Source: a virus. Taken from it: a DNA stretch of 39,261 nucleotides. This document shows positions 1-39,261 of this stretch, in pieces (the first letter of the stretch is position 1; the number at the start of each line of letters is the position of its first letter). The DNA lies in the IMG/VR virus record IMGVR_UViG_3300022670_000245, positions 1 through 39,261 of that record; one strand, written 5' to 3'. The notes beneath the pieces are model-generated. The model had not been told where the DNA came from. It saw only the letters and a program-made list of their open reading frames with translations, and made no database searches. Made by a program: the position numbers and the translations under genes.

Positions 1-144
1 ACGGAGGCGCATATAGAGGGCTAAGTGAAATGCACAGGACTTTGACATGTAACATGCACTATCTATCCAGAGAGCAAGTAAACTACCATACAAAATGGAA
101 CCAAGAATATTATAACTCTACAGAACCGTCAAACGCAGCAAAGG
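1..144. repeat. Left copy of a 144-bp exact direct repeat shared with the window end (39118-39261)
   Basis: Read base by base: acggaggcgcatatagaggg...caaacgcagcaaagg is identical at 1-144 and 39118-39261. Confidence 0.97.
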
Positions 145-251
145 AAAGAATGGCAGATAGAAAAGTCCCAGAGCTTTATATGTGCAGAAAGATAATGGAA
201 ACGGCAAAAGGGGTTTCAATAGCAATGGGATACGAATTAAAAATGAATTAA
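1..251 (+). CDS. Hypothetical protein, 3' part of the junction-spanning ORF (full ORF 39063->251 across the circle, 101 aa)
   Basis: The frame of track ORF 30-251 is open from the window start. ATG 39063 is in the same frame once 39118 is mapped onto 1. Stop TAA 249-251. Confidence 0.6.
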   Translation, partial: GGAYRGLSEMHRTLTCNMHYLSREQVNYHTKWNQEYYNSTEPSNAAKERMADRKVPELYMCRKIMETAKGVSIAMGYELKMN

Positions 252-262
252 TAACACAAATT

Positions 263-469
263 ATGAAACTAAACAACTGTATGAATTGTGGGACAGAACA
301 ACAATTAGTTGATGTCGATGAATTTTACTGCGAAAGGTGCGGGGCCAAAAACAGCGCCGATGGTTGGTGCGAGCAACCCGACCAACAGGAATCTGAAAGA
401 CAACAAGATTTTTATGACAACGGACACGGCTATAGGGACAAACAAGATTTTGAAAGAGGTAGGTACTAA
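263..469 (+). CDS. Small zinc-ribbon protein (68 aa)
   Basis: MKLNNCMNCG...FYCERCG has two CxxC pairs. Internal ATG 263 chosen because track start 182 overlaps the upstream ORF. Confidence 0.55.
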   Translation: MKLNNCMNCGTEQQLVDVDEFYCERCGAKNSADGWCEQPDQQESERQQDFYDNGHGYRDKQDFERGRY

Positions 470-874
470 ATGAAAACAAAAGCAAAAAAAGGAATAGATA
501 AAAAATTGGACGATGCCTGGTCATTACTTGTAAAGCTAAAGGCCGGAAACAAATGTGAATATTGCGGAAAGACAACAACTTTAAATTCGCACCATATTTA
601 TTCAAGGTCTAAAAAATCAACAAGATGGAGCACTATGAACGGGATTAGTCTTTGTGTACCGCACCACGTTTTTAGCAGTAAATTCTCTGCCCACAAAACA
701 AGCGTAGAATTTACAGAATGGCTATACGATTACAAAGGAAGGGAATACATGGAACTATTGAGATTAAAGGCAAACCACACATCAAAACTTTTCGCATTTG
801 AAAAACAAGTACTATTGGACGAACTTAATAAGGAAATCAAGGAATATACAAAAATATTAAAGAGCTATGATTGA
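470..874 (+). CDS. NinG/Rap-like HNH-type nuclease (phage recombination-associated family)
   Basis: The layout ...NKCEYCGKTTTLNSHHIYSRSKKSTRWSTMNGISLCVPHH... (CxxC, HH, N, CxxHH) resembles the C-terminal half of lambda NinG as I recall it. The ATG follows the upstream TAA directly. Confidence 0.5.
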   Translation: MKTKAKKGIDKKLDDAWSLLVKLKAGNKCEYCGKTTTLNSHHIYSRSKKSTRWSTMNGISLCVPHHVFSSKFSAHKTSVEFTEWLYDYKGREYMELLRLKANHTSKLFAFEKQVLLDELNKEIKEYTKILKSYD

Positions 875-1520
875 ACTGACCAACGAGGACAATATGGCTT
901 TAATGGCTCGTTATCCAGACAACCATTTTGATTTGGCTATTGTAGACGTTCCTTATGGCATAGGGTTTGGTGAATTTAACAGGACTAATAAAACAAGTGA
1001 TGGAACTAGGGTAAAAGCTAATAAATATAAAAATGGAGATTGGGATAATGAAATACCAAAAGATGAATATTGGGATGAATTATTTAGAGTTAGTAAAAAT
1101 CTAATTGCATGGGGCGGCAATTATATTCCTTATTTATGGAAAAATGGATGCAAGGGATTTATTTATTGGCACAAAGGAAATCCAGTTCCTAATTTTTCAG
1201 ATGGTGAGTTGGCGTGGACTTCTTTCAATAGACCGGCAAAACAAATAAACTATAGGTATTACGGTAATTTAGAAGGCAACACAGCGGCAAGTGATAAAAT
1301 ACATCCAACCCAGAAGCCGATACAATTATACGAATGGCTATTAATGAACTACGCCAAAGAAGGCGACAAAATACTGGACACCCATTTAGGAAGCGGGAGC
1401 ATTGCAATAGCTTGCCACAATCTGAAATTTGATTTAACGGGATGCGAACTGGACAAAGAATACTATGACGCAGCCGTTAAAAGACTTAAACAGCACCAAT
1501 CACAATTAACAATGTTCTAA
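867..1520 (+). CDS. DNA methyltransferase, beta-class N6A/N4C type (probably N6-adenine)
   Basis: Motif IV D-V-P-Y (DLAIVDVPYG) lies N-terminal to HPTQKP and AdoMet motif I (ILDTHLGSGS). The order IV->I indicates beta class. Confidence 0.85.
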   Translation: MIELTNEDNMALMARYPDNHFDLAIVDVPYGIGFGEFNRTNKTSDGTRVKANKYKNGDWDNEIPKDEYWDELFRVSKNLIAWGGNYIPYLWKNGCKGFIYWHKGNPVPNFSDGELAWTSFNRPAKQINYRYYGNLEGNTAASDKIHPTQKPIQLYEWLLMNYAKEGDKILDTHLGSGSIAIACHNLKFDLTGCELDKEYYDAAVKRLKQHQSQLTMF

Positions 1521-1521
1521 A

Positions 1522-1788
1522 ATGAAACTAAGAGACCCTAAAAATCAAGCAGAAGAGGCCGTACACGCAATGCTGGAAACTAAATATGTTGTCGCCCTAG
1601 TACTTCACGGCCACCCATATTGGATAAGTAACGTTCCGGGGGCAATGTTCCAAGCAAAGAAAAAAGGCTACGACATAGATATAAAGGAAGAGGAAAGGGG
1701 AAACAAATGGGGGAGAAGGATAGATATTGGAAAATGGTTTTTAGTTAACCGTAAAGAAGCATTAAAAAAATACGAAGATGAAGTATGA
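1522..1788 (+). CDS. Hypothetical protein (88 aa)
   Basis: Track ORF, tightly packed in the + operon, no recognisable motif. Confidence 0.6.
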   Translation: MKLRDPKNQAEEAVHAMLETKYVVALVLHGHPYWISNVPGAMFQAKKKGYDIDIKEEERGNKWGRRIDIGKWFLVNRKEALKKYEDEV

Positions 1789-2371
1789 AAAATCAAATAA
1801 GAAGAACCTTAAATTTATCTACGACACTTGTATAGAATCAATGAACATAGATTTGCGCAAAAGAACAAGGGTATCAAAATACGTAAGGGCAAGATTGATA
1901 TATTATAAAATAGCAAGAGAAAATACATTTTGTTCCTTGGCAGAAATAGGGAGCCTTGTACATACAGACCACGCAACGGTAAGATTTAACCTTGAAAAAT
2001 TCGACGCTGACATTATGGGAAATGATTTTCTGTTCAAAAGATATAAGGACATCAACGAAGTGTGTTCTACCCAGGCAAACAGCAAATCTCCGTCCATAAT
2101 ACACGGGCAAAGGAAAAAGATAAATATCTTGATAGATGAAAACACAAGACTCACTTCTAAAATAAGAAGCCTGAAAATAGAACTTGACAAATCAACAGAG
2201 GGAGGTCTTGAAGAAAAATTAATCCATGAATTTAGACTACTACCGTTCAGTAAAAAAATGGATGTAATATCAAAAATACAAACCACAAGAAAAGTATATG
2301 AAAAATTTAGAGATTCGCAAAAAGACGTTCGCCACAGAGATAGCGGTGTTCAAAGAGAGGCACGACAGTAG
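1778..2371 (+). CDS. DnaA domain-IV-like HTH DNA-binding protein with coiled-coil C-terminal half
   Basis: RKRTRVSKYVRARLIYYKIARENTFCSLAEIGSLVHTDHATVRFNLEKF matches the DnaA C-terminal pattern (R..aR.ia.Yl.r....sl.eIG.....DH.TV) from memory. Confidence 0.55.
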   Translation: MKYEKSNKKNLKFIYDTCIESMNIDLRKRTRVSKYVRARLIYYKIARENTFCSLAEIGSLVHTDHATVRFNLEKFDADIMGNDFLFKRYKDINEVCSTQANSKSPSIIHGQRKKINILIDENTRLTSKIRSLKIELDKSTEGGLEEKLIHEFRLLPFSKKMDVISKIQTTRKVYEKFRDSQKDVRHRDSGVQREARQ

Positions 2372-2576
2372 CCTTTTAAAGGAGTTCTATGAACATTGGA
2401 CGGCAATGAACCCGAACGGCAGAAAGATGCTCTTTGAGAAGGCCAGGGCAAAAGGGGTCTTTCATGTCGGCAGGAGATTGGGAACATGGGCAAAAAACCA
2501 GAAGTTATGGAACAAACCACAGACAGGCAAAATGAACGCAGGAGAAATTATAAGACAACAATATGGGCTTACTTAA
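2298..2576 (+). CDS. Hypothetical protein (92 aa; start uncertain)
   Basis: Track ORF. The first ATG overlaps the upstream gene by 74 nt. An in-frame GTG at 2346 would shorten the overlap. Confidence 0.45.
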   Translation: MKNLEIRKKTFATEIAVFKERHDSSLLKEFYEHWTAMNPNGRKMLFEKARAKGVFHVGRRLGTWAKNQKLWNKPQTGKMNAGEIIRQQYGLT

Positions 2577-3186
2577 TATAGATTCACTTGTTCCAATCAA
2601 GGCTATCCCCGAACAGGACTTTAATAGGATAGTACTAACAGAGTTATCTATAGTTATAGGTGGTTTGCTATCACTTACAGGTGAAACATCGGCAGAACGC
2701 CTTAAAACAGCCTTAAAGTCCATTAAAAACCATTGTGGTTCGATGAACTTTCCCGAAATAAAGAAAATGTTTGAATTGTACGCCGATAACAGACTGTCAA
2801 TAGAGCCGATACCAAACTATTTTGACCGGATACTTTTGGGAAAAATAGTAACGGCCTACCGGATGAACCAAAGACAGAACGACACCAAGACAGAAAGTTA
2901 CCAGAGCGAAAAAGAGGACAAGGATTTTACATATTGTGTATTGGCCTTCGATTACCATGTACAAAACAAAGCATTACCGGATGAAAGCGTATGGTTATTT
3001 GAATATCTCCAGGAATTCAAAAAAGTTGTGGAATTCACCAAAAAACAAAAAAAGACCAAATACAATATTGCAATAGAAAAATACAAGGACAAGGAAACAG
3101 CCGTATTAAAATCAAAGTTATCATTGGTAGAGGACTTTTTTAATAACATAATAGCAAAGGGAAACCACATAAAAAATATGATATGA
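2563..3186 (+). CDS. Hypothetical protein (207 aa)
   Basis: Track ORF, 14-nt overlap upstream, ATGA overlap downstream. Confidence 0.65.
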   Translation: MGLLNIDSLVPIKAIPEQDFNRIVLTELSIVIGGLLSLTGETSAERLKTALKSIKNHCGSMNFPEIKKMFELYADNRLSIEPIPNYFDRILLGKIVTAYRMNQRQNDTKTESYQSEKEDKDFTYCVLAFDYHVQNKALPDESVWLFEYLQEFKKVVEFTKKQKKTKYNIAIEKYKDKETAVLKSKLSLVEDFFNNIIAKGNHIKNMI

Positions 3187-3386
3187 AAGAGGAAAAAAGA
3201 AAGGAAAGGTGCTATAATTGTAAATATTCTGGGCACCAATTTAAAATAGGCAGACTAACCCACTTACATTGCCAACATGAAGAAGCAACAAAAAAAATCG
3301 AATCGGCTTGGGAAACTTTAAGGGTTTTCAGCGACACCTGTCATTTACATGAATTTAGAACAAAAAATTTAACCAAAGACATATAA
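3183..3386 (+). CDS. Small Cys/His-rich protein (67 aa)
   Basis: CYNCKYSGH...HLHCQHEE...DTCHLHE. ATGA overlap with the upstream gene. Confidence 0.55.
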   Translation: MKEEKRKERCYNCKYSGHQFKIGRLTHLHCQHEEATKKIESAWETLRVFSDTCHLHEFRTKNLTKDI

Positions 3387-3388
3387 CA

Positions 3389-3661
3389 ATGACACCGGAA
3401 GAAGAAAAAGCAAAGGAATTGATTGAAAAGTTTAAGAAATACTCTGAGCATGATTGGTTGGCCGCAGGATATTCTGAATATAAACCCGTTGAAGAAGTTA
3501 TTTTATTACAAGCTAAACAATGCGCTCTTATATGTGTTGAAGTGATGATGGAATTTTTAAATGCAATGAATGTAGCCACGTCTATTGATATAGGGCGCGG
3601 CTATATGGATGATGATATAAAAGAATGGCAACAAGTAAAATCAATTATAGAAAAACCATGA
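3389..3661 (+). CDS. Hypothetical protein (90 aa)
   Basis: Track ORF in operon context. Confidence 0.6.
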   Translation: MTPEEEKAKELIEKFKKYSEHDWLAAGYSEYKPVEEVILLQAKQCALICVEVMMEFLNAMNVATSIDIGRGYMDDDIKEWQQVKSIIEKP

Positions 3662-3864
3662 AAGCAAGATTGTTAAAAAAAGTAAGACGCAGAGTTCATC
3701 TATACAAGCGCAACAAAAAGTTTTATGTAAAAACAGCATCAGCTTGGTTTAATTATACTGCTAAATTTGAAAACAAAAAAGACGCACGAAGCTATTATGT
3801 AGGTGCTATTATTGGAGAAGCGAAAGAAATATTCGGATTTAGACCAAAAAGTAAAATATTATGA
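3658..3864 (+). CDS. Small basic protein (68 aa), N-terminus paralogous to 5188-5469
   Basis: ATG 3658 forms an ATGA overlap with the upstream stop. MKARLLKKVRRRVHLY compares with MKAKHFKKLRQKVDWY. Confidence 0.55.
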   Translation: MKARLLKKVRRRVHLYKRNKKFYVKTASAWFNYTAKFENKKDARSYYVGAIIGEAKEIFGFRPKSKIL

Positions 3865-3980
3865 AAACAACACCAGACTGGACAAAGGAAAGAAAGAACC
3901 TGATAACGGGGTGGAGATATATGGCAAAGCAACGGCCAAACAAAACGAAATCGGATAAAAGGAAAAGCGAATTTTATTAA
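3861..3980 (+). CDS. Possible micro-ORF (39 aa, basic)
   Basis: ATGA overlap with the upstream stop. MKTTPDWTKERKNLITGWRYMAKQRPNKTKSDKRKSEFY. Below the track cutoff, translated by hand. Confidence 0.3.
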   Translation: MKTTPDWTKERKNLITGWRYMAKQRPNKTKSDKRKSEFY

Positions 3981-4002
3981 ACAGCAATTAAACACAAATA
4001 AG

Positions 4003-4194
4003 ATGTCTAAATTAACAAGCTTAACAATTAGAGCAACTGAAAACGGGTTTTTAATCGGTGAAGATTCCATCAACAGAATGACCCCGACCATTGGGAAAGA
4101 ATGGAGTTTTGAAACATTTGGCGGAATGTCAAAATTTCTAAAACAAAATATGAAGCAACCAATAAAAAAGACCACCCCTGAAGATGGCCTTTAA
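4003..4194 (+). CDS. Hypothetical protein (63 aa)
   Basis: Track ORF. Confidence 0.5.
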   Translation: MSKLTSLTIRATENGFLIGEDSINRMTPTIGKEWSFETFGGMSKFLKQNMKQPIKKTTPEDGL

Positions 4195-4284
4195 CCTTGA
4201 ATATCCATAATAGCATTTAAGTATTGCGGTTCGTTCCGCCAGTGCAAAGATACGTTATTTATAATTAATCTAAATAAGAAACTT

Positions 4285-4581
4285 ATGAGCAAAGAAGCTG
4301 AATTACGGGCTAAAATTAAAAATTTTGATAAACCTTATGAGTTTTGGAAAAAATGGATACATAAAAACGGCGCTAAATATAACGGCAAAGAATATTGTTT
4401 AGAGGAAATTTGGGCTTTCGCAGAAGACTACCACCAATCCAAGTTAAACGAGGTGAGCGAAGAAGATATAGGAAAATATCAGCGAGAATGGAGTACAAAA
4501 AATTTACCAAATGGCAATTCATTTGCACAAAGTAGAGTGTCGTTTGTAATATATGTACTAAACAAACTAAAGAAAGGATAA
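4285..4581 (+). CDS. Hypothetical protein (98 aa)
   Basis: Track ORF after a 90-nt gap. TAATG overlap with the next gene. Confidence 0.65.
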   Translation: MSKEAELRAKIKNFDKPYEFWKKWIHKNGAKYNGKEYCLEEIWAFAEDYHQSKLNEVSEEDIGKYQREWSTKNLPNGNSFAQSRVSFVIYVLNKLKKG

Positions 4582-4874
4582 TGGAAAAATACATAGTTTA
4601 CTGGATGATTACAATGCTTACAACAACGCACCTACAAATTGATATTGATAAATTTGGATTTGAAAACCGGGTATATGTCCAAGACGAGGTTAAAAAAGAA
4701 ATGTGCCAGGAGTTTGACAACTTAAATGAAGCTACAGTTTTCTATTCAGAGGTAAAGAAAAAACAAGAACTACTAAATATAACGGGTCGATTCTCTTTTA
4801 TCAATAATACTTTTGACTCAATAGATTATAGTTCCAATGGAACAATAGACACGGTTTATATTAAAATAAAATAA
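4581..4874 (+). CDS. Hypothetical protein (97 aa)
   Basis: Track ORF, 1-nt overlap upstream. Confidence 0.6.
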   Translation: MEKYIVYWMITMLTTTHLQIDIDKFGFENRVYVQDEVKKEMCQEFDNLNEATVFYSEVKKKQELLNITGRFSFINNTFDSIDYSSNGTIDTVYIKIK

Positions 4875-4879
4875 ATATT

Positions 4880-5191
4880 ATGGAACTGACTAGGAAAGCG
4901 AGAATTGCATTTGAGAAGTGGTACAATGAAGAATATTTCTTTGGAGTTGAATTAGCTTACATAGAATTTGATTCCTTAACTAAAAAAAGTATGCAATGGG
5001 GCGTATATGTGGATTGGTTCGCTAGTGTTGGAACTGGTGTTGCTATTGTTCCGCATCACCTGAACACGGGCAAAATAGACAGATGGGACTATGATGTAGA
5101 CGATTGTGCTTACCGACAATTTACAGAAACAAAGGAAGAAGCCAGGGAAGAAGCAATAAAACAAGCTAATTTAATATACAATGAAAGATGA
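4880..5191 (+). CDS. Hypothetical protein (103 aa)
   Basis: Track ORF, ATGA overlap downstream. Confidence 0.65.
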   Translation: MELTRKARIAFEKWYNEEYFFGVELAYIEFDSLTKKSMQWGVYVDWFASVGTGVAIVPHHLNTGKIDRWDYDVDDCAYRQFTETKEEAREEAIKQANLIYNER

Positions 5192-5469
5192 AAGCAAAAC
5201 ATTTCAAAAAGTTAAGACAAAAAGTAGATTGGTATGATGTAGAGGCTACAGGTGCTCTTTTTGGAACTTTCTCGGGATTTATGGGTGGGGAATTCATTAC
5301 AGTGCTGGCCACGGGTTATAAGAATGCATGTTTAAGGGCTTGTAAACGGGGATATGGCAGGGAGCATTGGGGAATGTTTAATGTAACCACTGAGAAATGG
5401 GCAAGGTTTGCGGTAAAACTATCTTCAAAATCAAATCATTGGAGAAATATAGCCTATAGAGGCAATTAG
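5188..5469 (+). CDS. Small basic protein (93 aa), N-terminus paralogous to 3658-3864
   Basis: MKAKHFKKLRQKVDWY... ATGA overlap upstream. Confidence 0.6.
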   Translation: MKAKHFKKLRQKVDWYDVEATGALFGTFSGFMGGEFITVLATGYKNACLRACKRGYGREHWGMFNVTTEKWARFAVKLSSKSNHWRNIAYRGN

Positions 5470-5499
5470 AGTTAACAGGAAACCACTTAAAATAAAAAG

Positions 5500-5781
5500 A
5501 TGAAAATAGATAAAAAACTTTACGAAGAATTAAAAGAATCTTTAACAGTGCACCACGAAGGGGGAAGTATCACAGAGCCATTATATGATGAGCTAAAAGA
5601 CGTAATAGAAATTATCCTAAAATCAAAGTTGACAGGAAGCCTCTTGTATAAATTTTGGCAACGAACATCAGACGCATGCCCATTAGAGATTGGGCAAGCA
5701 GAAGAACAAGAAATGAAATTTAAGGAATGGACAAAAACTTTAGAAGTAGAGTTAACAGATAAAGCAATAAAGAAACAATGA
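5500..5781 (+). CDS. Hypothetical acidic protein (93 aa)
   Basis: Track ORF. Confidence 0.6.
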   Translation: MKIDKKLYEELKESLTVHHEGGSITEPLYDELKDVIEIILKSKLTGSLLYKFWQRTSDACPLEIGQAEEQEMKFKEWTKTLEVELTDKAIKKQ

Positions 5782-5948
5782 AAAGCCCTTATAAGACAAG
5801 AAGTATTTATTTGAAAGGAATTAATCCTGTTTGTATTTTCGTACACAATTTATCGTATAACAATACTCATATTCAAGACCATTCTGTTAATAATTCTAAA
5901 TTCGTTGGCGAAATAGGAGTATGGCACATTAAATACAAATATAAATGA
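5778..5948 (+). CDS. Possible small ORF (56 aa)
   Basis: ATGA overlap with the upstream stop. MKSPYKTRSIYLKGINPVCIF... translated by hand. Confidence 0.35.
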   Translation: MKSPYKTRSIYLKGINPVCIFVHNLSYNNTHIQDHSVNNSKFVGEIGVWHIKYKYK

Positions 5949-6024
5949 AACCAATTGTTATTTAGAGCCATTCCAAATAAGGATTTAATAGGGTAATTTT
6001 TTGTACCTTTAACTTAAAACAAAC

Positions 6025-6186
6025 ATGAAACTAATAGATGTCATATACGACCACCACGAAATGACCGAAACATCAATACATTCTATAATCACTGCATTAG
6101 GTAGACACGTAGTAAGAATAACGGACGAAACAGGATGTATTACCGCTCAATATAGATTTGAATTTAACAAGGAAATGCTTAACTGA
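6025..6186 (+). CDS. Possible small ORF (53 aa)
   Basis: MKLIDVIYDHHEMTETSIHSII... Its TGA overlaps the ATG of the next gene (TGATG). Confidence 0.35.
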   Translation: MKLIDVIYDHHEMTETSIHSIITALGRHVVRITDETGCITAQYRFEFNKEMLN

Positions 6187-6419
6187 TGAAAAACAAAGGG
6201 TATACAGAACACTTGCACAAACTTAATACGCGCAACCCCGTTGATATTATCGAATGGGTAGATGCCGTTTATCCAATAGTTAAAGGGATTTGTTATTACG
6301 AGGATAAACAGCTTAAAACAAAAGACCCCACAAAAGCAACTTTCTATTTTGACCCACTTCATTCGGTCATTGAAATACGTATAAAAAACAACATCGAAGA
6401 AGAAGAATACACAGGATGA
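6186..6419 (+). CDS. Hypothetical protein (77 aa)
   Basis: Track ORF. Confidence 0.55.
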   Translation: MKNKGYTEHLHKLNTRNPVDIIEWVDAVYPIVKGICYYEDKQLKTKDPTKATFYFDPLHSVIEIRIKNNIEEEEYTG

Positions 6420-6446
6420 GATACACCGATAAACAAAAGAAAGACC

Positions 6447-6758
6447 ATGAACAAACAAAAATACTTAGAATGCCTATTATATGTTGAGCAATATCATAAG
6501 CATATAATAGACGAGGCGGTAAAAGCCAAAAAACTTACAGGCACGAACATACTCATTTGGTGTAGCGATATGAGGTCAAAAGGCAAAATGTCAACTAGAT
6601 TGTTTAACTGCATAAGAGCTGCACACGCCTACCACGACTCTCCTATTTGTTATTTAGAAGACCAGACAGGGCTTAAGGTGCTTAAATATAGAAATATTGG
6701 ACAGAAGGGGCGGTTAGAATTCGAAGAGCTAAAAAAAGAAACACTACAACATGCATAA
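6447..6758 (+). CDS. RNA polymerase alpha-subunit C-terminal-domain-like (helix-hairpin-helix) protein
   Basis: MSTRLFNCIRAA...LKVLKYRNIGQKGRLEFEELKK parallels the E. coli alphaCTD segment LTVRSANCLKAE...LLKTPNLGKKSLTEIKDVL (from memory). Confidence 0.5.
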   Translation: MNKQKYLECLLYVEQYHKHIIDEAVKAKKLTGTNILIWCSDMRSKGKMSTRLFNCIRAAHAYHDSPICYLEDQTGLKVLKYRNIGQKGRLEFEELKKETLQHA

Positions 6759-6799
6759 ACTAGACGAACATATAGACGCTATAGTAGATACAATAAGAC

Positions 6800-7258
6800 A
6801 TGGCAGCACCTGAAGGGAATGAATTTTGGAAAATAGCAGACCATTCTAGTCAAAACTTAGCATTTGATTCTCCAGAAGAGCTTTGGGATAAAGCAATGGA
6901 GTATTTTGAATGGTGTGACTCCAACCCGTTAAAAGAAGAAAAATTATTCCATTTCCAAGGAAACATTACTAGAGAAACCGCAAACAAAATGCGCGCGTAT
7001 ACCCAAAAAGAGTTCTGCTTATTCATAGGGGTCAATGAAGTTTATCTTAGTCAGTTTGACGAAGGTAAGATGGAAAGGCATAAAGATTACGCTAAAGTCA
7101 TAGCGCGCATACGCGATGTAATCTATACTCAAAAGTTCGTAGGTGCAAGCGCCGAACTACTGAATCCCAATATAATAGCGATGGAATTAGGTCTAAAATC
7201 AAGGACAGAAATGACCGTTGAAAAGATAAAACCTATATTAACTAAAAGAAAGGAGTAA
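6800..7258 (+). CDS. terS: Terminase small subunit
   Basis: N-terminal ...FDSPEELWDKAMEYFEWCDSNP...AYTQKEFCLFIGV... and C-terminal ...NPNIIAMELGLKS match the small-terminase pattern common in Bacteroidota phages. The gene sits just upstream of terL. Confidence 0.7.
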   Translation: MAAPEGNEFWKIADHSSQNLAFDSPEELWDKAMEYFEWCDSNPLKEEKLFHFQGNITRETANKMRAYTQKEFCLFIGVNEVYLSQFDEGKMERHKDYAKVIARIRDVIYTQKFVGASAELLNPNIIAMELGLKSRTEMTVEKIKPILTKRKE

Positions 7259-7503
7259 TGGTTGGTGTTTTCCTCTCGTCTATATCTAAAATAGGTGAGA
7301 GGTTTTTTTGGTCTCCACCGTGTGTAGACATATGCCTCAACCCCTATAAACGTTACAAAGTTGAAAATGTTAAAATGGAAGATATTGATGAATTTAAAAT
7401 TATACATCCCATAGAGATTGTGGTGTATTCTTTAGAGTGGTGTAATTACAATACAGAAACCAAGAAGTTCAATATTGGCTACATGAAACATTTATTAAAT
7501 TAA
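7258..7503 (+). CDS. Hypothetical protein (81 aa) between terS and terL
   Basis: Track ORF with TAATG overlaps at both ends. Confidence 0.45.
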   Translation: MVGVFLSSISKIGERFFWSPPCVDICLNPYKRYKVENVKMEDIDEFKIIHPIEIVVYSLEWCNYNTETKKFNIGYMKHLLN

Positions 7504-8723
7504 TGATAGAACTATTCAAGCACCAAGATGAATTTCTATATTCCGATGTAAGGCATACGGGAATCGTTGCCGGGTTTGGAAGCGGCAAGAGTTTTGTCGG
7601 CATGCTTAAGGCGGTATCAAAGAAAATGTCGTACCCTGGTATAAACGTTGCTTACTACTTACCGACTTACGGACTTATAGAAGATATTGCATATCCCGGA
7701 ATATCCGACGTTCTTGACGCTCACAATGTCCCATACACTTTAAACAAGTCGTTACACAATTTTATAACCCCCTTTGGAAAGATAATAATGAGGTCGTTAC
7801 AAGACCCGTCCAGGATAATAGGATATGAAGTGGGATATTCGGTAATAGACGAGGCCGACATACTGCCCACAGATAAAATGTGGGACGTATTCAGAAAAGC
7901 ATTGGCAAGAAACAGGAAGAAATTACCAGACGGAAAAGTAAACAGCCTTGACTTTGTATCTACCCCAGAGGGATTTAAATTCTTATATCAGTTCTTTGTC
8001 AAAAAAAGAAGCGATAAGAAACTTCTAATAAACGCCAGAACCGAGGACAACGATACTTTACCCGATGATTACATTGAGGGAATGATGGACAGCTATACAC
8101 CTGAACAGATAGAAGCATATTTAAACGGGCAATTTGTCAACCTCACCACCGGAACCGTATACAGAAACTACGACAGGATATTGAACCACAGCGATAGGGA
8201 GATAAGAAAAGGCGAGGTATTACATATCGGGATGGATTTCAACATTACCAATATGAACGCTGTTGTGCATGTGATAGATAATGCCAAGCCTATTGCGGTG
8301 GAAGAAATAACAAGCGCATATGATACTGCTGAAATGGCTGGACTTATAAAGGATAAGTATCCAGGTCATGGAATAGTAATATATCCAGATGCAAGTGGAA
8401 AGAACAGGAGCACAAGCGGCAAGAGCGACATCCAGATATTGAGGGCCGCAGGATTTACGGTAAAGACATTGAACAAGAACCCATTTGTAAAGGATAGGGT
8501 AAATGCTATGAACTTGGCCCTATTGAACAATAAAGGAGAAAGAAAGTATCTAATCAACGGCAATAACTGTCCGGTCTATACGGAGGCATTGGAACAACAG
8601 GTTTATAAGAATGGAGTGCCCGACAAGAAATCCGGATTCGACCATGTATGTGAGGCAGGGGGATATTTCATCTTCCAAAAGACAAAACAATTTAGGGGCT
8701 ATAACCCTATGAAAGCTAGATGA
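7503..8723 (+). CDS. terL: Terminase large subunit
   Basis: Walker A GFGSGKS, Walker B VIDEAD, and C-terminal nuclease-like HIGMDFN / IVIYPDASG. Confidence 0.9.
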   Translation: MIELFKHQDEFLYSDVRHTGIVAGFGSGKSFVGMLKAVSKKMSYPGINVAYYLPTYGLIEDIAYPGISDVLDAHNVPYTLNKSLHNFITPFGKIIMRSLQDPSRIIGYEVGYSVIDEADILPTDKMWDVFRKALARNRKKLPDGKVNSLDFVSTPEGFKFLYQFFVKKRSDKKLLINARTEDNDTLPDDYIEGMMDSYTPEQIEAYLNGQFVNLTTGTVYRNYDRILNHSDREIRKGEVLHIGMDFNITNMNAVVHVIDNAKPIAVEEITSAYDTAEMAGLIKDKYPGHGIVIYPDASGKNRSTSGKSDIQILRAAGFTVKTLNKNPFVKDRVNAMNLALLNNKGERKYLINGNNCPVYTEALEQQVYKNGVPDKKSGFDHVCEAGGYFIFQKTKQFRGYNPMKAR

Positions 8724-8724
8724 T

Positions 8725-8871
8725 ATGAAACAACGCTTGGTATTTATTACGCTCGTAATGTTAGTAGCACTATTTATTCCTAAAATTGAGTATATTCATT
8801 CGCTTAGTTTTTTATGTGGATATTATGTTCCCGAAACACTTCTTTATATACACAATAAACTTTTTAAATGA
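8725..8871 (+). CDS. Possible small hydrophobic ORF (48 aa)
   Basis: MKQRLVFITLVMLVALFIPK... ATGA overlap with the next gene. Translated by hand. Confidence 0.3.
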   Translation: MKQRLVFITLVMLVALFIPKIEYIHSLSFLCGYYVPETLLYIHNKLFK

Positions 8872-9422
8872 CAATCGATAATATATGCATAGCGGAATAT
8901 TTTTCATTGGAAGATACAGAAAAGTACGATATCTATATAGACCATATCGCACCGGAAAATCTATTGTGCGGGCGAAAATGCAATACGGCAAACCTTACTT
9001 TTGATGAGGTACAAGTGGCTAGGTCTATATTGGCCAATCCCAATGCCAATGATTTGATGGAGCTTTATATAATGCTGTTCAGGATAAAGGGAAGCATGCA
9101 AATGTCTGAACAAGAAATGTTTTTAAGGGAAAGCGTGTTCCAATTGTTCAGGGCCGCAAGATTCATAAGGGAATATATTGAAGGGGTCAACAAAAAAGAA
9201 ACAGAATGGTTGGGAGGTAATGAAAATGGTATATTAACTATGCTAGATGCAGGGAAAAGACTGGCCCCGTTCAGTCATTTATTAAAGAAAATGGACATCG
9301 CACAGATGTTTGCAAGGACGCCTAGTGAGATAGGCAGGTGGAAATATTCAACGATTTTTAGTATCTTAGCATCGACACAAGTACGGGCAGACATTCAAAA
9401 AGAATACAACGAAATAAAATAA
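8868..9422 (+). CDS. Hypothetical protein (184 aa), morphogenesis region
   Basis: Track ORF directly after terL. No portal-like features seen. Confidence 0.6.
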   Translation: MTIDNICIAEYFSLEDTEKYDIYIDHIAPENLLCGRKCNTANLTFDEVQVARSILANPNANDLMELYIMLFRIKGSMQMSEQEMFLRESVFQLFRAARFIREYIEGVNKKETEWLGGNENGILTMLDAGKRLAPFSHLLKKMDIAQMFARTPSEIGRWKYSTIFSILASTQVRADIQKEYNEIK

Positions 9423-9423
9423 C

Positions 9424-9720
9424 ATGGCTAGAATTCACGTAGGACAAACAGAACTGACCATCGTTAGGACGGTCGGCGTAGATATAACTGGTGCCACCCC
9501 TGTACTGATAAAATTTCTAAAACCGTCCTTGGAGGAAGGGGAATTTACGGGAGCAATCACTAATGCTGCAACAGGCGAGATAACTGCCACTATCACAAAC
9601 GTAACGGATATAGACCAATATGGTACGTGGAACGTATGGGCGCATGCCGTTTTAAGTGATTCACATATCATAGCAGGGGAAGCCAGTAGGATGGTCGTAT
9701 TTAAAGAGGGTGAACTATAA
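9424..9720 (+). CDS. Small beta-rich (Ig-like?) virion-module protein (98 aa)
   Basis: T/G/V-rich strands: VGVDITGATPVLIKF...GEITATITNVTD...GTWNVWAH. Confidence 0.6.
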   Translation: MARIHVGQTELTIVRTVGVDITGATPVLIKFLKPSLEEGEFTGAITNAATGEITATITNVTDIDQYGTWNVWAHAVLSDSHIIAGEASRMVVFKEGEL

Positions 9721-10163
9721 TGGATATAGTTGAATTTATACAGACAGAGGTCGAAAAATTGGGGTGGATATTCAGCTATGGGAATGCCGCCAATCAAAAC
9801 TTATTAGAAAGCACCAAGGAAATCGAAGAGATATATTTCTTGTTAGACCCTGTTGAATCCAATGAAGTTGATACAAGTGAGTTTGGAGGGGACGGTGATA
9901 TTTCCCATACGCTTAGATTTATGTTATTGGTTCAATCCGACCTGGACAATGTGTACCACGAACAGAAGGAAGTGGAGATAGGCAAAGGAAAGTACGACAA
10001 GAACATACTCCCATTGAAAACACAATTGAAACTTTTTAAGGACGCGATAGACTGCTCTAGGTTTGAGCGGACAGGGTGGAGAAGATTGGATGCCATAAAT
10101 ATGTTGGCGACCAATTTAGATGGGCTGATAGTTAATACAGTGCTTAAAGAAAATACGATATGA
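9720..10163 (+). CDS. Hypothetical virion-module protein (147 aa)
   Basis: Track ORF, TAATG overlap upstream. Confidence 0.6.
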   Translation: MDIVEFIQTEVEKLGWIFSYGNAANQNLLESTKEIEEIYFLLDPVESNEVDTSEFGGDGDISHTLRFMLLVQSDLDNVYHEQKEVEIGKGKYDKNILPLKTQLKLFKDAIDCSRFERTGWRRLDAINMLATNLDGLIVNTVLKENTI

Positions 10164-10315
10164 AAATTACAATGTGCAATTGGTATTTAAACAATGGGTT
10201 TACTTTTGGTTTTTATAAAAATTCCTATACTCTTTCTACCGGAATTGAAACAGGTTATGCCGTTAGTCTTGGGTGGTGGATTTTAGATTTTACCGTACTT
10301 CGTAAAAATAGATAA
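10160..10315 (+). CDS. Possible small ORF (51 aa)
   Basis: ATGA overlap upstream, TAATG overlap downstream. MKITMCNWYLNNGFTFGFYKNSY... Confidence 0.3.
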   Translation: MKITMCNWYLNNGFTFGFYKNSYTLSTGIETGYAVSLGWWILDFTVLRKNR

Positions 10316-10785
10316 TGGCAAGTACCTCTCAAATATTCGCAGAAGAGTTCGAGTCATTACGGGTAGACCTTGTAAAGAAATATGACGAACTTGGAATGAG
10401 GGCCAGCGGTAAATGGGCAGAAAGCACAGAGGTAGAATCGGGGGAGTTCTTTGGACGTGTTATAGGCGCACCATATACGGAGCAATTGGAAGAAGGAAGG
10501 AAGCCTGGGAAGTTCCCGCCAATACAAGCCATTGAACAATGGATAATAGACAAAGGGATAGTCGGCCAGATAGAAGGGGAAATAAGCGTTAGCAGTCTTG
10601 CGTTTTTAATTGCAAGGAAGATATCCAGAGAAGGATGGAAGCGGGAAGAGCACGGAGGGGTAGACCTTGTGACCTTAGTTGTAACGCCCAAACGAATACA
10701 AAGCATAATAGATAAATTAGGGGATAGTCTGATAATGGATTTTACCTCTGAATTTATAACAGAACTTAAAACTATAAAAATATAA
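10315..10785 (+). CDS. Hypothetical virion-module protein (156 aa)
   Basis: Track ORF. GRKPGKFPPIQAIEQWIIDKG is reminiscent of head-tail/neck proteins, but I did not assign it. Confidence 0.6.
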   Translation: MASTSQIFAEEFESLRVDLVKKYDELGMRASGKWAESTEVESGEFFGRVIGAPYTEQLEEGRKPGKFPPIQAIEQWIIDKGIVGQIEGEISVSSLAFLIARKISREGWKREEHGGVDLVTLVVTPKRIQSIIDKLGDSLIMDFTSEFITELKTIKI

Positions 10786-12032
10786 TGGCCTTTCCAAGCA
10801 TAGAAATGTTTCCAAGTGCGTACAAAGCCACAAAATTATATTCCCAATTGCCCACAGATGGTATCGGGGATTTTACATTTGCGAGAAGTACAACGGCCAC
10901 AAGGACAAACCCAAACAAGCTGATTGAAACAGTTGCAATAGATATACCCAGATTGGATTACCTTGATGATATCTGCCCTGTTTTTTTGATGGAGCCACAA
11001 AGGACAAACTTGGCGTTAAGGAGCGAAGAGTTCGATGTTTCGCCATGGAGCATAGTTGGTGCCAGGTCTGTAGTGACCGCAAATACAAATACATCACCCG
11101 ACGGAAACGTGACCGGTGACAACATGAAAGTTATTATAGGTTCTGTAGAAAATAGAATATTTCAAACAGTCGCCACAGTTTCTGGCGCGACTATCACAAT
11201 GACGGTCTATTTAAAAAGGGGCAACAATGATTGGATACATTTTATCAATTTTGACGGGGCGAACGGTACAAGACAATGGTTTAACATAAATACCGTGTCA
11301 GTGGGCGGGACAACCACGTTCGGAGCTGGATGGTCTACATCAAACGCCACTATAAAAGATGTTGGTAATGGGTGGAGGAAATTAACGCAAACAGTAATAA
11401 GAACCGGAACATCGATAACAAGCGGGATATCTATCTCGGATGCGGACATAGACACCAATGGAACTATAGACAGAACGACGATTGTATGGGGCGCTCAATT
11501 AGAGAGTTCGTCTTTCCCAACATCATATATCAAAACAACAAACCTAACATTGACAAGAACCATTGATACGGCCACAGGGAGCGGCGACACCAATACGTTC
11601 AATTCGGAAGAAGGCATCCTTTATTTATATATGGCCGCATTGTCCGCCGGCGCAACATTCAGAACTGTTTCTATAACCGACGGCACCACCTCGAATGTAA
11701 TATTTATCCGATATGACGATACGGCCAATCAAGTTACGGCCCTTCTTATATTGGGGGGCGTTACACAAGCATCCATTTCTTTTGCCTTAACGGACGCAAC
11801 GGATTTTAACAAATTTGCATTTAAATGGAAGGTCAACGATTTTGCTTTTTGGGTCAATGGCGTAGAAGTGGGCACTGATGTTTCAGGGAGCATATTTGCT
11901 ACGGATACATTGACCCAGCTTAGATTTGATGGAGGGGCTGGAGCACAGGATTATTTTGGCAAGATAAAAGAACTCCAAGTATATAAAACGGCATTGACCG
12001 ATTCAGAACTACAAACCTTAACGACATTGTAA
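10785..12032 (+). CDS. Tail-fibre-like structural protein with C-terminal LamG/concanavalin-like domain
   Basis: The N-terminal pattern FARSTTATRTNPNKLIETV..DIPRLDY...LMEPQRTNLALRSEEF..W...SPDG is common in marine phage fibres. The C-terminus is FDGGAGAQDYFGKIKELQVYKTALTDSELQTL (LamG-type ending). Confidence 0.55.
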   Translation: MAFPSIEMFPSAYKATKLYSQLPTDGIGDFTFARSTTATRTNPNKLIETVAIDIPRLDYLDDICPVFLMEPQRTNLALRSEEFDVSPWSIVGARSVVTANTNTSPDGNVTGDNMKVIIGSVENRIFQTVATVSGATITMTVYLKRGNNDWIHFINFDGANGTRQWFNINTVSVGGTTTFGAGWSTSNATIKDVGNGWRKLTQTVIRTGTSITSGISISDADIDTNGTIDRTTIVWGAQLESSSFPTSYIKTTNLTLTRTIDTATGSGDTNTFNSEEGILYLYMAALSAGATFRTVSITDGTTSNVIFIRYDDTANQVTALLILGGVTQASISFALTDATDFNKFAFKWKVNDFAFWVNGVEVGTDVSGSIFATDTLTQLRFDGGAGAQDYFGKIKELQVYKTALTDSELQTLTTL

Positions 12033-12358
12033 TGAAGATGTTCAAGAAATATGAGTTCGATTCAGAGCAACATGCACAAACGTTTATAGATGCGCTGGGT
12101 ACGCAAACGGTAGATGGGGTTGATTATCCGACACACAGCAACGACATAGTTAAGATGGGCCATTTAATAACGGCAAAGGGAACATATGACCAAGACGGCA
12201 ATGAATTGACCGCACCCGTTATATCGGCCATGTTCAGCGTGGACGTAATCTGGCACGACAAAAAGGACAAGGATTGGAAAGACCACAGGATTAAATTGAA
12301 CGGAAAAGAGAACTCTCACACTTTTATGGGATGGGAATATTCGGATAACACAATATGA
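12032..12358 (+). CDS. Hypothetical virion-module protein (108 aa)
   Basis: Track ORF, TAATG overlap upstream. Confidence 0.6.
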   Translation: MKMFKKYEFDSEQHAQTFIDALGTQTVDGVDYPTHSNDIVKMGHLITAKGTYDQDGNELTAPVISAMFSVDVIWHDKKDKDWKDHRIKLNGKENSHTFMGWEYSDNTI

Positions 12359-12359
12359 A

Positions 12360-13487
12360 ATGGCAGTAACATTTTCAAAAGAGATAAGCGTCACAGAACT
12401 ATTGAACACATATAATAATAATGTGGTCGAGTTTACATCCGATGCCATACCGGGAGGAGAAACGATAAGCAAGGCCACTATAGATATAGGGGGATTGCTT
12501 CCTTTCGAGATAACCCCTATCAACGATGTGTTCCGGTGGAATTTCAAAGAGACCGTAAGCGTTCTTTTGAACAATAACTTTGATGATGATGTCATTGCGG
12601 ATGCAGATATAAAGGCAGATACAAGTCTGATAAGTAGTTTCATTACAACATACACTATCACTTTTTCAGATGATACAACGGATGTAATTGTAAAGACATA
12701 TGTGTTTGTTAAATCAGTGGAACAGATTGCAAATGTAAGTACAAGGCTATTGACGCAGCAACAGATATTAACGCCCAAAGAATTGACTTTCTTTAAAGGA
12801 TTTCCGTTTGATATAGGGCATTACTCTGATGGCAACGTTACTATTTTTAATAATAAGTTAGAAGTTAACAATGTATTGACCGAAACGGCCACCGATACTT
12901 TTAGACTTTTTCTTTTAAACAAACGGAGCCAATTCAGAAACAGAGTGATACCGGACGGGGGCATTTATGAGGAAAACATATGTTGGCTGGAAGGATTCAA
13001 TTATGAATTGTTGGAAGAGGGATTCAATACTTTGGACATCCAAGGAACCACCTCAGAAACATTGACCATTAATTTAAAGGATATATGTTCCGGGACATAT
13101 CTGAAATGGTTCAATAGGGGTGGAGCTTGGACTTATTGGCTATTTAACCCCATCTATAAGGAATCAACAAAAACAAAAACATTCGATACTTTCAATGTTG
13201 ATTTCGAGAGTATAGGGGATACATTTAAAACAGAACTTATTACTGGCAAGGATTCAGATTTGACACGGAACTTGATGTACGAGAATCTTACAGAAGCGGA
13301 AAGATTGCAGATAAATAGTCTTTTTAGTTCTCCAAGGGTGGAAATGTATAACGGGGAACAGGGAGAGATATTGAGCACATGGCAAGCAGTAGGGCAAATA
13401 GATGGTAGCTTTGAGACCCTGAACACTAAAAGAGGTCTTTCAAATGTCAAGTTAAAAATAAGGATAAACGATTATACCCAAGTTTAA
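12360..13487 (+). CDS. Virion structural protein, tail/baseplate region (375 aa)
   Basis: Track ORF in the block between fibre-like genes. No motif assigned. Confidence 0.65.
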   Translation: MAVTFSKEISVTELLNTYNNNVVEFTSDAIPGGETISKATIDIGGLLPFEITPINDVFRWNFKETVSVLLNNNFDDDVIADADIKADTSLISSFITTYTITFSDDTTDVIVKTYVFVKSVEQIANVSTRLLTQQQILTPKELTFFKGFPFDIGHYSDGNVTIFNNKLEVNNVLTETATDTFRLFLLNKRSQFRNRVIPDGGIYEENICWLEGFNYELLEEGFNTLDIQGTTSETLTINLKDICSGTYLKWFNRGGAWTYWLFNPIYKESTKTKTFDTFNVDFESIGDTFKTELITGKDSDLTRNLMYENLTEAERLQINSLFSSPRVEMYNGEQGEILSTWQAVGQIDGSFETLNTKRGLSNVKLKIRINDYTQV

Positions 13488-15667
13488 TGGCCGAGGAACT
13501 TTTAATAAACGATGTTAAGATTGAACTACCACAAAGGATAGTAGCAAGGACATTGCAGATAAATGATATCGGGGAGGCAGAGGACAGACAAGCCAATTAC
13601 TCAAACAATATAAAGATACCGCCCACCAAAAATAATATCAAGGCTTTTGAAATGCTGGGAATATCCGGCAACACGACAAGGTTTCCATATGAGGACATGG
13701 ACATTAAATATACAGTTGATGGAATCGAACTGATACAAGGAGGCAAGGGGATAATAAGAAGCACAAGGACATTTTACTCCCTTGTGATATATGATGGGAA
13801 TGTTTCAATGACTGATATTCTGGGCAACAAGGAATTGGGAACTTTGGACTGGTCGGCCCACAATCATACATTAACAGAAAGTATTTTCACAAGTTCGTTT
13901 TCTAAAACATCCGGATATATCTATGGTCTTGGAAGGTTCTTTGAGGGGGATTTAGCTTTTTCAACTGCGTTTTCCATAGACGTTACTTCCCCTAGTTTTT
14001 ATATCCACACCCTTATTGATATGATATTCAACCAAGAGGGATGGACGGTATCCGGTGCGTTCTTTTCGGATGTCGATTTTAAGAGCAGAACAACAACTAT
14101 GAACAACGGTTTTGAGCGAATCCTTATCGAGGTGTTGACGCAAAAATATTCACGAAACAATTCAGGCGACCCATTAGTGGACGACATATTGCCAATTGAA
14201 TTTGACAAGACCTATTTTCTGGACACCTACAACGCCGTGACACTAAAGACCCATAGGGCAAACTTTGCAGGAAGCCTTGACCTTCAGGAAGGGGTGAACC
14301 CAAGGGCGGTAGTATACATAAATGGGGTGTTCGCCAGGTCAACACCAATAGACAATCCAGCATCTTTTGACGTGGATATTGAGGTGTTCGTAGATTCTGG
14401 CGATGAAATAAAAACAGGGCTTATAATAACAGGGGAGGACATAAGCGGAACCCCAAAGATAAAGTTCCAGACAAATTTTACCACTAAGATTTCGGAGAAC
14501 GACATATCCATAGATATTGATTTTTCCTTATTGGCGGGAGAAATGAAGCGGATTGATTTCGTAAAGGACATCATGCAGCGTTTTGGGCTTATCTTTAGGA
14601 AAGTAAGGAACAAAAATGAATTTGAGTTCATACAGATAAAATCACTTTTACCGGATAGGGCAGGGGCAGAAAACTGGAGCGATAAATATTCTAATTTTGT
14701 AGAGGAAAAATACAAACCAAACTATGCCAAAACAAATATCGCAAAGTATATCTACGATGATAACGACACTAGTACGGAACAAACATTTGCCGATGGTGAA
14801 TTCCTCATAGACAATGTAAATATAAGAGAGGAAACAACATTGTTCACTTCCATTTTTAAAGCATCCGAGCTTGTGGACTCTCAATATTACGGGATAAAAC
14901 ATTGGAACTTAGAGGAAGGGATTATAGTCACAAACAATGACGGCATGAGATTGTTTAGGGCGAACAAAGTTTCGGACACTATAAAATATAAGTTCAAACT
15001 CGACTCCGGTGGCGGGGTAGATTTCACGGGAACAGTTCCCAAGTTGCAATTTTTGAGCTATCAATTTGAAATATCGGCACATTACTTGGAGTTCAAATCC
15101 ATGTTGGACGATTTTAAAATGACCTCTTTATTGTTGAACCTGTCAATTGTGGACATATATGACATGGACTTTTTCAGGCTTAAGTATTTCGACCAATTGG
15201 GAGCATATTACTATCTTAATAAAGTAGTCAATTTTAAGAAGAAGAAGAAAACAAGGGTAGAGCTTATAAAGGTGGGGAAGGATGTTGTGGACGCATTGGC
15301 CATGGTCGGCACATATGCGGGAAGCTCTGTTTATACTTCTTTGTTGGGTAAACTTGGGGCAGGGTCTATGGTCGGCACATATGCCGGAAGCACTACATAT
15401 TCAAGTACCCTTGGCCTAGACGCAATAACATCATTTAGTATGTCAACAATAGGGGATACAGAAGCGAACGTTTGTGGGCTTGGGCTTGGGTCTACCAGAT
15501 TTCACGACGGCACATTGGCACTTCCGGTTATAAATGATACTATATTCATAGATGCGTTAGGGGCTACCCCGTTCGCAGGGGGCGACCAGTTTTATAAGTC
15601 ATCTGCATCTACGCATATAAAAGTAAATAACAGCGGACTTGTGACCCAAGAAGGCACATGTCCATAA
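13487..15667 (+). CDS. Large tail-tip/baseplate-like structural protein (726 aa)
   Basis: Size and position. The C-terminus has a 22-aa tandem duplication: MVGTYAGSSVYTSLLG / MVGTYAGSTTYSSTLG. Confidence 0.7.
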   Translation: MAEELLINDVKIELPQRIVARTLQINDIGEAEDRQANYSNNIKIPPTKNNIKAFEMLGISGNTTRFPYEDMDIKYTVDGIELIQGGKGIIRSTRTFYSLVIYDGNVSMTDILGNKELGTLDWSAHNHTLTESIFTSSFSKTSGYIYGLGRFFEGDLAFSTAFSIDVTSPSFYIHTLIDMIFNQEGWTVSGAFFSDVDFKSRTTTMNNGFERILIEVLTQKYSRNNSGDPLVDDILPIEFDKTYFLDTYNAVTLKTHRANFAGSLDLQEGVNPRAVVYINGVFARSTPIDNPASFDVDIEVFVDSGDEIKTGLIITGEDISGTPKIKFQTNFTTKISENDISIDIDFSLLAGEMKRIDFVKDIMQRFGLIFRKVRNKNEFEFIQIKSLLPDRAGAENWSDKYSNFVEEKYKPNYAKTNIAKYIYDDNDTSTEQTFADGEFLIDNVNIREETTLFTSIFKASELVDSQYYGIKHWNLEEGIIVTNNDGMRLFRANKVSDTIKYKFKLDSGGGVDFTGTVPKLQFLSYQFEISAHYLEFKSMLDDFKMTSLLLNLSIVDIYDMDFFRLKYFDQLGAYYYLNKVVNFKKKKKTRVELIKVGKDVVDALAMVGTYAGSSVYTSLLGKLGAGSMVGTYAGSTTYSSTLGLDAITSFSMSTIGDTEANVCGLGLGSTRFHDGTLALPVINDTIFIDALGATPFAGGDQFYKSSASTHIKVNNSGLVTQEGTCP
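15302..15433 (+). repeat. Two tandem 66-bp units inside the 726-aa gene
   Basis: atggtcggcacatatgcgggaagc at 15302 and atggtcggcacatatgccggaagc at 15368 match 23/24. The rest of the units has diverged. Confidence 0.7.
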
Positions 15668-15679
15668 ATAATAAAAAAA

Positions 15680-16111
15680 ATGAGCAAATCTAATTTACAG
15701 GAAACGGCATATTTGAAATTAATATTTCAAAACGTAGCAATGGCCAACATAGGGGATGCGGCCGGAATTCAGCCTAGTGCCGTGGCCGGAAGTTTATTCA
15801 TAGCTTTGTACAGCGCAGACCCAGGGGAAACGGATGTGGGAACCGAATTGACGTACACGGGATACGCAAGGGTAGCAGTGGCAAGAAGCGTAGTTGGGTT
15901 TACGGTTAGCGGAAACGAGGCTAGTAACGCAGCGCAAGTGTTGTTTCCGTTGAATAGCGGGTCAACGCAAACCGCTAATTTTTTTGCAGTAAGAACAGCG
16001 TCTAGCGGAGGTGATTTAGTGGGGTCGGGAGTGGTGTCTCCGTCCTTGACCGTAGATAACGGGGATACCCCAAAATATGAACCAGGAGATTTAACAGCAA
16101 CAGAGGACTAA
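15680..16111 (+). CDS. Hypothetical virion protein (143 aa)
   Basis: Track ORF. ...LFIALYSADPGETDVGTELTYTGYARVAVA... recalls a widespread phage structural family that I cannot name. Confidence 0.6.
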   Translation: MSKSNLQETAYLKLIFQNVAMANIGDAAGIQPSAVAGSLFIALYSADPGETDVGTELTYTGYARVAVARSVVGFTVSGNEASNAAQVLFPLNSGSTQTANFFAVRTASSGGDLVGSGVVSPSLTVDNGDTPKYEPGDLTATED

Positions 16112-16584
16112 TGAGACTATATTTATTATTGCTTATGTTTTCCATATCATGCCAAGGGCAGGGATATTTTAAAATACCGTTCGTCAACTCAAAGAACAAC
16201 GTACCTATTGTAATGATGAAGGTTAATGATGGTTCGGGTATATTCATTATAGATACGGGGGCCACCTACAGCATAATAAATTCAAACTCTGCCAATAAAT
16301 ATGGTTTTAAGATAAAAGGATTTTATCGACATATTGGAGGGATAGGCGCAGAGAAAGTCTATTTGAGAAATACGGAAAACCTAAAGATATGGATAAGGGG
16401 CATTCCAATAAATGTAAGATTCAGGGCGATGAACCTTGACAAATTACAAGCAAGAGCCGACATAGTAGGGATATTGGGGTCGGATTGGATATTAAAAAAC
16501 AAGGTTATAATAGACTACGAGCGGAAAATCTTGTGGATAAAAATAAAGACCTATAAAAAAGCAAGGTCATGGCAGAAACGATAA
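16111..16584 (+). CDS. Retropepsin-like (clan AA) aspartic protease with N-terminal signal/lipoprotein-like peptide
   Basis: IFIIDTGATYSIIN (DTGA at 16252-16263) plus VGILGSDWILKNKVIIDY match bacterial retropepsin-like proteases. The N-terminus is MRLYLLLLMFSISCQG|QG. Confidence 0.8.
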   Translation: MRLYLLLLMFSISCQGQGYFKIPFVNSKNNVPIVMMKVNDGSGIFIIDTGATYSIINSNSANKYGFKIKGFYRHIGGIGAEKVYLRNTENLKIWIRGIPINVRFRAMNLDKLQARADIVGILGSDWILKNKVIIDYERKILWIKIKTYKKARSWQKR

Positions 16585-19040
16585 TCATAGCGGAACTGGA
16601 TATCAATGTGGAGGGTCTTTTGGCAGATGCCCAGAACACAAAGAAGGTATTGAACCAACTTAAAAAAGCAAACAAAGAATTAAAGGACGCCAATAAGGAA
16701 ACCACTAAGGAGTTTGTAAAAAATGAGGTAGCCATTAAAAGATTGTCCACAAAATACAACGAGCAAAAAAATGTCCTTGTTGCCCTTAATGCAAGGAACG
16801 CAGAGTTTATTTCATTAGAAAAATCCCTTACGATAGAGATAAACAGAAATGTCGTATCGATTACAGAGGCTAGAAAGAACAACAAGGCACTTTTAAAAAT
16901 AAGGAACGAACTTAATCTACAGACAAAGGCCGGAAGACAAGCGTTGACCCAAGTAAACAAAAAATTAGACGAGAACAATAAATTTATAAAGGACAATTCG
17001 GATGCTCTTTCCAAGCAGAAAATAAATATAGGAAATTACCAGAGCGCATTGGGTGGGCTTAATCCTACGTTGTCAAGAAACATAGGTCTATTGGTACAGG
17101 CCAAAGCAGCGTTAACTTCGCAAGCTGCTGCAATGAGAGCAACCAGTACTGCCACAACGAAAGGCGCAAAAGCGTTAAATGTGTTCAAAATAGCTCTTAT
17201 AAGCACAGGAATAGGGGCTATTGTAGTTGCATTGGGGGCATTGATAGCAGCATTTTCAAGCACCCAACAGGGAGTGGATGCAATAAACAGGGCGTTAGCA
17301 CCGTTAAAAGGGGCTTTTCAGGGTATTATAGGGGTCATTCAAGACATTTCATTGAATGTTTTCGGGCAATTAGGGGATAGATTTACCGTAGTTTCGGGTT
17401 TAATCTTACAAGGAATAGACCTTATCAGGCTTGGATGGAACAAATTGTCAGGAGATATCGAAGAAAGCATTGAGATTCAGGAGCGAATGATAAAAAGGTC
17501 TGAAGAAATGGCCGATGCACAAGTTAGATTAAATGAAAAGTCAGCGGCACTAGGAGACATATTCAAAGGGGCCGGGGAGCAAATTGCCGCCGCTGCAAAA
17601 GCACAACAACAAATAGTAGAGCTTGGTATACAAATAGAAACGCAAGAGGCCAATCTTATATTGACAAGGGAAATAGCGGCAGAGCAGATAAAACGACAAC
17701 AAATACTTGCCAACGACAGAACATTATCGGCACAAGAGAACAATGCCGCCGCAGAAGAAGGAATCAGGGTAGGCAGGGAACTGGCCGCACAGGTAAAGGA
17801 TTTAATAAACCTAGAGATAACACGGGAAGAACTAAGACAGTCCCAAAACGATAGCGGACGGGCTGATTTAAAAGCTCTCAATGAAATAAAGGTAAAAGGT
17901 ATCGAGGCCGACAAACAAGCCGCCGCAACGGAGCTTAAGTTTTTAACGGCAAGGGCTGTGCTTGTAAAAGAACAAAGGGCGGCCACCAAAAAGGCGCAAG
18001 AGGAAACAAAAAAAGAAAGGGAAAAAGAACTAGAGGCAACAAAGGATTTTGAGCAACAAAAAATAGACCTTCAAAACGAGATTGACCTAGCCAACGCCGA
18101 GTCGGATAAAGAAAAAGAAGTCCTGGCAGCAGAACAGCAACTCGAAAAAGATTTGTTGGAGCTTGAAGAAATACAAATGACCGAGGACAGGAAAAACGAA
18201 CTAAAGGAACTGATAGAGACAAACCATAAAATAGCATTACAAGAAATCACAGACAAATTTGACGAAGAGGCCGAGACAAAAGAAAAGTTAGCACAGGAAA
18301 ATGCCATAAAGGAAAGACAAAAAGCGAATGTAGCAGAAAACAGAGCGGCCGTACAACAAGAGAGAGCAAAAGCAAGAATAGTACAAGCAGGGATTAACAT
18401 ATTAAAAGGCTTATTGGGAGAGTCGTTATTTGCAAGAATATCCGCTATAGCAATACAAGCGTTGACAGATATCGCCCTTGTCAAAATATCGACAGCATCC
18501 GCACAACAAAGGAACATTGCACAGGCAACGGCAACAGTCCCTCCGCCTTTTAATGTCCCATTCATAGCTACGGCTGCTGCCCAGAACATAGGATTGGGAA
18601 TAAAATCAAAATTAGCACAGGGCCGTATATTACAAGCAGCTGCCATAAGTGCAGTCAGCAGCGCATTCTATGAAGGCGGACGAGTACCCACCGGAACGGG
18701 CGGGAGGATTTCGGGCAGCAACATACCCACGCAAAGAGGGGGCGATAATATACTTGCCACCGTCAAAAGCGGGGAGGTCATATTAAACAACGACCAACAG
18801 GCAAGGGCGGGAGGCTCTGCCTTTTTCAAATCAATAGGTGTCCCAGGATTCCAAGGCGGTGGAGTAACGGGCATAAACACCAATGCCCCGGCCATAGCAT
18901 CCGCACAACAATTGAACTTTGAATCACTTGGGGAGGTTATAGCTGAAAACATAAACGATATTAAAATAGTGGCCATTGTCGATGAAATTAGCGAAGAACA
19001 AGCTATACAGGCCGAGATAGTTGACGGGGCAAATATATGA
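16569..19040 (+). CDS. Tape measure protein (823 aa)
   Basis: Long K/E/A/Q-rich coiled-coil stretches, hydrophobic segments (ALISTGIGAIVVALGALIAAF) and a Gly-rich C-terminus (SGEVILNNDQ...GVPGFQGGG). Confidence 0.8.
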   Translation: MAETIIIAELDINVEGLLADAQNTKKVLNQLKKANKELKDANKETTKEFVKNEVAIKRLSTKYNEQKNVLVALNARNAEFISLEKSLTIEINRNVVSITEARKNNKALLKIRNELNLQTKAGRQALTQVNKKLDENNKFIKDNSDALSKQKINIGNYQSALGGLNPTLSRNIGLLVQAKAALTSQAAAMRATSTATTKGAKALNVFKIALISTGIGAIVVALGALIAAFSSTQQGVDAINRALAPLKGAFQGIIGVIQDISLNVFGQLGDRFTVVSGLILQGIDLIRLGWNKLSGDIEESIEIQERMIKRSEEMADAQVRLNEKSAALGDIFKGAGEQIAAAAKAQQQIVELGIQIETQEANLILTREIAAEQIKRQQILANDRTLSAQENNAAAEEGIRVGRELAAQVKDLINLEITREELRQSQNDSGRADLKALNEIKVKGIEADKQAAATELKFLTARAVLVKEQRAATKKAQEETKKEREKELEATKDFEQQKIDLQNEIDLANAESDKEKEVLAAEQQLEKDLLELEEIQMTEDRKNELKELIETNHKIALQEITDKFDEEAETKEKLAQENAIKERQKANVAENRAAVQQERAKARIVQAGINILKGLLGESLFARISAIAIQALTDIALVKISTASAQQRNIAQATATVPPPFNVPFIATAAAQNIGLGIKSKLAQGRILQAAAISAVSSAFYEGGRVPTGTGGRISGSNIPTQRGGDNILATVKSGEVILNNDQQARAGGSAFFKSIGVPGFQGGGVTGINTNAPAIASAQQLNFESLGEVIAENINDIKIVAIVDEISEEQAIQAEIVDGANI

Positions 19041-19276
19041 CAAAAGCCAAAACAATATTGAAAGCATGGAAGGAAGTCGTAAAGGGCAATACGACAGACG
19101 AACATAGAAGAAGGTCGGAGATATGTTCCAAGTGTCCAAAGGCCGTTCATTCTACAATGTTGAATTTAGTAAAGGACGAATTAAAGGAAATAAAAGGGTT
19201 CAAGTGTTTGGATTGTGGATGCCCTTTAAGTGCAAAAATAAGAAGTGAAGATGTTTGTTATAAATGGAAAAAGTGA
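19037..19276 (+). CDS. Small zinc-finger protein (79 aa)
   Basis: CSKCP...CLDCGCP. ATGA overlap with the tape measure stop. Confidence 0.6.
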   Translation: MTKAKTILKAWKEVVKGNTTDEHRRRSEICSKCPKAVHSTMLNLVKDELKEIKGFKCLDCGCPLSAKIRSEDVCYKWKK

Positions 19277-19503
19277 ATAGATACGAACTGATAAAGGATT
19301 TAGAAAACGACCCCAAGTTCTTTAACTTGATAAAGAAAGGGATTATATCTCTATCCCTGTTGGCTAGAAAATGTTATTATGAAAAGTATTTGCAAGAGCT
19401 TGAAACGAACGGGAAACGAATGGCCGTATCAAAGGCCGCTGATGAATATAACATTAGCGAGCGAAGCGTTTACTATGCTATAGAATACATGGAAGAATCT
19501 TAA
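19264..19503 (+). CDS. Small HTH DNA-binding protein (79 aa)
   Basis: AVSKAADEYNISERSVYYAIEYM is a helix-turn-helix-like segment. Confidence 0.55.
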   Translation: MEKVNRYELIKDLENDPKFFNLIKKGIISLSLLARKCYYEKYLQELETNGKRMAVSKAADEYNISERSVYYAIEYMEES

Positions 19504-19646
19504 ATATCTTTGACATAAACAATAGCGCACACATAAAACATTGAGAAAAGAATAATAAAAACAATATTATCTGTGTCAATGTAAAAAACAAGATTTATTA
19601 AAGCTCCTAATAAATTAAGCAACCAAAGCAAGTCATTTTTTTTCAT
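19500..19646 (-). CDS. Possible small hydrophobic protein (48 aa), antisense orientation in the late region
   Basis: Hand translation: MKKNDLLWLLNLLGALINLVFYIDTDNIVFIILFSMFYVCAIVYVKDI. Its stop overlaps the stop of the convergent HTH gene. It fills an otherwise non-coding 245-nt gap. Confidence 0.35.
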   Translation of the reverse strand: MKKNDLLWLLNLLGALINLVFYIDTDNIVFIILFSMFYVCAIVYVKDI

Positions 19647-19748
19647 ATAATTAGGTAATTATTATACCTAAAGATACATCTTTTTGAAGAAACCGCTTCA
19701 ACAATTATCCGCTATTTATCAATAATATTGTTCTATCTATTCAGGATT

Positions 19749-20816
19749 ATGAGCAATACTTTAAATCTAATTGGTTCAGTTGGCAGAAATGCCGAGATAT
19801 CTCTAAAATCTATTATTGAACTAGTAGGTATGTCCGACAAAACAAAGCCTTTAGAGGTTTTTGTTCATTCCCCTGGGGGAGAGGTTTTTGAAGGAAAAGC
19901 AATCTACAAATTTTTTAAGGAACTAGGCAAAACCCAACAGGTCAATATGCACTCTTTGGGAATGGTCGCCTCAATAGCGTCTATTTTCTTCTTGGCCGGA
20001 ACAGAGAGAACAGGTCATGAGACAGACGATGTTTTAATACACTTGCCAAAAGGAGGGGTTATTGGAACCGCCGAAGATTTAGAAAAATCAGCAAGGGAAT
20101 TAAGGGACATGGAAGATGAACTTGCAGAAATTTATGCAGTCGAAACATCTTTTACAAAACAAGAAGCATTGGACTTGATGAAAAATGATGAAATGGTCAA
20201 TGTCGATTTATTAAAAGAAAAAGGATTTTTCACCGAAGTAAAAGAATTTAAAGCAGTAGCAACATTTAACAAATATAAAATGGGTACAGAAGCAGTTACA
20301 AAAAAAGAGGTTCAAAGTCTTTTTGAAAAGTTCGAGAATAAAATGAAGGGATTTTTTAATAAGAACGAGCCGGAAAACAAGGTGGTAAAGGACGCCACTG
20401 GGGTAAATATAGATTTTGCCGATTTGAAAAAAGACGAGGAGGTCTTGGTAGGGGCAGAGGCCACAATAGACAACAAAAAGGCAAATGGGGAATTTACCAT
20501 GCCCGATGGAAACAAATGGACATTTGTCAATGGAAAATTAGATACCATCTTGAAAGAAGAAACCGACCTTGAAAAATTACAGGCCGAAAACTCTACTTTA
20601 AAGGACGAACTACAAACAGCCGCCGTAAGTCTACAGGAAAAAACGGACGAGCTAGCTACCAAGGAAACAATGATGGCGACCTTACAAGATGATTTCACAA
20701 CTTTTAAGGGAGAGATTACAAGCAAGTTTTCTTTTGATGGGAAAACAAACCGTAATGGAGCCGAGCATCAAAATATGAACGAACAAGGGGCGAAACGAAC
20801 CCCAATTAAAAAATAA
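19749..20816 (+). CDS. ClpP-like (S14) prohead protease fused to a coiled-coil scaffold-like C-terminal half
   Basis: VFVHSPGGEVFEG, GMVASIASIFFLAG (catalytic Ser context) and LIHLP (His). The C-terminal 170 aa are K/E-rich. First ATG 19749 used (the track start 19728 is TTG). Confidence 0.8.
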   Translation: MSNTLNLIGSVGRNAEISLKSIIELVGMSDKTKPLEVFVHSPGGEVFEGKAIYKFFKELGKTQQVNMHSLGMVASIASIFFLAGTERTGHETDDVLIHLPKGGVIGTAEDLEKSARELRDMEDELAEIYAVETSFTKQEALDLMKNDEMVNVDLLKEKGFFTEVKEFKAVATFNKYKMGTEAVTKKEVQSLFEKFENKMKGFFNKNEPENKVVKDATGVNIDFADLKKDEEVLVGAEATIDNKKANGEFTMPDGNKWTFVNGKLDTILKEETDLEKLQAENSTLKDELQTAAVSLQEKTDELATKETMMATLQDDFTTFKGEITSKFSFDGKTNRNGAEHQNMNEQGAKRTPIKK

Positions 20817-20822
20817 TTAAAG

Positions 20823-21881
20823 ATGGCAACAAAAATTGACGTATCGGCATTAACGCTGAACACAGAAGAAGCACAATTAATCTCTGAACTGGTAGTCGAA
20901 AAAGTATTCGTACAGGGGGAACTAGACCAAATACATGACATTCAAACAGGAATACAGCACCAAAAGCAAATAGTATTCGTTAACAACTTGGATGTAGGGG
21001 GTGAAGCATTAACGGGATGTACCCCCGCAGAACAGGATGGGCTAGTATTGACCGAAAAAGTTTGGACGCCGCAACTAATTGCAGGGCGTTTTACCCATTG
21101 TGCCGCTGACCTTGACCAATTGTTAAAATTGTTTAGAAAAGCACAACGGGCGAATCCTGATTTCTTTGATAGAATTGATTCAGAAGAACTAGGATTGTTG
21201 ATGTTGAAAGTTATAGATGCCTTAAAGGTTTCTGTTTCAGCAAAAGTATGGCTTTCAGACACGGCCGCAGCGGTACAGCCTGGAGGTAACTTTACAATTG
21301 CAGGATTTAATGCCGGATTATGGAATCAATTTGACGGCCTTTGGAAACAAATTTTTGCTATTTCAGCGGCTGATTTACCACGTTTTATTATTACGGAAAA
21401 TGCGGGTGTAACTTTTGTATTGCAAGAATTAGCGGCAGGAGCTTCCTTGACAATTTTACAAAGTATGTATGAAGGTGCAGACTCCAGGTTATTAGGGGAT
21501 GCAGACGCACAATATTTGGTAACACGTTCCATTTGGGACAATTATCTTGCGCTTACCGAAACTAAAGAATTCAACGGAGGTATTACAGCCCGTTTGGACA
21601 ACGGACAGGTTACAATGAACTTTAGAGGAATTCCAATCAGGATGATGAACGAATGGGATAGAACAATAAGAAAGTTCCAAGATGATTTAACGGTTCATTT
21701 TAGACCCCACAGAGCCGTTTTAACGACTCCCATGAATATTCCTGTCGGAACATTGAGCGAAGATGATTTAAGTAAACTGGAGTCTTTCTACGACCAAACG
21801 TTGAAGACTAACTTTATAGATTACGAATATTTCTTGGACGCTAAGTTCGGGGAGGATTACATGGCAAGTGTAGCCTATTAA
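20823..21881 (+). CDS. Major capsid protein (HK97-fold type)
   Basis: 352 aa directly after the protease/scaffold gene. Overall composition and length are typical. Assignment is by position plus resemblance. Confidence 0.75.
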   Translation: MATKIDVSALTLNTEEAQLISELVVEKVFVQGELDQIHDIQTGIQHQKQIVFVNNLDVGGEALTGCTPAEQDGLVLTEKVWTPQLIAGRFTHCAADLDQLLKLFRKAQRANPDFFDRIDSEELGLLMLKVIDALKVSVSAKVWLSDTAAAVQPGGNFTIAGFNAGLWNQFDGLWKQIFAISAADLPRFIITENAGVTFVLQELAAGASLTILQSMYEGADSRLLGDADAQYLVTRSIWDNYLALTETKEFNGGITARLDNGQVTMNFRGIPIRMMNEWDRTIRKFQDDLTVHFRPHRAVLTTPMNIPVGTLSEDDLSKLESFYDQTLKTNFIDYEYFLDAKFGEDYMASVAY

Positions 21882-21901
21882 TCTTTTAAAAATTAGACAT
21901 T

Positions 21902-22495
21902 ATGGCTATAAATTGCGAAGAAAAATTAACAGCAGATATAGAAAAGGATTGTGACAATAAGCCAAAGGGCGGGATTGAGGTCAATGTCGTAATACTTAAC
22001 TTTGAAGATGTGGACAAAGCTACATCGACACTGGACGGCGTAAACGATTTGATACTTACCAATCTTTCCACCTTTTCAGGAACCGCAGGGTTTTTTATAG
22101 AAGGGGTAAAACAGGTAAACGGAGCATCTTTTGAACTGATAAAGAAAGAAGAGAGCTTTGATATGTGGAAACATATGTTTGCAGGGGTGTTATTGGCCCC
22201 TAGTGCAGCAAACAAAAAACGCTTGGACGAAATCGCCAGCGGTGGACGGTATGTAGTTGTTGTAGAAAAGATATGGAAGGGCGACAGTCAGGCCGATGCC
22301 TTTGAGGTATTGGGGTTTGATTCCGGACTTGTTATATCAACTGCAGTATGGAATACCAAGGAATCCGATGGGGTGATAAAGTTTGAACTTGCTTCTGAAG
22401 ATGGTTTTGAAGAGCCAAAAATGACGCTCAACAATTTAGAAACGAATTTCGCAACTACAAAAATTGCGTTCGATGCTAAATATGCGACTCCTTAA
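21902..22495 (+). CDS. Hypothetical virion protein (197 aa; possibly major tail/tube protein)
   Basis: Track ORF after the capsid gene. Beta-rich. The functional guess is weak. Confidence 0.5.
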   Translation: MAINCEEKLTADIEKDCDNKPKGGIEVNVVILNFEDVDKATSTLDGVNDLILTNLSTFSGTAGFFIEGVKQVNGASFELIKKEESFDMWKHMFAGVLLAPSAANKKRLDEIASGGRYVVVVEKIWKGDSQADAFEVLGFDSGLVISTAVWNTKESDGVIKFELASEDGFEEPKMTLNNLETNFATTKIAFDAKYATP

Positions 22496-22504
22496 AATTA
22501 AAGG

Positions 22505-22927
22505 ATGAAAGATATATTAAAGAACAGCAAGGAGGCAATTTTTAGAGATAAATCAAAAGGCGGCCTCCTTGTTTCGTTTACAATTGCGTACCAAAAAGAT
22601 TCTGGCAAGAAACTTAACGTAAATTGCGGTAAGTGCGTAGAAAAGGCATATCGTGAAATGACGAACAAATATTTAAAAAAGATGAGCAAAGAAATAGTAA
22701 AATGTGATTGGGAACTTCACTTTAAGTACAATGGAATCCAATTGGGAACAAATGGACAACCTATAAGGAACGGGGAAATGACGAATGCAATTGCCCAGGA
22801 GCTTCACGACAAGCACCCACATGGGGCAAAATTGTTCAAGGTCATACCGGAACAAAAAGCAAAAAAGAAGGCTCCTAAACGCCCCAAGACCACTTCTACT
22901 CTAGAGGTCAAAAAAGAAACTAAATAA
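22505..22927 (+). CDS. Hypothetical protein with Lys-rich C-terminal tail (140 aa)
   Basis: C-terminus EQKAKKKAPKRPKTTSTLEVKKETK. CGKC motif. Confidence 0.6.
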   Translation: MKDILKNSKEAIFRDKSKGGLLVSFTIAYQKDSGKKLNVNCGKCVEKAYREMTNKYLKKMSKEIVKCDWELHFKYNGIQLGTNGQPIRNGEMTNAIAQELHDKHPHGAKLFKVIPEQKAKKKAPKRPKTTSTLEVKKETK

Positions 22928-22936
22928 GTCTGATGC

Positions 22937-24226
22937 GTGAAAATAAAACTGCTGGATTTATTCAAGAGAAAGACACCCTTTGACAAAAAGCAAGGGGTAG
23001 TCCTTAACGGGGAATCGAACGATTACGCTGAAAAGGTAGACCGACTTACAGATTTGTCCATTACGTCTAAGATGTCATGTACTATAATGGCTAGTTTTAT
23101 CCACGGAAACGGGGTGGGCGATGAATCAAAGGACATTATAGTTTTTGAGGACGAAAGCATTTCTTTGCAGATGTTCTCCATGATAGCGGCCAAGACAATA
23201 GCAAAGCACAGGGGTATATATATACATGTTGATTGGAACGCAAATTTCGAGATAAGCGGGTTTAAGGTGCTTCCTTACCACACTTGCAGAAAGGGGGAAA
23301 AAGACGACGAAGACTACAACGCAAAGATTCTTGTTACAAAGGAATGGGTTGGGAATGGGCATCATTCAAGGCATAGCCACCATTCAAACCATCATTCAGG
23401 CCATCATTCAAGAGACCACCATATACACCATAAACAAATTAAAGACGACGATATTTCCGTTATAGACGTTTTTAATCCCAATGAAAACGTAATAACGGCC
23501 CAGGTCGAAGCCTCCAAGGGTAAAGACATGGCCGAAAAATGGAAAAGTTATAAAGGTCAAATATGGTATGTTAACCCTGATATTGAGTTTGAATATGCAC
23601 TTGCAAGGATAGACCCAGTAATGAACGATTGCGATAGCGAAGCACAAAGCTCTGTTTATAAGAACCGTTCAACAAGGAAAGGATTCTTCGGCAAGACCAT
23701 GATAATTACCAAGCCTTTGACCGGGACAGTTGAGGATTTTGGAACGGACGTACAGGGAAGATTAGACCATCAAAGGGCAATAACAGAAGAAGAAGAGTTT
23801 ACGGAAACCGCAAGGGGATGGTTGGGCGCAGAAAACACAGGCAATATGCTGCACGTCCAATTAGACCATACCGGGGAGAGTTTTGATGACGTTATAAAAA
23901 TAGTGCAGTTCAAATCAGACATAAACGACAAACTTTTTAAATATACAGAGGAAAGTGTTTTTAGAAATATATTGATGGCCTTTAACAATCTACCGGAAGG
24001 ACTAGTAAGGTCAGAGGGTTCGATGTTCGGGAACAGCGGGGAAATGTTGCGGGTAATGAAGGAAACATACCAGCAAAATGTTTCAATGGAAATCGCCCAA
24101 TTGGAGTTTATCATCAATAGGCTTATGAAACTATTTAAGGAGCCGGTAGAGAATATTGAGCTAATTCCGTTGGTAGAGAAAACCGAAGGAAGCGGACATA
24201 AAGAGGAAGAAGAAGAAAAAAAATAA
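22937..24226 (+). CDS. Portal-like protein with internal His-rich insert (429 aa, GTG start)
   Basis: It is the only unassigned about-430-aa ORF in the head block and has an acidic C-terminus (KEEEEEKK). 22937 is GTG and the first in-frame ATG is 45 codons later. The portal call is positional. Confidence 0.5.
   Translation: MKIKLLDLFKRKTPFDKKQGVVLNGESNDYAEKVDRLTDLSITSKMSCTIMASFIHGNGVGDESKDIIVFEDESISLQMFSMIAAKTIAKHRGIYIHVDWNANFEISGFKVLPYHTCRKGEKDDEDYNAKILVTKEWVGNGHHSRHSHHSNHHSGHHSRDHHIHHKQIKDDDISVIDVFNPNENVITAQVEASKGKDMAEKWKSYKGQIWYVNPDIEFEYALARIDPVMNDCDSEAQSSVYKNRSTRKGFFGKTMIITKPLTGTVEDFGTDVQGRLDHQRAITEEEEFTETARGWLGAENTGNMLHVQLDHTGESFDDVIKIVQFKSDINDKLFKYTEESVFRNILMAFNNLPEGLVRSEGSMFGNSGEMLRVMKETYQQNVSMEIAQLEFIINRLMKLFKEPVENIELIPLVEKTEGSGHKEEEEEKK
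23360..23431 (+). repeat. In-frame His-rich tract built from 12-nt cat-cat-tca-nnn units
   Basis: Encodes HHSRHSHHSNHHSGHHSRDHHIHH (13 His in 24 residues). catcattca recurs four times (once as caccattca). Confidence 0.9.
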
Positions 24227-24227
24227 G

Positions 24228-24737
24228 ATGAGACTGCTGATAAATAGAACGGACATCCAAGAATTTAGGGACATTTCCAAGACGGTTTTGGACAAGGTTC
24301 TCAATATGCATATTTTGGATGCCCAATTTAACGATATACAAAAATTGATAGGGTCGGACTTCTTTAATGACTTGATTGAAAATTATACAAGTACGGCCAA
24401 TCAAACATTGTTGAATGGTGGACTATATGATTTTAACGGGACAACTTTTACGAATGTGGGCCTTAAAACGGTAATAGTACATTATGCCTATGCTAGATAC
24501 GCAAGGTTTGGGAGCAATACGGATACGCCTTTCGGTATGGTCATAAAGACATCGGAGAACACGGAGCAAACAAGTTCGTCGGACAAAAAGGCAATGTTAA
24601 CAGAAAATAGAAGTTTGGGATTTAATTATTGGGAGAACGTAAAAAAATTCCTTGATAGAAATCCGACAGATTACCCTATTTATGAACAAAGTTGTCAACG
24701 ACAATATAACGGACTTAAAATAAGGACAATAAGATGA
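24228..24737 (+). CDS. Hypothetical protein (169 aa; possible head-tail adaptor)
   Basis: Follows the portal-like gene. The N-terminus ...IQEFRDISKTVLDKVLNMHILDAQFNDIQKLIGSDFF resembles connector/adaptor N-termini. Confidence 0.55.
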   Translation: MRLLINRTDIQEFRDISKTVLDKVLNMHILDAQFNDIQKLIGSDFFNDLIENYTSTANQTLLNGGLYDFNGTTFTNVGLKTVIVHYAYARYARFGSNTDTPFGMVIKTSENTEQTSSSDKKAMLTENRSLGFNYWENVKKFLDRNPTDYPIYEQSCQRQYNGLKIRTIR

Positions 24738-25300
24738 GCAAGAAAATAGAAATATCCGGTAAAGGATTGTTAGTTACGGAAACGGTCGGGGGGGCAATAG
24801 AACTTTCTGAACCTTTTGCAAGAACCTGGTACAAAGAAGCGGATTTAATTAGGGGAAGGATTTCGTTTTACGATTTAGATGGCACCAACAATGTTGGCGG
24901 CTCTTTCAAACCTATAGATTTAGCGGACGCGGTAGATAGTGCTTTAGTGGCGTTTACAGAAAGTTCCTTTAGGACTTTTTGCACGGACAATCTAGGGGGT
25001 TTTAGCCCGGGGGTGTCGGCCTCCTTAACAACGACAACGACAGACTCCACGGCCACATTGACAGATGCCACCATTTTAATGGACGGAACGTCAAATACGG
25101 TAACGGTGTCCTTGCCGTCGGCTGTAGGGATAAAGGGAAAACTATACACCTTTAAATCGATAAATTCAACGTTCCAGACCGCTTTCACCCCTGACGGCAC
25201 TGAAACGACAGACGGAGTGTCCGGAAATAAAATATTAACATCCCCACAATCGATAACCATCCAGAGCGATGGTGCGAATTGGGTAGTAATAGGAATTTAA
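24734..25300 (+). CDS. Hypothetical fibre/spike-associated protein (188 aa)
   Basis: C-terminal pattern VTVSLPSAVGIKGKLYTFKSIN...FTPDGTETTDGVSGNKILTSPQSITIQSDGANWVVI, a recurrent small phage domain. ATGA overlap upstream. Confidence 0.6.
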   Translation: MSKKIEISGKGLLVTETVGGAIELSEPFARTWYKEADLIRGRISFYDLDGTNNVGGSFKPIDLADAVDSALVAFTESSFRTFCTDNLGGFSPGVSASLTTTTTDSTATLTDATILMDGTSNTVTVSLPSAVGIKGKLYTFKSINSTFQTAFTPDGTETTDGVSGNKILTSPQSITIQSDGANWVVIGI

Positions 25301-25312
25301 AAAATATATATC

Positions 25313-25693
25313 ATGGCTGTAACATTCAACGGTACTAAAAATAGTTTGGGATTAAACCAAAAACCAACGGGATATGTAGACCCCGTTGTGGTGGAAATAA
25401 TAAATCCAGAATACGAGAACGAAAAAGTGTTCACTATCCTTAAGTCCGGCGTGGACAACGCTACACCTTCGGTAACGATGGACAATATATTCGACACGGC
25501 AGTAGTGGGATTGGACGCAGTTGTAGAGGCTGACATAACCGCTGATTACGATGCGACCAAAACAGTTACCGCACATGCCGAGTTAGTAAAATTAACATCC
25601 AATGTAGCCGATATTACAGGAAATGCTGATTGGCTAAAGACCACCGCAGTTTCTTATTTGGCAACCGTAAAGATGTTCGTAACAGTAGTATAA
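25313..25693 (+). CDS. Hypothetical virion-module protein (126 aa)
   Basis: Track ORF, T/V/A-rich. Confidence 0.6.
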   Translation: MAVTFNGTKNSLGLNQKPTGYVDPVVVEIINPEYENEKVFTILKSGVDNATPSVTMDNIFDTAVVGLDAVVEADITADYDATKTVTAHAELVKLTSNVADITGNADWLKTTAVSYLATVKMFVTVV

Positions 25694-25702
25694 AAATAGA
25701 TT

Positions 25703-27724
25703 ATGAAAAAGTTTTTATCAATATTGATATTTTTCTTGTGCATTGTTGCGCACGGACAGATAACACCTGTTGTTGACGGGGTAAGATACATTCCATTAAC
25801 AACTGTCCAAATACTCGCCATTGTTTCACCTTCACAGGGCGAGACACAATACAGTAGCGACACAAAGACAAAATTCGAGTTCAACGGCACTATTTGGGTC
25901 GATACAGGAATAGCTGCGGCTGGGGATGTTACCGCAGCGGCAAACCTTGGGGATAATTTCCTCATTAGGGGCGACGGGGCAACCAAAGGCGTTCAAAATT
26001 CCGGCATTTCCATAAGCGATTTGGACGACATTACGGGCGCAAATGAAATAAACATTAAAACACTGCCCATTTTTCAGAGATTCGTGTCTTTATTGACTAC
26101 GGGAGTAGAACAAGGCGGGTTTCTTTCGCCAAATACAGATACCACTAAATTTGATATTTCCGACGGCAATGGCATTGTTATAGACCAATTTACAGACCCA
26201 GATAATCCAACATATACAGAGGTCAGTTGGTCTGGATTGACAGCTATTGTACCAACTTTTATAGCAACACAGGATATTTCACATATTGGCATAAATAGTG
26301 CGGGAACAGTAGTGCAACAAATTGCAGGGTTTACAGAGGAACAACACAGGAGCATTATTGTATTGGGGAGATTGGTGCATGCGGATAATGTAAATGTTTC
26401 CAGTGCTACAGATTTGTCCCATGTAATCAATCTTTATTTATCGGAGGATTTGGTCAGTGCGATTGGTAACATAAATGCCTTTGGGAACAACTTTAATGCT
26501 GCAAGCACAAATTTGACCATTAGAAAAGAGGCCGGGAAATCTTTTAGCCCGAGCGACAACAGAGTTACAAATCCTTTAGACCCAAACAATAAAACATCTG
26601 GAGTCCTTAATCCAGCAACATTTATATATGTGCATAACGATGGCAGTGGGGGAGCTACATCCAATCCGGGAGAAACAAACATAGACCCCGGCTTTTTTGA
26701 TGATGGAAGCGGAACCCTGCAAACAGTCGGGAACAATCAATGGACAAATAAACTTATTTATTTTTTCCCTAGCTCTGGAAATGTAATAGTTAGGTATGGG
26801 GAAGAGCTATTCAACTCTTTAATTTCAGCGGAAAACGCAGTATCAAAAATAACTCCAGCTGATGTAGAAGGTCTTACTAATGAGTTTGTTCGTACTGTTT
26901 TAACGGTAAAGGGCAATGAAACCGATTTATCAAGTGCAAACACAGCGTTTGCCAATACTGGTAAGTTTGGTTTAGACGGGGGCGTTATAGGAGGGGGCGG
27001 AGGTGCCATACAAGACCTACAGGATACTTATAACAATTCCGTAACGCCGGAAATAGTAACAGATGCAACAAGGGGAGCTGTATCTTTTAAAAGAGGAACA
27101 ACTTTGGACACGGATGATGTTTTTGAGGTGTTGAACGGAGCAGATGCACAAGCTTTTGGTGTTAAGGGCAACGGAAACATATTTACACTGGGAACGGTTG
27201 ATGGTGTAGATATAGCGAACGATGCAATTACATCCATAGGCGCAGGGAGAACAAATGTAATAGACATATCCCATATTTACGGACAGTTACAAGCGGATTT
27301 TGATACGGACGGCGCACCTCCTGCCGATGAATTTGTAGTTATTACGGACGCAATAGACGAAATGAAGTTTATTGTTCCATTGGGGGCTGTAGGCGTTGAT
27401 TTAACGGTTGCCACAAGCGTAACCCATATCCCTGTCCTTGACGCAATAACGATAACAAGGATAGAGGTTGATTTATTGGTGGCCGCTACAGGCGCAACGG
27501 CAACATTCGATATTAATTTAGACGACGGTACACCAGCGTCTATTTTAAGTACAAAATTAACCCTTGATACAGGGGAACGATTTTCTAGTACCGCAGCTAC
27601 ACCGCCTGTTATTTCAGACGCAACAATACCAGCGGATTCATTCTTAACATTTGATGTTGATGTGATTGGTTCGACTATAGCCGGGTCTGACGGAACTATA
27701 ACGATTTATTACACAATAGACTAA
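25703..27724 (+). CDS. Large fibre/adhesin-like protein with predicted signal peptide (673 aa)
   Basis: The N-terminus is MKKFLSILIFFLCIVAHG|QITP. It is followed by PLTTVQILAIVSPSQGETQYSSDTKTKFEFNGTIWV (a motif common in Bacteroidota surface and fibre proteins) and GDNFLIRGDGATKGVQNSGISISD. Confidence 0.7.
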   Translation: MKKFLSILIFFLCIVAHGQITPVVDGVRYIPLTTVQILAIVSPSQGETQYSSDTKTKFEFNGTIWVDTGIAAAGDVTAAANLGDNFLIRGDGATKGVQNSGISISDLDDITGANEINIKTLPIFQRFVSLLTTGVEQGGFLSPNTDTTKFDISDGNGIVIDQFTDPDNPTYTEVSWSGLTAIVPTFIATQDISHIGINSAGTVVQQIAGFTEEQHRSIIVLGRLVHADNVNVSSATDLSHVINLYLSEDLVSAIGNINAFGNNFNAASTNLTIRKEAGKSFSPSDNRVTNPLDPNNKTSGVLNPATFIYVHNDGSGGATSNPGETNIDPGFFDDGSGTLQTVGNNQWTNKLIYFFPSSGNVIVRYGEELFNSLISAENAVSKITPADVEGLTNEFVRTVLTVKGNETDLSSANTAFANTGKFGLDGGVIGGGGGAIQDLQDTYNNSVTPEIVTDATRGAVSFKRGTTLDTDDVFEVLNGADAQAFGVKGNGNIFTLGTVDGVDIANDAITSIGAGRTNVIDISHIYGQLQADFDTDGAPPADEFVVITDAIDEMKFIVPLGAVGVDLTVATSVTHIPVLDAITITRIEVDLLVAATGATATFDINLDDGTPASILSTKLTLDTGERFSSTAATPPVISDATIPADSFLTFDVDVIGSTIAGSDGTITIYYTID

Positions 27725-28251
27725 TGAAGTATTTATTCGTTTTATTTTTTGTTTGCCAATTTGCCCAAGGGCAGATAGTAGATAGGTTTATAAGGTTTGT
27801 TGCAAGTCCGCTTTATGATTTTAACAATGCGGCAACACCTGCCCCAAACGAGGTTAACGGGGTAGTCGGGTGGACAGTAGGAGTGCTTACGTCAGTTTCA
27901 TCTACATCCACAGACCCATTTGAAGGGAGTTTTAGGATAGAAATGTTGCACACAGGTGGAACGGATGAATTTTCTAGCCTATTTGCGGAACTAAATTTGG
28001 AGAATGGGGCTACATACCAAATAGATGTACATACCCAAGAGCTTGTGAGCACTAATTTTCAAGTATCATTGCGTACCGATGCAGGGTGGACAGTTGCAGA
28101 TACAAAAAACACGCCTTCGGGTGGATGGCAACTAATAACCGTCACGGCGACTACAAATACAACAACGCCACGGCTAAGATTTAGCACGACCGCTTCTGGC
28201 GACGGGGGTGATAAATTAGGGATTGACAATATAGTTATCACAAAATTATGA
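27724..28251 (+). CDS. Secreted beta-sandwich/CBM-like protein (175 aa)
   Basis: N-terminus MKYLFVLFFVCQFAQG|QIVD. The C-terminus ...RLRFSTTASGDGGDKLGIDNIVITKL is typical of carbohydrate-binding-module endings. TAATG overlap upstream. Confidence 0.65.
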   Translation: MKYLFVLFFVCQFAQGQIVDRFIRFVASPLYDFNNAATPAPNEVNGVVGWTVGVLTSVSSTSTDPFEGSFRIEMLHTGGTDEFSSLFAELNLENGATYQIDVHTQELVSTNFQVSLRTDAGWTVADTKNTPSGGWQLITVTATTNTTTPRLRFSTTASGDGGDKLGIDNIVITKL

Positions 28252-29762
28252 GAAAACTATTTTATATATTAACTATTTGCTTCGCATTGGTAAGTTTTAA
28301 GCCCAGCATGGACTTGGAGAATTATGTAATGGTAAATACCATAGTTTTAACAGACGCTGATATTTTAGCCTTTCCTGGGGCAGTAGGCCATGGAAAAAAT
28401 GCAACAGGCGGCAGGGCCGGCACAACTATTTATGTAACTAATTTAAATAATTCCGGCTCTGGAAGCTTTAGGGAAGCGGTGACTACGGCCGGCGCTAGAA
28501 TAGTTCTATTTAAAACAGGCGGAACAATAACTTTAACAACCGACATAACAATTACAACCGACGATTTAACCATAGCGGGAGAAACTTCGGCCGGTGATGG
28601 TATTGCCATCTACGGAAAAACCGTAAAATTTAGTAACTGTGATAACATTATAGTAAAAAACATAAGGTTTAGGGGCGGCGATACTGCCACTGATGATTCG
28701 GTCAGATTGGTTCAAACAAGTTCGACCGTAGAAATGAATGGATTTATTTTTGACCATTGTTCTATTAGTTGGGGTGCCGATGAAAATTTCGGTTCTGGCG
28801 GTGCTCGTGGGGATGCAGAAATTACAAATGTAACTGTGTCTAATTCAATAATCTCCGAAACATTTAATATTCTAGGGGTATTAATGTTTCATGAAACCAC
28901 GAATTATAGTTATATAAGAAATCTTTTTGCACACAACACAGATAGGAATATTCACGCATCTACAGAAACAAGTTCTTTTGAGTTTATCAACAATTTTGTT
29001 TATGGCTTTAGATTCGGAACACATCCAACTGTTTTGAATGACCATGATATAATCGGAAATGTATATGTTGATGGTCACGATACTTCTACGGAAGTTATAA
29101 AACTTCAAGGATGCATTAATAATTGTGACCCTGACATAACCTCTGGTGCCGGCACTAATTGGTTTGTTGATGATAATACGTTCGATGGCGCAGATGCAGA
29201 TGCGGTCGGGGGCAGGTACAACGACCAGGCAGAAAGCGGAACACCTGTTTTAAGTTCAGGGTATAGCGCATTAGCGAATGCGGTAGTACAAGATAGCGTT
29301 TTAGCGTTTTCAGGAGCCAGAGCAAGGATGGAGGGTGTTGATGCTTTGGACGCACACATGAGGGCAGACGCTTTGAATGGAAGCGCAGGAGGGTATGTTA
29401 CTTTAGAGTCCCAGACTACAGGATTACCAACTTTATCGGCTGGAACGGCTTATACAGATACCGACAACGACGGCCTGAGTGATGCCTATGAAACAGATAA
29501 TGGCGGGAGTGTAACAGCATCAACTAGGCCGTCAACAGCAATTATAAGCAACGGGACAATAATAGACCAATCAGGGGTTACAAGTTTTGCAACACTTGGA
29601 TACACTCATTTGGATATATTTTTAGCTGATCTGGCCAACGATTGGGATGGTTTTGAAGTTACAAGCTCCGGCCCAGTATCGTCTAACATAATACGAGCGC
29701 ACAAAATAAGACTAGGAACAGGTGGCGGGGGAGCATTTTTAGGAACTAATAAAATAAATTGA
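28248..29762 (+). CDS. Pectate-lyase-like (PL1-type right-handed beta-helix) polysaccharide lyase with N-terminal hydrophobic signal/anchor and a Ca-binding TSP3-like repeat
   Basis: AFPGAVGHGKNATGGRAGTTIYVTNLNNSGSGSFREAV...LTIAGETSAGDGIAI...IFDHCSISWGADEN...NLFAHNTDRN matches the PL1 pattern from memory. DTDNDGLSDAYE at 29457-29492. Confidence 0.8.
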   Translation: MRKLFYILTICFALVSFKPSMDLENYVMVNTIVLTDADILAFPGAVGHGKNATGGRAGTTIYVTNLNNSGSGSFREAVTTAGARIVLFKTGGTITLTTDITITTDDLTIAGETSAGDGIAIYGKTVKFSNCDNIIVKNIRFRGGDTATDDSVRLVQTSSTVEMNGFIFDHCSISWGADENFGSGGARGDAEITNVTVSNSIISETFNILGVLMFHETTNYSYIRNLFAHNTDRNIHASTETSSFEFINNFVYGFRFGTHPTVLNDHDIIGNVYVDGHDTSTEVIKLQGCINNCDPDITSGAGTNWFVDDNTFDGADADAVGGRYNDQAESGTPVLSSGYSALANAVVQDSVLAFSGARARMEGVDALDAHMRADALNGSAGGYVTLESQTTGLPTLSAGTAYTDTDNDGLSDAYETDNGGSVTASTRPSTAIISNGTIIDQSGVTSFATLGYTHLDIFLADLANDWDGFEVTSSGPVSSNIIRAHKIRLGTGGGGAFLGTNKIN

Positions 29763-29763
29763 T

Positions 29764-30015
29764 ATGAGTATATTTAAAGATGATTTAGGTGAGTGGAGTA
29801 GTAAAAGAACTGTAGGAATTTCTTATGCGGCTTTAGGTGCTTTAATGGTTATTGGCGGCATGTTTCTATCAGGCTATGAAACGGATATAGACATACTTAT
29901 TGTTGTCATAGGAACGTCGTTAGCGGCATTGGGAATTGCAGCGATACCAAAGAAGCCTAAAATACAAAGCATCACACCGCCACCAGGATCGCCCCCAAAA
30001 GGGAATGACCCGTGA
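29764..30015 (+). CDS. Holin-like protein (83 aa, 2 TM, Pro/Lys-rich C-terminus)
   Basis: TVGISYAALGALMVIGGMFLSGY and IDILIVVIGTSLAALGIAAI, then KKPKIQSITPPPGSPPKGNDP. Confidence 0.6.
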   Translation: MSIFKDDLGEWSSKRTVGISYAALGALMVIGGMFLSGYETDIDILIVVIGTSLAALGIAAIPKKPKIQSITPPPGSPPKGNDP

Positions 30016-30368
30016 TAATTAAAATAAAGAACCTGTGTTTATACCTAACGGCTTTGATGGTCGTTGGGTCTAACATATGTAATTACTTCTTCATTCAAGA
30101 TAGGGATTTACAGTGGAGAGTAGCGATGGTTTCAATTGCAGCGGTCATGTTTTTGATGGCCTTATATGTTTGGCTGAACGAATCATTAAAAAGAAAAGGG
30201 ATTTCGATTATAGTTTCTGGATGGGTCGCCTTATACCTGTCCTTTGATTTGGTGGGAGTTTTGGCCGGTTATAATTTGCATGTTAAAGGATTCATGGTAA
30301 TATTGTTTATAACAACATTTCTAGGGATTTCACATTTATCTATAAGGCTATGGCAGAAATATTATTAA
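30012..30368 (+). CDS. Membrane protein, about 4 TM (118 aa, GTG start)
   Basis: GTGA overlap with the upstream stop. Four hydrophobic stretches. Confidence 0.55.
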   Translation: MIIKIKNLCLYLTALMVVGSNICNYFFIQDRDLQWRVAMVSIAAVMFLMALYVWLNESLKRKGISIIVSGWVALYLSFDLVGVLAGYNLHVKGFMVILFITTFLGISHLSIRLWQKYY

Positions 30369-30658
30369 TGAAAAGTTTAAAGGCGTTATTATCATTCTTT
30401 TGTTATTTCGGCACGGGCATAGTGGCGATGGACGCTTTTGTTTTACAAACACTAGATAATGAAATACTTAATTTCAGCCCATCAACAAGAAAGATAATTT
30501 TTATACTTTTTGTTATTTTGTCAGTGGTCAATATAGTTTGGAAAGTATACGAAAAATTTTATTTAGAGGCCAAAGAAAGAAAGCAAGGCATTGAAAAGAT
30601 GGCTGAAGAAATAAAGAAAATGAAAGAAGGCCATGAAAAAGAGAGCAAAACCCCCTGA
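30368..30658 (+). CDS. Second holin-like membrane protein (96 aa, 2 TM, charged C-terminus)
   Basis: ATG 30368 gives a TAATG overlap (track start 30350 is in the same frame). ALLSFFCYFGTGIVAMDAFVL, IIFILFVILSVVNIVW, then a KE-rich tail. Confidence 0.55.
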   Translation: MKSLKALLSFFCYFGTGIVAMDAFVLQTLDNEILNFSPSTRKIIFILFVILSVVNIVWKVYEKFYLEAKERKQGIEKMAEEIKKMKEGHEKESKTP

Positions 30659-30751
30659 TCCACGGCCTTATTTATGTAAAGTTACCCCACATAAAAACGG
30701 TAGGCCGATATTAAACCTTGAAAGATTCGTAGATAAACCTTATAAAAAGTA

Positions 30752-30976
30752 ATGTTAAAAACGAATACATTTATAAACAACAATTGGAAATGGATTTTAG
30801 GTCTGTTCGCTTATGTTGTGGTCGGGTATTCAGGATATAAGGGAATGCAGACCGATGTAGAAACGAACACTAGAAGACTGCAAACGTATATTAACGAAAT
30901 AAAAGAGCTTAAAAATGACGTGAACGGCCTTAAAATAGATATTGCTATACTAACAGCTAATCAAGATTGCAAATGA
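30752..30976 (+). CDS. N-terminally anchored coiled-coil protein (74 aa; i-spanin-like architecture)
   Basis: WKWILGLFAYVVVGYSGY followed by heptad-like RRLQTYINEIKELKNDVNGLKIDIAIL. Confidence 0.5.
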   Translation: MLKTNTFINNNWKWILGLFAYVVVGYSGYKGMQTDVETNTRRLQTYINEIKELKNDVNGLKIDIAILTANQDCK

Positions 30977-31404
30977 AAGATGTATATGTTATCCGGGATT
31001 TATTTTTTGATGGAAAGGCCAGTTTAGGGACTTGCTTTGTGTATGATGGCAAAAAACAATTGTTCAAAAGCGATAGTTTAGAAAGGGGATGGGTCAACAA
31101 TGAAAGCAGAATAAGTTGTATTCCTACCGGAAATTACGAACTTGTATTAGAACATAGCAATAAGTTCAAAAAAGACCTTTGGGAAATAAAAGGGGTTCAC
31201 GGAAGAAGCGAATGTAAATTTCATGCTGCCAATTATTGGAAACAATTAAACGGATGTATAGCCCTTGGAAAGAACAGAAAGTATATTGATGGGGATTCAA
31301 TCATGGACGTAACCAGTAGTAGGGACACGATGAAACTGTTTCACAATGCTTTAGACGGGGATAAGTTCGCTAACTTGCATGTGATTGACATTTTAAACTT
31401 ATGA
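30973..31404 (+). CDS. DUF5675-like protein (143 aa); candidate non-canonical cell-wall hydrolase
   Basis: RISCIPTGNY and KFHAANYWKQLNGCIALG match my recollection of DUF5675 (SCIP.G.Y ... H.GN....GCI.lG). ATG 30973 gives an ATGA overlap (track start 30967 is TTG). Confidence 0.6.
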   Translation: MKDVYVIRDLFFDGKASLGTCFVYDGKKQLFKSDSLERGWVNNESRISCIPTGNYELVLEHSNKFKKDLWEIKGVHGRSECKFHAANYWKQLNGCIALGKNRKYIDGDSIMDVTSSRDTMKLFHNALDGDKFANLHVIDILNL

Positions 31405-31423
31405 TAACGTAGTATAAAAAACA

Positions 31424-31567
31424 CTACTTTGGCAGTAATTTAAAACGCACTGTTACAAATGGTGTCCATTTATATCCTTTAATGTAAATCCTTTGATAAA
31501 TTCTTCTTAATCTACCCCCACTCGCTCCATTATTCCAAGTGCCAAAATTTAATATTATCAGTTTCAT
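31424..31567 (-). CDS. Possible small basic ORF (47 aa), last gene of the leftward cassette
   Basis: Hand translation: MKLIILNFGTWNNGASGGRLRRIYQRIYIKGYKWTPFVTVRFKLLPK. Lies 32 nt downstream of the 194-aa gene. Confidence 0.3.
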   Translation of the reverse strand: MKLIILNFGTWNNGASGGRLRRIYQRIYIKGYKWTPFVTVRFKLLPK

Positions 31568-31599
31568 ATCCATATTATTTAAAATTAATATTATTCGCA

Positions 31600-32184
31600 T
31601 TATAATAAAAGAAGAACAAATATAGCGGTTCCAAAAATCCCAATTCCAACACCCTTTACCAAACTTCCATTTCTACATTTCTTGGCGGCATACCTTAGAC
31701 CTTCTTTGTATTCCGTTATTATTTCGGTCTTTATAAGCACGACCCCCTTACAATTTTCAAGCTGTACCTTTTGATTATCTACAACCCTTCTTAGAATTTC
31801 CACTTCTTCTATTGATTGTGCACCATACGATGCGATTAGCGAGCGTTTTGTATTATTATTGTAACTACCGCCATAAATGACTATACCCCTTGTTAGAATC
31901 GTTCTTTCGTTGTTTATTGTGGTTGTTTCGGTTATTGGATTGGCCCGTTCAATCCTTCGTTGGGTGCTGTCTATCTTAATCTGGAAGTTTAGAACTTGGT
32001 TTAGGTTTGCTAGTTGTGCGTTTCTTGCTTCCAATAGAATCACCTGTTCGTTTTTCTTGGCCTCAAAGGATTGCGCCTGTTCAAATCGTTTTTGGACTTT
32101 GTTGTTTGAATTTAACGTGCAGATAAAATATCCGAGCACTATTCCGAATATTCCTAACAATATGTGTGTTGTGTATTTGTTCAT
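31600..32184 (-). CDS. Membrane protein with TM helices at both termini and a central coiled-coil/beta region (194 aa)
   Basis: N-terminal HILLGIFGIVLGYFICTL, C-terminal GVGIGIFGTAIFVLLLL, central QAQSFEAKKNEQVILLEARNAQLANLNQVL. Confidence 0.65.
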   Translation of the reverse strand: MNKYTTHILLGIFGIVLGYFICTLNSNNKVQKRFEQAQSFEAKKNEQVILLEARNAQLANLNQVLNFQIKIDSTQRRIERANPITETTTINNERTILTRGIVIYGGSYNNNTKRSLIASYGAQSIEEVEILRRVVDNQKVQLENCKGVVLIKTEIITEYKEGLRYAAKKCRNGSLVKGVGIGIFGTAIFVLLLL

Positions 32185-32209
32185 AATTTACAATATTTGT
32201 GTTGTTCTT

Positions 32210-32389
32210 CTATATGTTTTTGATTCTGCCCAAAAAAAACCAAGCAACCCAATAAATGCACGTCCCTGCTAAAAATTCAAATATAAGAATTGTAATTTCC
32301 TTCTCATCACCATAGGCCATCTTAGAAAGAGATTGCAGAAAAAGACATATTGGTAATGCCACCGCAAATGATAATATACTTCTTTTCAT
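32210..32389 (-). CDS. Possible small 2-TM membrane protein (59 aa)
   Basis: Hand translation: MKRSILSFAVALPICLFLQSLSKMAYGDEKEITILIFEFLAGTCIYWVAWFFLGRIKNI. Confidence 0.4.
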   Translation of the reverse strand: MKRSILSFAVALPICLFLQSLSKMAYGDEKEITILIFEFLAGTCIYWVAWFFLGRIKNI

Positions 32390-32444
32390 AATTATTCTAT
32401 TTGATTATTTAAACTTTCGATAACGTATAACAAAAATACACTCA

Positions 32445-32594
32445 TTAAGGTTCTGTACCTGTCCTTAAATAGTAGTCTACAGATTCATAAGCCTCGTCTT
32501 TATGAAATATGTAATTATCTCTCAATCTATAAGACCTGCCCCTAAATTGTTTATCATCTCTAAAGAATTTATTGTATGCTTGTTCTCTTCTCAT
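32445..32594 (-). CDS. Possible small basic ORF (49 aa)
   Basis: Hand translation: MRREQAYNKFFRDDKQFRGRSYRLRDNYIFHKDEAYESVDYYLRTGTEP. Confidence 0.35.
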   Translation of the reverse strand: MRREQAYNKFFRDDKQFRGRSYRLRDNYIFHKDEAYESVDYYLRTGTEP

Positions 32595-32673
32595 ATCATT
32601 CGCTTTAAATTTGTTATACAATACGTTATCAAAAACAGTTAATTACTCTCTATTATAGGGCTTTGTTAATCGG

Positions 32674-32817
32674 TTAATTTCGTTTTCCTTTTGAACCTAT
32701 CATCCAACCAAAAACCTTTGGGGCAAATCTTCCCAACGGTATTTTTAACTCTTCGCTTATGTTCCAGATACGGGAGGCTATAAATTGCAATGGGGTTTCG
32801 CCTTTCCAAAATTTCAT
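32674..32817 (-). CDS. Small ORF (47 aa)
   Basis: Internal ATG 32817 forms an ATGA overlap with the stop of the upstream gene. MKFWKGETPLQFIASRIWNISEELKIPLGRF... Confidence 0.45.
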   Translation of the reverse strand: MKFWKGETPLQFIASRIWNISEELKIPLGRFAPKVFGWMIGSKGKRN

Positions 32818-32996
32818 CTTACAACCTCCCAAAACTGTTCTGTATTGTACATTCTTGTTAATGGGCATCCGTCTTCTTTAAAAGACAAAACACCGCTAAT
32901 ATTAACAATCTTTTCGTGTGTGGGGTTATTGTGTTTGTTGTAAATAGTATCCCCGTCCTTTATTACTATTCCATTTTTGTCTTTGAATTCTTCCAT
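32814..32996 (-). CDS. Hypothetical small protein (60 aa)
   Basis: Track ORF: MEEFKDKNGIVIKDGDTIYNKHNNPTHEKIV... Confidence 0.5.
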   Translation of the reverse strand: MEEFKDKNGIVIKDGDTIYNKHNNPTHEKIVNISGVLSFKEDGCPLTRMYNTEQFWEVVR

Positions 32997-33006
32997 TATA
33001 TTTGTA

Positions 33007-33165
33007 TTAGTTGTTTTCTTTATTTGCTTTATTTATTAAGTATCCTATATACCCGCTAACATTTGATTTGTTCTTTCCCATTGCCCTGTTCCATTCCAGG
33101 GAATTTTTTACCGCTGTTTCGTGTAGGTCTTTGTCCAGCGTTATTGCATATGTTTTTGTTGCCAT
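33007..33165 (-). CDS. Ribbon-helix-helix (Arc/CopG-like) DNA-binding protein (52 aa)
   Basis: Hand translation: MATKTYAITLDKDLHETAVKNSLEWNRAMGKNKSNVSGYIGYLINKANKENN. It has an N-terminal beta-strand (KTYAITLDKDL) followed by two helices. Confidence 0.45.
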   Translation of the reverse strand: MATKTYAITLDKDLHETAVKNSLEWNRAMGKNKSNVSGYIGYLINKANKENN

Positions 33166-33177
33166 TGTTTTTTAATT

Positions 33178-33393
33178 TTACAATTTAAGCCCCATTACAT
33201 TATCAGCCCATTCAAGTGCTTTCGTCTGGGTTGCCATAATTACCAAGGTTACGGGGTATAATATCCAACAAGTCCAATAAGGGGGGTGGTCTTCAGCGGC
33301 AAGAGCAAAAGGATAAACTATTGCGACCATTAAAACGCTCATACTGAAAATAATGTAAATCAACACTAATAATCTATTTAATAAATTTTTCAT
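33178..33393 (-). CDS. Small 2-TM membrane protein (71 aa)
   Basis: ATG 33393 used (track start 33426 is TTG). LLVLIYIIFSMSVLMVAIVYPFALAA and WTCWILYPVTLVIMATQ. Confidence 0.5.
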   Translation of the reverse strand: MKNLLNRLLVLIYIIFSMSVLMVAIVYPFALAAEDHPPYWTCWILYPVTLVIMATQTKALEWADNVMGLKL

Positions 33394-33401
33394 AATAGTT
33401 T

Positions 33402-33572
33402 TTAATTTAAAAAGTCCTTTGTCCAAATTTCAGTTATGGAATATTTCTCTATACACCGAGTCGGTATGTTTAACCTAGTAAGCTGGTGACACTTACAAAC
33501 ACCTCTACAATAAACACAACTGCTGATACAGTCTTTACCCTGCTTCGCCTCCTGCAAGGCTGGTAATGTCAT
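33402..33572 (-). CDS. Possible Cys-rich small ORF (56 aa)
   Basis: Hand translation: MTLPALQEAKQGKDCISSCVYCRGVCKCHQLTRLNIPTRCIEKYSITEIWTKDFLN. It fills the gap between track ORFs. Confidence 0.3.
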   Translation of the reverse strand: MTLPALQEAKQGKDCISSCVYCRGVCKCHQLTRLNIPTRCIEKYSITEIWTKDFLN

Positions 33573-33608
33573 CTTCAAGCAAAGGACTTTAATTGTTAAT
33601 CAATACTT

Positions 33609-34022
33609 TTATACAGTTAGTTCGTTAATATTTATTGCCAAGCCTTTTTCTATTAGGCCGAATACGTCGAAATGTCTTTTAATCAACTCTATTATGCAAT
33701 CATATTGTAAAATCTGTATTATATCTTTTCCGCTTTCATTGTATAAGGCCCATTCCCTGTCTGAAAATTCATCAAGACCTAGATAATAATTTCCATTAAT
33801 CTCAATATCTATAGTAAGGTCTAATAATGGTCTTAGGATTGGTTTAATGTTTAAGTGGGCATATTTCCAACTTATTTTTTTATAATCTCCTATGCCTGAT
33901 GGTCTAATTACAGCTATGTTTTTTGTGCTCATCCAAGCTATATTAGTTTTTTTACCTTCCATTATAACTTTTAATGAATATGGCAAATAAGGCGCAAGAT
34001 GTTTTAGTTCTAGTTTTTCCAT
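33609..34022 (-). CDS. Hypothetical protein (137 aa), first gene of the leftward cassette
   Basis: ATG 34022 used (track start 34028 is TTG). ...NIKPILRPLLDLT...HFDVFGLIEKGLAININEL recalls a Bacteroidota phage/prophage family of unknown function. Confidence 0.6.
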   Translation of the reverse strand: MEKLELKHLAPYLPYSLKVIMEGKKTNIAWMSTKNIAVIRPSGIGDYKKISWKYAHLNIKPILRPLLDLTIDIEINGNYYLGLDEFSDREWALYNESGKDIIQILQYDCIIELIKRHFDVFGLIEKGLAININELTV

Positions 34023-34025
34023 ACA

Positions 34026-34056
34026 CAAATATACTACATATAAACCACATATACAA
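34026..34056 (-). promoter_or_regulatory. Candidate leftward promoter TTG-N20-TATATTTG, ending 3 nt before ATG 34022
   Basis: The minus strand reads TTG(34056-34054)...TATATTTG(34033-34026) tgt ATG. This matches the Bacteroidota -33/-7 (TAnnTTTG) consensus. Confidence 0.4.
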
Positions 34057-34064
34057 CATGTATA
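34050..34064. promoter_or_regulatory. 15-bp inverted repeat TATACA-aca-TGTATA between the divergent promoters (candidate operator)
   Basis: Read directly. It overlaps the -33 TTG of the candidate leftward promoter. A palindrome this short could also occur by chance. Confidence 0.25.
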
Positions 34065-34097
34065 CTCTATTTATAACCGTTCTAAATAAAAATAAAT

Positions 34098-34127
34098 TTT
34101 GTGGTTCGGTAAAATTGACTACCTTTG
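34098..34127 (+). promoter_or_regulatory. Candidate rightward Bacteroidota-type promoter TTTG-N18-TACCTTTG
   Basis: TTTG at 34098-34101 and TAnnTTTG at 34120-34127, both read directly. Confidence 0.5.
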
Positions 34128-34133
34128 TTATAA

Positions 34134-34579
34134 CGTTGTGTACGAACGAACGAAATATCTGGGATTGAACAACTCATGAACAAAAAGCCTCTATCGGACG
34201 TACACTCCTTTAGGGGTTTTCTGTTTTTAAGCCCCTATGCAAGTAGTGGGTTTTCTATCGGTTAGACACTTCTCCAAGACATAAGAACAAAAAAATCAAA
34301 CAAAAAGATTATAAGGGCAATGTGTGAAGTCTGTATTAGCACACCTTACAATAGGTAAATAAACCGTGTACAAAATCCAGGCAATGACCCGCAAGCCGTC
34401 AACCTGGTCAGATGCAAACCCAAGGGAAATTATAAATACACGGGCGTTTTAAATAGCACGTAGGATGTTTTAAGCCAGACCCTTTAATTAGTGGTCTAAT
34501 TGTATTAAAGTTCCTCCTAGGGCTTTTGCACAGTATAGGGCTTGCCAACTCTAAATATAAACTATAAAAAATTTAAACT
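34134..34579 (+). other. About 445 nt without a credible ORF between the candidate rightward promoter and the first rightward gene: long 5' leader or ncRNA
   Basis: No ORF of 60 codons or more. The ATG-initiated + strand ORFs I found are about 22 codons or shorter. Locally GC-richer segments contain hairpins (e.g. TAGGGG 34211-34216 / CCCCTA 34232-34237; TGACC 34385-34389 / GGTCA 34406-34410). Confidence 0.4.
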
Positions 34580-34783
34580 ATGGATTACAAAAAAGGAGAT
34601 AGCTTAATTGTTTTAACAAACAAACAAGGACACACATTTAAAACAGGTGATAATATTATTATTACTAAATGTGTTGAAGGATTAGAAGGTGGTGATTTTT
34701 ATATGGCCAAAGGCACTCTTTGGGATGAATCCGACTACGACCAACCTATTATGGGGGTAGAAACTTTTGATTGTGCAAGATAA
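34580..34783 (+). CDS. Hypothetical small protein (67 aa)
   Basis: Track ORF, first gene of the rightward block. Confidence 0.55.
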   Translation: MDYKKGDSLIVLTNKQGHTFKTGDNIIITKCVEGLEGGDFYMAKGTLWDESDYDQPIMGVETFDCAR

Positions 34784-34820
34784 TATATTCAAAAAACAAA
34801 GTTTAACACAAACAACTAAT

Positions 34821-35255
34821 ATGGAAGATAATAGCAATGTAATTTATACTGTGTTACACGCTGCTTTTTGCGGTACTGGTAAAAGCTACCTCTGCAATAA
34901 TTTTGCGACTGATTACATGGAGTTAGAATGTTGGGAATACAGACAAGGTGACTTCCCTGATAACTACGTAAAAGACGTGATTAGTGCGATGGGAAAAACT
35001 AAATATTTATTCATTTCTACAGACCCAGTAATTTTGAAAGAACTGAATAAACACGGTGTTGAAATAAGATTATACTACCCTCAAAATGAATTAAGAAATG
35101 AATACCTTGATAGATTTATATTGAGGGTTAGCCCACAAGATTTTGTCGGTGCTATAATGATAAACTGGCATACATGGATAAATGAACTTAAAGAGCAAAA
35201 TTATTGCAAGCATACTGTTTTACAGACGGGTAAATATTTGCAGGATGTTCTTTAA
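34821..35255 (+). CDS. Small P-loop NTPase/kinase-like protein (144 aa)
   Basis: N-terminal Walker A AFCGTGKS ([AG]x4GK[ST]). ATG 34821 used (track start 34767 is TTG). Confidence 0.55.
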   Translation: MEDNSNVIYTVLHAAFCGTGKSYLCNNFATDYMELECWEYRQGDFPDNYVKDVISAMGKTKYLFISTDPVILKELNKHGVEIRLYYPQNELRNEYLDRFILRVSPQDFVGAIMINWHTWINELKEQNYCKHTVLQTGKYLQDVL

Positions 35256-35308
35256 GTTGCGCATAACGGACGTGGGCAAGAGTAGTTTTAACTAAACACA
35301 AATATATT

Positions 35309-35485
35309 ATGACAATAGCAGATTTATTAAAGGTAGAGATTGAAAAAACACAGAAAGAACTTGATAGGTTAAAATTACTTTTACCTAATGTTGTTCTTAG
35401 TGCGGTTAGGAAATGTCCTAATTGTAAAACTAAAAACTACCATTACAATGTAAAAAATAATAGTTGGACGTGTGCTTTTTGTTAG
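35309..35485 (+). CDS. Possible zinc-ribbon protein (58 aa)
   Basis: Hand translation: MTIADLLKVEIEKTQKELDRLKLLLPNVVLSAVRKCPNCKTKNYHYNVKNNSWTCAFC (CxxC...CxxC). Confidence 0.4.
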   Translation: MTIADLLKVEIEKTQKELDRLKLLLPNVVLSAVRKCPNCKTKNYHYNVKNNSWTCAFC

Positions 35486-35647
35486 CATTACCTACAACAC
35501 CAAAAGAAGTTTTCGTTTCAAAGAAACTTATTAACTGTTATAGAACGTAATTATTTAGAACCATTATAAACAACCAATCAAATTAGTTTAATTAAATTAA
35601 ATGTAATATATTTACAAAAACAAACACTAACAAATAGAGATAAAGAC

Positions 35648-35941
35648 ATGATTTATATACACGGCGCTCAGAAGAATAGCACAATAAATACAGGAAAAGC
35701 TAGAAGGTTTTTTATTCAATTAAGAGATAAACGTGAATTAAAAGACCGTTTTTTTATTTGGGTTCCTAATTGTGCTTTTATATCCTTCAAAAATGGAGGG
35801 GTATATATAAAAGATTGGTTTTTTACTAAATCAATAGAATTAAATAATAAGATAAATTTATATAAGAATACTTCTTCTCCTGTTTTATTTGGAAAAGGAA
35901 AAAACGAAATTGAGGCTTATAATAATTCAATTGACCTGTAA
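35648..35941 (+). CDS. Hypothetical protein (97 aa)
   Basis: Track ORF after a 160-nt AT-rich gap. Confidence 0.55.
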   Translation: MIYIHGAQKNSTINTGKARRFFIQLRDKRELKDRFFIWVPNCAFISFKNGGVYIKDWFFTKSIELNNKINLYKNTSSPVLFGKGKNEIEAYNNSIDL

Positions 35942-35955
35942 TTAAAACAAACAGA

Positions 35956-35986
35956 ATGGAATTCAAAGGAACAAAAGGAGAGTGGA
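35956..35986 (+). repeat. 31-nt segment identical to 36623-36653 (5' ends of the paralogs)
   Basis: atggaattcaaaggaacaaaaggagagtgga read at both sites. Confidence 0.95.
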
Positions 35987-36309
35987 AGATTAGACAGAAC
36001 ATCCCTTATGACACGGGAGGATGGGTGGTTTATTCTGGTAGAGGAAAAGAAAACACAACAATAGTTAGGTTGACTTATGGTAACATAATTCCACAACCAA
36101 AAGATGAGGGGTACCTTAAAAACTTAGCCAACGCCAAACTAATAGCCGCAGCAAAAGAGCTTTTAAAGGCTTGCATTAAAAGAGCCAAATGGAATAAAAA
36201 ATATCCTTCAAGTAGAATATTCTCCGGCTCTGCTATGAGGCAAATGATTGACGAATCAGATGATATTGATAAGCAAATCGAAGAAGCAATCAAAAAAGCA
36301 TTGGAATAA
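35956..36309 (+). CDS. MEFKGTKGEW...AIKKALE family protein, paralog A (117 aa)
   Basis: Shares its N- and C-termini and the central ANAKLIAAAKELLKA motif with 36623-36901. Confidence 0.65.
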   Translation: MEFKGTKGEWKIRQNIPYDTGGWVVYSGRGKENTTIVRLTYGNIIPQPKDEGYLKNLANAKLIAAAKELLKACIKRAKWNKKYPSSRIFSGSAMRQMIDESDDIDKQIEEAIKKALE

Positions 36310-36311
36310 TG
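36286..36311 (+). repeat. 26-nt segment identical to 36878-36903 (3' ends of the paralogs, including stop and next ATG)
   Basis: gcaatcaaaaaagcattggaataatg read at both sites. Confidence 0.95.
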
Positions 36312-36623
36312 GAAGAACAGAATTTACTTGACAGCATACCCGAAATAAAAATAGAAATGGATTGGGACGGCGTAGACGGGCTTTATAAAGAGGACAGGGA
36401 CGAGATAATGGGCGAATGGTGTTATTCCTTTAAAATATACGCCACGTCCAAAAGAAGGCTTACTCCGGCCACACATTCGTTTCATGAAGAATCTGATTTA
36501 ATTATGCAAGATGTATTCATTGAAGATTTAAAGATACTATACGACAACCAGCAATATGTTGGGGATGAATTCTCGGACAAAGTGGCTTTGGAAATTGAAC
36601 ATAACATAACAATAACAAACTAA
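36309..36623 (+). CDS. Strongly acidic hypothetical protein (104 aa)
   Basis: Track ORF with TAATG overlaps at both ends. D/E-rich (MEEQNLLDSIPEIKIEMDWDGVDGLYKEDRDEIMGEW...). Confidence 0.6.
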   Translation: MEEQNLLDSIPEIKIEMDWDGVDGLYKEDRDEIMGEWCYSFKIYATSKRRLTPATHSFHEESDLIMQDVFIEDLKILYDNQQYVGDEFSDKVALEIEHNITITN

Positions 36624-36901
36624 TGGAATTCAAAGGAACAAAAGGAGAGTGGACTTCAAAACATAGGCAAGGTGCCGGATTTGAAGTTCTCAATGAAAAT
36701 AACAATATAGTGTGCGCAATGGGATGGTATCAATTACCTAGCGACATAATGAACTTAGGAATAGAAGAGGCTAATTCTAAACTAGCAGCAGCAGCACCGG
36801 ATATGTTGAAAGCCTTAATTCACGCAAAGGAAATGTTAATGAATCAAGTGGATATGCGTTCGGAAATAATAGAAAACGCAATCAAAAAAGCATTGGAATA
36901 A
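36623..36901 (+). CDS. MEFKGTKGEW...AIKKALE family protein, paralog B (92 aa)
   Basis: See paralog A. Central motif ANSKLAAAAPDMLKAL. Confidence 0.65.
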   Translation: MEFKGTKGEWTSKHRQGAGFEVLNENNNIVCAMGWYQLPSDIMNLGIEEANSKLAAAAPDMLKALIHAKEMLMNQVDMRSEIIENAIKKALE

Positions 36902-37020
36902 TGAACGACATAGACAACAAACTGGAAATTTTATTTACACAGACCATTCCCGAAATGTACGGGCTGGATTACGGCAATGAATTCTTAAAACAATTGGAAG
37001 ATGATAACGAAGCAACTTAG
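36901..37020 (+). CDS. Possible micro-ORF (39 aa, acidic)
   Basis: TAATG overlap. MNDIDNKLEILFTQTIPEMYGLDYGNEFLKQLEDDNEAT. Confidence 0.3.
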   Translation: MNDIDNKLEILFTQTIPEMYGLDYGNEFLKQLEDDNEAT

Positions 37021-37131
37021 CACCGGACTTATAACAACAATTTATAGGGACACTATCAAAGTCCACAGAAGTTTTACCGAGTGGCTAAACTATGCCGTAC
37101 TTGTAAACTTCTTGGAGAAACACAAAAACTA

Positions 37132-37425
37132 ATGAACCAAAAAAAATATGACGAACTACGAAACAGAATGATAGAAATATCATTAAGGGTTCCAAGGGGC
37201 GCACACAATAGGGTGGCCGATGAATGCAATATCGTTATTCAGTGGTCTATACAGATAAGGAAAAATAAGGACAAAAACACTACGGCCACCGATAAGAATG
37301 TTGAGCTTATGATAAAAATGCATCATTATTATTCTGAAGAACTTAAGACCCACTTAAAGGACATCAGTAATTTAAACGTGTCATTTGTAGAAATAATCAT
37401 AAAAAAAATAGAACCAATAATCTAA
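37132..37425 (+). CDS. Hypothetical protein (97 aa from ATG 37132; a GTG at 37081 would add 17 aa including CRTC)
   Basis: Track ORF, start ambiguous. Confidence 0.5.
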   Translation: MNQKKYDELRNRMIEISLRVPRGAHNRVADECNIVIQWSIQIRKNKDKNTTATDKNVELMIKMHHYYSEELKTHLKDISNLNVSFVEIIIKKIEPII

Positions 37426-37435
37426 ACGTAGAACT

Positions 37436-37693
37436 ATGAGCTTTAAAATAGGACAGAAGGTGGTTTATATAGGGGGATGTTCAGAGCCTATGATGAGGTG
37501 TCCACAAATAGACAGCGAAATAATTGAAATATTTAAAGTTGATGAAGATAGTGGACGCCACTTTATTTTATGCGGATACGAAAAAGCATCAGACGGTCTG
37601 CCCCAATCATTTTGGCAAGGACACCTAAGAGCATTAGACTACAATTTCGTAGAGGAAATCATAAAACAAGTACAACCAAAAGAAACAGCATGA
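37436..37693 (+). CDS. Hypothetical small protein (85 aa)
   Basis: Track ORF. Confidence 0.55.
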   Translation: MSFKIGQKVVYIGGCSEPMMRCPQIDSEIIEIFKVDEDSGRHFILCGYEKASDGLPQSFWQGHLRALDYNFVEEIIKQVQPKETA

Positions 37694-38208
37694 AAAAATC
37701 AAGAAAGGAATTTATCAAAAGAGCGCACGAAGCCGCTTGTAGTGAATGGAAAACAGAAATAGAAAAGCAGTGGCCAAAACTATTTAAAACAGGATTAGAG
37801 GTTGGTAAGTGGTATAAGCACATAGGAGGTTCTTTAGTAAACTATCAAGGTGGTAGAAAAGGGTATGGATTTACAGGTACTTATGTAAAATATTTTTTTA
37901 ATGAAGGTTGGAGTTTTTCAACAGATTCACAAAATTGGAAACCGGCCACAGACAAAGAAGTAGAAGAGGCTTTAATAAAAGAAGCTAAAAAAACAGGGTT
38001 TAAGAGAGGAGACTTAATAGATAATAAAAACATTGGATTTGACGGAACAGGGTTTATTGAAAAATTAACTGATTGCGAATATAAGTGGGATGGAACATAT
38101 CTAAACGTTTACGGAATGGCTATTTTTTCACAAGGTAAATGGGCCACTATAATAGAAACAATAACCAAAGAAGAAGCTGAAAAACAATTAGGAAAAAAGA
38201 TATGTTAA
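37690..38208 (+). CDS. Hypothetical protein (172 aa)
   Basis: ATG 37690 gives an ATGA overlap with the upstream stop (track start 37570 overlaps the upstream gene). Confidence 0.6.
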   Translation: MKKSRKEFIKRAHEAACSEWKTEIEKQWPKLFKTGLEVGKWYKHIGGSLVNYQGGRKGYGFTGTYVKYFFNEGWSFSTDSQNWKPATDKEVEEALIKEAKKTGFKRGDLIDNKNIGFDGTGFIEKLTDCEYKWDGTYLNVYGMAIFSQGKWATIIETITKEEAEKQLGKKIC

Positions 38209-38339
38209 AAGTAAAAACAGGCGTTATGCCAAAGAGAAGGATAAACTTCGCCCGTTGGATGCAGAAACATAAAGTATCAACAGAAGTTGTAAGTGTTAAT
38301 TTTGGAATTATGAGGGGAATCGAATCAATGCACAGATAA
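38202..38339 (+). CDS. Possible micro-ORF (45 aa, basic)
   Basis: MLKVKTGVMPKRRINFARWMQKHKVSTEVVSVNFGIMRGIESMHR. Overlaps neighbours at both ends. Confidence 0.3.
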   Translation: MLKVKTGVMPKRRINFARWMQKHKVSTEVVSVNFGIMRGIESMHR

Positions 38340-38422
38340 TGGAAATAATACTCTTGATAGTGTACTTAATATTTTTAGTCCTAGGCAAGATATATATAAA
38401 CTCAATAAAGAATAAACAATGA
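38339..38422 (+). CDS. Possible hydrophobic micro-ORF (27 aa)
   Basis: MEIILLIVYLIFLVLGKIYINSIKNKQ. TAATG overlap upstream, ATGA overlap downstream. Confidence 0.25.
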   Translation: MEIILLIVYLIFLVLGKIYINSIKNKQ

Positions 38423-38799
38423 TAAGCAAAGTAAAAAACGTACAGGGCAGTGGAACATGGGAAAGTCAACACGGGCTATTTTATAAATTCGATTACACTT
38501 TTGAGGACGGCGTAACTATGCAAGCCCTTCACAAATCTGACAAGCCTTTTAATATTGGGGAGACTGTAGAATACGAAGTGAAAAGGGAAAACGAACACGG
38601 CAAATCCGGCAAAGTCGGAAAACCCCAGGAACAACAATCGTTCACCCAGACCCAAAATAAAGGAAGCAAAGGGAACAATGGGAGTTTTGCACTTAGTTAC
38701 GCCAAGGACTTATTTATGGGGGACGAAATAGACGACCATAAAGTAACCGAAATACTAGCGGTTGCCGAAACGTTCAATGATTGGCTCAACTCTCACTAA
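38419..38799 (+). CDS. Hypothetical protein (126 aa; beta-rich N-domain, Q/K/G-rich linker, helical C-terminus)
   Basis: Track ORF. An OB-fold/ssDNA-binding role is only a guess. Confidence 0.6.
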   Translation: MISKVKNVQGSGTWESQHGLFYKFDYTFEDGVTMQALHKSDKPFNIGETVEYEVKRENEHGKSGKVGKPQEQQSFTQTQNKGSKGNNGSFALSYAKDLFMGDEIDDHKVTEILAVAETFNDWLNSH

Positions 38800-39050
38800 T
38801 GGGAGCTGTTAAAGAATGGTTCATAACCATGCGGGACGAGGAATATAAAGAAATTCCTTTCGAAATGCGGCAACGGTTCAAGAGCGAAAAAGTAATCTAT
38901 CCCGATGAACACCAAAAACTATGGGACAATGACGAAGAATACCGTAAGGTTTATTCAAACTATTCAAAAGCAAAAAAGCAATTAGATGAATACAAGTTCA
39001 GAAAAAGATATCCAGACGGGTCTTGGAAAGACACTAAGTATGGAATTTAA
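38799..39050 (+). CDS. Hypothetical protein (83 aa)
   Basis: ATG 38799 gives a TAATG overlap (track start 38781 overlaps the upstream gene). Confidence 0.55.
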   Translation: MGAVKEWFITMRDEEYKEIPFEMRQRFKSEKVIYPDEHQKLWDNDEEYRKVYSNYSKAKKQLDEYKFRKRYPDGSWKDTKYGI

Positions 39051-39062
39051 ACCTTATTTTTT

Positions 39063-39261
39063 ATGAAACCATTTACCGAAATACTAGAAACAATATCATC
39101 CATAGTTGAAACATACGACGGAGGCGCATATAGAGGGCTAAGTGAAATGCACAGGACTTTGACATGTAACATGCACTATCTATCCAGAGAGCAAGTAAAC
39201 TACCATACAAAATGGAACCAAGAATATTATAACTCTACAGAACCGTCAAACGCAGCAAAGG
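39063..39261 (+). CDS. 5' part of the junction-spanning ORF (continues at 145 of the left end; same gene as 1-251)
   Basis: ATG 39063, open to the window end. MKPFTEILETISSIVETYDGGAYRGLSEMHRTL... Confidence 0.6.
   Translation, partial: MKPFTEILETISSIVETYDGGAYRGLSEMHRTLTCNMHYLSREQVNYHTKWNQEYYNSTEPSNAAK
39118..39261. repeat. Right copy of the 144-bp exact direct repeat (identical to 1-144)
   Basis: Same comparison as above. The repeat lies inside an ORF, which fits an assembly overlap of a circular or permuted genome. Confidence 0.97.

What the first reader, a model, noticed from the sequence alone, without database searches (positions are those of the whole stretch)
16111..16584. Signal-peptide-bearing retropepsin-like aspartic protease in the slot just upstream of the tape measure gene
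The 157-aa ORF has the canonical hydrophobic-hydrophobic-D-T-G-A motif (IFIIDTGAT, 16252-16263) and the second retropepsin-like element (VGILGSDWILKNKVIIDY). It begins MRLYLLLLMFSISCQG|QG, which could be a lipoprotein Cys14 or an SPase-I site followed by Gln. It is joined by TAATG to the upstream virion gene and overlaps the tape measure start by 16 nt. In siphoviruses this position is usually held by the tail assembly chaperones. Aspartic proteases are not a standard phage morphogenesis component, since prohead proteases are Ser or herpesvirus-like, and a ClpP-like one is already present at 19749. It may be an exported effector (moron) embedded in the tail operon, or a new tail-maturation or tape-measure-processing protease.
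Basis: partly seen in the sequence, partly recalled or inferred. Interest (0 to 1): 0.65.

Follow-up and report, generated by a model that had tools for sequence, protein, structure and literature searches.

The report
Exported retropepsin-like protease in phage tail operon
A phage of Bacteroidota carries, wedged between a small tail-fibre gene and its tape-measure gene, a real HIV-protease-like aspartic protease with an export signal; it belongs to a large, uncharacterised family found in many Bacteroidota phages and most likely acts in the host cell envelope rather than in building the tail.

Summary
ORF 16111-16584 (+, 157 aa) is a real gene for a single-domain retropepsin-like (clan AA) protease: Pfam Asp_protease_2, RVP_2 and RVP above gathering score, Asp48/Gly50/Gly120/Gly123 invariant in relatives, an IGGIG flap, and an AlphaFold model (pLDDT 89) matching DDI2, EIAV protease and Rickettsia APRc. 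The TAATG junction and the 16-nt overlap with the tape-measure gene are exact.

The N-terminal export signal is a family trait: about 83% of 132 single-domain relatives have a lipobox or a Bacteroidota 'Q-rule' SPase-I site. All 12 genomic contexts examined are phage: phi46:1-like, crAss-like, myophages and a Bacteroides siphophage. Ten of the 12 lie in virion/tail modules, usually beside fibre-like genes. The Gp80-like, protease, tape-measure triplet recurs in three diverged relatives, yet the protease is the fastest-evolving gene (33-41% identity against 50-74% for the fibre). Cellulophaga phage phi46:1, with homologous tail genes, lacks it.

So it is an accessory, exported enzyme, not a tail chaperone substitute or tape-measure protease. 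It is also not a classical moron, having no promoter or terminator of its own. The best guess, which is inferred, is cleavage of envelope proteins for superinfection exclusion or receptor destruction. 'Aspartyl protease' is already an annotation in crAss-like genomes, so it is a new member of a known kind with an unknown role.

The parts
16111..16584 (+). CDS of the 157-aa single-domain retropepsin-like (clan AA) aspartic protease precursor
   Evidence: ORF; Pfam Asp_protease_2/RVP_2/RVP above gathering score; 765 homologues; AF2 pLDDT 89.2 with retropepsin fold
16111..16158 (+). Export signal (aa 1-16: MRLYLLLLMFSISCQG). Cleavage is either before Cys14 (SPase II, lipoprotein) or before Gln15/Gln17 (SPase I, Bacteroidota Q-rule)
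   Evidence: n-region Arg2 plus an 11-residue hydrophobic core. FSISC fits the PROSITE-type lipobox pattern, but Cys14 is one residue earlier than that rule allows. Cys14 aligns with the family's lipobox Cys. The three closest syntenic relatives have ...S|Q sites. Q-rule: PMC5837995
16252..16263 (+). Catalytic D48-T-G-A motif (preceded by hydrophobic IFII)
   Evidence: Sequence; D48 and G50 invariant in 36-sequence alignment; D[TS]G[AS] in 131/132 single-domain relatives
16333..16347 (+). Flap-tip motif I75-G-G-I-G79
   Evidence: G77 at least 90% conserved, family consensus GIGG; lies in the beta-hairpin E67-75/E83-89 of the model; identity with the HIV-1 protease flap IGGIGG is from established knowledge
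16468..16485 (+). G120-I-L-G-S-D125, the C-terminal hydrophobic-hydrophobic-Gly element of retropepsins (equivalent to Ddi1 IGLD)
   Evidence: G120 and G123 invariant; aligned to Ddi1 'liGlDmL' in the PDB profile search
15680..16111 (+). Upstream partner gene: 143-aa Gp80-like small tail-fibre protein; its stop overlaps the protease ATG (TAATG at 16109-16113)
   Evidence: Pfam PF23140 Gp80 6.9e-20 and phrog_240. The same gene directly precedes the protease in L006, L007 and L013. GP4 fibre I context: Zheng et al. 2023 as cited in PMC11445570
16569..19040 (+). Downstream 823-aa tape-measure-like gene, whose start lies 16 nt inside the protease CDS
   Evidence: tblastn to annotated tape measure proteins of Cellulophaga phage phi46:1 (virion protein by MS/MS per its GenBank note) and Flavobacterium phage 1/32. 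The overlap is conserved in L007 and L013
13487..15667 (+). 726-aa structural protein (homologue of phi46:1 gp20) with a C-terminal phrog_21885 domain. It bounds the Gp80-like plus protease insertion on the left
   Evidence: tblastn 28% identity to phi46:1 gp20; phrog_21885 at aa 646-723. The same PHROG is the gene just upstream of the protease homologue in a myophage

Best explanation
The gene encodes a small retropepsin-like aspartic endopeptidase precursor. It is translated together with the late tail genes; the stop/start overlaps on both sides imply translational coupling. Its short N-terminal signal sends it through the Sec pathway. It is then either lipidated at Cys14 or cut by signal peptidase I to expose a Gln N-terminus, as is typical of Bacteroidota. 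With only one DTG per chain, the mature domain of about 14 kDa must form a homodimer to build a two-aspartate active site under two IGGIG flaps.

It therefore works in the periplasm, outer membrane or cell surface of the infected host, not in the cytoplasm where tails assemble. It is an accessory gene that is dispensable for this type of tail.

Its most likely job is to cut host envelope or surface proteins, or the proteins that an incoming phage ejects into the periplasm. That would stop further phage from adsorbing to or entering the infected cell and its debris. It would be an enzymatic counterpart of the receptor-blocking lipoproteins (T5 Llp, Cor) and of HK97 gp15, whose genes sit in the same kinds of positions.

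Shown: the gene, the fold, the motifs, conservation of the export signal, the synteny, the accessory distribution and the fast divergence. Inferred: actual export, dimerisation, catalytic activity, the substrate and the exclusion role.
For: Identity: Pfam hits above threshold; profile against PDB gives Ddi1 at 5.9e-10, then FIV protease and ApRick; AF2 pLDDT 89.2 with Foldseek probability 1.0 to DDI2, EIAV protease and APRc; D48, G50, G120 and G123 invariant; 131/132 relatives keep D[TS]G[AS].

Export: 108/132 single-domain relatives have a hydrophobic N-terminus; 54 have a strict lipobox, 22 have a Q-rule SPase-I site, and many of the rest have a relaxed lipobox. Every long-contig phage copy checked has a canonical lipobox. 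The Q-rule is specific to Bacteroidota (PMC5837995), and phages of P. gingivalis are known to encode Q-rule proteins of unknown function (PMC10367356).

Accessory nature: phi46:1 has homologues of the 726-aa protein and of the tape measure but has neither the Gp80-like gene nor the protease.

Linkage to receptor-binding or tail genes in unrelated phages: the Gp80-like, protease, tape-measure order in L006, L007 and L013; crAss-like phages, next to Peptidase_S74, fn3 and BACON fibre proteins and the muzzle protein, upstream of the Ring genes; myophages.

Fast divergence: the protease is 33-41% identical within the clade, against 50-74% for Gp80-like, 41% for the tape measure and 50-72% for other structural genes. 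This is the pattern expected for a protein that tracks host surface variation.

Precedents: HK97 gene 15 lies between the chaperone and tape-measure genes and encodes a membrane superinfection-exclusion protein (PMC3594210). T5 Llp is adjacent to the receptor-binding-protein gene, and exclusion lipoproteins lie downstream of gpJ (PMC9586334).

A candidate defence system in PADLOC (PDC-M08) has a small retropepsin-like component that matches at 1.2e-9.
Against: No experiment and no dedicated signal-peptide predictor were available. The signal is unusually short (13-16 residues), and one public gene call starts at Met9 and so lacks it.

No substrate is known for any member of the family.

The gene has no promoter of its own and is tightly coupled to the tape-measure gene in four diverged lineages. 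That is more integration than expected for a loosely attached accessory gene, and it means late expression, whereas T5 Llp is made early.

More distant phage relatives are apparently cytoplasmic or cytoplasm-facing: Bacteroides phage C3_41T2LP, and the Steigviridae copies with a TM anchor followed by KKEKR. The domain's role in phages is therefore not uniformly in the envelope.

The Gp80-like neighbour is well conserved, so the protease does not co-vary with it as T5 Llp does with pb5.

The PADLOC match is to an untested candidate system, and no partner component was found.
Confidence: 0.45

Rival explanations
1. Tail, fibre or tape-measure maturation protease. The enzyme would cut the tape measure protein or the Gp80-like fibre during or after tail assembly, and the hydrophobic N-terminus would not act as an export signal.
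For: Immediate adjacency and overlapping reading frames with the tape-measure gene and the fibre-like gene are conserved in four lineages at only about 35% protease identity. A signal-less homologue lies 1.8 kb downstream of the tape-measure gene in Bacteroides phage C3_41T2LP. The proteases that process tape measure proteins such as lambda gpH are unknown (established knowledge).
Against: An export signal or lipobox is conserved in about 83% of close relatives. phi46:1 has a homologous tape measure (a virion protein by MS/MS) without any such protease. The family also occurs in crAss-like podophages, which have no comparable tape measure, and at other positions in myophages. No PHROG tail or chaperone family matches it.
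Confidence: 0.1
2. Lysis or egress accessory. The exported protease would cut outer-membrane-to-peptidoglycan tethers or other envelope proteins at the end of infection, helping outer-membrane disruption in hosts whose phages lack recognisable spanins.
For: Late co-expression with virion genes is implied by the operon structure. The protein is a lipoprotein or otherwise exported. In one crAss-like lineage the gene is two genes upstream of a holin, and in another it is about 5 kb downstream of an Amidase_2 endolysin.
Against: In the window and its three syntenic relatives the gene sits in the tail operon. It is about 14 kb from the only lysis-like candidates (DUF5675 at 30967-31404 and the small ORFs before it). 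Most contexts show no lysis genes next to it. There is no spanin-like architecture.
Confidence: 0.15
3. Classical moron or lysogenic-conversion effector. The gene would be expressed from a prophage to change the host's surface or secrete a protease that benefits the lysogen.
For: Presence/absence polymorphism relative to phi46:1, which carries integrases. The product is exported. The position matches that of HK97 gene 15 (PMC3594210).
Against: There is no intergenic space for a promoter or terminator: a 1-nt overlap upstream and a 16-nt overlap downstream. No promoter-like or terminator-like site brackets the gene. GC is 0.357 against a genome value of 0.381, and GC3 is 0.418, within the range of its neighbours. 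No integrase was found among the window ORFs scanned, although not every ORF was scanned.
Confidence: 0.1
4. Catalytically silent use of the fold, for example as a fibre-assembly chaperone encoded just downstream of its fibre gene (like lambda Tfa or P2 G), or as a binding module.
For: Tail-fibre chaperone genes typically lie immediately downstream of the fibre gene (established knowledge). Rickettsia APRc is reported to moonlight as an immunoglobulin-binding protein and its protease role is disputed (PMC10414592).
Against: The catalytic Asp, the Thr/Ser-Gly, the flap and the GxxGxD element are under strict conservation while the rest of the protein diverges to about 35% identity. The export signal separates it from cytoplasmic fibre assembly.
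Confidence: 0.05

Closest known systems
Pfam PF13650 Asp_protease_2 / clan AA retropepsin-like proteases (retroviral proteases, Ddi1 RVP domain)
   Same: Single beta-barrel domain of about 100-130 residues with hydrophobic-hydrophobic-D-T-G-A, a Gly-rich flap (IGGIG, as in HIV-1 protease) and a C-terminal GxxGxD element. One catalytic Asp per chain implies an obligate homodimer. Scores are above the Pfam thresholds and the fold matches.
   Different: It is phage-encoded and free-standing, not part of a polyprotein or a UBL/UBA protein. It has a Sec signal or lipobox. It is only 14-23% identical to solved structures.
Rickettsia APRc (RC1339), a membrane-associated bacterial retropepsin
   Same: A bacterial-world retropepsin-like enzyme located in the envelope. 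It is among the top structural matches (5c9f and 5c9b, E about 1e-5) and was proposed to cut surface proteins (autotransporters).
   Different: APRc is a chromosomal gene of an obligate intracellular alphaproteobacterium, with an N-terminal multi-pass membrane region. Its physiological substrates are disputed (PMC10414592). Sequence similarity covers only the N-terminal half.
'Aspartyl protease' of phiCrAss001-type crAss-like phages (Steigviridae: Kolpuevirus, DAC15/DAC17, cr126_1, cr106_1) and of Bacteroides phage C3_41T2LP
   Same: The same domain family in Bacteroidota phages, already annotated as aspartyl protease. The DTGAS motif is conserved.
   Different: Those copies are 23-32% identical to the query proteins used. 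The Steigviridae copies lie in the replication module between dUTPase and DNA polymerase, and carry an N-terminal transmembrane anchor followed by a basic stretch, so they probably face the cytoplasm. The C3_41T2LP copy has no signal at all. None has a published function that I could find.
Superinfection-exclusion envelope proteins encoded next to tail genes: T5 Llp, Cor (T1/phi80/N15), HK97 gp15
   Same: Small exported, lipoprotein or membrane proteins whose genes sit beside the receptor-binding gene (Llp, Cor) or immediately upstream of the tape-measure gene (gp15). They are accessory and variable between related phages (PMC9586334, PMC3594210).
   Different: There is no sequence or fold relationship. 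Those proteins block a receptor or DNA entry stoichiometrically rather than enzymatically. gp15 is an independent transcription unit expressed from the prophage, and Llp is made early. The exclusion function is only hypothesised here.
PADLOC candidate defence system PDC-M08, component B
   Same: The best-scoring profile of all libraries for the catalytic core (E = 1.2e-9, aa 45-140 against 28-122 of 127). It is a small stand-alone retropepsin-like protein.
   Different: PDC-M08 is an untested candidate system with at least two components. None of the 13 neighbouring window proteins scanned matched any PDC-M08 model. The context here is a phage tail operon, not a defence island.

Membership tests
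Clan AA retropepsin-like aspartic protease (Pfam PF13650 Asp_protease_2; also PF08284 RVP_2, PF00077 RVP) | Profile score at or above the curated gathering threshold | tested here: met
   27.2 vs 24.3 (PF13650), 24.0 vs 20.3 (PF08284), 21.2 vs 20.7 (PF00077). PF13975 is below threshold at 24.9 vs 28.2
Clan AA retropepsin-like aspartic protease (Pfam PF13650 Asp_protease_2; also PF08284 RVP_2, PF00077 RVP) | Catalytic hydrophobic-hydrophobic-Asp-Thr/Ser-Gly-Ala/Ser motif, conserved in homologues | tested here: met
   IFIIDTGAT at aa 44-52. D48 and G50 are invariant in A1. 131/132 single-domain relatives keep the motif
Clan AA retropepsin-like aspartic protease (Pfam PF13650 Asp_protease_2; also PF08284 RVP_2, PF00077 RVP) | Gly-rich flap hairpin and C-terminal hydrophobic-hydrophobic-Gly (GxxGxD/N) element | tested here: met
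   IGGIG at aa 75-79 (G77 at least 90% conserved); GILGSD at aa 120-125 (G120 and G123 invariant)
Clan AA retropepsin-like aspartic protease (Pfam PF13650 Asp_protease_2; also PF08284 RVP_2, PF00077 RVP) | Retropepsin beta-barrel fold | tested here: met
   Predicted only. AF2 mean pLDDT 89.2, pTM 0.78. Foldseek PDB top hits are DDI2 4rgh, EIAV protease 1fmb and APRc 5c9f, all at probability 1.0
Clan AA retropepsin-like aspartic protease (Pfam PF13650 Asp_protease_2; also PF08284 RVP_2, PF00077 RVP) | Homodimer with a two-Asp active site; pepstatin-sensitive, Asp-dependent proteolysis | not testable with these tools
   Only single-chain prediction was available. Indirect support: cellular relatives carry 2 or 4 tandem copies (55 of the 187 retrieved relatives are longer than 200 aa)
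NCBIfam TIGR02281 (clan_AA_DTGA subfamily) | Score at or above the curated cut-off (57.95 bits) | tested here: not met
   20.4 bits, and only aa 34-69 align. It is not a member of this subfamily
Siphovirus tail assembly chaperone pair (G/GT type) | Two overlapping ORFs upstream of the tape-measure gene joined by a -1 slippery heptamer; similarity to chaperone families; cytoplasmic location | tested here: not met
   No chaperone PHROG or Pfam hit. The protease frame is open only from 16081, and no X-XXY-YYZ heptamer lies in 16081-16111 (reading). It has an export signal. The gene is absent from phi46:1, which has the homologous tape measure
Moron (independent transcription unit added to a phage operon) | Own promoter and terminator; composition different from neighbours | tested here: not met
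   1-nt and 16-nt overlaps with the neighbours. No bracketing promoter-like or terminator-like sites. GC 0.357 against a genome value of 0.381, and GC3 0.418, similar to neighbours. Caveat: the scan uses sigma-70 consensus, not Bacteroidota promoters. The nearest TAnnTTTG is at 15801, inside the upstream gene
Moron (independent transcription unit added to a phage operon) | Present in some and absent from other closely related genomes at the same position | tested here: met
   Absent, together with the Gp80-like gene, between gp20 and gp21 of phi46:1. Present in L006, L007 and L013
Bacterial lipoprotein (SPase II substrate) | Lipobox [LVI][ASTVI][GAS]C or the PROSITE PS00013-type pattern, with Cys at positions 15-35 and Lys/Arg within the first 7 residues | tested here: inconclusive
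   FSIS-C14 fits the relaxed PROSITE pattern, and Arg2 is present. However, position -3 is Ser rather than Leu/Val/Ile, and Cys14 is one residue too early. Cys14 aligns with the family's lipobox Cys. The three syntenic relatives instead have SPase-I ...S|Q sites
Receptor-blocking superinfection-exclusion lipoproteins (Llp/Cor type) | Gene adjacent to a receptor-binding or tail-fibre gene; exported small protein; confers exclusion | tested here: inconclusive
   Adjacency to fibre-like genes is met in the window and in 9 further contexts. Export is predicted. There is no homology to Llp or Cor, and the exclusion phenotype is not testable here
PADLOC candidate system PDC-M08 | Component B profile match plus a partner component in the neighbourhood | tested here: not met
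   Component B matches at 1.2e-9. No PDC-M08 model is hit by the 13 surrounding proteins scanned

The most novel reading that the evidence does not exclude
Bacteroidota phages, including crAss-like phages, carry a widespread and rapidly diversifying family of exported retropepsin-like proteases encoded beside their receptor-binding genes. These would act as receptor-destroying or entry-blocking enzymes: they would cleave the host surface receptor, or the proteins that a superinfecting phage ejects into the periplasm. This would be the first enzymatic, protease-based superinfection-exclusion mechanism in tailed phages, and a functional parallel to viral receptor-destroying enzymes.
Probability: 0.25. 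Interest if true: 0.8.

Novelty: new member of a known kind. Interest (0 to 1): 0.5.

Why it matters
Retropepsin-like proteases are textbook enzymes of retroviruses and eukaryotic Ddi1, but almost nothing is known about them in bacteria and nothing in phages. This work shows three things.
- A single-domain, export-signal-bearing subfamily is common in Bacteroidota phages. That includes the abundant gut crAss-like group and marine Flavobacteriia phages.
- It is repeatedly embedded in tail or fibre operons.
- It evolves faster than its neighbours.

If it cleaves host surface proteins or incoming phage proteins, it would be a new way for phages to control adsorption and superinfection, and a source of envelope-remodelling enzymes in gut and marine Bacteroidota. 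If it does something more mundane, it still deserves a proper family annotation, because most copies are currently labelled 'hypothetical'.

Tried and rejected
- DNA similarity of 14001-22000 to 50,697 phage records: no match.
- The word-indexed protein search with the single protein found only the protein itself. The exhaustive HMMER search was needed.
- The search for related loci with the 36-sequence alignment failed because no stretch was conserved enough. With a 6-sequence alignment it found no confirmed relatives in IMG/VR or in GTDB genomes. Absence from bacterial genomes is therefore only weakly tested, because the scan used narrow peptide patterns.
- PHROGs has no family for the protease.
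- A -1 frameshift fusion of the Gp80-like gene and the protease (G/GT-like) was considered, because the protease is in the -1 frame. It was rejected: the frame is open for only 10 codons upstream, there is no slippery heptamer, and an internal signal peptide would make no sense.
- A conventional chaperone pair elsewhere: none was detected by Pfam or PHROGs among the small ORFs.
- Moron hallmarks (promoter, terminator, GC): not found.
- PDC-M08 partner: not found.
- Literature searches for phage retropepsin or aspartyl proteases gave no functional study.
- The morphology of phi46:1 could not be verified, because the original paper is not held. 'Siphovirus' for this clade therefore rests on the tape-measure annotation only.
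Full report
**1. Observation**

- The DTGA codons are at 16252-16263.
- The upstream gene's TAA (16109-16111) shares a base with the ATG, giving TAATG.
- The 823-aa downstream ORF starts at 16569, 16 nt before the protease stop.

**2. Molecular identity**

Profile evidence:
- Pfam places the protein in clan AA, with Asp_protease_2 at 27.2 bits (gathering 24.3), RVP_2 at 24.0 (20.3) and RVP at 21.2 (20.7).
- An exhaustive HMMER search of 1.84 billion representatives found 765 relatives at E<=1e-3 and 48 at E<=1e-10.

Sequence features:
- In a 36-sequence alignment, Asp48, Gly50, Gly120 and Gly123 are invariant. Gly77 of the GIGG flap is at least 90% conserved.
- 131 of 132 single-domain relatives keep D[TS]G[AS].
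- The window protein's flap reads IGGIG, the same tip as HIV-1 protease (established knowledge).

Structural evidence:
- The family profile hits the Ddi1 RVP domain at 5.9e-10, then FIV protease and Rickettsia ApRick, among PDB sequences.
- An AlphaFold2 model has mean pLDDT 89.2. Foldseek matches DDI2, EIAV protease, APRc and HIV proteases at probability 1.0.

Oligomeric state: with one DTG per chain, the enzyme must be a homodimer. Cellular relatives with two or four tandem copies fit this. NCBIfam TIGR02281 is not reached (20.4 vs 57.95 bits).

**3. Export signal**

The N-terminus is MRLYLLLLMFSISCQGQGY. It has one basic residue, an 11-residue hydrophobic core and small residues before Cys14, Gln15 and Gln17.

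Across the family:
- Relatives align from residues 2-6 onward and show the same design.
- Of 132 single-domain relatives, 108 have a strongly hydrophobic N-terminus. Many of the other 24 are obviously truncated gene calls.
- 54 have a strict lipobox and 22 have an SPase-I-type site followed by Gln. Many of the remaining 35 have a relaxed lipobox.
- All copies on long phage contigs have canonical lipoboxes, such as LMISC|NK and LVTAC|YN.

For the window protein:
- Cys14 sits in the family's lipobox-Cys column.
- Its three syntenic relatives instead have CFS|QQ, GFS|QN and VNS|QI. This is the Bacteroidota 'Q-rule' (PMC5837995).
- The protein is therefore predicted to be exported, but whether it is a lipoprotein or a soluble periplasmic or secreted protein is open.
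- A public gene call uses Met9. The conserved TAATG coupling and the N-terminal homology favour Met1.

**4. What kind of phage, and is this a 'chaperone slot'?**

The window has a 144-bp terminal overlap and is probably a complete genome of about 39.1 kb. The gene order is: TerS, TerL, small genes, tail protein (415 aa), 108 aa, 375 aa, 726 aa, Gp80-like (143 aa), protease, tape-measure-like (823 aa), Zn-ribbon, HTH, a gap, ClpP protease, major capsid protein, further genes, portal, further genes, fibre, CBM, pectate-lyase-like.

The only cultured relative is Cellulophaga phage phi46:1. It has the same unusual order. However, its gp20 (homologue of the 726-aa protein, 28% identity) is followed after 31 nt by its tape measure gp21 (36% identity over the N-terminus). 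There is no Gp80-like gene and no protease.

The position is therefore not a conserved chaperone slot, and the protease is dispensable for that tail type. No G/GT-like pair was found anywhere in the window. No slippery site links the Gp80-like frame to the protease frame.

**5. Context in other genomes**

All 12 independent contexts examined are phage.

| Phage type | Loci | Genes around the protease |
|---|---|---|
| phi46:1-like (four contexts: the window plus three metagenomic relatives) | window; L006, L007, L013 | Gp80-like, then protease, then tape measure (L006 ends after the protease); TAATG junction in the window, L006 and L013; tape-measure start inside the protease 3' end |
| crAss-like (three lineages) | L008-L012, L020 | After Peptidase_S74, fn3 or large fibre-like proteins; before the CrAss_Ring_2/Ring_1 genes; in one lineage a BACON protein, and in another a small gene and a holin, lie between the protease and the Ring genes |
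| crAss-like | L018, L019 | After the muzzle protein |
| Myophage | L014, L015 | After a phrog_21885 gene; before the sheath gene |
| Myophage | L021 | Near a T4 gp13-like neck gene |
| Unassigned phage with a sheath gene nearby (more distant copy) | L016, L017 | Replication module, before DNA polymerase B |
| Steigviridae crAss-like (more distant copy) | Kolpuevirus, DAC15/17, cr126_1 | Replication module; annotated 'aspartyl protease [phiCrAss001]'; TM anchor followed by a basic stretch |

phrog_21885 is the same PHROG that matches the C-terminal domain of the window's 726-aa protein.

Separately from these contexts, Bacteroides phage C3_41T2LP has a signal-less copy 1.8 kb downstream of its tape-measure gene. 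A two-domain relative in an NCBI genome is chromosomal and lies next to a Peptidase_S41 gene. BFVD's best structural matches are phage proteins auto-named 'Retropepsin-like protein [CrAss-like virus]' and 'Aspartyl protease [uncultured phage cr111_1]'.

**6. Evolutionary behaviour**

Within the phi46:1-like clade the proteases are 33-41% identical pairwise. The adjacent Gp80-like proteins are 50-74% identical, the tape measure 41%, and other structural proteins 46-72%. The protease is the most diverged of 11 shared genes between the window and L013. The catalytic and structural glycine positions nevertheless stay fixed. This pattern suits a protein that interacts with variable host or competitor targets, although relaxed constraint cannot be excluded.

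**7. Moron test**

There is no intergenic space, and no promoter-like or terminator-like site brackets the gene. GC is 0.357 against 0.381 for the genome, with an unremarkable GC3. It is an accessory gene, but one integrated into the late tail operon. It is not an independent transcription unit like HK97 gene 15.

**8. Mechanism proposed**

Shown:
- a real, conserved gene for a retropepsin-fold protein with an intact catalytic apparatus
- a conserved export signal
- translational coupling to tail genes
- accessory distribution
- repeated linkage to fibre and tail genes in unrelated Bacteroidota phages
- rapid divergence

Inferred:
- Sec export, followed by lipidation or SPase-I cleavage that exposes Gln
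- homodimerisation
- endoproteolysis of envelope or periplasmic targets
- the biological role

The role I consider most likely is superinfection exclusion or receptor destruction, at about 0.3-0.4. It would work by cutting host surface proteins, or the proteins that an incoming phage ejects into the periplasm.

This rests on analogy with the genomic placement of T5 Llp and Cor next to receptor-binding genes (PMC9586334), and of HK97 gp15 just upstream of the tape-measure gene (PMC3594210). It also draws on the match to a small retropepsin-like component of the PADLOC candidate defence system PDC-M08 (1.2e-9), for which no partner was found.

Rivals are a lysis or egress aid (about 0.15), a tail, fibre or tape-measure maturation protease (about 0.1), a prophage-expressed conversion factor (about 0.1) and a non-catalytic role (about 0.05).

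**9. Novelty and score**

The protein is a bona fide member of a known family (PF13650). 'Aspartyl protease' is already an annotation in several Bacteroides and crAss-like phage genomes, so the kind is known.

What appears not to have been described is the exported, tail-operon-embedded subfamily, its breadth across Bacteroidota phages, and any function. I rate it a new member of a known kind, with moderate interest (0.5). The most novel reading still open is a protease-based exclusion or receptor-destroying system, at probability about 0.25. It would merit about 0.8 if true.

Noticed in passing
window 1-144 and 39118-39261: The first and last 144 bases are identical (direct terminal overlap), so the window is probably a complete circular or terminally redundant phage genome of about 39.1 kb.
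   Followed up: partly
window 19500-19727: This is the only sizeable non-coding gap between the tail operon and the ClpP/capsid operon. It holds a cluster of sigma-70-like promoter hits on both strands and a Bacteroidota-type TAnnTTTG at 19505. A minus-strand 48-aa ORF with two hydrophobic segments (19500-19646) has TTCAAA-16-TATAAT just upstream (19688-19661). It may be a small membrane protein gene transcribed against the flow.
   Followed up: no
window 19037-19503: Two 79-aa genes directly after the tape-measure gene. One is a CxxC...CxxC zinc-ribbon protein. The other is an HTH protein with weak similarity to a late transcriptional activator PHROG (phrog_836). They may regulate the downstream head operon.
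   Followed up: no
window 15422-15664 (aa 646-723 of the 726-aa protein); L015 249-674: The C-terminal domain of the 726-aa structural protein matches phrog_21885. The same PHROG occurs as a stand-alone 141-aa gene directly upstream of the protease homologue in a myophage. This is a second domain that travels with the protease.
   Followed up: partly
L013 1330-1776 and 9570-10001: A related phage carries two Gp80-like paralogues (46% identical to each other). Only the one upstream of the tape measure is followed by the protease. All Gp80-like proteins end in ...T-x-T-E-D.
   Followed up: partly
window 16111-16584 (aa 45-140): The best profile match in any library is PADLOC PDC-M08B (E = 1.2e-9), a component of an untested candidate anti-phage defence system. 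No partner component was found among the 13 neighbouring proteins scanned.
   Followed up: partly
L001 7863-8366; L024 4860-5363; L023 5965-6354: The 'aspartyl protease' genes of Steigviridae crAss-like phages (annotated after phiCrAss001) sit between dUTPase and DNA polymerase. They have an N-terminal TM helix followed by KKEKR, so they probably face the cytoplasm. Bacteroides phage C3_41T2LP has a signal-less copy 1.8 kb downstream of its tape-measure gene. The domain is therefore used in several compartments by Bacteroidota phages.
   Followed up: partly
window 27724-29762: A CBM_4_9-like 175-aa protein is followed by a 504-aa pectate-lyase-like protein (phrog_27797, 4e-43), downstream of a 673-aa tail-fibre-like protein. 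These are probably a virion-associated polysaccharide depolymerase module.
   Followed up: no
window 10164-10314: There is an unexplained 151-nt gap inside the otherwise gap-free tail operon, between the 147-aa and 156-aa genes (homologues of phi46:1 gp17 and gp18). In L013 the homology of the second gene extends upstream of its annotated start and overlaps the end of the first gene. This was not examined for a frameshift or an alternative start.
   Followed up: no
L018 10503-11081; L021 10192-10722: In other phages the protease homologue is followed by, or lies near, further predicted secreted-protein families: DUF192 in a crAss-like phage and a CAP/SCP domain protein in a myophage. This hints at small clusters of exported accessory proteins.
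   Followed up: no

Follow-up and report, generated by a model that had tools for sequence, protein, structure and literature searches.

The stretch of viral DNA analysed here (39,261 nucleotides, hereafter the window) carries three consecutive plus-strand genes between positions 25,703 and 29,762, whose products, P1, P2 and P3, each start with a basic, hydrophobic N-terminus. The ORF list places all three exactly where they had been predicted, with the N-termini quoted then, and both proposed points of translational coupling are present in the sequence: TAATG between P1 and P2 (P1 stop 27722-24, P2 start 27724-26) and ATGA between P2 and P3 (28248-51). The gap between the P3 stop and the next gene, starting at 29764, is 1 nt. 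The features of the locus are as follows.

25703-27724, plus strand: P1, 673 aa, mosaic tail-fibre or receptor-binding-type protein with a predicted N-terminal Sec/SPI signal peptide
25703-25756, plus strand: P1 predicted signal peptide, residues 1-18 MKKFLSILIFFLCIVAHG, then Gln19; A-H-G before Gln fits small-x-small plus the Q-rule
25757-25954, plus strand: P1 N-module following the signal peptide, residues 19-84, ...IPLTTVQILAIVSPSQGETQY...FEFNGTIW..., from blastp to phi19:1 gp101
26036-26947, plus strand: P1 central beta-rich body, residues ~112-415, common to signal-less fibres of unrelated phages
27401-27706, plus strand: P1 distal domain, residues ~567-668, from tblastn
27724-28251, plus strand: P2, 175 aa, predicted signal peptide and CBM4/9-like beta-sandwich (residues ~45-175)
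27724-27771, plus strand: P2 predicted signal peptide, residues 1-16, MKYLFVLFFVCQFAQG followed by Gln; small-x-small site AQG before Gln
28248-29762, plus strand: P3, 504 aa, polysaccharide lyase of family PL1; hydrophobic signal or anchor at the N-terminus, C-terminal extension of the phage type
28248-28298, plus strand: P3 hydrophobic N-terminal segment, residues 1-17 MRKLFYILTICFALVSF; neither a canonical SPI site nor Gln
28335-29207, plus strand: P3 right-handed parallel beta-helix catalytic core, residues ~30-320 (AF2 pLDDT mostly >90; Foldseek)
29457-29492, plus strand: P3 TSP3-type Ca-binding loop DTDNDGLSDAYE, residues 404-415 (sequence; Pfam TSP3_bac)
29670-29759, plus strand: P3 disordered C-terminal tail, residues 475-504, ending ...KIRLGTGGGGAFLGTNKIN (pLDDT<50)
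29764-30015, plus strand: holin-like candidate, 83 aa, 2 predicted TM segments, Pro/Lys-rich C-terminus
30012-30368, plus strand: 118-aa protein, 4 predicted TM segments
30350-30658, plus strand: holin-like candidate, 102 aa, 2-3 predicted TM segments, charged C-terminus; sub-threshold Pfam matches only
30967-31404, plus strand: DUF5675 protein, 145 aa, candidate lysis enzyme (Pfam DUF5675 4.8e-22; phrog_1501)

About 74 candidate ORFs were found in the window, and a K/R-then-hydrophobic N-terminus occurs in six; half of these are the adjacent P1, P2 and P3. The arrangement is not due to chance, because it recurs in independent phage loci. The original prediction put the genes just upstream of the holin. 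They do adjoin genes for small membrane proteins, but the holin identity is no more than plausible; none of the three genes after P3 has an above-threshold family match in Pfam, PHROG or NCBIfam. The DUF5675 gene occupies the place that an M15-type endolysin takes in related loci, and no sequence relative of its product was found in the PDB. We tentatively place P1-P3 at the distal end of the late (virion and lysis) operon of a complete phage of ~39.1 kb with a marine host of the Bacteroidota, probably one of the Flavobacteriaceae.

The suspected fibre-like character of P1 was borne out by PHROG (tail fibre, 1.3e-8), by tblastn and by its fold, which matches many Caudovirales fibre-like proteins in BFVD (1e-37 to 1e-10). 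The tblastn matches are piecewise: residues 1-65 match Cellulophaga phage ‘structural proteins’, residues 112-415 tail fibres of Stenotrophomonas, Flavobacterium and Streptomyces phages, and residues 567-668 fibre or virion proteins of Synechococcus, Rhodobacteraceae and Sphingomonas phages. The signal segment is the strongest N-terminal hydrophobic segment in the window and contains the sole cysteine of P1. The N-module region (P1 residues 1-84) aligns by blastp with the MS/MS virion protein phi19:1 gp101 (33% over 93 aa, E=5e-11); 17 aligned examples of the module give the consensus TTA..A..P..G...N.TT....G..W, and in P0027 it occurs without a signal peptide. The body is modelled by AF2 with pLDDT 80-95 over residues ~130-425, and its homologues P0023, P0008 and P0035 have BppL_N or DUF2793 N-termini where P1 has the signal peptide. 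In tblastn the distal domain is 42-49% identical to the tail fibre of S-CRM01 and to virion proteins of Rhodobacteraceae and Sphingomonas phages, and its fold search returned weak jelly-roll-type matches only. These sequence relationships mark body and distal domain as tail-fibre modules of an ordinary kind that are exchanged horizontally. P1 need not be the sole receptor-binding protein, because the window also encodes a signal-less fibre-type protein resembling GP4 gp80 and other large tail proteins, the latter at 10.8-19 kb.

P2 matches Pfam CBM_4_9 at 1.6e-4, which is under the gathering score, and an NCBIfam GTA head-spike-fibre domain at 8e-4. Its family comprises 84 sequences (83 relatives and P2 itself), and the family profile matches the CBM4-2 structures 3jxs, 2y64 and 1k42 at about 1e-5, as well as the laminarinase CBM4 1gui. 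As 13 of 48 family members also match CBM_4_9, the earlier CBM-like assignment is confirmed at the profile level.

The PL1-type signature reported for P3 is upheld by both sequence and fold. P3 matches the PHROG pectate lyase family (4e-43) and PDB 9buj (3e-20, or 7e-51 with a profile), and VexL and Jun a 1 are also matched by sequence. All of the top 28 Foldseek matches of the AF2 model (pLDDT 87.8) are PL1 proteins, led by PfPL1 (9buj, 1.3e-15) and VexL (6.4e-12) and including Jun a 1, Thermotoga PelA, BsPel, PelC/PelA and pectin lyases A and B. Residues D169, D178 and R233 are invariant in the family alignment and H170 nearly so. The predicted Ca-binding repeat DTDNDGLSDAYE lies where described; its match to TSP3_bac reaches only E=0.012, but within the family D404 and D408 are invariant and D406, D412 and E415 nearly invariant. 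At the N-terminus, homologues have Ala followed by Gln where P3 has a 12-aa insertion, KPSMDLENYVMV, and then Asn, so that P3 has, to judge from the family alignment, lost the Q-rule cleavage site of its homologues. Met21 (nt 28308) and Met28 (nt 28329) come after the hydrophobic segment. At the other end, bacterial homologues stop at DGDGYTNLEEFL, whereas phage-type ones continue with a linker and end in a short tail that is basic and hydrophobic; tails like that of P3 are specific to the phage-type clade.

Signal-bearing cellular PL1 enzymes are widespread, including in Bacteroidota, and the PHROG category of the lyase family is ‘moron, auxiliary metabolic gene and host takeover’. The genes might on these grounds be a recently captured host set for pectin utilization, secreted to act on algal pectin and keeping its signals as baggage. 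This is very improbable. The base composition of the three genes is like that of the surrounding structural genes, they are translationally coupled inside a late operon, and the cassette is found conserved in numerous phages. Nor is P1 a host protein, being a phage fibre. The closest relatives (47-70% identity) lie on phage-sized contigs, while cellular genomes reach 28-40% only. Members of the phage clade are set apart by a C-terminal extension of their own and lack the sorting signals, of T9SS or lipoprotein type, of the cellular enzymes; some bacterial PL1 homologues carry PF18962 or lipoprotein-type signals.

The signal peptides were called by hydrophobicity and pattern criteria together with comparative evidence. 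Among homologues of 25-60% identity they vary in sequence but are constant in character. In the P2 family 54 of the 84 members have a signal-like N-terminus, and 50 of these 54 have Gln at +1, as do 17 of 19 signal-bearing close relatives of P3, against a background of 2.8%. A Vibrio-like phage (TerL 61% identical to that of Vibrio phages) has the same signal-bearing set without the Gln. The first residues of signal-less P2 orthologues coincide with the predicted mature end (MIINSYIF, compared with ...ARG followed by QFVINSYAYA). These observations support the reading of P1 and P2 as Sec/SPI substrates obeying the Q-rule, which is documented for Bacteroidota (PMC5837995, PMC10653852); the restriction of that claim to the first two proteins was correct. 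No match to a T9SS C-terminal domain, or to a lipobox or lipoprotein model, was found in P1, P2 or P3 (Pfam, NCBIfam), so ‘secreted’ would mean held in the periplasm until lysis. Neither P1 nor P2 has an internal Met able to give a signal-less isoform. Their mature forms have no cysteine, and oxidative folding therefore gives no reason for export. On this evidence the signals of P1-P3 look functional and host-adapted.

Cytoplasmic assembly is the default route for tailed phages, and it could be argued that the N-termini do not serve export at all. The helix would then either remain, buried within a trimer or the baseplate, or be cleaved off by a protease of the phage. Removal of capsid ‘signal peptides’ by a prohead protease has been suggested by Matrishin et al. 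(PMC10367356), and the window encodes a ClpP-like prohead protease and a retropepsin-like protease. Yet sequence conservation would be expected of a buried structural helix, and these N-termini lack it. In the AF2 monomer models the helices are detached from the folded bodies rather than buried: that of P1 (2-16) is isolated, of low confidence and followed by a disordered stretch, and that of P3 (3-14) is split from the body by a linker (16-27, pLDDT<50). Assembly without export also leaves unexplained the Gln in about 90% of signal-bearing homologues and its absence in the Vibrio-like phage, and the orthologues that start at the cleavage point. We regard it as improbable.

The cassette occurs in at least eight unrelated backbones (the window, L003, L009/10, L002, L021, phi10:1/phi19:1, phi13:2 and phiSM), at the fibre position and directly before membrane and lysis genes; signal-less versions exist in Flavobacterium phage 11b and phiST. 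A small prophage-like element, which has a Phage_CRI initiator, also carries a signal-bearing PL1 gene. We tentatively regard P1-P3 as a mobile host-surface-glycan cassette of a fibre, a CBM4/9-like glycan binder and a PL1 uronate-polysaccharide lyase, and found no description of a signal-bearing cassette of this kind in the literature examined. No conserved signal-less docking partner was found to travel with it across the backbones, which is odd for a virion-attached fibre.

The most informative equivalents are those of the Cellulophaga phages phi10:1 (gp091-095), phi19:1 (gp101-104), phiSM (gp08-09) and phi13:2 (gp084-087), which represent the Assiduviridae, the Pachyviridae and an unclassified phage. 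The gene order is that of the window: one or more signal-bearing fibres, a signal-bearing protein with a P2-like CBM, a signal-bearing lyase or beta-helix protein, and small membrane proteins. The P1-type N-module is common to both, and P3 is 31% identical to gp095. The backbones are nonetheless unrelated, with no DNA similarity and other head and tail genes. P2 is free-standing in the window but forms the C-terminus of longer proteins in the Cellulophaga phages (it matches that of phi19:1 gp103, E=1.5e-4), and P3, unlike its equivalents, has no canonical cleavage site. The signal-bearing proteins phi10:1 gp091-094, phi19:1 gp101-104 and phiSM gp08 are annotated as structural ‘based on experimental MS/MS proteomics’, a status taken second-hand from GenBank notes that are silent on whether virion forms keep their signal peptides, and compatible with co-purification. 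All except phi19:1 gp104 have Gln at +1, and their architectures are signal, Gln and either the P1-type N-module or the P2-like C-terminal domain. Their signal peptides are not mentioned in their records or in the literature examined.

The original prediction was that all three proteins may be exported, non-virion effectors. On such a reading they would pass to the periplasm and be freed at lysis as a glycan-binding and -degrading set, which, by stripping capsule or EPS or masking receptors on the dying cell and its debris, would keep progeny from being trapped; the real receptor-binding proteins would lie elsewhere, for example the gp80-like fibre, which has no signal, or the large tail proteins. 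The signals do appear real and host-adapted, Q-rule phage proteins have been read as modifiers of the host envelope (PMC10367356), and the cassette moves among unrelated backbones, including the Phage_CRI element, without a conserved docking partner. The second-best structural match of P3, VexL, is by description a periplasmic capsule depolymerase, and the PL1-containing lyases phi10:1 gp095 and phiSM gp09 are missing from the MS-detected sets. Against this, proteins equivalent in architecture to P1 and P2 are annotated by MS/MS as virion proteins in three cultured phages, P1 is made of standard fibre body and tip modules, and phi19:1 gp104, a signal-bearing beta-helix protein at the lyase position, was detected. 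The phi10:1 set is otherwise clean: it consists of canonical virion proteins and gp091-094, and neither the small early signal-bearing or lipoprotein-like proteins nor the PL1 lyase appear in it. As an account of all three proteins the effector reading is unlikely. It is disfavoured for P1 and P2 but stays viable for P3, given the absence of PL1 lyases from the phi10:1 and phiSM sets and the PL1 gene of the prophage-like element.

We lean, tentatively, towards the alternative raised in the original prediction, that P1 and P2 are virion proteins taking an unusual topological route, because their signal-bearing equivalents are annotated as MS/MS virion proteins and P1 is built of ordinary fibre modules. 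P1, P2 and P3 would all be synthesized as precursors bearing a Sec-type signal. Cleavage by the host signal peptidase I would follow AHG in P1 and AQG in P2, and the exposed Gln would be cyclized to pyroglutamate by the host glutaminyl cyclase. Having no T9SS domain or lipobox, the proteins would wait in the periplasm until the holin-like proteins encoded just downstream open the inner membrane and bring the periplasmic pool into contact with the particles in the cytoplasm, whereupon P1 and P2 would associate with the virions. P3 may stay membrane-tethered or free, digesting capsule or EPS around the lysing cell, or may attach only loosely. We infer this time and place of attachment, and we know of no precedent in tailed phages for the joining of fibres to tails after membrane disruption.

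Late phage proteins that use the host Sec pathway, as P1-P3 are predicted to, are familiar from signal-peptide or SAR endolysins, lipoprotein spanins and the coat proteins of inoviruses (filamentous phages), which are synthesized with cleavable signals. Such proteins either act in lysis or belong to phages assembling at the membrane, whereas here the signals are on fibre-type proteins of a tailed phage assembling in the cytoplasm. Classical tailspikes lack a signal peptide, carry a particle-binding domain at the N-terminus and mostly are of PL3, PL6 or GH28-like type. P3 resembles virion depolymerases and tailspikes as a beta-helix lyase beside fibre genes and before lysis genes, with a presumed role against capsule or EPS, but it is a single-domain PL1 protein with a signal, and its equivalents were not seen in the virions of phi10:1 and phiSM. 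Degradation of capsule or EPS for adsorption or release has been discussed for flavophages (PMC8776804). VexL (PDB 6fi2) and PfPL1 (PDB 9buj) share the PL1 beta-helix fold and a sequence relationship with P3, although they are cellular and without the phage-type C-terminal block and tail. The PDB title of 6fi2 calls VexL a periplasmic capsule depolymerase; action of a PL1 enzyme on capsule within the periplasm thus has a precedent.

The closest published parallel is in Porphyromonas gingivalis prophages, which encode Q-rule proteins with predicted SPI cleavage exposing Gln, taken as a sign that Bacteroidota phages have adapted to the host Sec pathway (Matrishin et al. 2023, PMC10367356). That set differs in comprising five genes of unknown function, read as modifiers of the host outer membrane, and the study makes no tie to fibres, lyases or virion proteomics. 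Host-style secretion signals on the fibre-like proteins of a tailed phage pose the question of where tailed phages finish assembling.

An exact direct repeat of 144 bp stands at the two ends of the window, itself an entire contig (1-144 is identical to 39118-39261), which marks the window as a complete phage genome of about 39.1 kb, either circularly assembled or terminally redundant. Tail proteins, a ClpP-type prohead protease, a capsid protein and a DUF6712 protein are encoded, together with the following features (SP, signal peptide).

7503-8723, large terminase
15680-16111, + strand, 143-aa fibre-type protein without an SP
16111-16584, + strand, 157-aa retropepsin-like aspartyl protease with an SP-like N-terminus
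22937-24226, portal
25703-27724, + strand, P1, fibre-like protein of 673 aa
27724-28251, + strand, P2, CBM-like protein of 175 aa
28248-29762, + strand, P3, PL1 lyase-like protein of 504 aa
30967-31404, + strand, DUF5675 protein (phrog_1501) at the endolysin position
31600-32184, - strand, 194-aa protein, hydrophobic at both termini and with a coiled-coil-like middle
32210-32389, - strand, 59-aa SP-like protein

The sole detectable relatives of the portal are from phages of Bacteroides, Phocaeicola, Elizabethkingia and Cellulophaga. Portal residues 141-165 (23357-23431) form a His-rich low-complexity tract, GHHSRHSHHSNHHSGHHSRDHHIHH. The 143-aa protein matches Pfam PF23140, ‘Podophage GP4 fiber I protein gp80’, at 7e-20, so the phage has at least one fibre-type component without an SP; from the same match, its tail is possibly podovirus-like. 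The retropepsin-like protein, which begins MRLYLLLLMFSISCQGQ and contains the motif IIDTGAT, scores above the gathering thresholds of Pfam Asp_protease_2, RVP_2 and RVP, and its gene lies inside the structural module directly ahead of the gene for an 823-aa protein. A phage-borne retropepsin with predicted export is unusual. It was considered as a conserved partner of P1-P3 and rejected, being absent from the other loci compared, which are partial.

P1, P2 and P3 are arranged as the original prediction described, with TAATG and ATGA overlaps at the P1/P2 and P2/P3 junctions, and the next gene starts one base past the P3 stop. Scans with sigma-70 promoter and terminator models, which have Bacteroidota promoters outside their range, gave nothing above chance within the three genes, and their base composition is that of the adjoining structural genes. 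Recent capture of host metabolic genes is contradicted by this coupling and composition, as well as by the phage-specific clade and the conservation of the cassette documented below, and is a highly improbable origin for the trio. Downstream of P3 come three small proteins with two, four and two to three predicted transmembrane (TM) segments, a 74-aa protein and the DUF5675 protein, which plausibly constitute a candidate lysis cassette. None of the three TM proteins matches a holin family in Pfam, PHROG or NCBIfam, and the DUF5675 protein has no sequence relative in the PDB; its H-x9-GC motif is reminiscent of YkuD-type enzymes. The two minus-strand proteins, just past the lysis region, match no family. 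A megablast search of the cassette region against 50,697 phage records returned zero matches.

Signal peptides were called from a K/R-then-hydrophobic N-terminal pattern plus comparative tests. P1 begins MKK followed by FLSILIFFLCIV, P2 begins MK followed by YLFVLFFVCQF and P3 begins MRK followed by LFYILTICFALVSF. Such N-termini are found in only six of the approximately 74 candidate ORFs in the window, and three of the six are P1-P3. The Q-rule pattern claimed earlier for the first two proteins, in which Gln directly follows the predicted cleavage point (Gln(+1); the point is marked ↓), is indeed there: small-x-small↓Gln reads A-H-G↓Q19 in P1 and A-Q-G↓Q17 in P2, and is missing from P3. In Bacteroidota, the biochemical basis of the rule is host signal peptidase I together with glutaminyl cyclase (PMC5837995, PMC10653852).

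An SP-like N-terminus, highly variable in sequence, is found in nearly all of the best 120 P3 homologues and in 54 of 84 P2-family sequences. Past the hydrophobic core, 50 of the 54 P2 relatives with an SP have a small residue and then Gln. Of the 20 closest P3 relatives, 19 bear an SP and 17 of these show the same. Gln has a background frequency of 2.8%. This pattern contradicts the idea that the signals go unused and that assembly is entirely cytoplasmic, which must be thought very unlikely. Gln is absent from the cassette of locus L012 (...AVALS↓LDAFPG), whose large terminase (TerL) is 61% identical to that of Vibrio phage 1.021.A; judged by this contrast between sequences, Gln(+1) follows the host phylum. 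About 20 P2 orthologues without a signal start at the predicted mature end (MIINSYIF... versus ...FARG↓QFVINSYAYA...), and the N-terminal helices stand apart from the folded bodies in the AF2 models of P1 and P3. The rarity of the signals in the window, their variable sequence, Gln(+1), the tracking of the host, the SP-less orthologues and the AF2 helices together make it very probable that the signals of P1 and P2 are functional Sec/signal peptidase I signals.

Each protein has one N-terminal Cys in the middle of the h-region, preceded by L in P1 (FLC13), V in P2 (FVC11) and I in P3 (TIC11). There is no lipobox (G/A/S at -1 before Cys) in P1-P3, no match to the NCBIfam lipoprotein model and no T9SS C-terminal domain (PF18962, TIGR04183, TIGR04131) at E<=0.1 in Pfam and NCBIfam. 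PF18962 or lipoprotein-type signals are present on some bacterial PL1 homologues. Given their signals and the lack of any other sorting signal, P1-P3 would reach the periplasm and go no farther before lysis. Oxidative folding was rejected as a reason for exporting P1 and P2, as the mature proteins contain no cysteine.

By homology and by the position of its gene at the end of the structural module, P1 is a predicted mosaic tail fibre. Three segments have separate matches: ‘structural proteins’ of Cellulophaga phages for residues 1-65, tail fibres from phages of Stenotrophomonas, Flavobacterium and Streptomyces for residues ~112-415, and fibre or virion proteins from phages of Synechococcus, Rhodobacteraceae and Sphingomonas for residues ~567-668. 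Most of these homologues begin MA... or MS... and have no hydrophobic N-terminus, and some of the SP-less ones, located in tail modules, bear BppL_N or DUF2793 attachment domains. The segment following the SP in P1 (residues 19-84, here the N-module) was compared with Pfam DUF2793, one of 17 members being matched at an E-value of about 0.1. A viral fold library returned many Caudovirales fibre-like matches to P1, and a PDB fold search with the P1 model gave weak fibre or jelly-roll matches only (lambda gpJ, 6.6e-5, with poor superposition), so that the fold is assigned as phage fibre-like and no more closely.

P2 was assigned at the level of its family. Alone, it scores 22.5 bits against Pfam CBM_4_9 (PF02018), where the cut-off is 25.9. 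The profile built from 48 relatives matches the CBM4-2 structures 3jxs, 2y64 and 1k42 at ~1e-5 and 1gui at 9e-4, and 13 of the 48 members match PF02018, the best at 2.7e-9. P2 is thus classed as a CBM4/9-like beta-sandwich for which glycan binding is predicted. The relatives were gathered by exhaustive HMMER search, a word-indexed search having given one relative only, and a tblastn search for P2 among cultured phages came back empty.

The PL1 assignment made earlier for the third gene is borne out by sequence and by fold. P3 matches the PDB entries PfPL1 (9buj) at 3e-20, or 7e-51 with the family profile, VexL at 2e-20 and Jun a 1 at 9e-7; it matches the PHROG ‘pectate lyase’ at 4e-43 and NCBIfam PelZ at 1e-32, far under the PelZ equivalog cut-off. 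The Pfam PL1 model PF00544 does not match at E<=0.1, which places P3 in a divergent PL1 subfamily. The AF2 model (pLDDT 87.8, pTM 0.86) has a right-handed parallel beta-helix at residues ~30-320, and its best 28 Foldseek matches in the PDB are all PL1 (9buj, TM 0.60/0.69). Within the phage clade D169, D178 and R233 are invariant and H170 is nearly so; the clade motifs FDHCS, GADEN and DRN resemble the WxDH and RxPxxR motifs of PL1, and the putative position of the second Arg is occupied by His in P3. P3 is therefore a PL1-family lyase as far as sequence and modelled fold can tell, with activity predicted. The Ca-binding repeat noted at 29457-29492, DTDNDGLSDAYE, is a TSP3-type loop conserved across the family. 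When genomes were scanned with a narrower PL1 alignment, all matches belonged to the broad pool of cellular PL1 enzymes and shared 28-40% identity.

P3 departs from its family at the cleavage site: the homologues have ...A↓QTITLTDADIKAFP there, and P3 instead carries the 12-residue insertion KPSMDLENYVMV and then Asn. Given this degenerate site, the P3 N-terminus may be an uncleaved anchor or may be cut non-canonically. Two in-frame ATGs, at 28308 (Met21) and 28329 (Met28), lie inside the insertion directly past the hydrophobic segment, and translation from Met28 would yield MVNTIVLTDADIL..., which all but coincides with the mature N-terminus of the homologues. An SP-less isoform of P3 from an internal start is thus possible; P1 and P2 have no comparable internal start.

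Bacterial PL1 homologues stop at DGDGYTNLEEFL. The phage-type enzymes (homologues P0043-P0100; residues 475-504 of P3, 29670-29759) have three extras past the TSP3 loop. One is a ‘GYTHLDIFLADLA.DWD’ block, which is conserved; another is a linker rich in P/G/S/T that at times includes a Cys-rich module, CSDGIQNGDETGVDCGGSC; the third is a short tail, basic and hydrophobic, of which the flavours are ...KIRLGTG..FLGTNKIN, ...FFYLGSTKY.., ...KKKK..IIWW and ...KKR.TKIGL. Repeats resembling K.YLGS..I, similar to these tails, open the SP-less P2 orthologues. The tails and repeats may be docking tags. A short motif considered in this light, [YF][LI]G[ST], was found in 12 of 58 and 6 of 30 sequences (PL1 C-termini and SP-less P2 N-termini), a modest enrichment of only approximately 3-fold, and it is given here as an observation.

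Equivalent cassettes recur in unrelated phages and in one prophage-like element, including in the cultured Cellulophaga phages phi10:1, phi19:1, phi13:2 and phiSM (SP+Q, signal peptide with Gln(+1)).

L003, a syntenic 40.5-kb TARA contig with an integrase: 835-aa protein (...FANA↓Q), 179-aa protein (...IANG↓Q) and PL1 (...LTVA↓Q)
L009/L010: 566-aa protein, 187-aa protein and PL1, each SP+Q, then two TM proteins and an M15-like peptidase
L021, 57% GC: 862-aa protein, 249-aa protein and PL1, each SP+Q
L002, with a Mu-like head module: SP+Q protein of 763 aa whose C-terminus is P2-like, followed by an SP+Q PL1
L026, 1030-11470, a small prophage-like element in Flagellimonas onchidii SRXX01000002.1: 410-aa SP+Q protein and SP+Q PL1
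L012, 1694-4963, IMG/VR UViG_3300019760_000013: three consecutive SP-bearing proteins of 129 aa, 394 aa and 569 aa (the last a PL1), without Gln(+1)

L012 means that the SP-bearing lyase cassette is not limited to phages of Bacteroidota; the pattern in L019 (55% GC) is similar. The element in F. onchidii holds the closest ‘chromosomal’ PL1 homologue and also encodes a Phage_CRI-type replication initiator, an M15 peptidase, a GTA_holin_3TM protein and a 250-aa protein with a motif like the fibre N-module and no SP. L003 contains a fourth large SP+Q protein (727 aa; 10139-12322), after two TM proteins, and a 157-aa lipoprotein-type protein (13113-13586; …VLVIGC↓KAK) after an M15-like peptidase, an o-spanin candidate. 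When 12 loci were compared all against all, only two groups of proteins were common across the backbones, namely P2-like/PL1 proteins and fibres with SP and N-module. No SP-less partner or conserved virion docking partner moves with the cassette among these loci. Exceptions without a signal exist among flavophages: the homologue of the P1 body in phage 11b and a 1248-aa SGNH/PL protein in phiST.

The cultured phages bear on whether such proteins are part of the virion. In the GenBank record of phi10:1, gp091 to gp094, all four with SP+Q, are labelled ‘structural protein; annotation based on experimental MS/MS proteomics analysis’; the N-module of gp091 is of the P1 type, and the C-terminus of gp094 is P2-like. 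For gp095, the SP+Q PL1 of this phage, similarity is the sole basis of the annotation. The phi19:1 protein gp101, whose sequence begins MKKIFSILILLSCFYINA↓QGVAPLVDQVRFIVKTTTQMNAL..., matches P1 residues 1-84 at E=5e-11 and has an MS/MS label in GenBank, as do gp102, gp103 (P2-like C-terminus) and gp104, an SP-bearing beta-helix with a GDGVADDT motif. In phiSM, gp08 (SP+Q and N-module) was detected by MS and the 1094-aa lyase gp09 was not. These labels belong to the records of related phages and are silent on the presence of the SP in the virion forms. The MS/MS annotations of the Cellulophaga phages reportedly originate with Holmfeldt et al. in 2013.

Across the whole phi10:1 genome, the MS set comprises the portal, minor capsid, major capsid, connector and tail proteins plus the four SP-bearing proteins, and holds zero early, terminase, protease, lysis or small SP/lipoprotein-like proteins. 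Four proteins have both SP and MS detection, five SP only, eight MS only and 79 neither (Fisher p = 0.013). From this contrast, MS detection is not general to exported phage proteins. For P1 the indirect support comes from the MS/MS labels of phi19:1 gp101, phi10:1 gp091 and gp092, and phiSM gp08, all of which have the SP and N-module in common with it. By analogy with these annotated proteins P1 and P2 are probably virion-associated, and for P3 the chances of a mainly non-virion role are about even. The interpretation first preferred in the original prediction, that all three are free exported effectors, draws on the missing docking partner, on the lyases staying outside the virion MS sets and on the other, SP-less fibre-type gene in the window. 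For P1 and P2 it gives way, on the Cellulophaga annotations, to the second option offered there, of virion proteins that follow an unusual route; for the trio as a whole it is unlikely.

A virion role for exported fibres can be combined with the signals as follows. P1-P3 would be made late and exported by Sec; P1 and P2 would be cut at the host signal peptidase I site and capped by host glutaminyl cyclase. For want of an onward sorting signal, all three would then stay in the periplasm. They would meet the particles once the inner membrane is opened by the neighbouring holin-like proteins, and the brief mixing of cytoplasm and periplasm, with the envelope still intact, would supply a confined space for fibre attachment. 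The lyase may act on the capsule or EPS of the lysing cell, free or tethered, or may attach weakly. Two benefits might follow from export: Ca-dependent folding (TSP3 loop, catalytic Ca of the PL1, Ca sites of the CBM) and an N-terminal pyroglutamate that resists proteases (PMC10653852). This account of export, processing, periplasmic holding and attachment at membrane opening, its localisation and assembly steps being inferred, falls a little short of even chances. More tentative still is its extension, in which Sec might be the path of receptor-binding fibres, glycan binders and depolymerases in many tailed phages that infect Bacteroidota and in some that infect Proteobacteria, with maturation in the periplasm (SP removal, pyroglutamate, Ca-dependent folding) and addition to cytoplasmic particles only between the rupture of the inner membrane by holin and the disintegration of the cell. 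If so, such an extracytoplasmic last step in the assembly of tailed phages would be undescribed.

The host range of phages is determined by tail fibres and depolymerases, whose folding and assembly are assumed to be cytoplasmic. Q-rule SPs on phage genes have been noted once, in P. gingivalis prophages: the five genes concerned, whose function is unknown, were interpreted as modifying the host envelope (PMC10367356). Pectin lyases of flavophages have been discussed as tail-located or release enzymes with their signals unmentioned (PMC8776804), and phage tail or target proteins are expected to be without an SP, to the extent that its absence has been used as an argument for phage origin (PMC6199706). 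Literature searches gave no precedent for SPs on fibres or depolymerases of Bacteroidota phages and no paper tying SPs to fibres, CBMs or depolymerases in tailed-phage virions. Fibre, CBM, PL1 depolymerase and Sec signal are each of a known kind; new here is that they are combined, that the combination is conserved and that it is apparently present in virions.

What emerges is a mobile, conserved cassette of fibre, CBM and lyase, with SPs tuned to the host phylum and with cultured equivalents annotated in purified virions. It poses a topological puzzle, since SP-bearing proteins are apparently in virions, on virion evidence borrowed from related phages. Should passage through the periplasm not be true, some other reason must be found for the strongly conserved Gln(+1). 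Should it be true, it would constitute a new assembly route and would matter to annotation pipelines that discard SP proteins as non-structural; phage engineering might have to make recombinant fibres and depolymerases in the periplasm, with an N-terminal pyroglutamate. It would also bear on how marine flavophages handle capsule and EPS.
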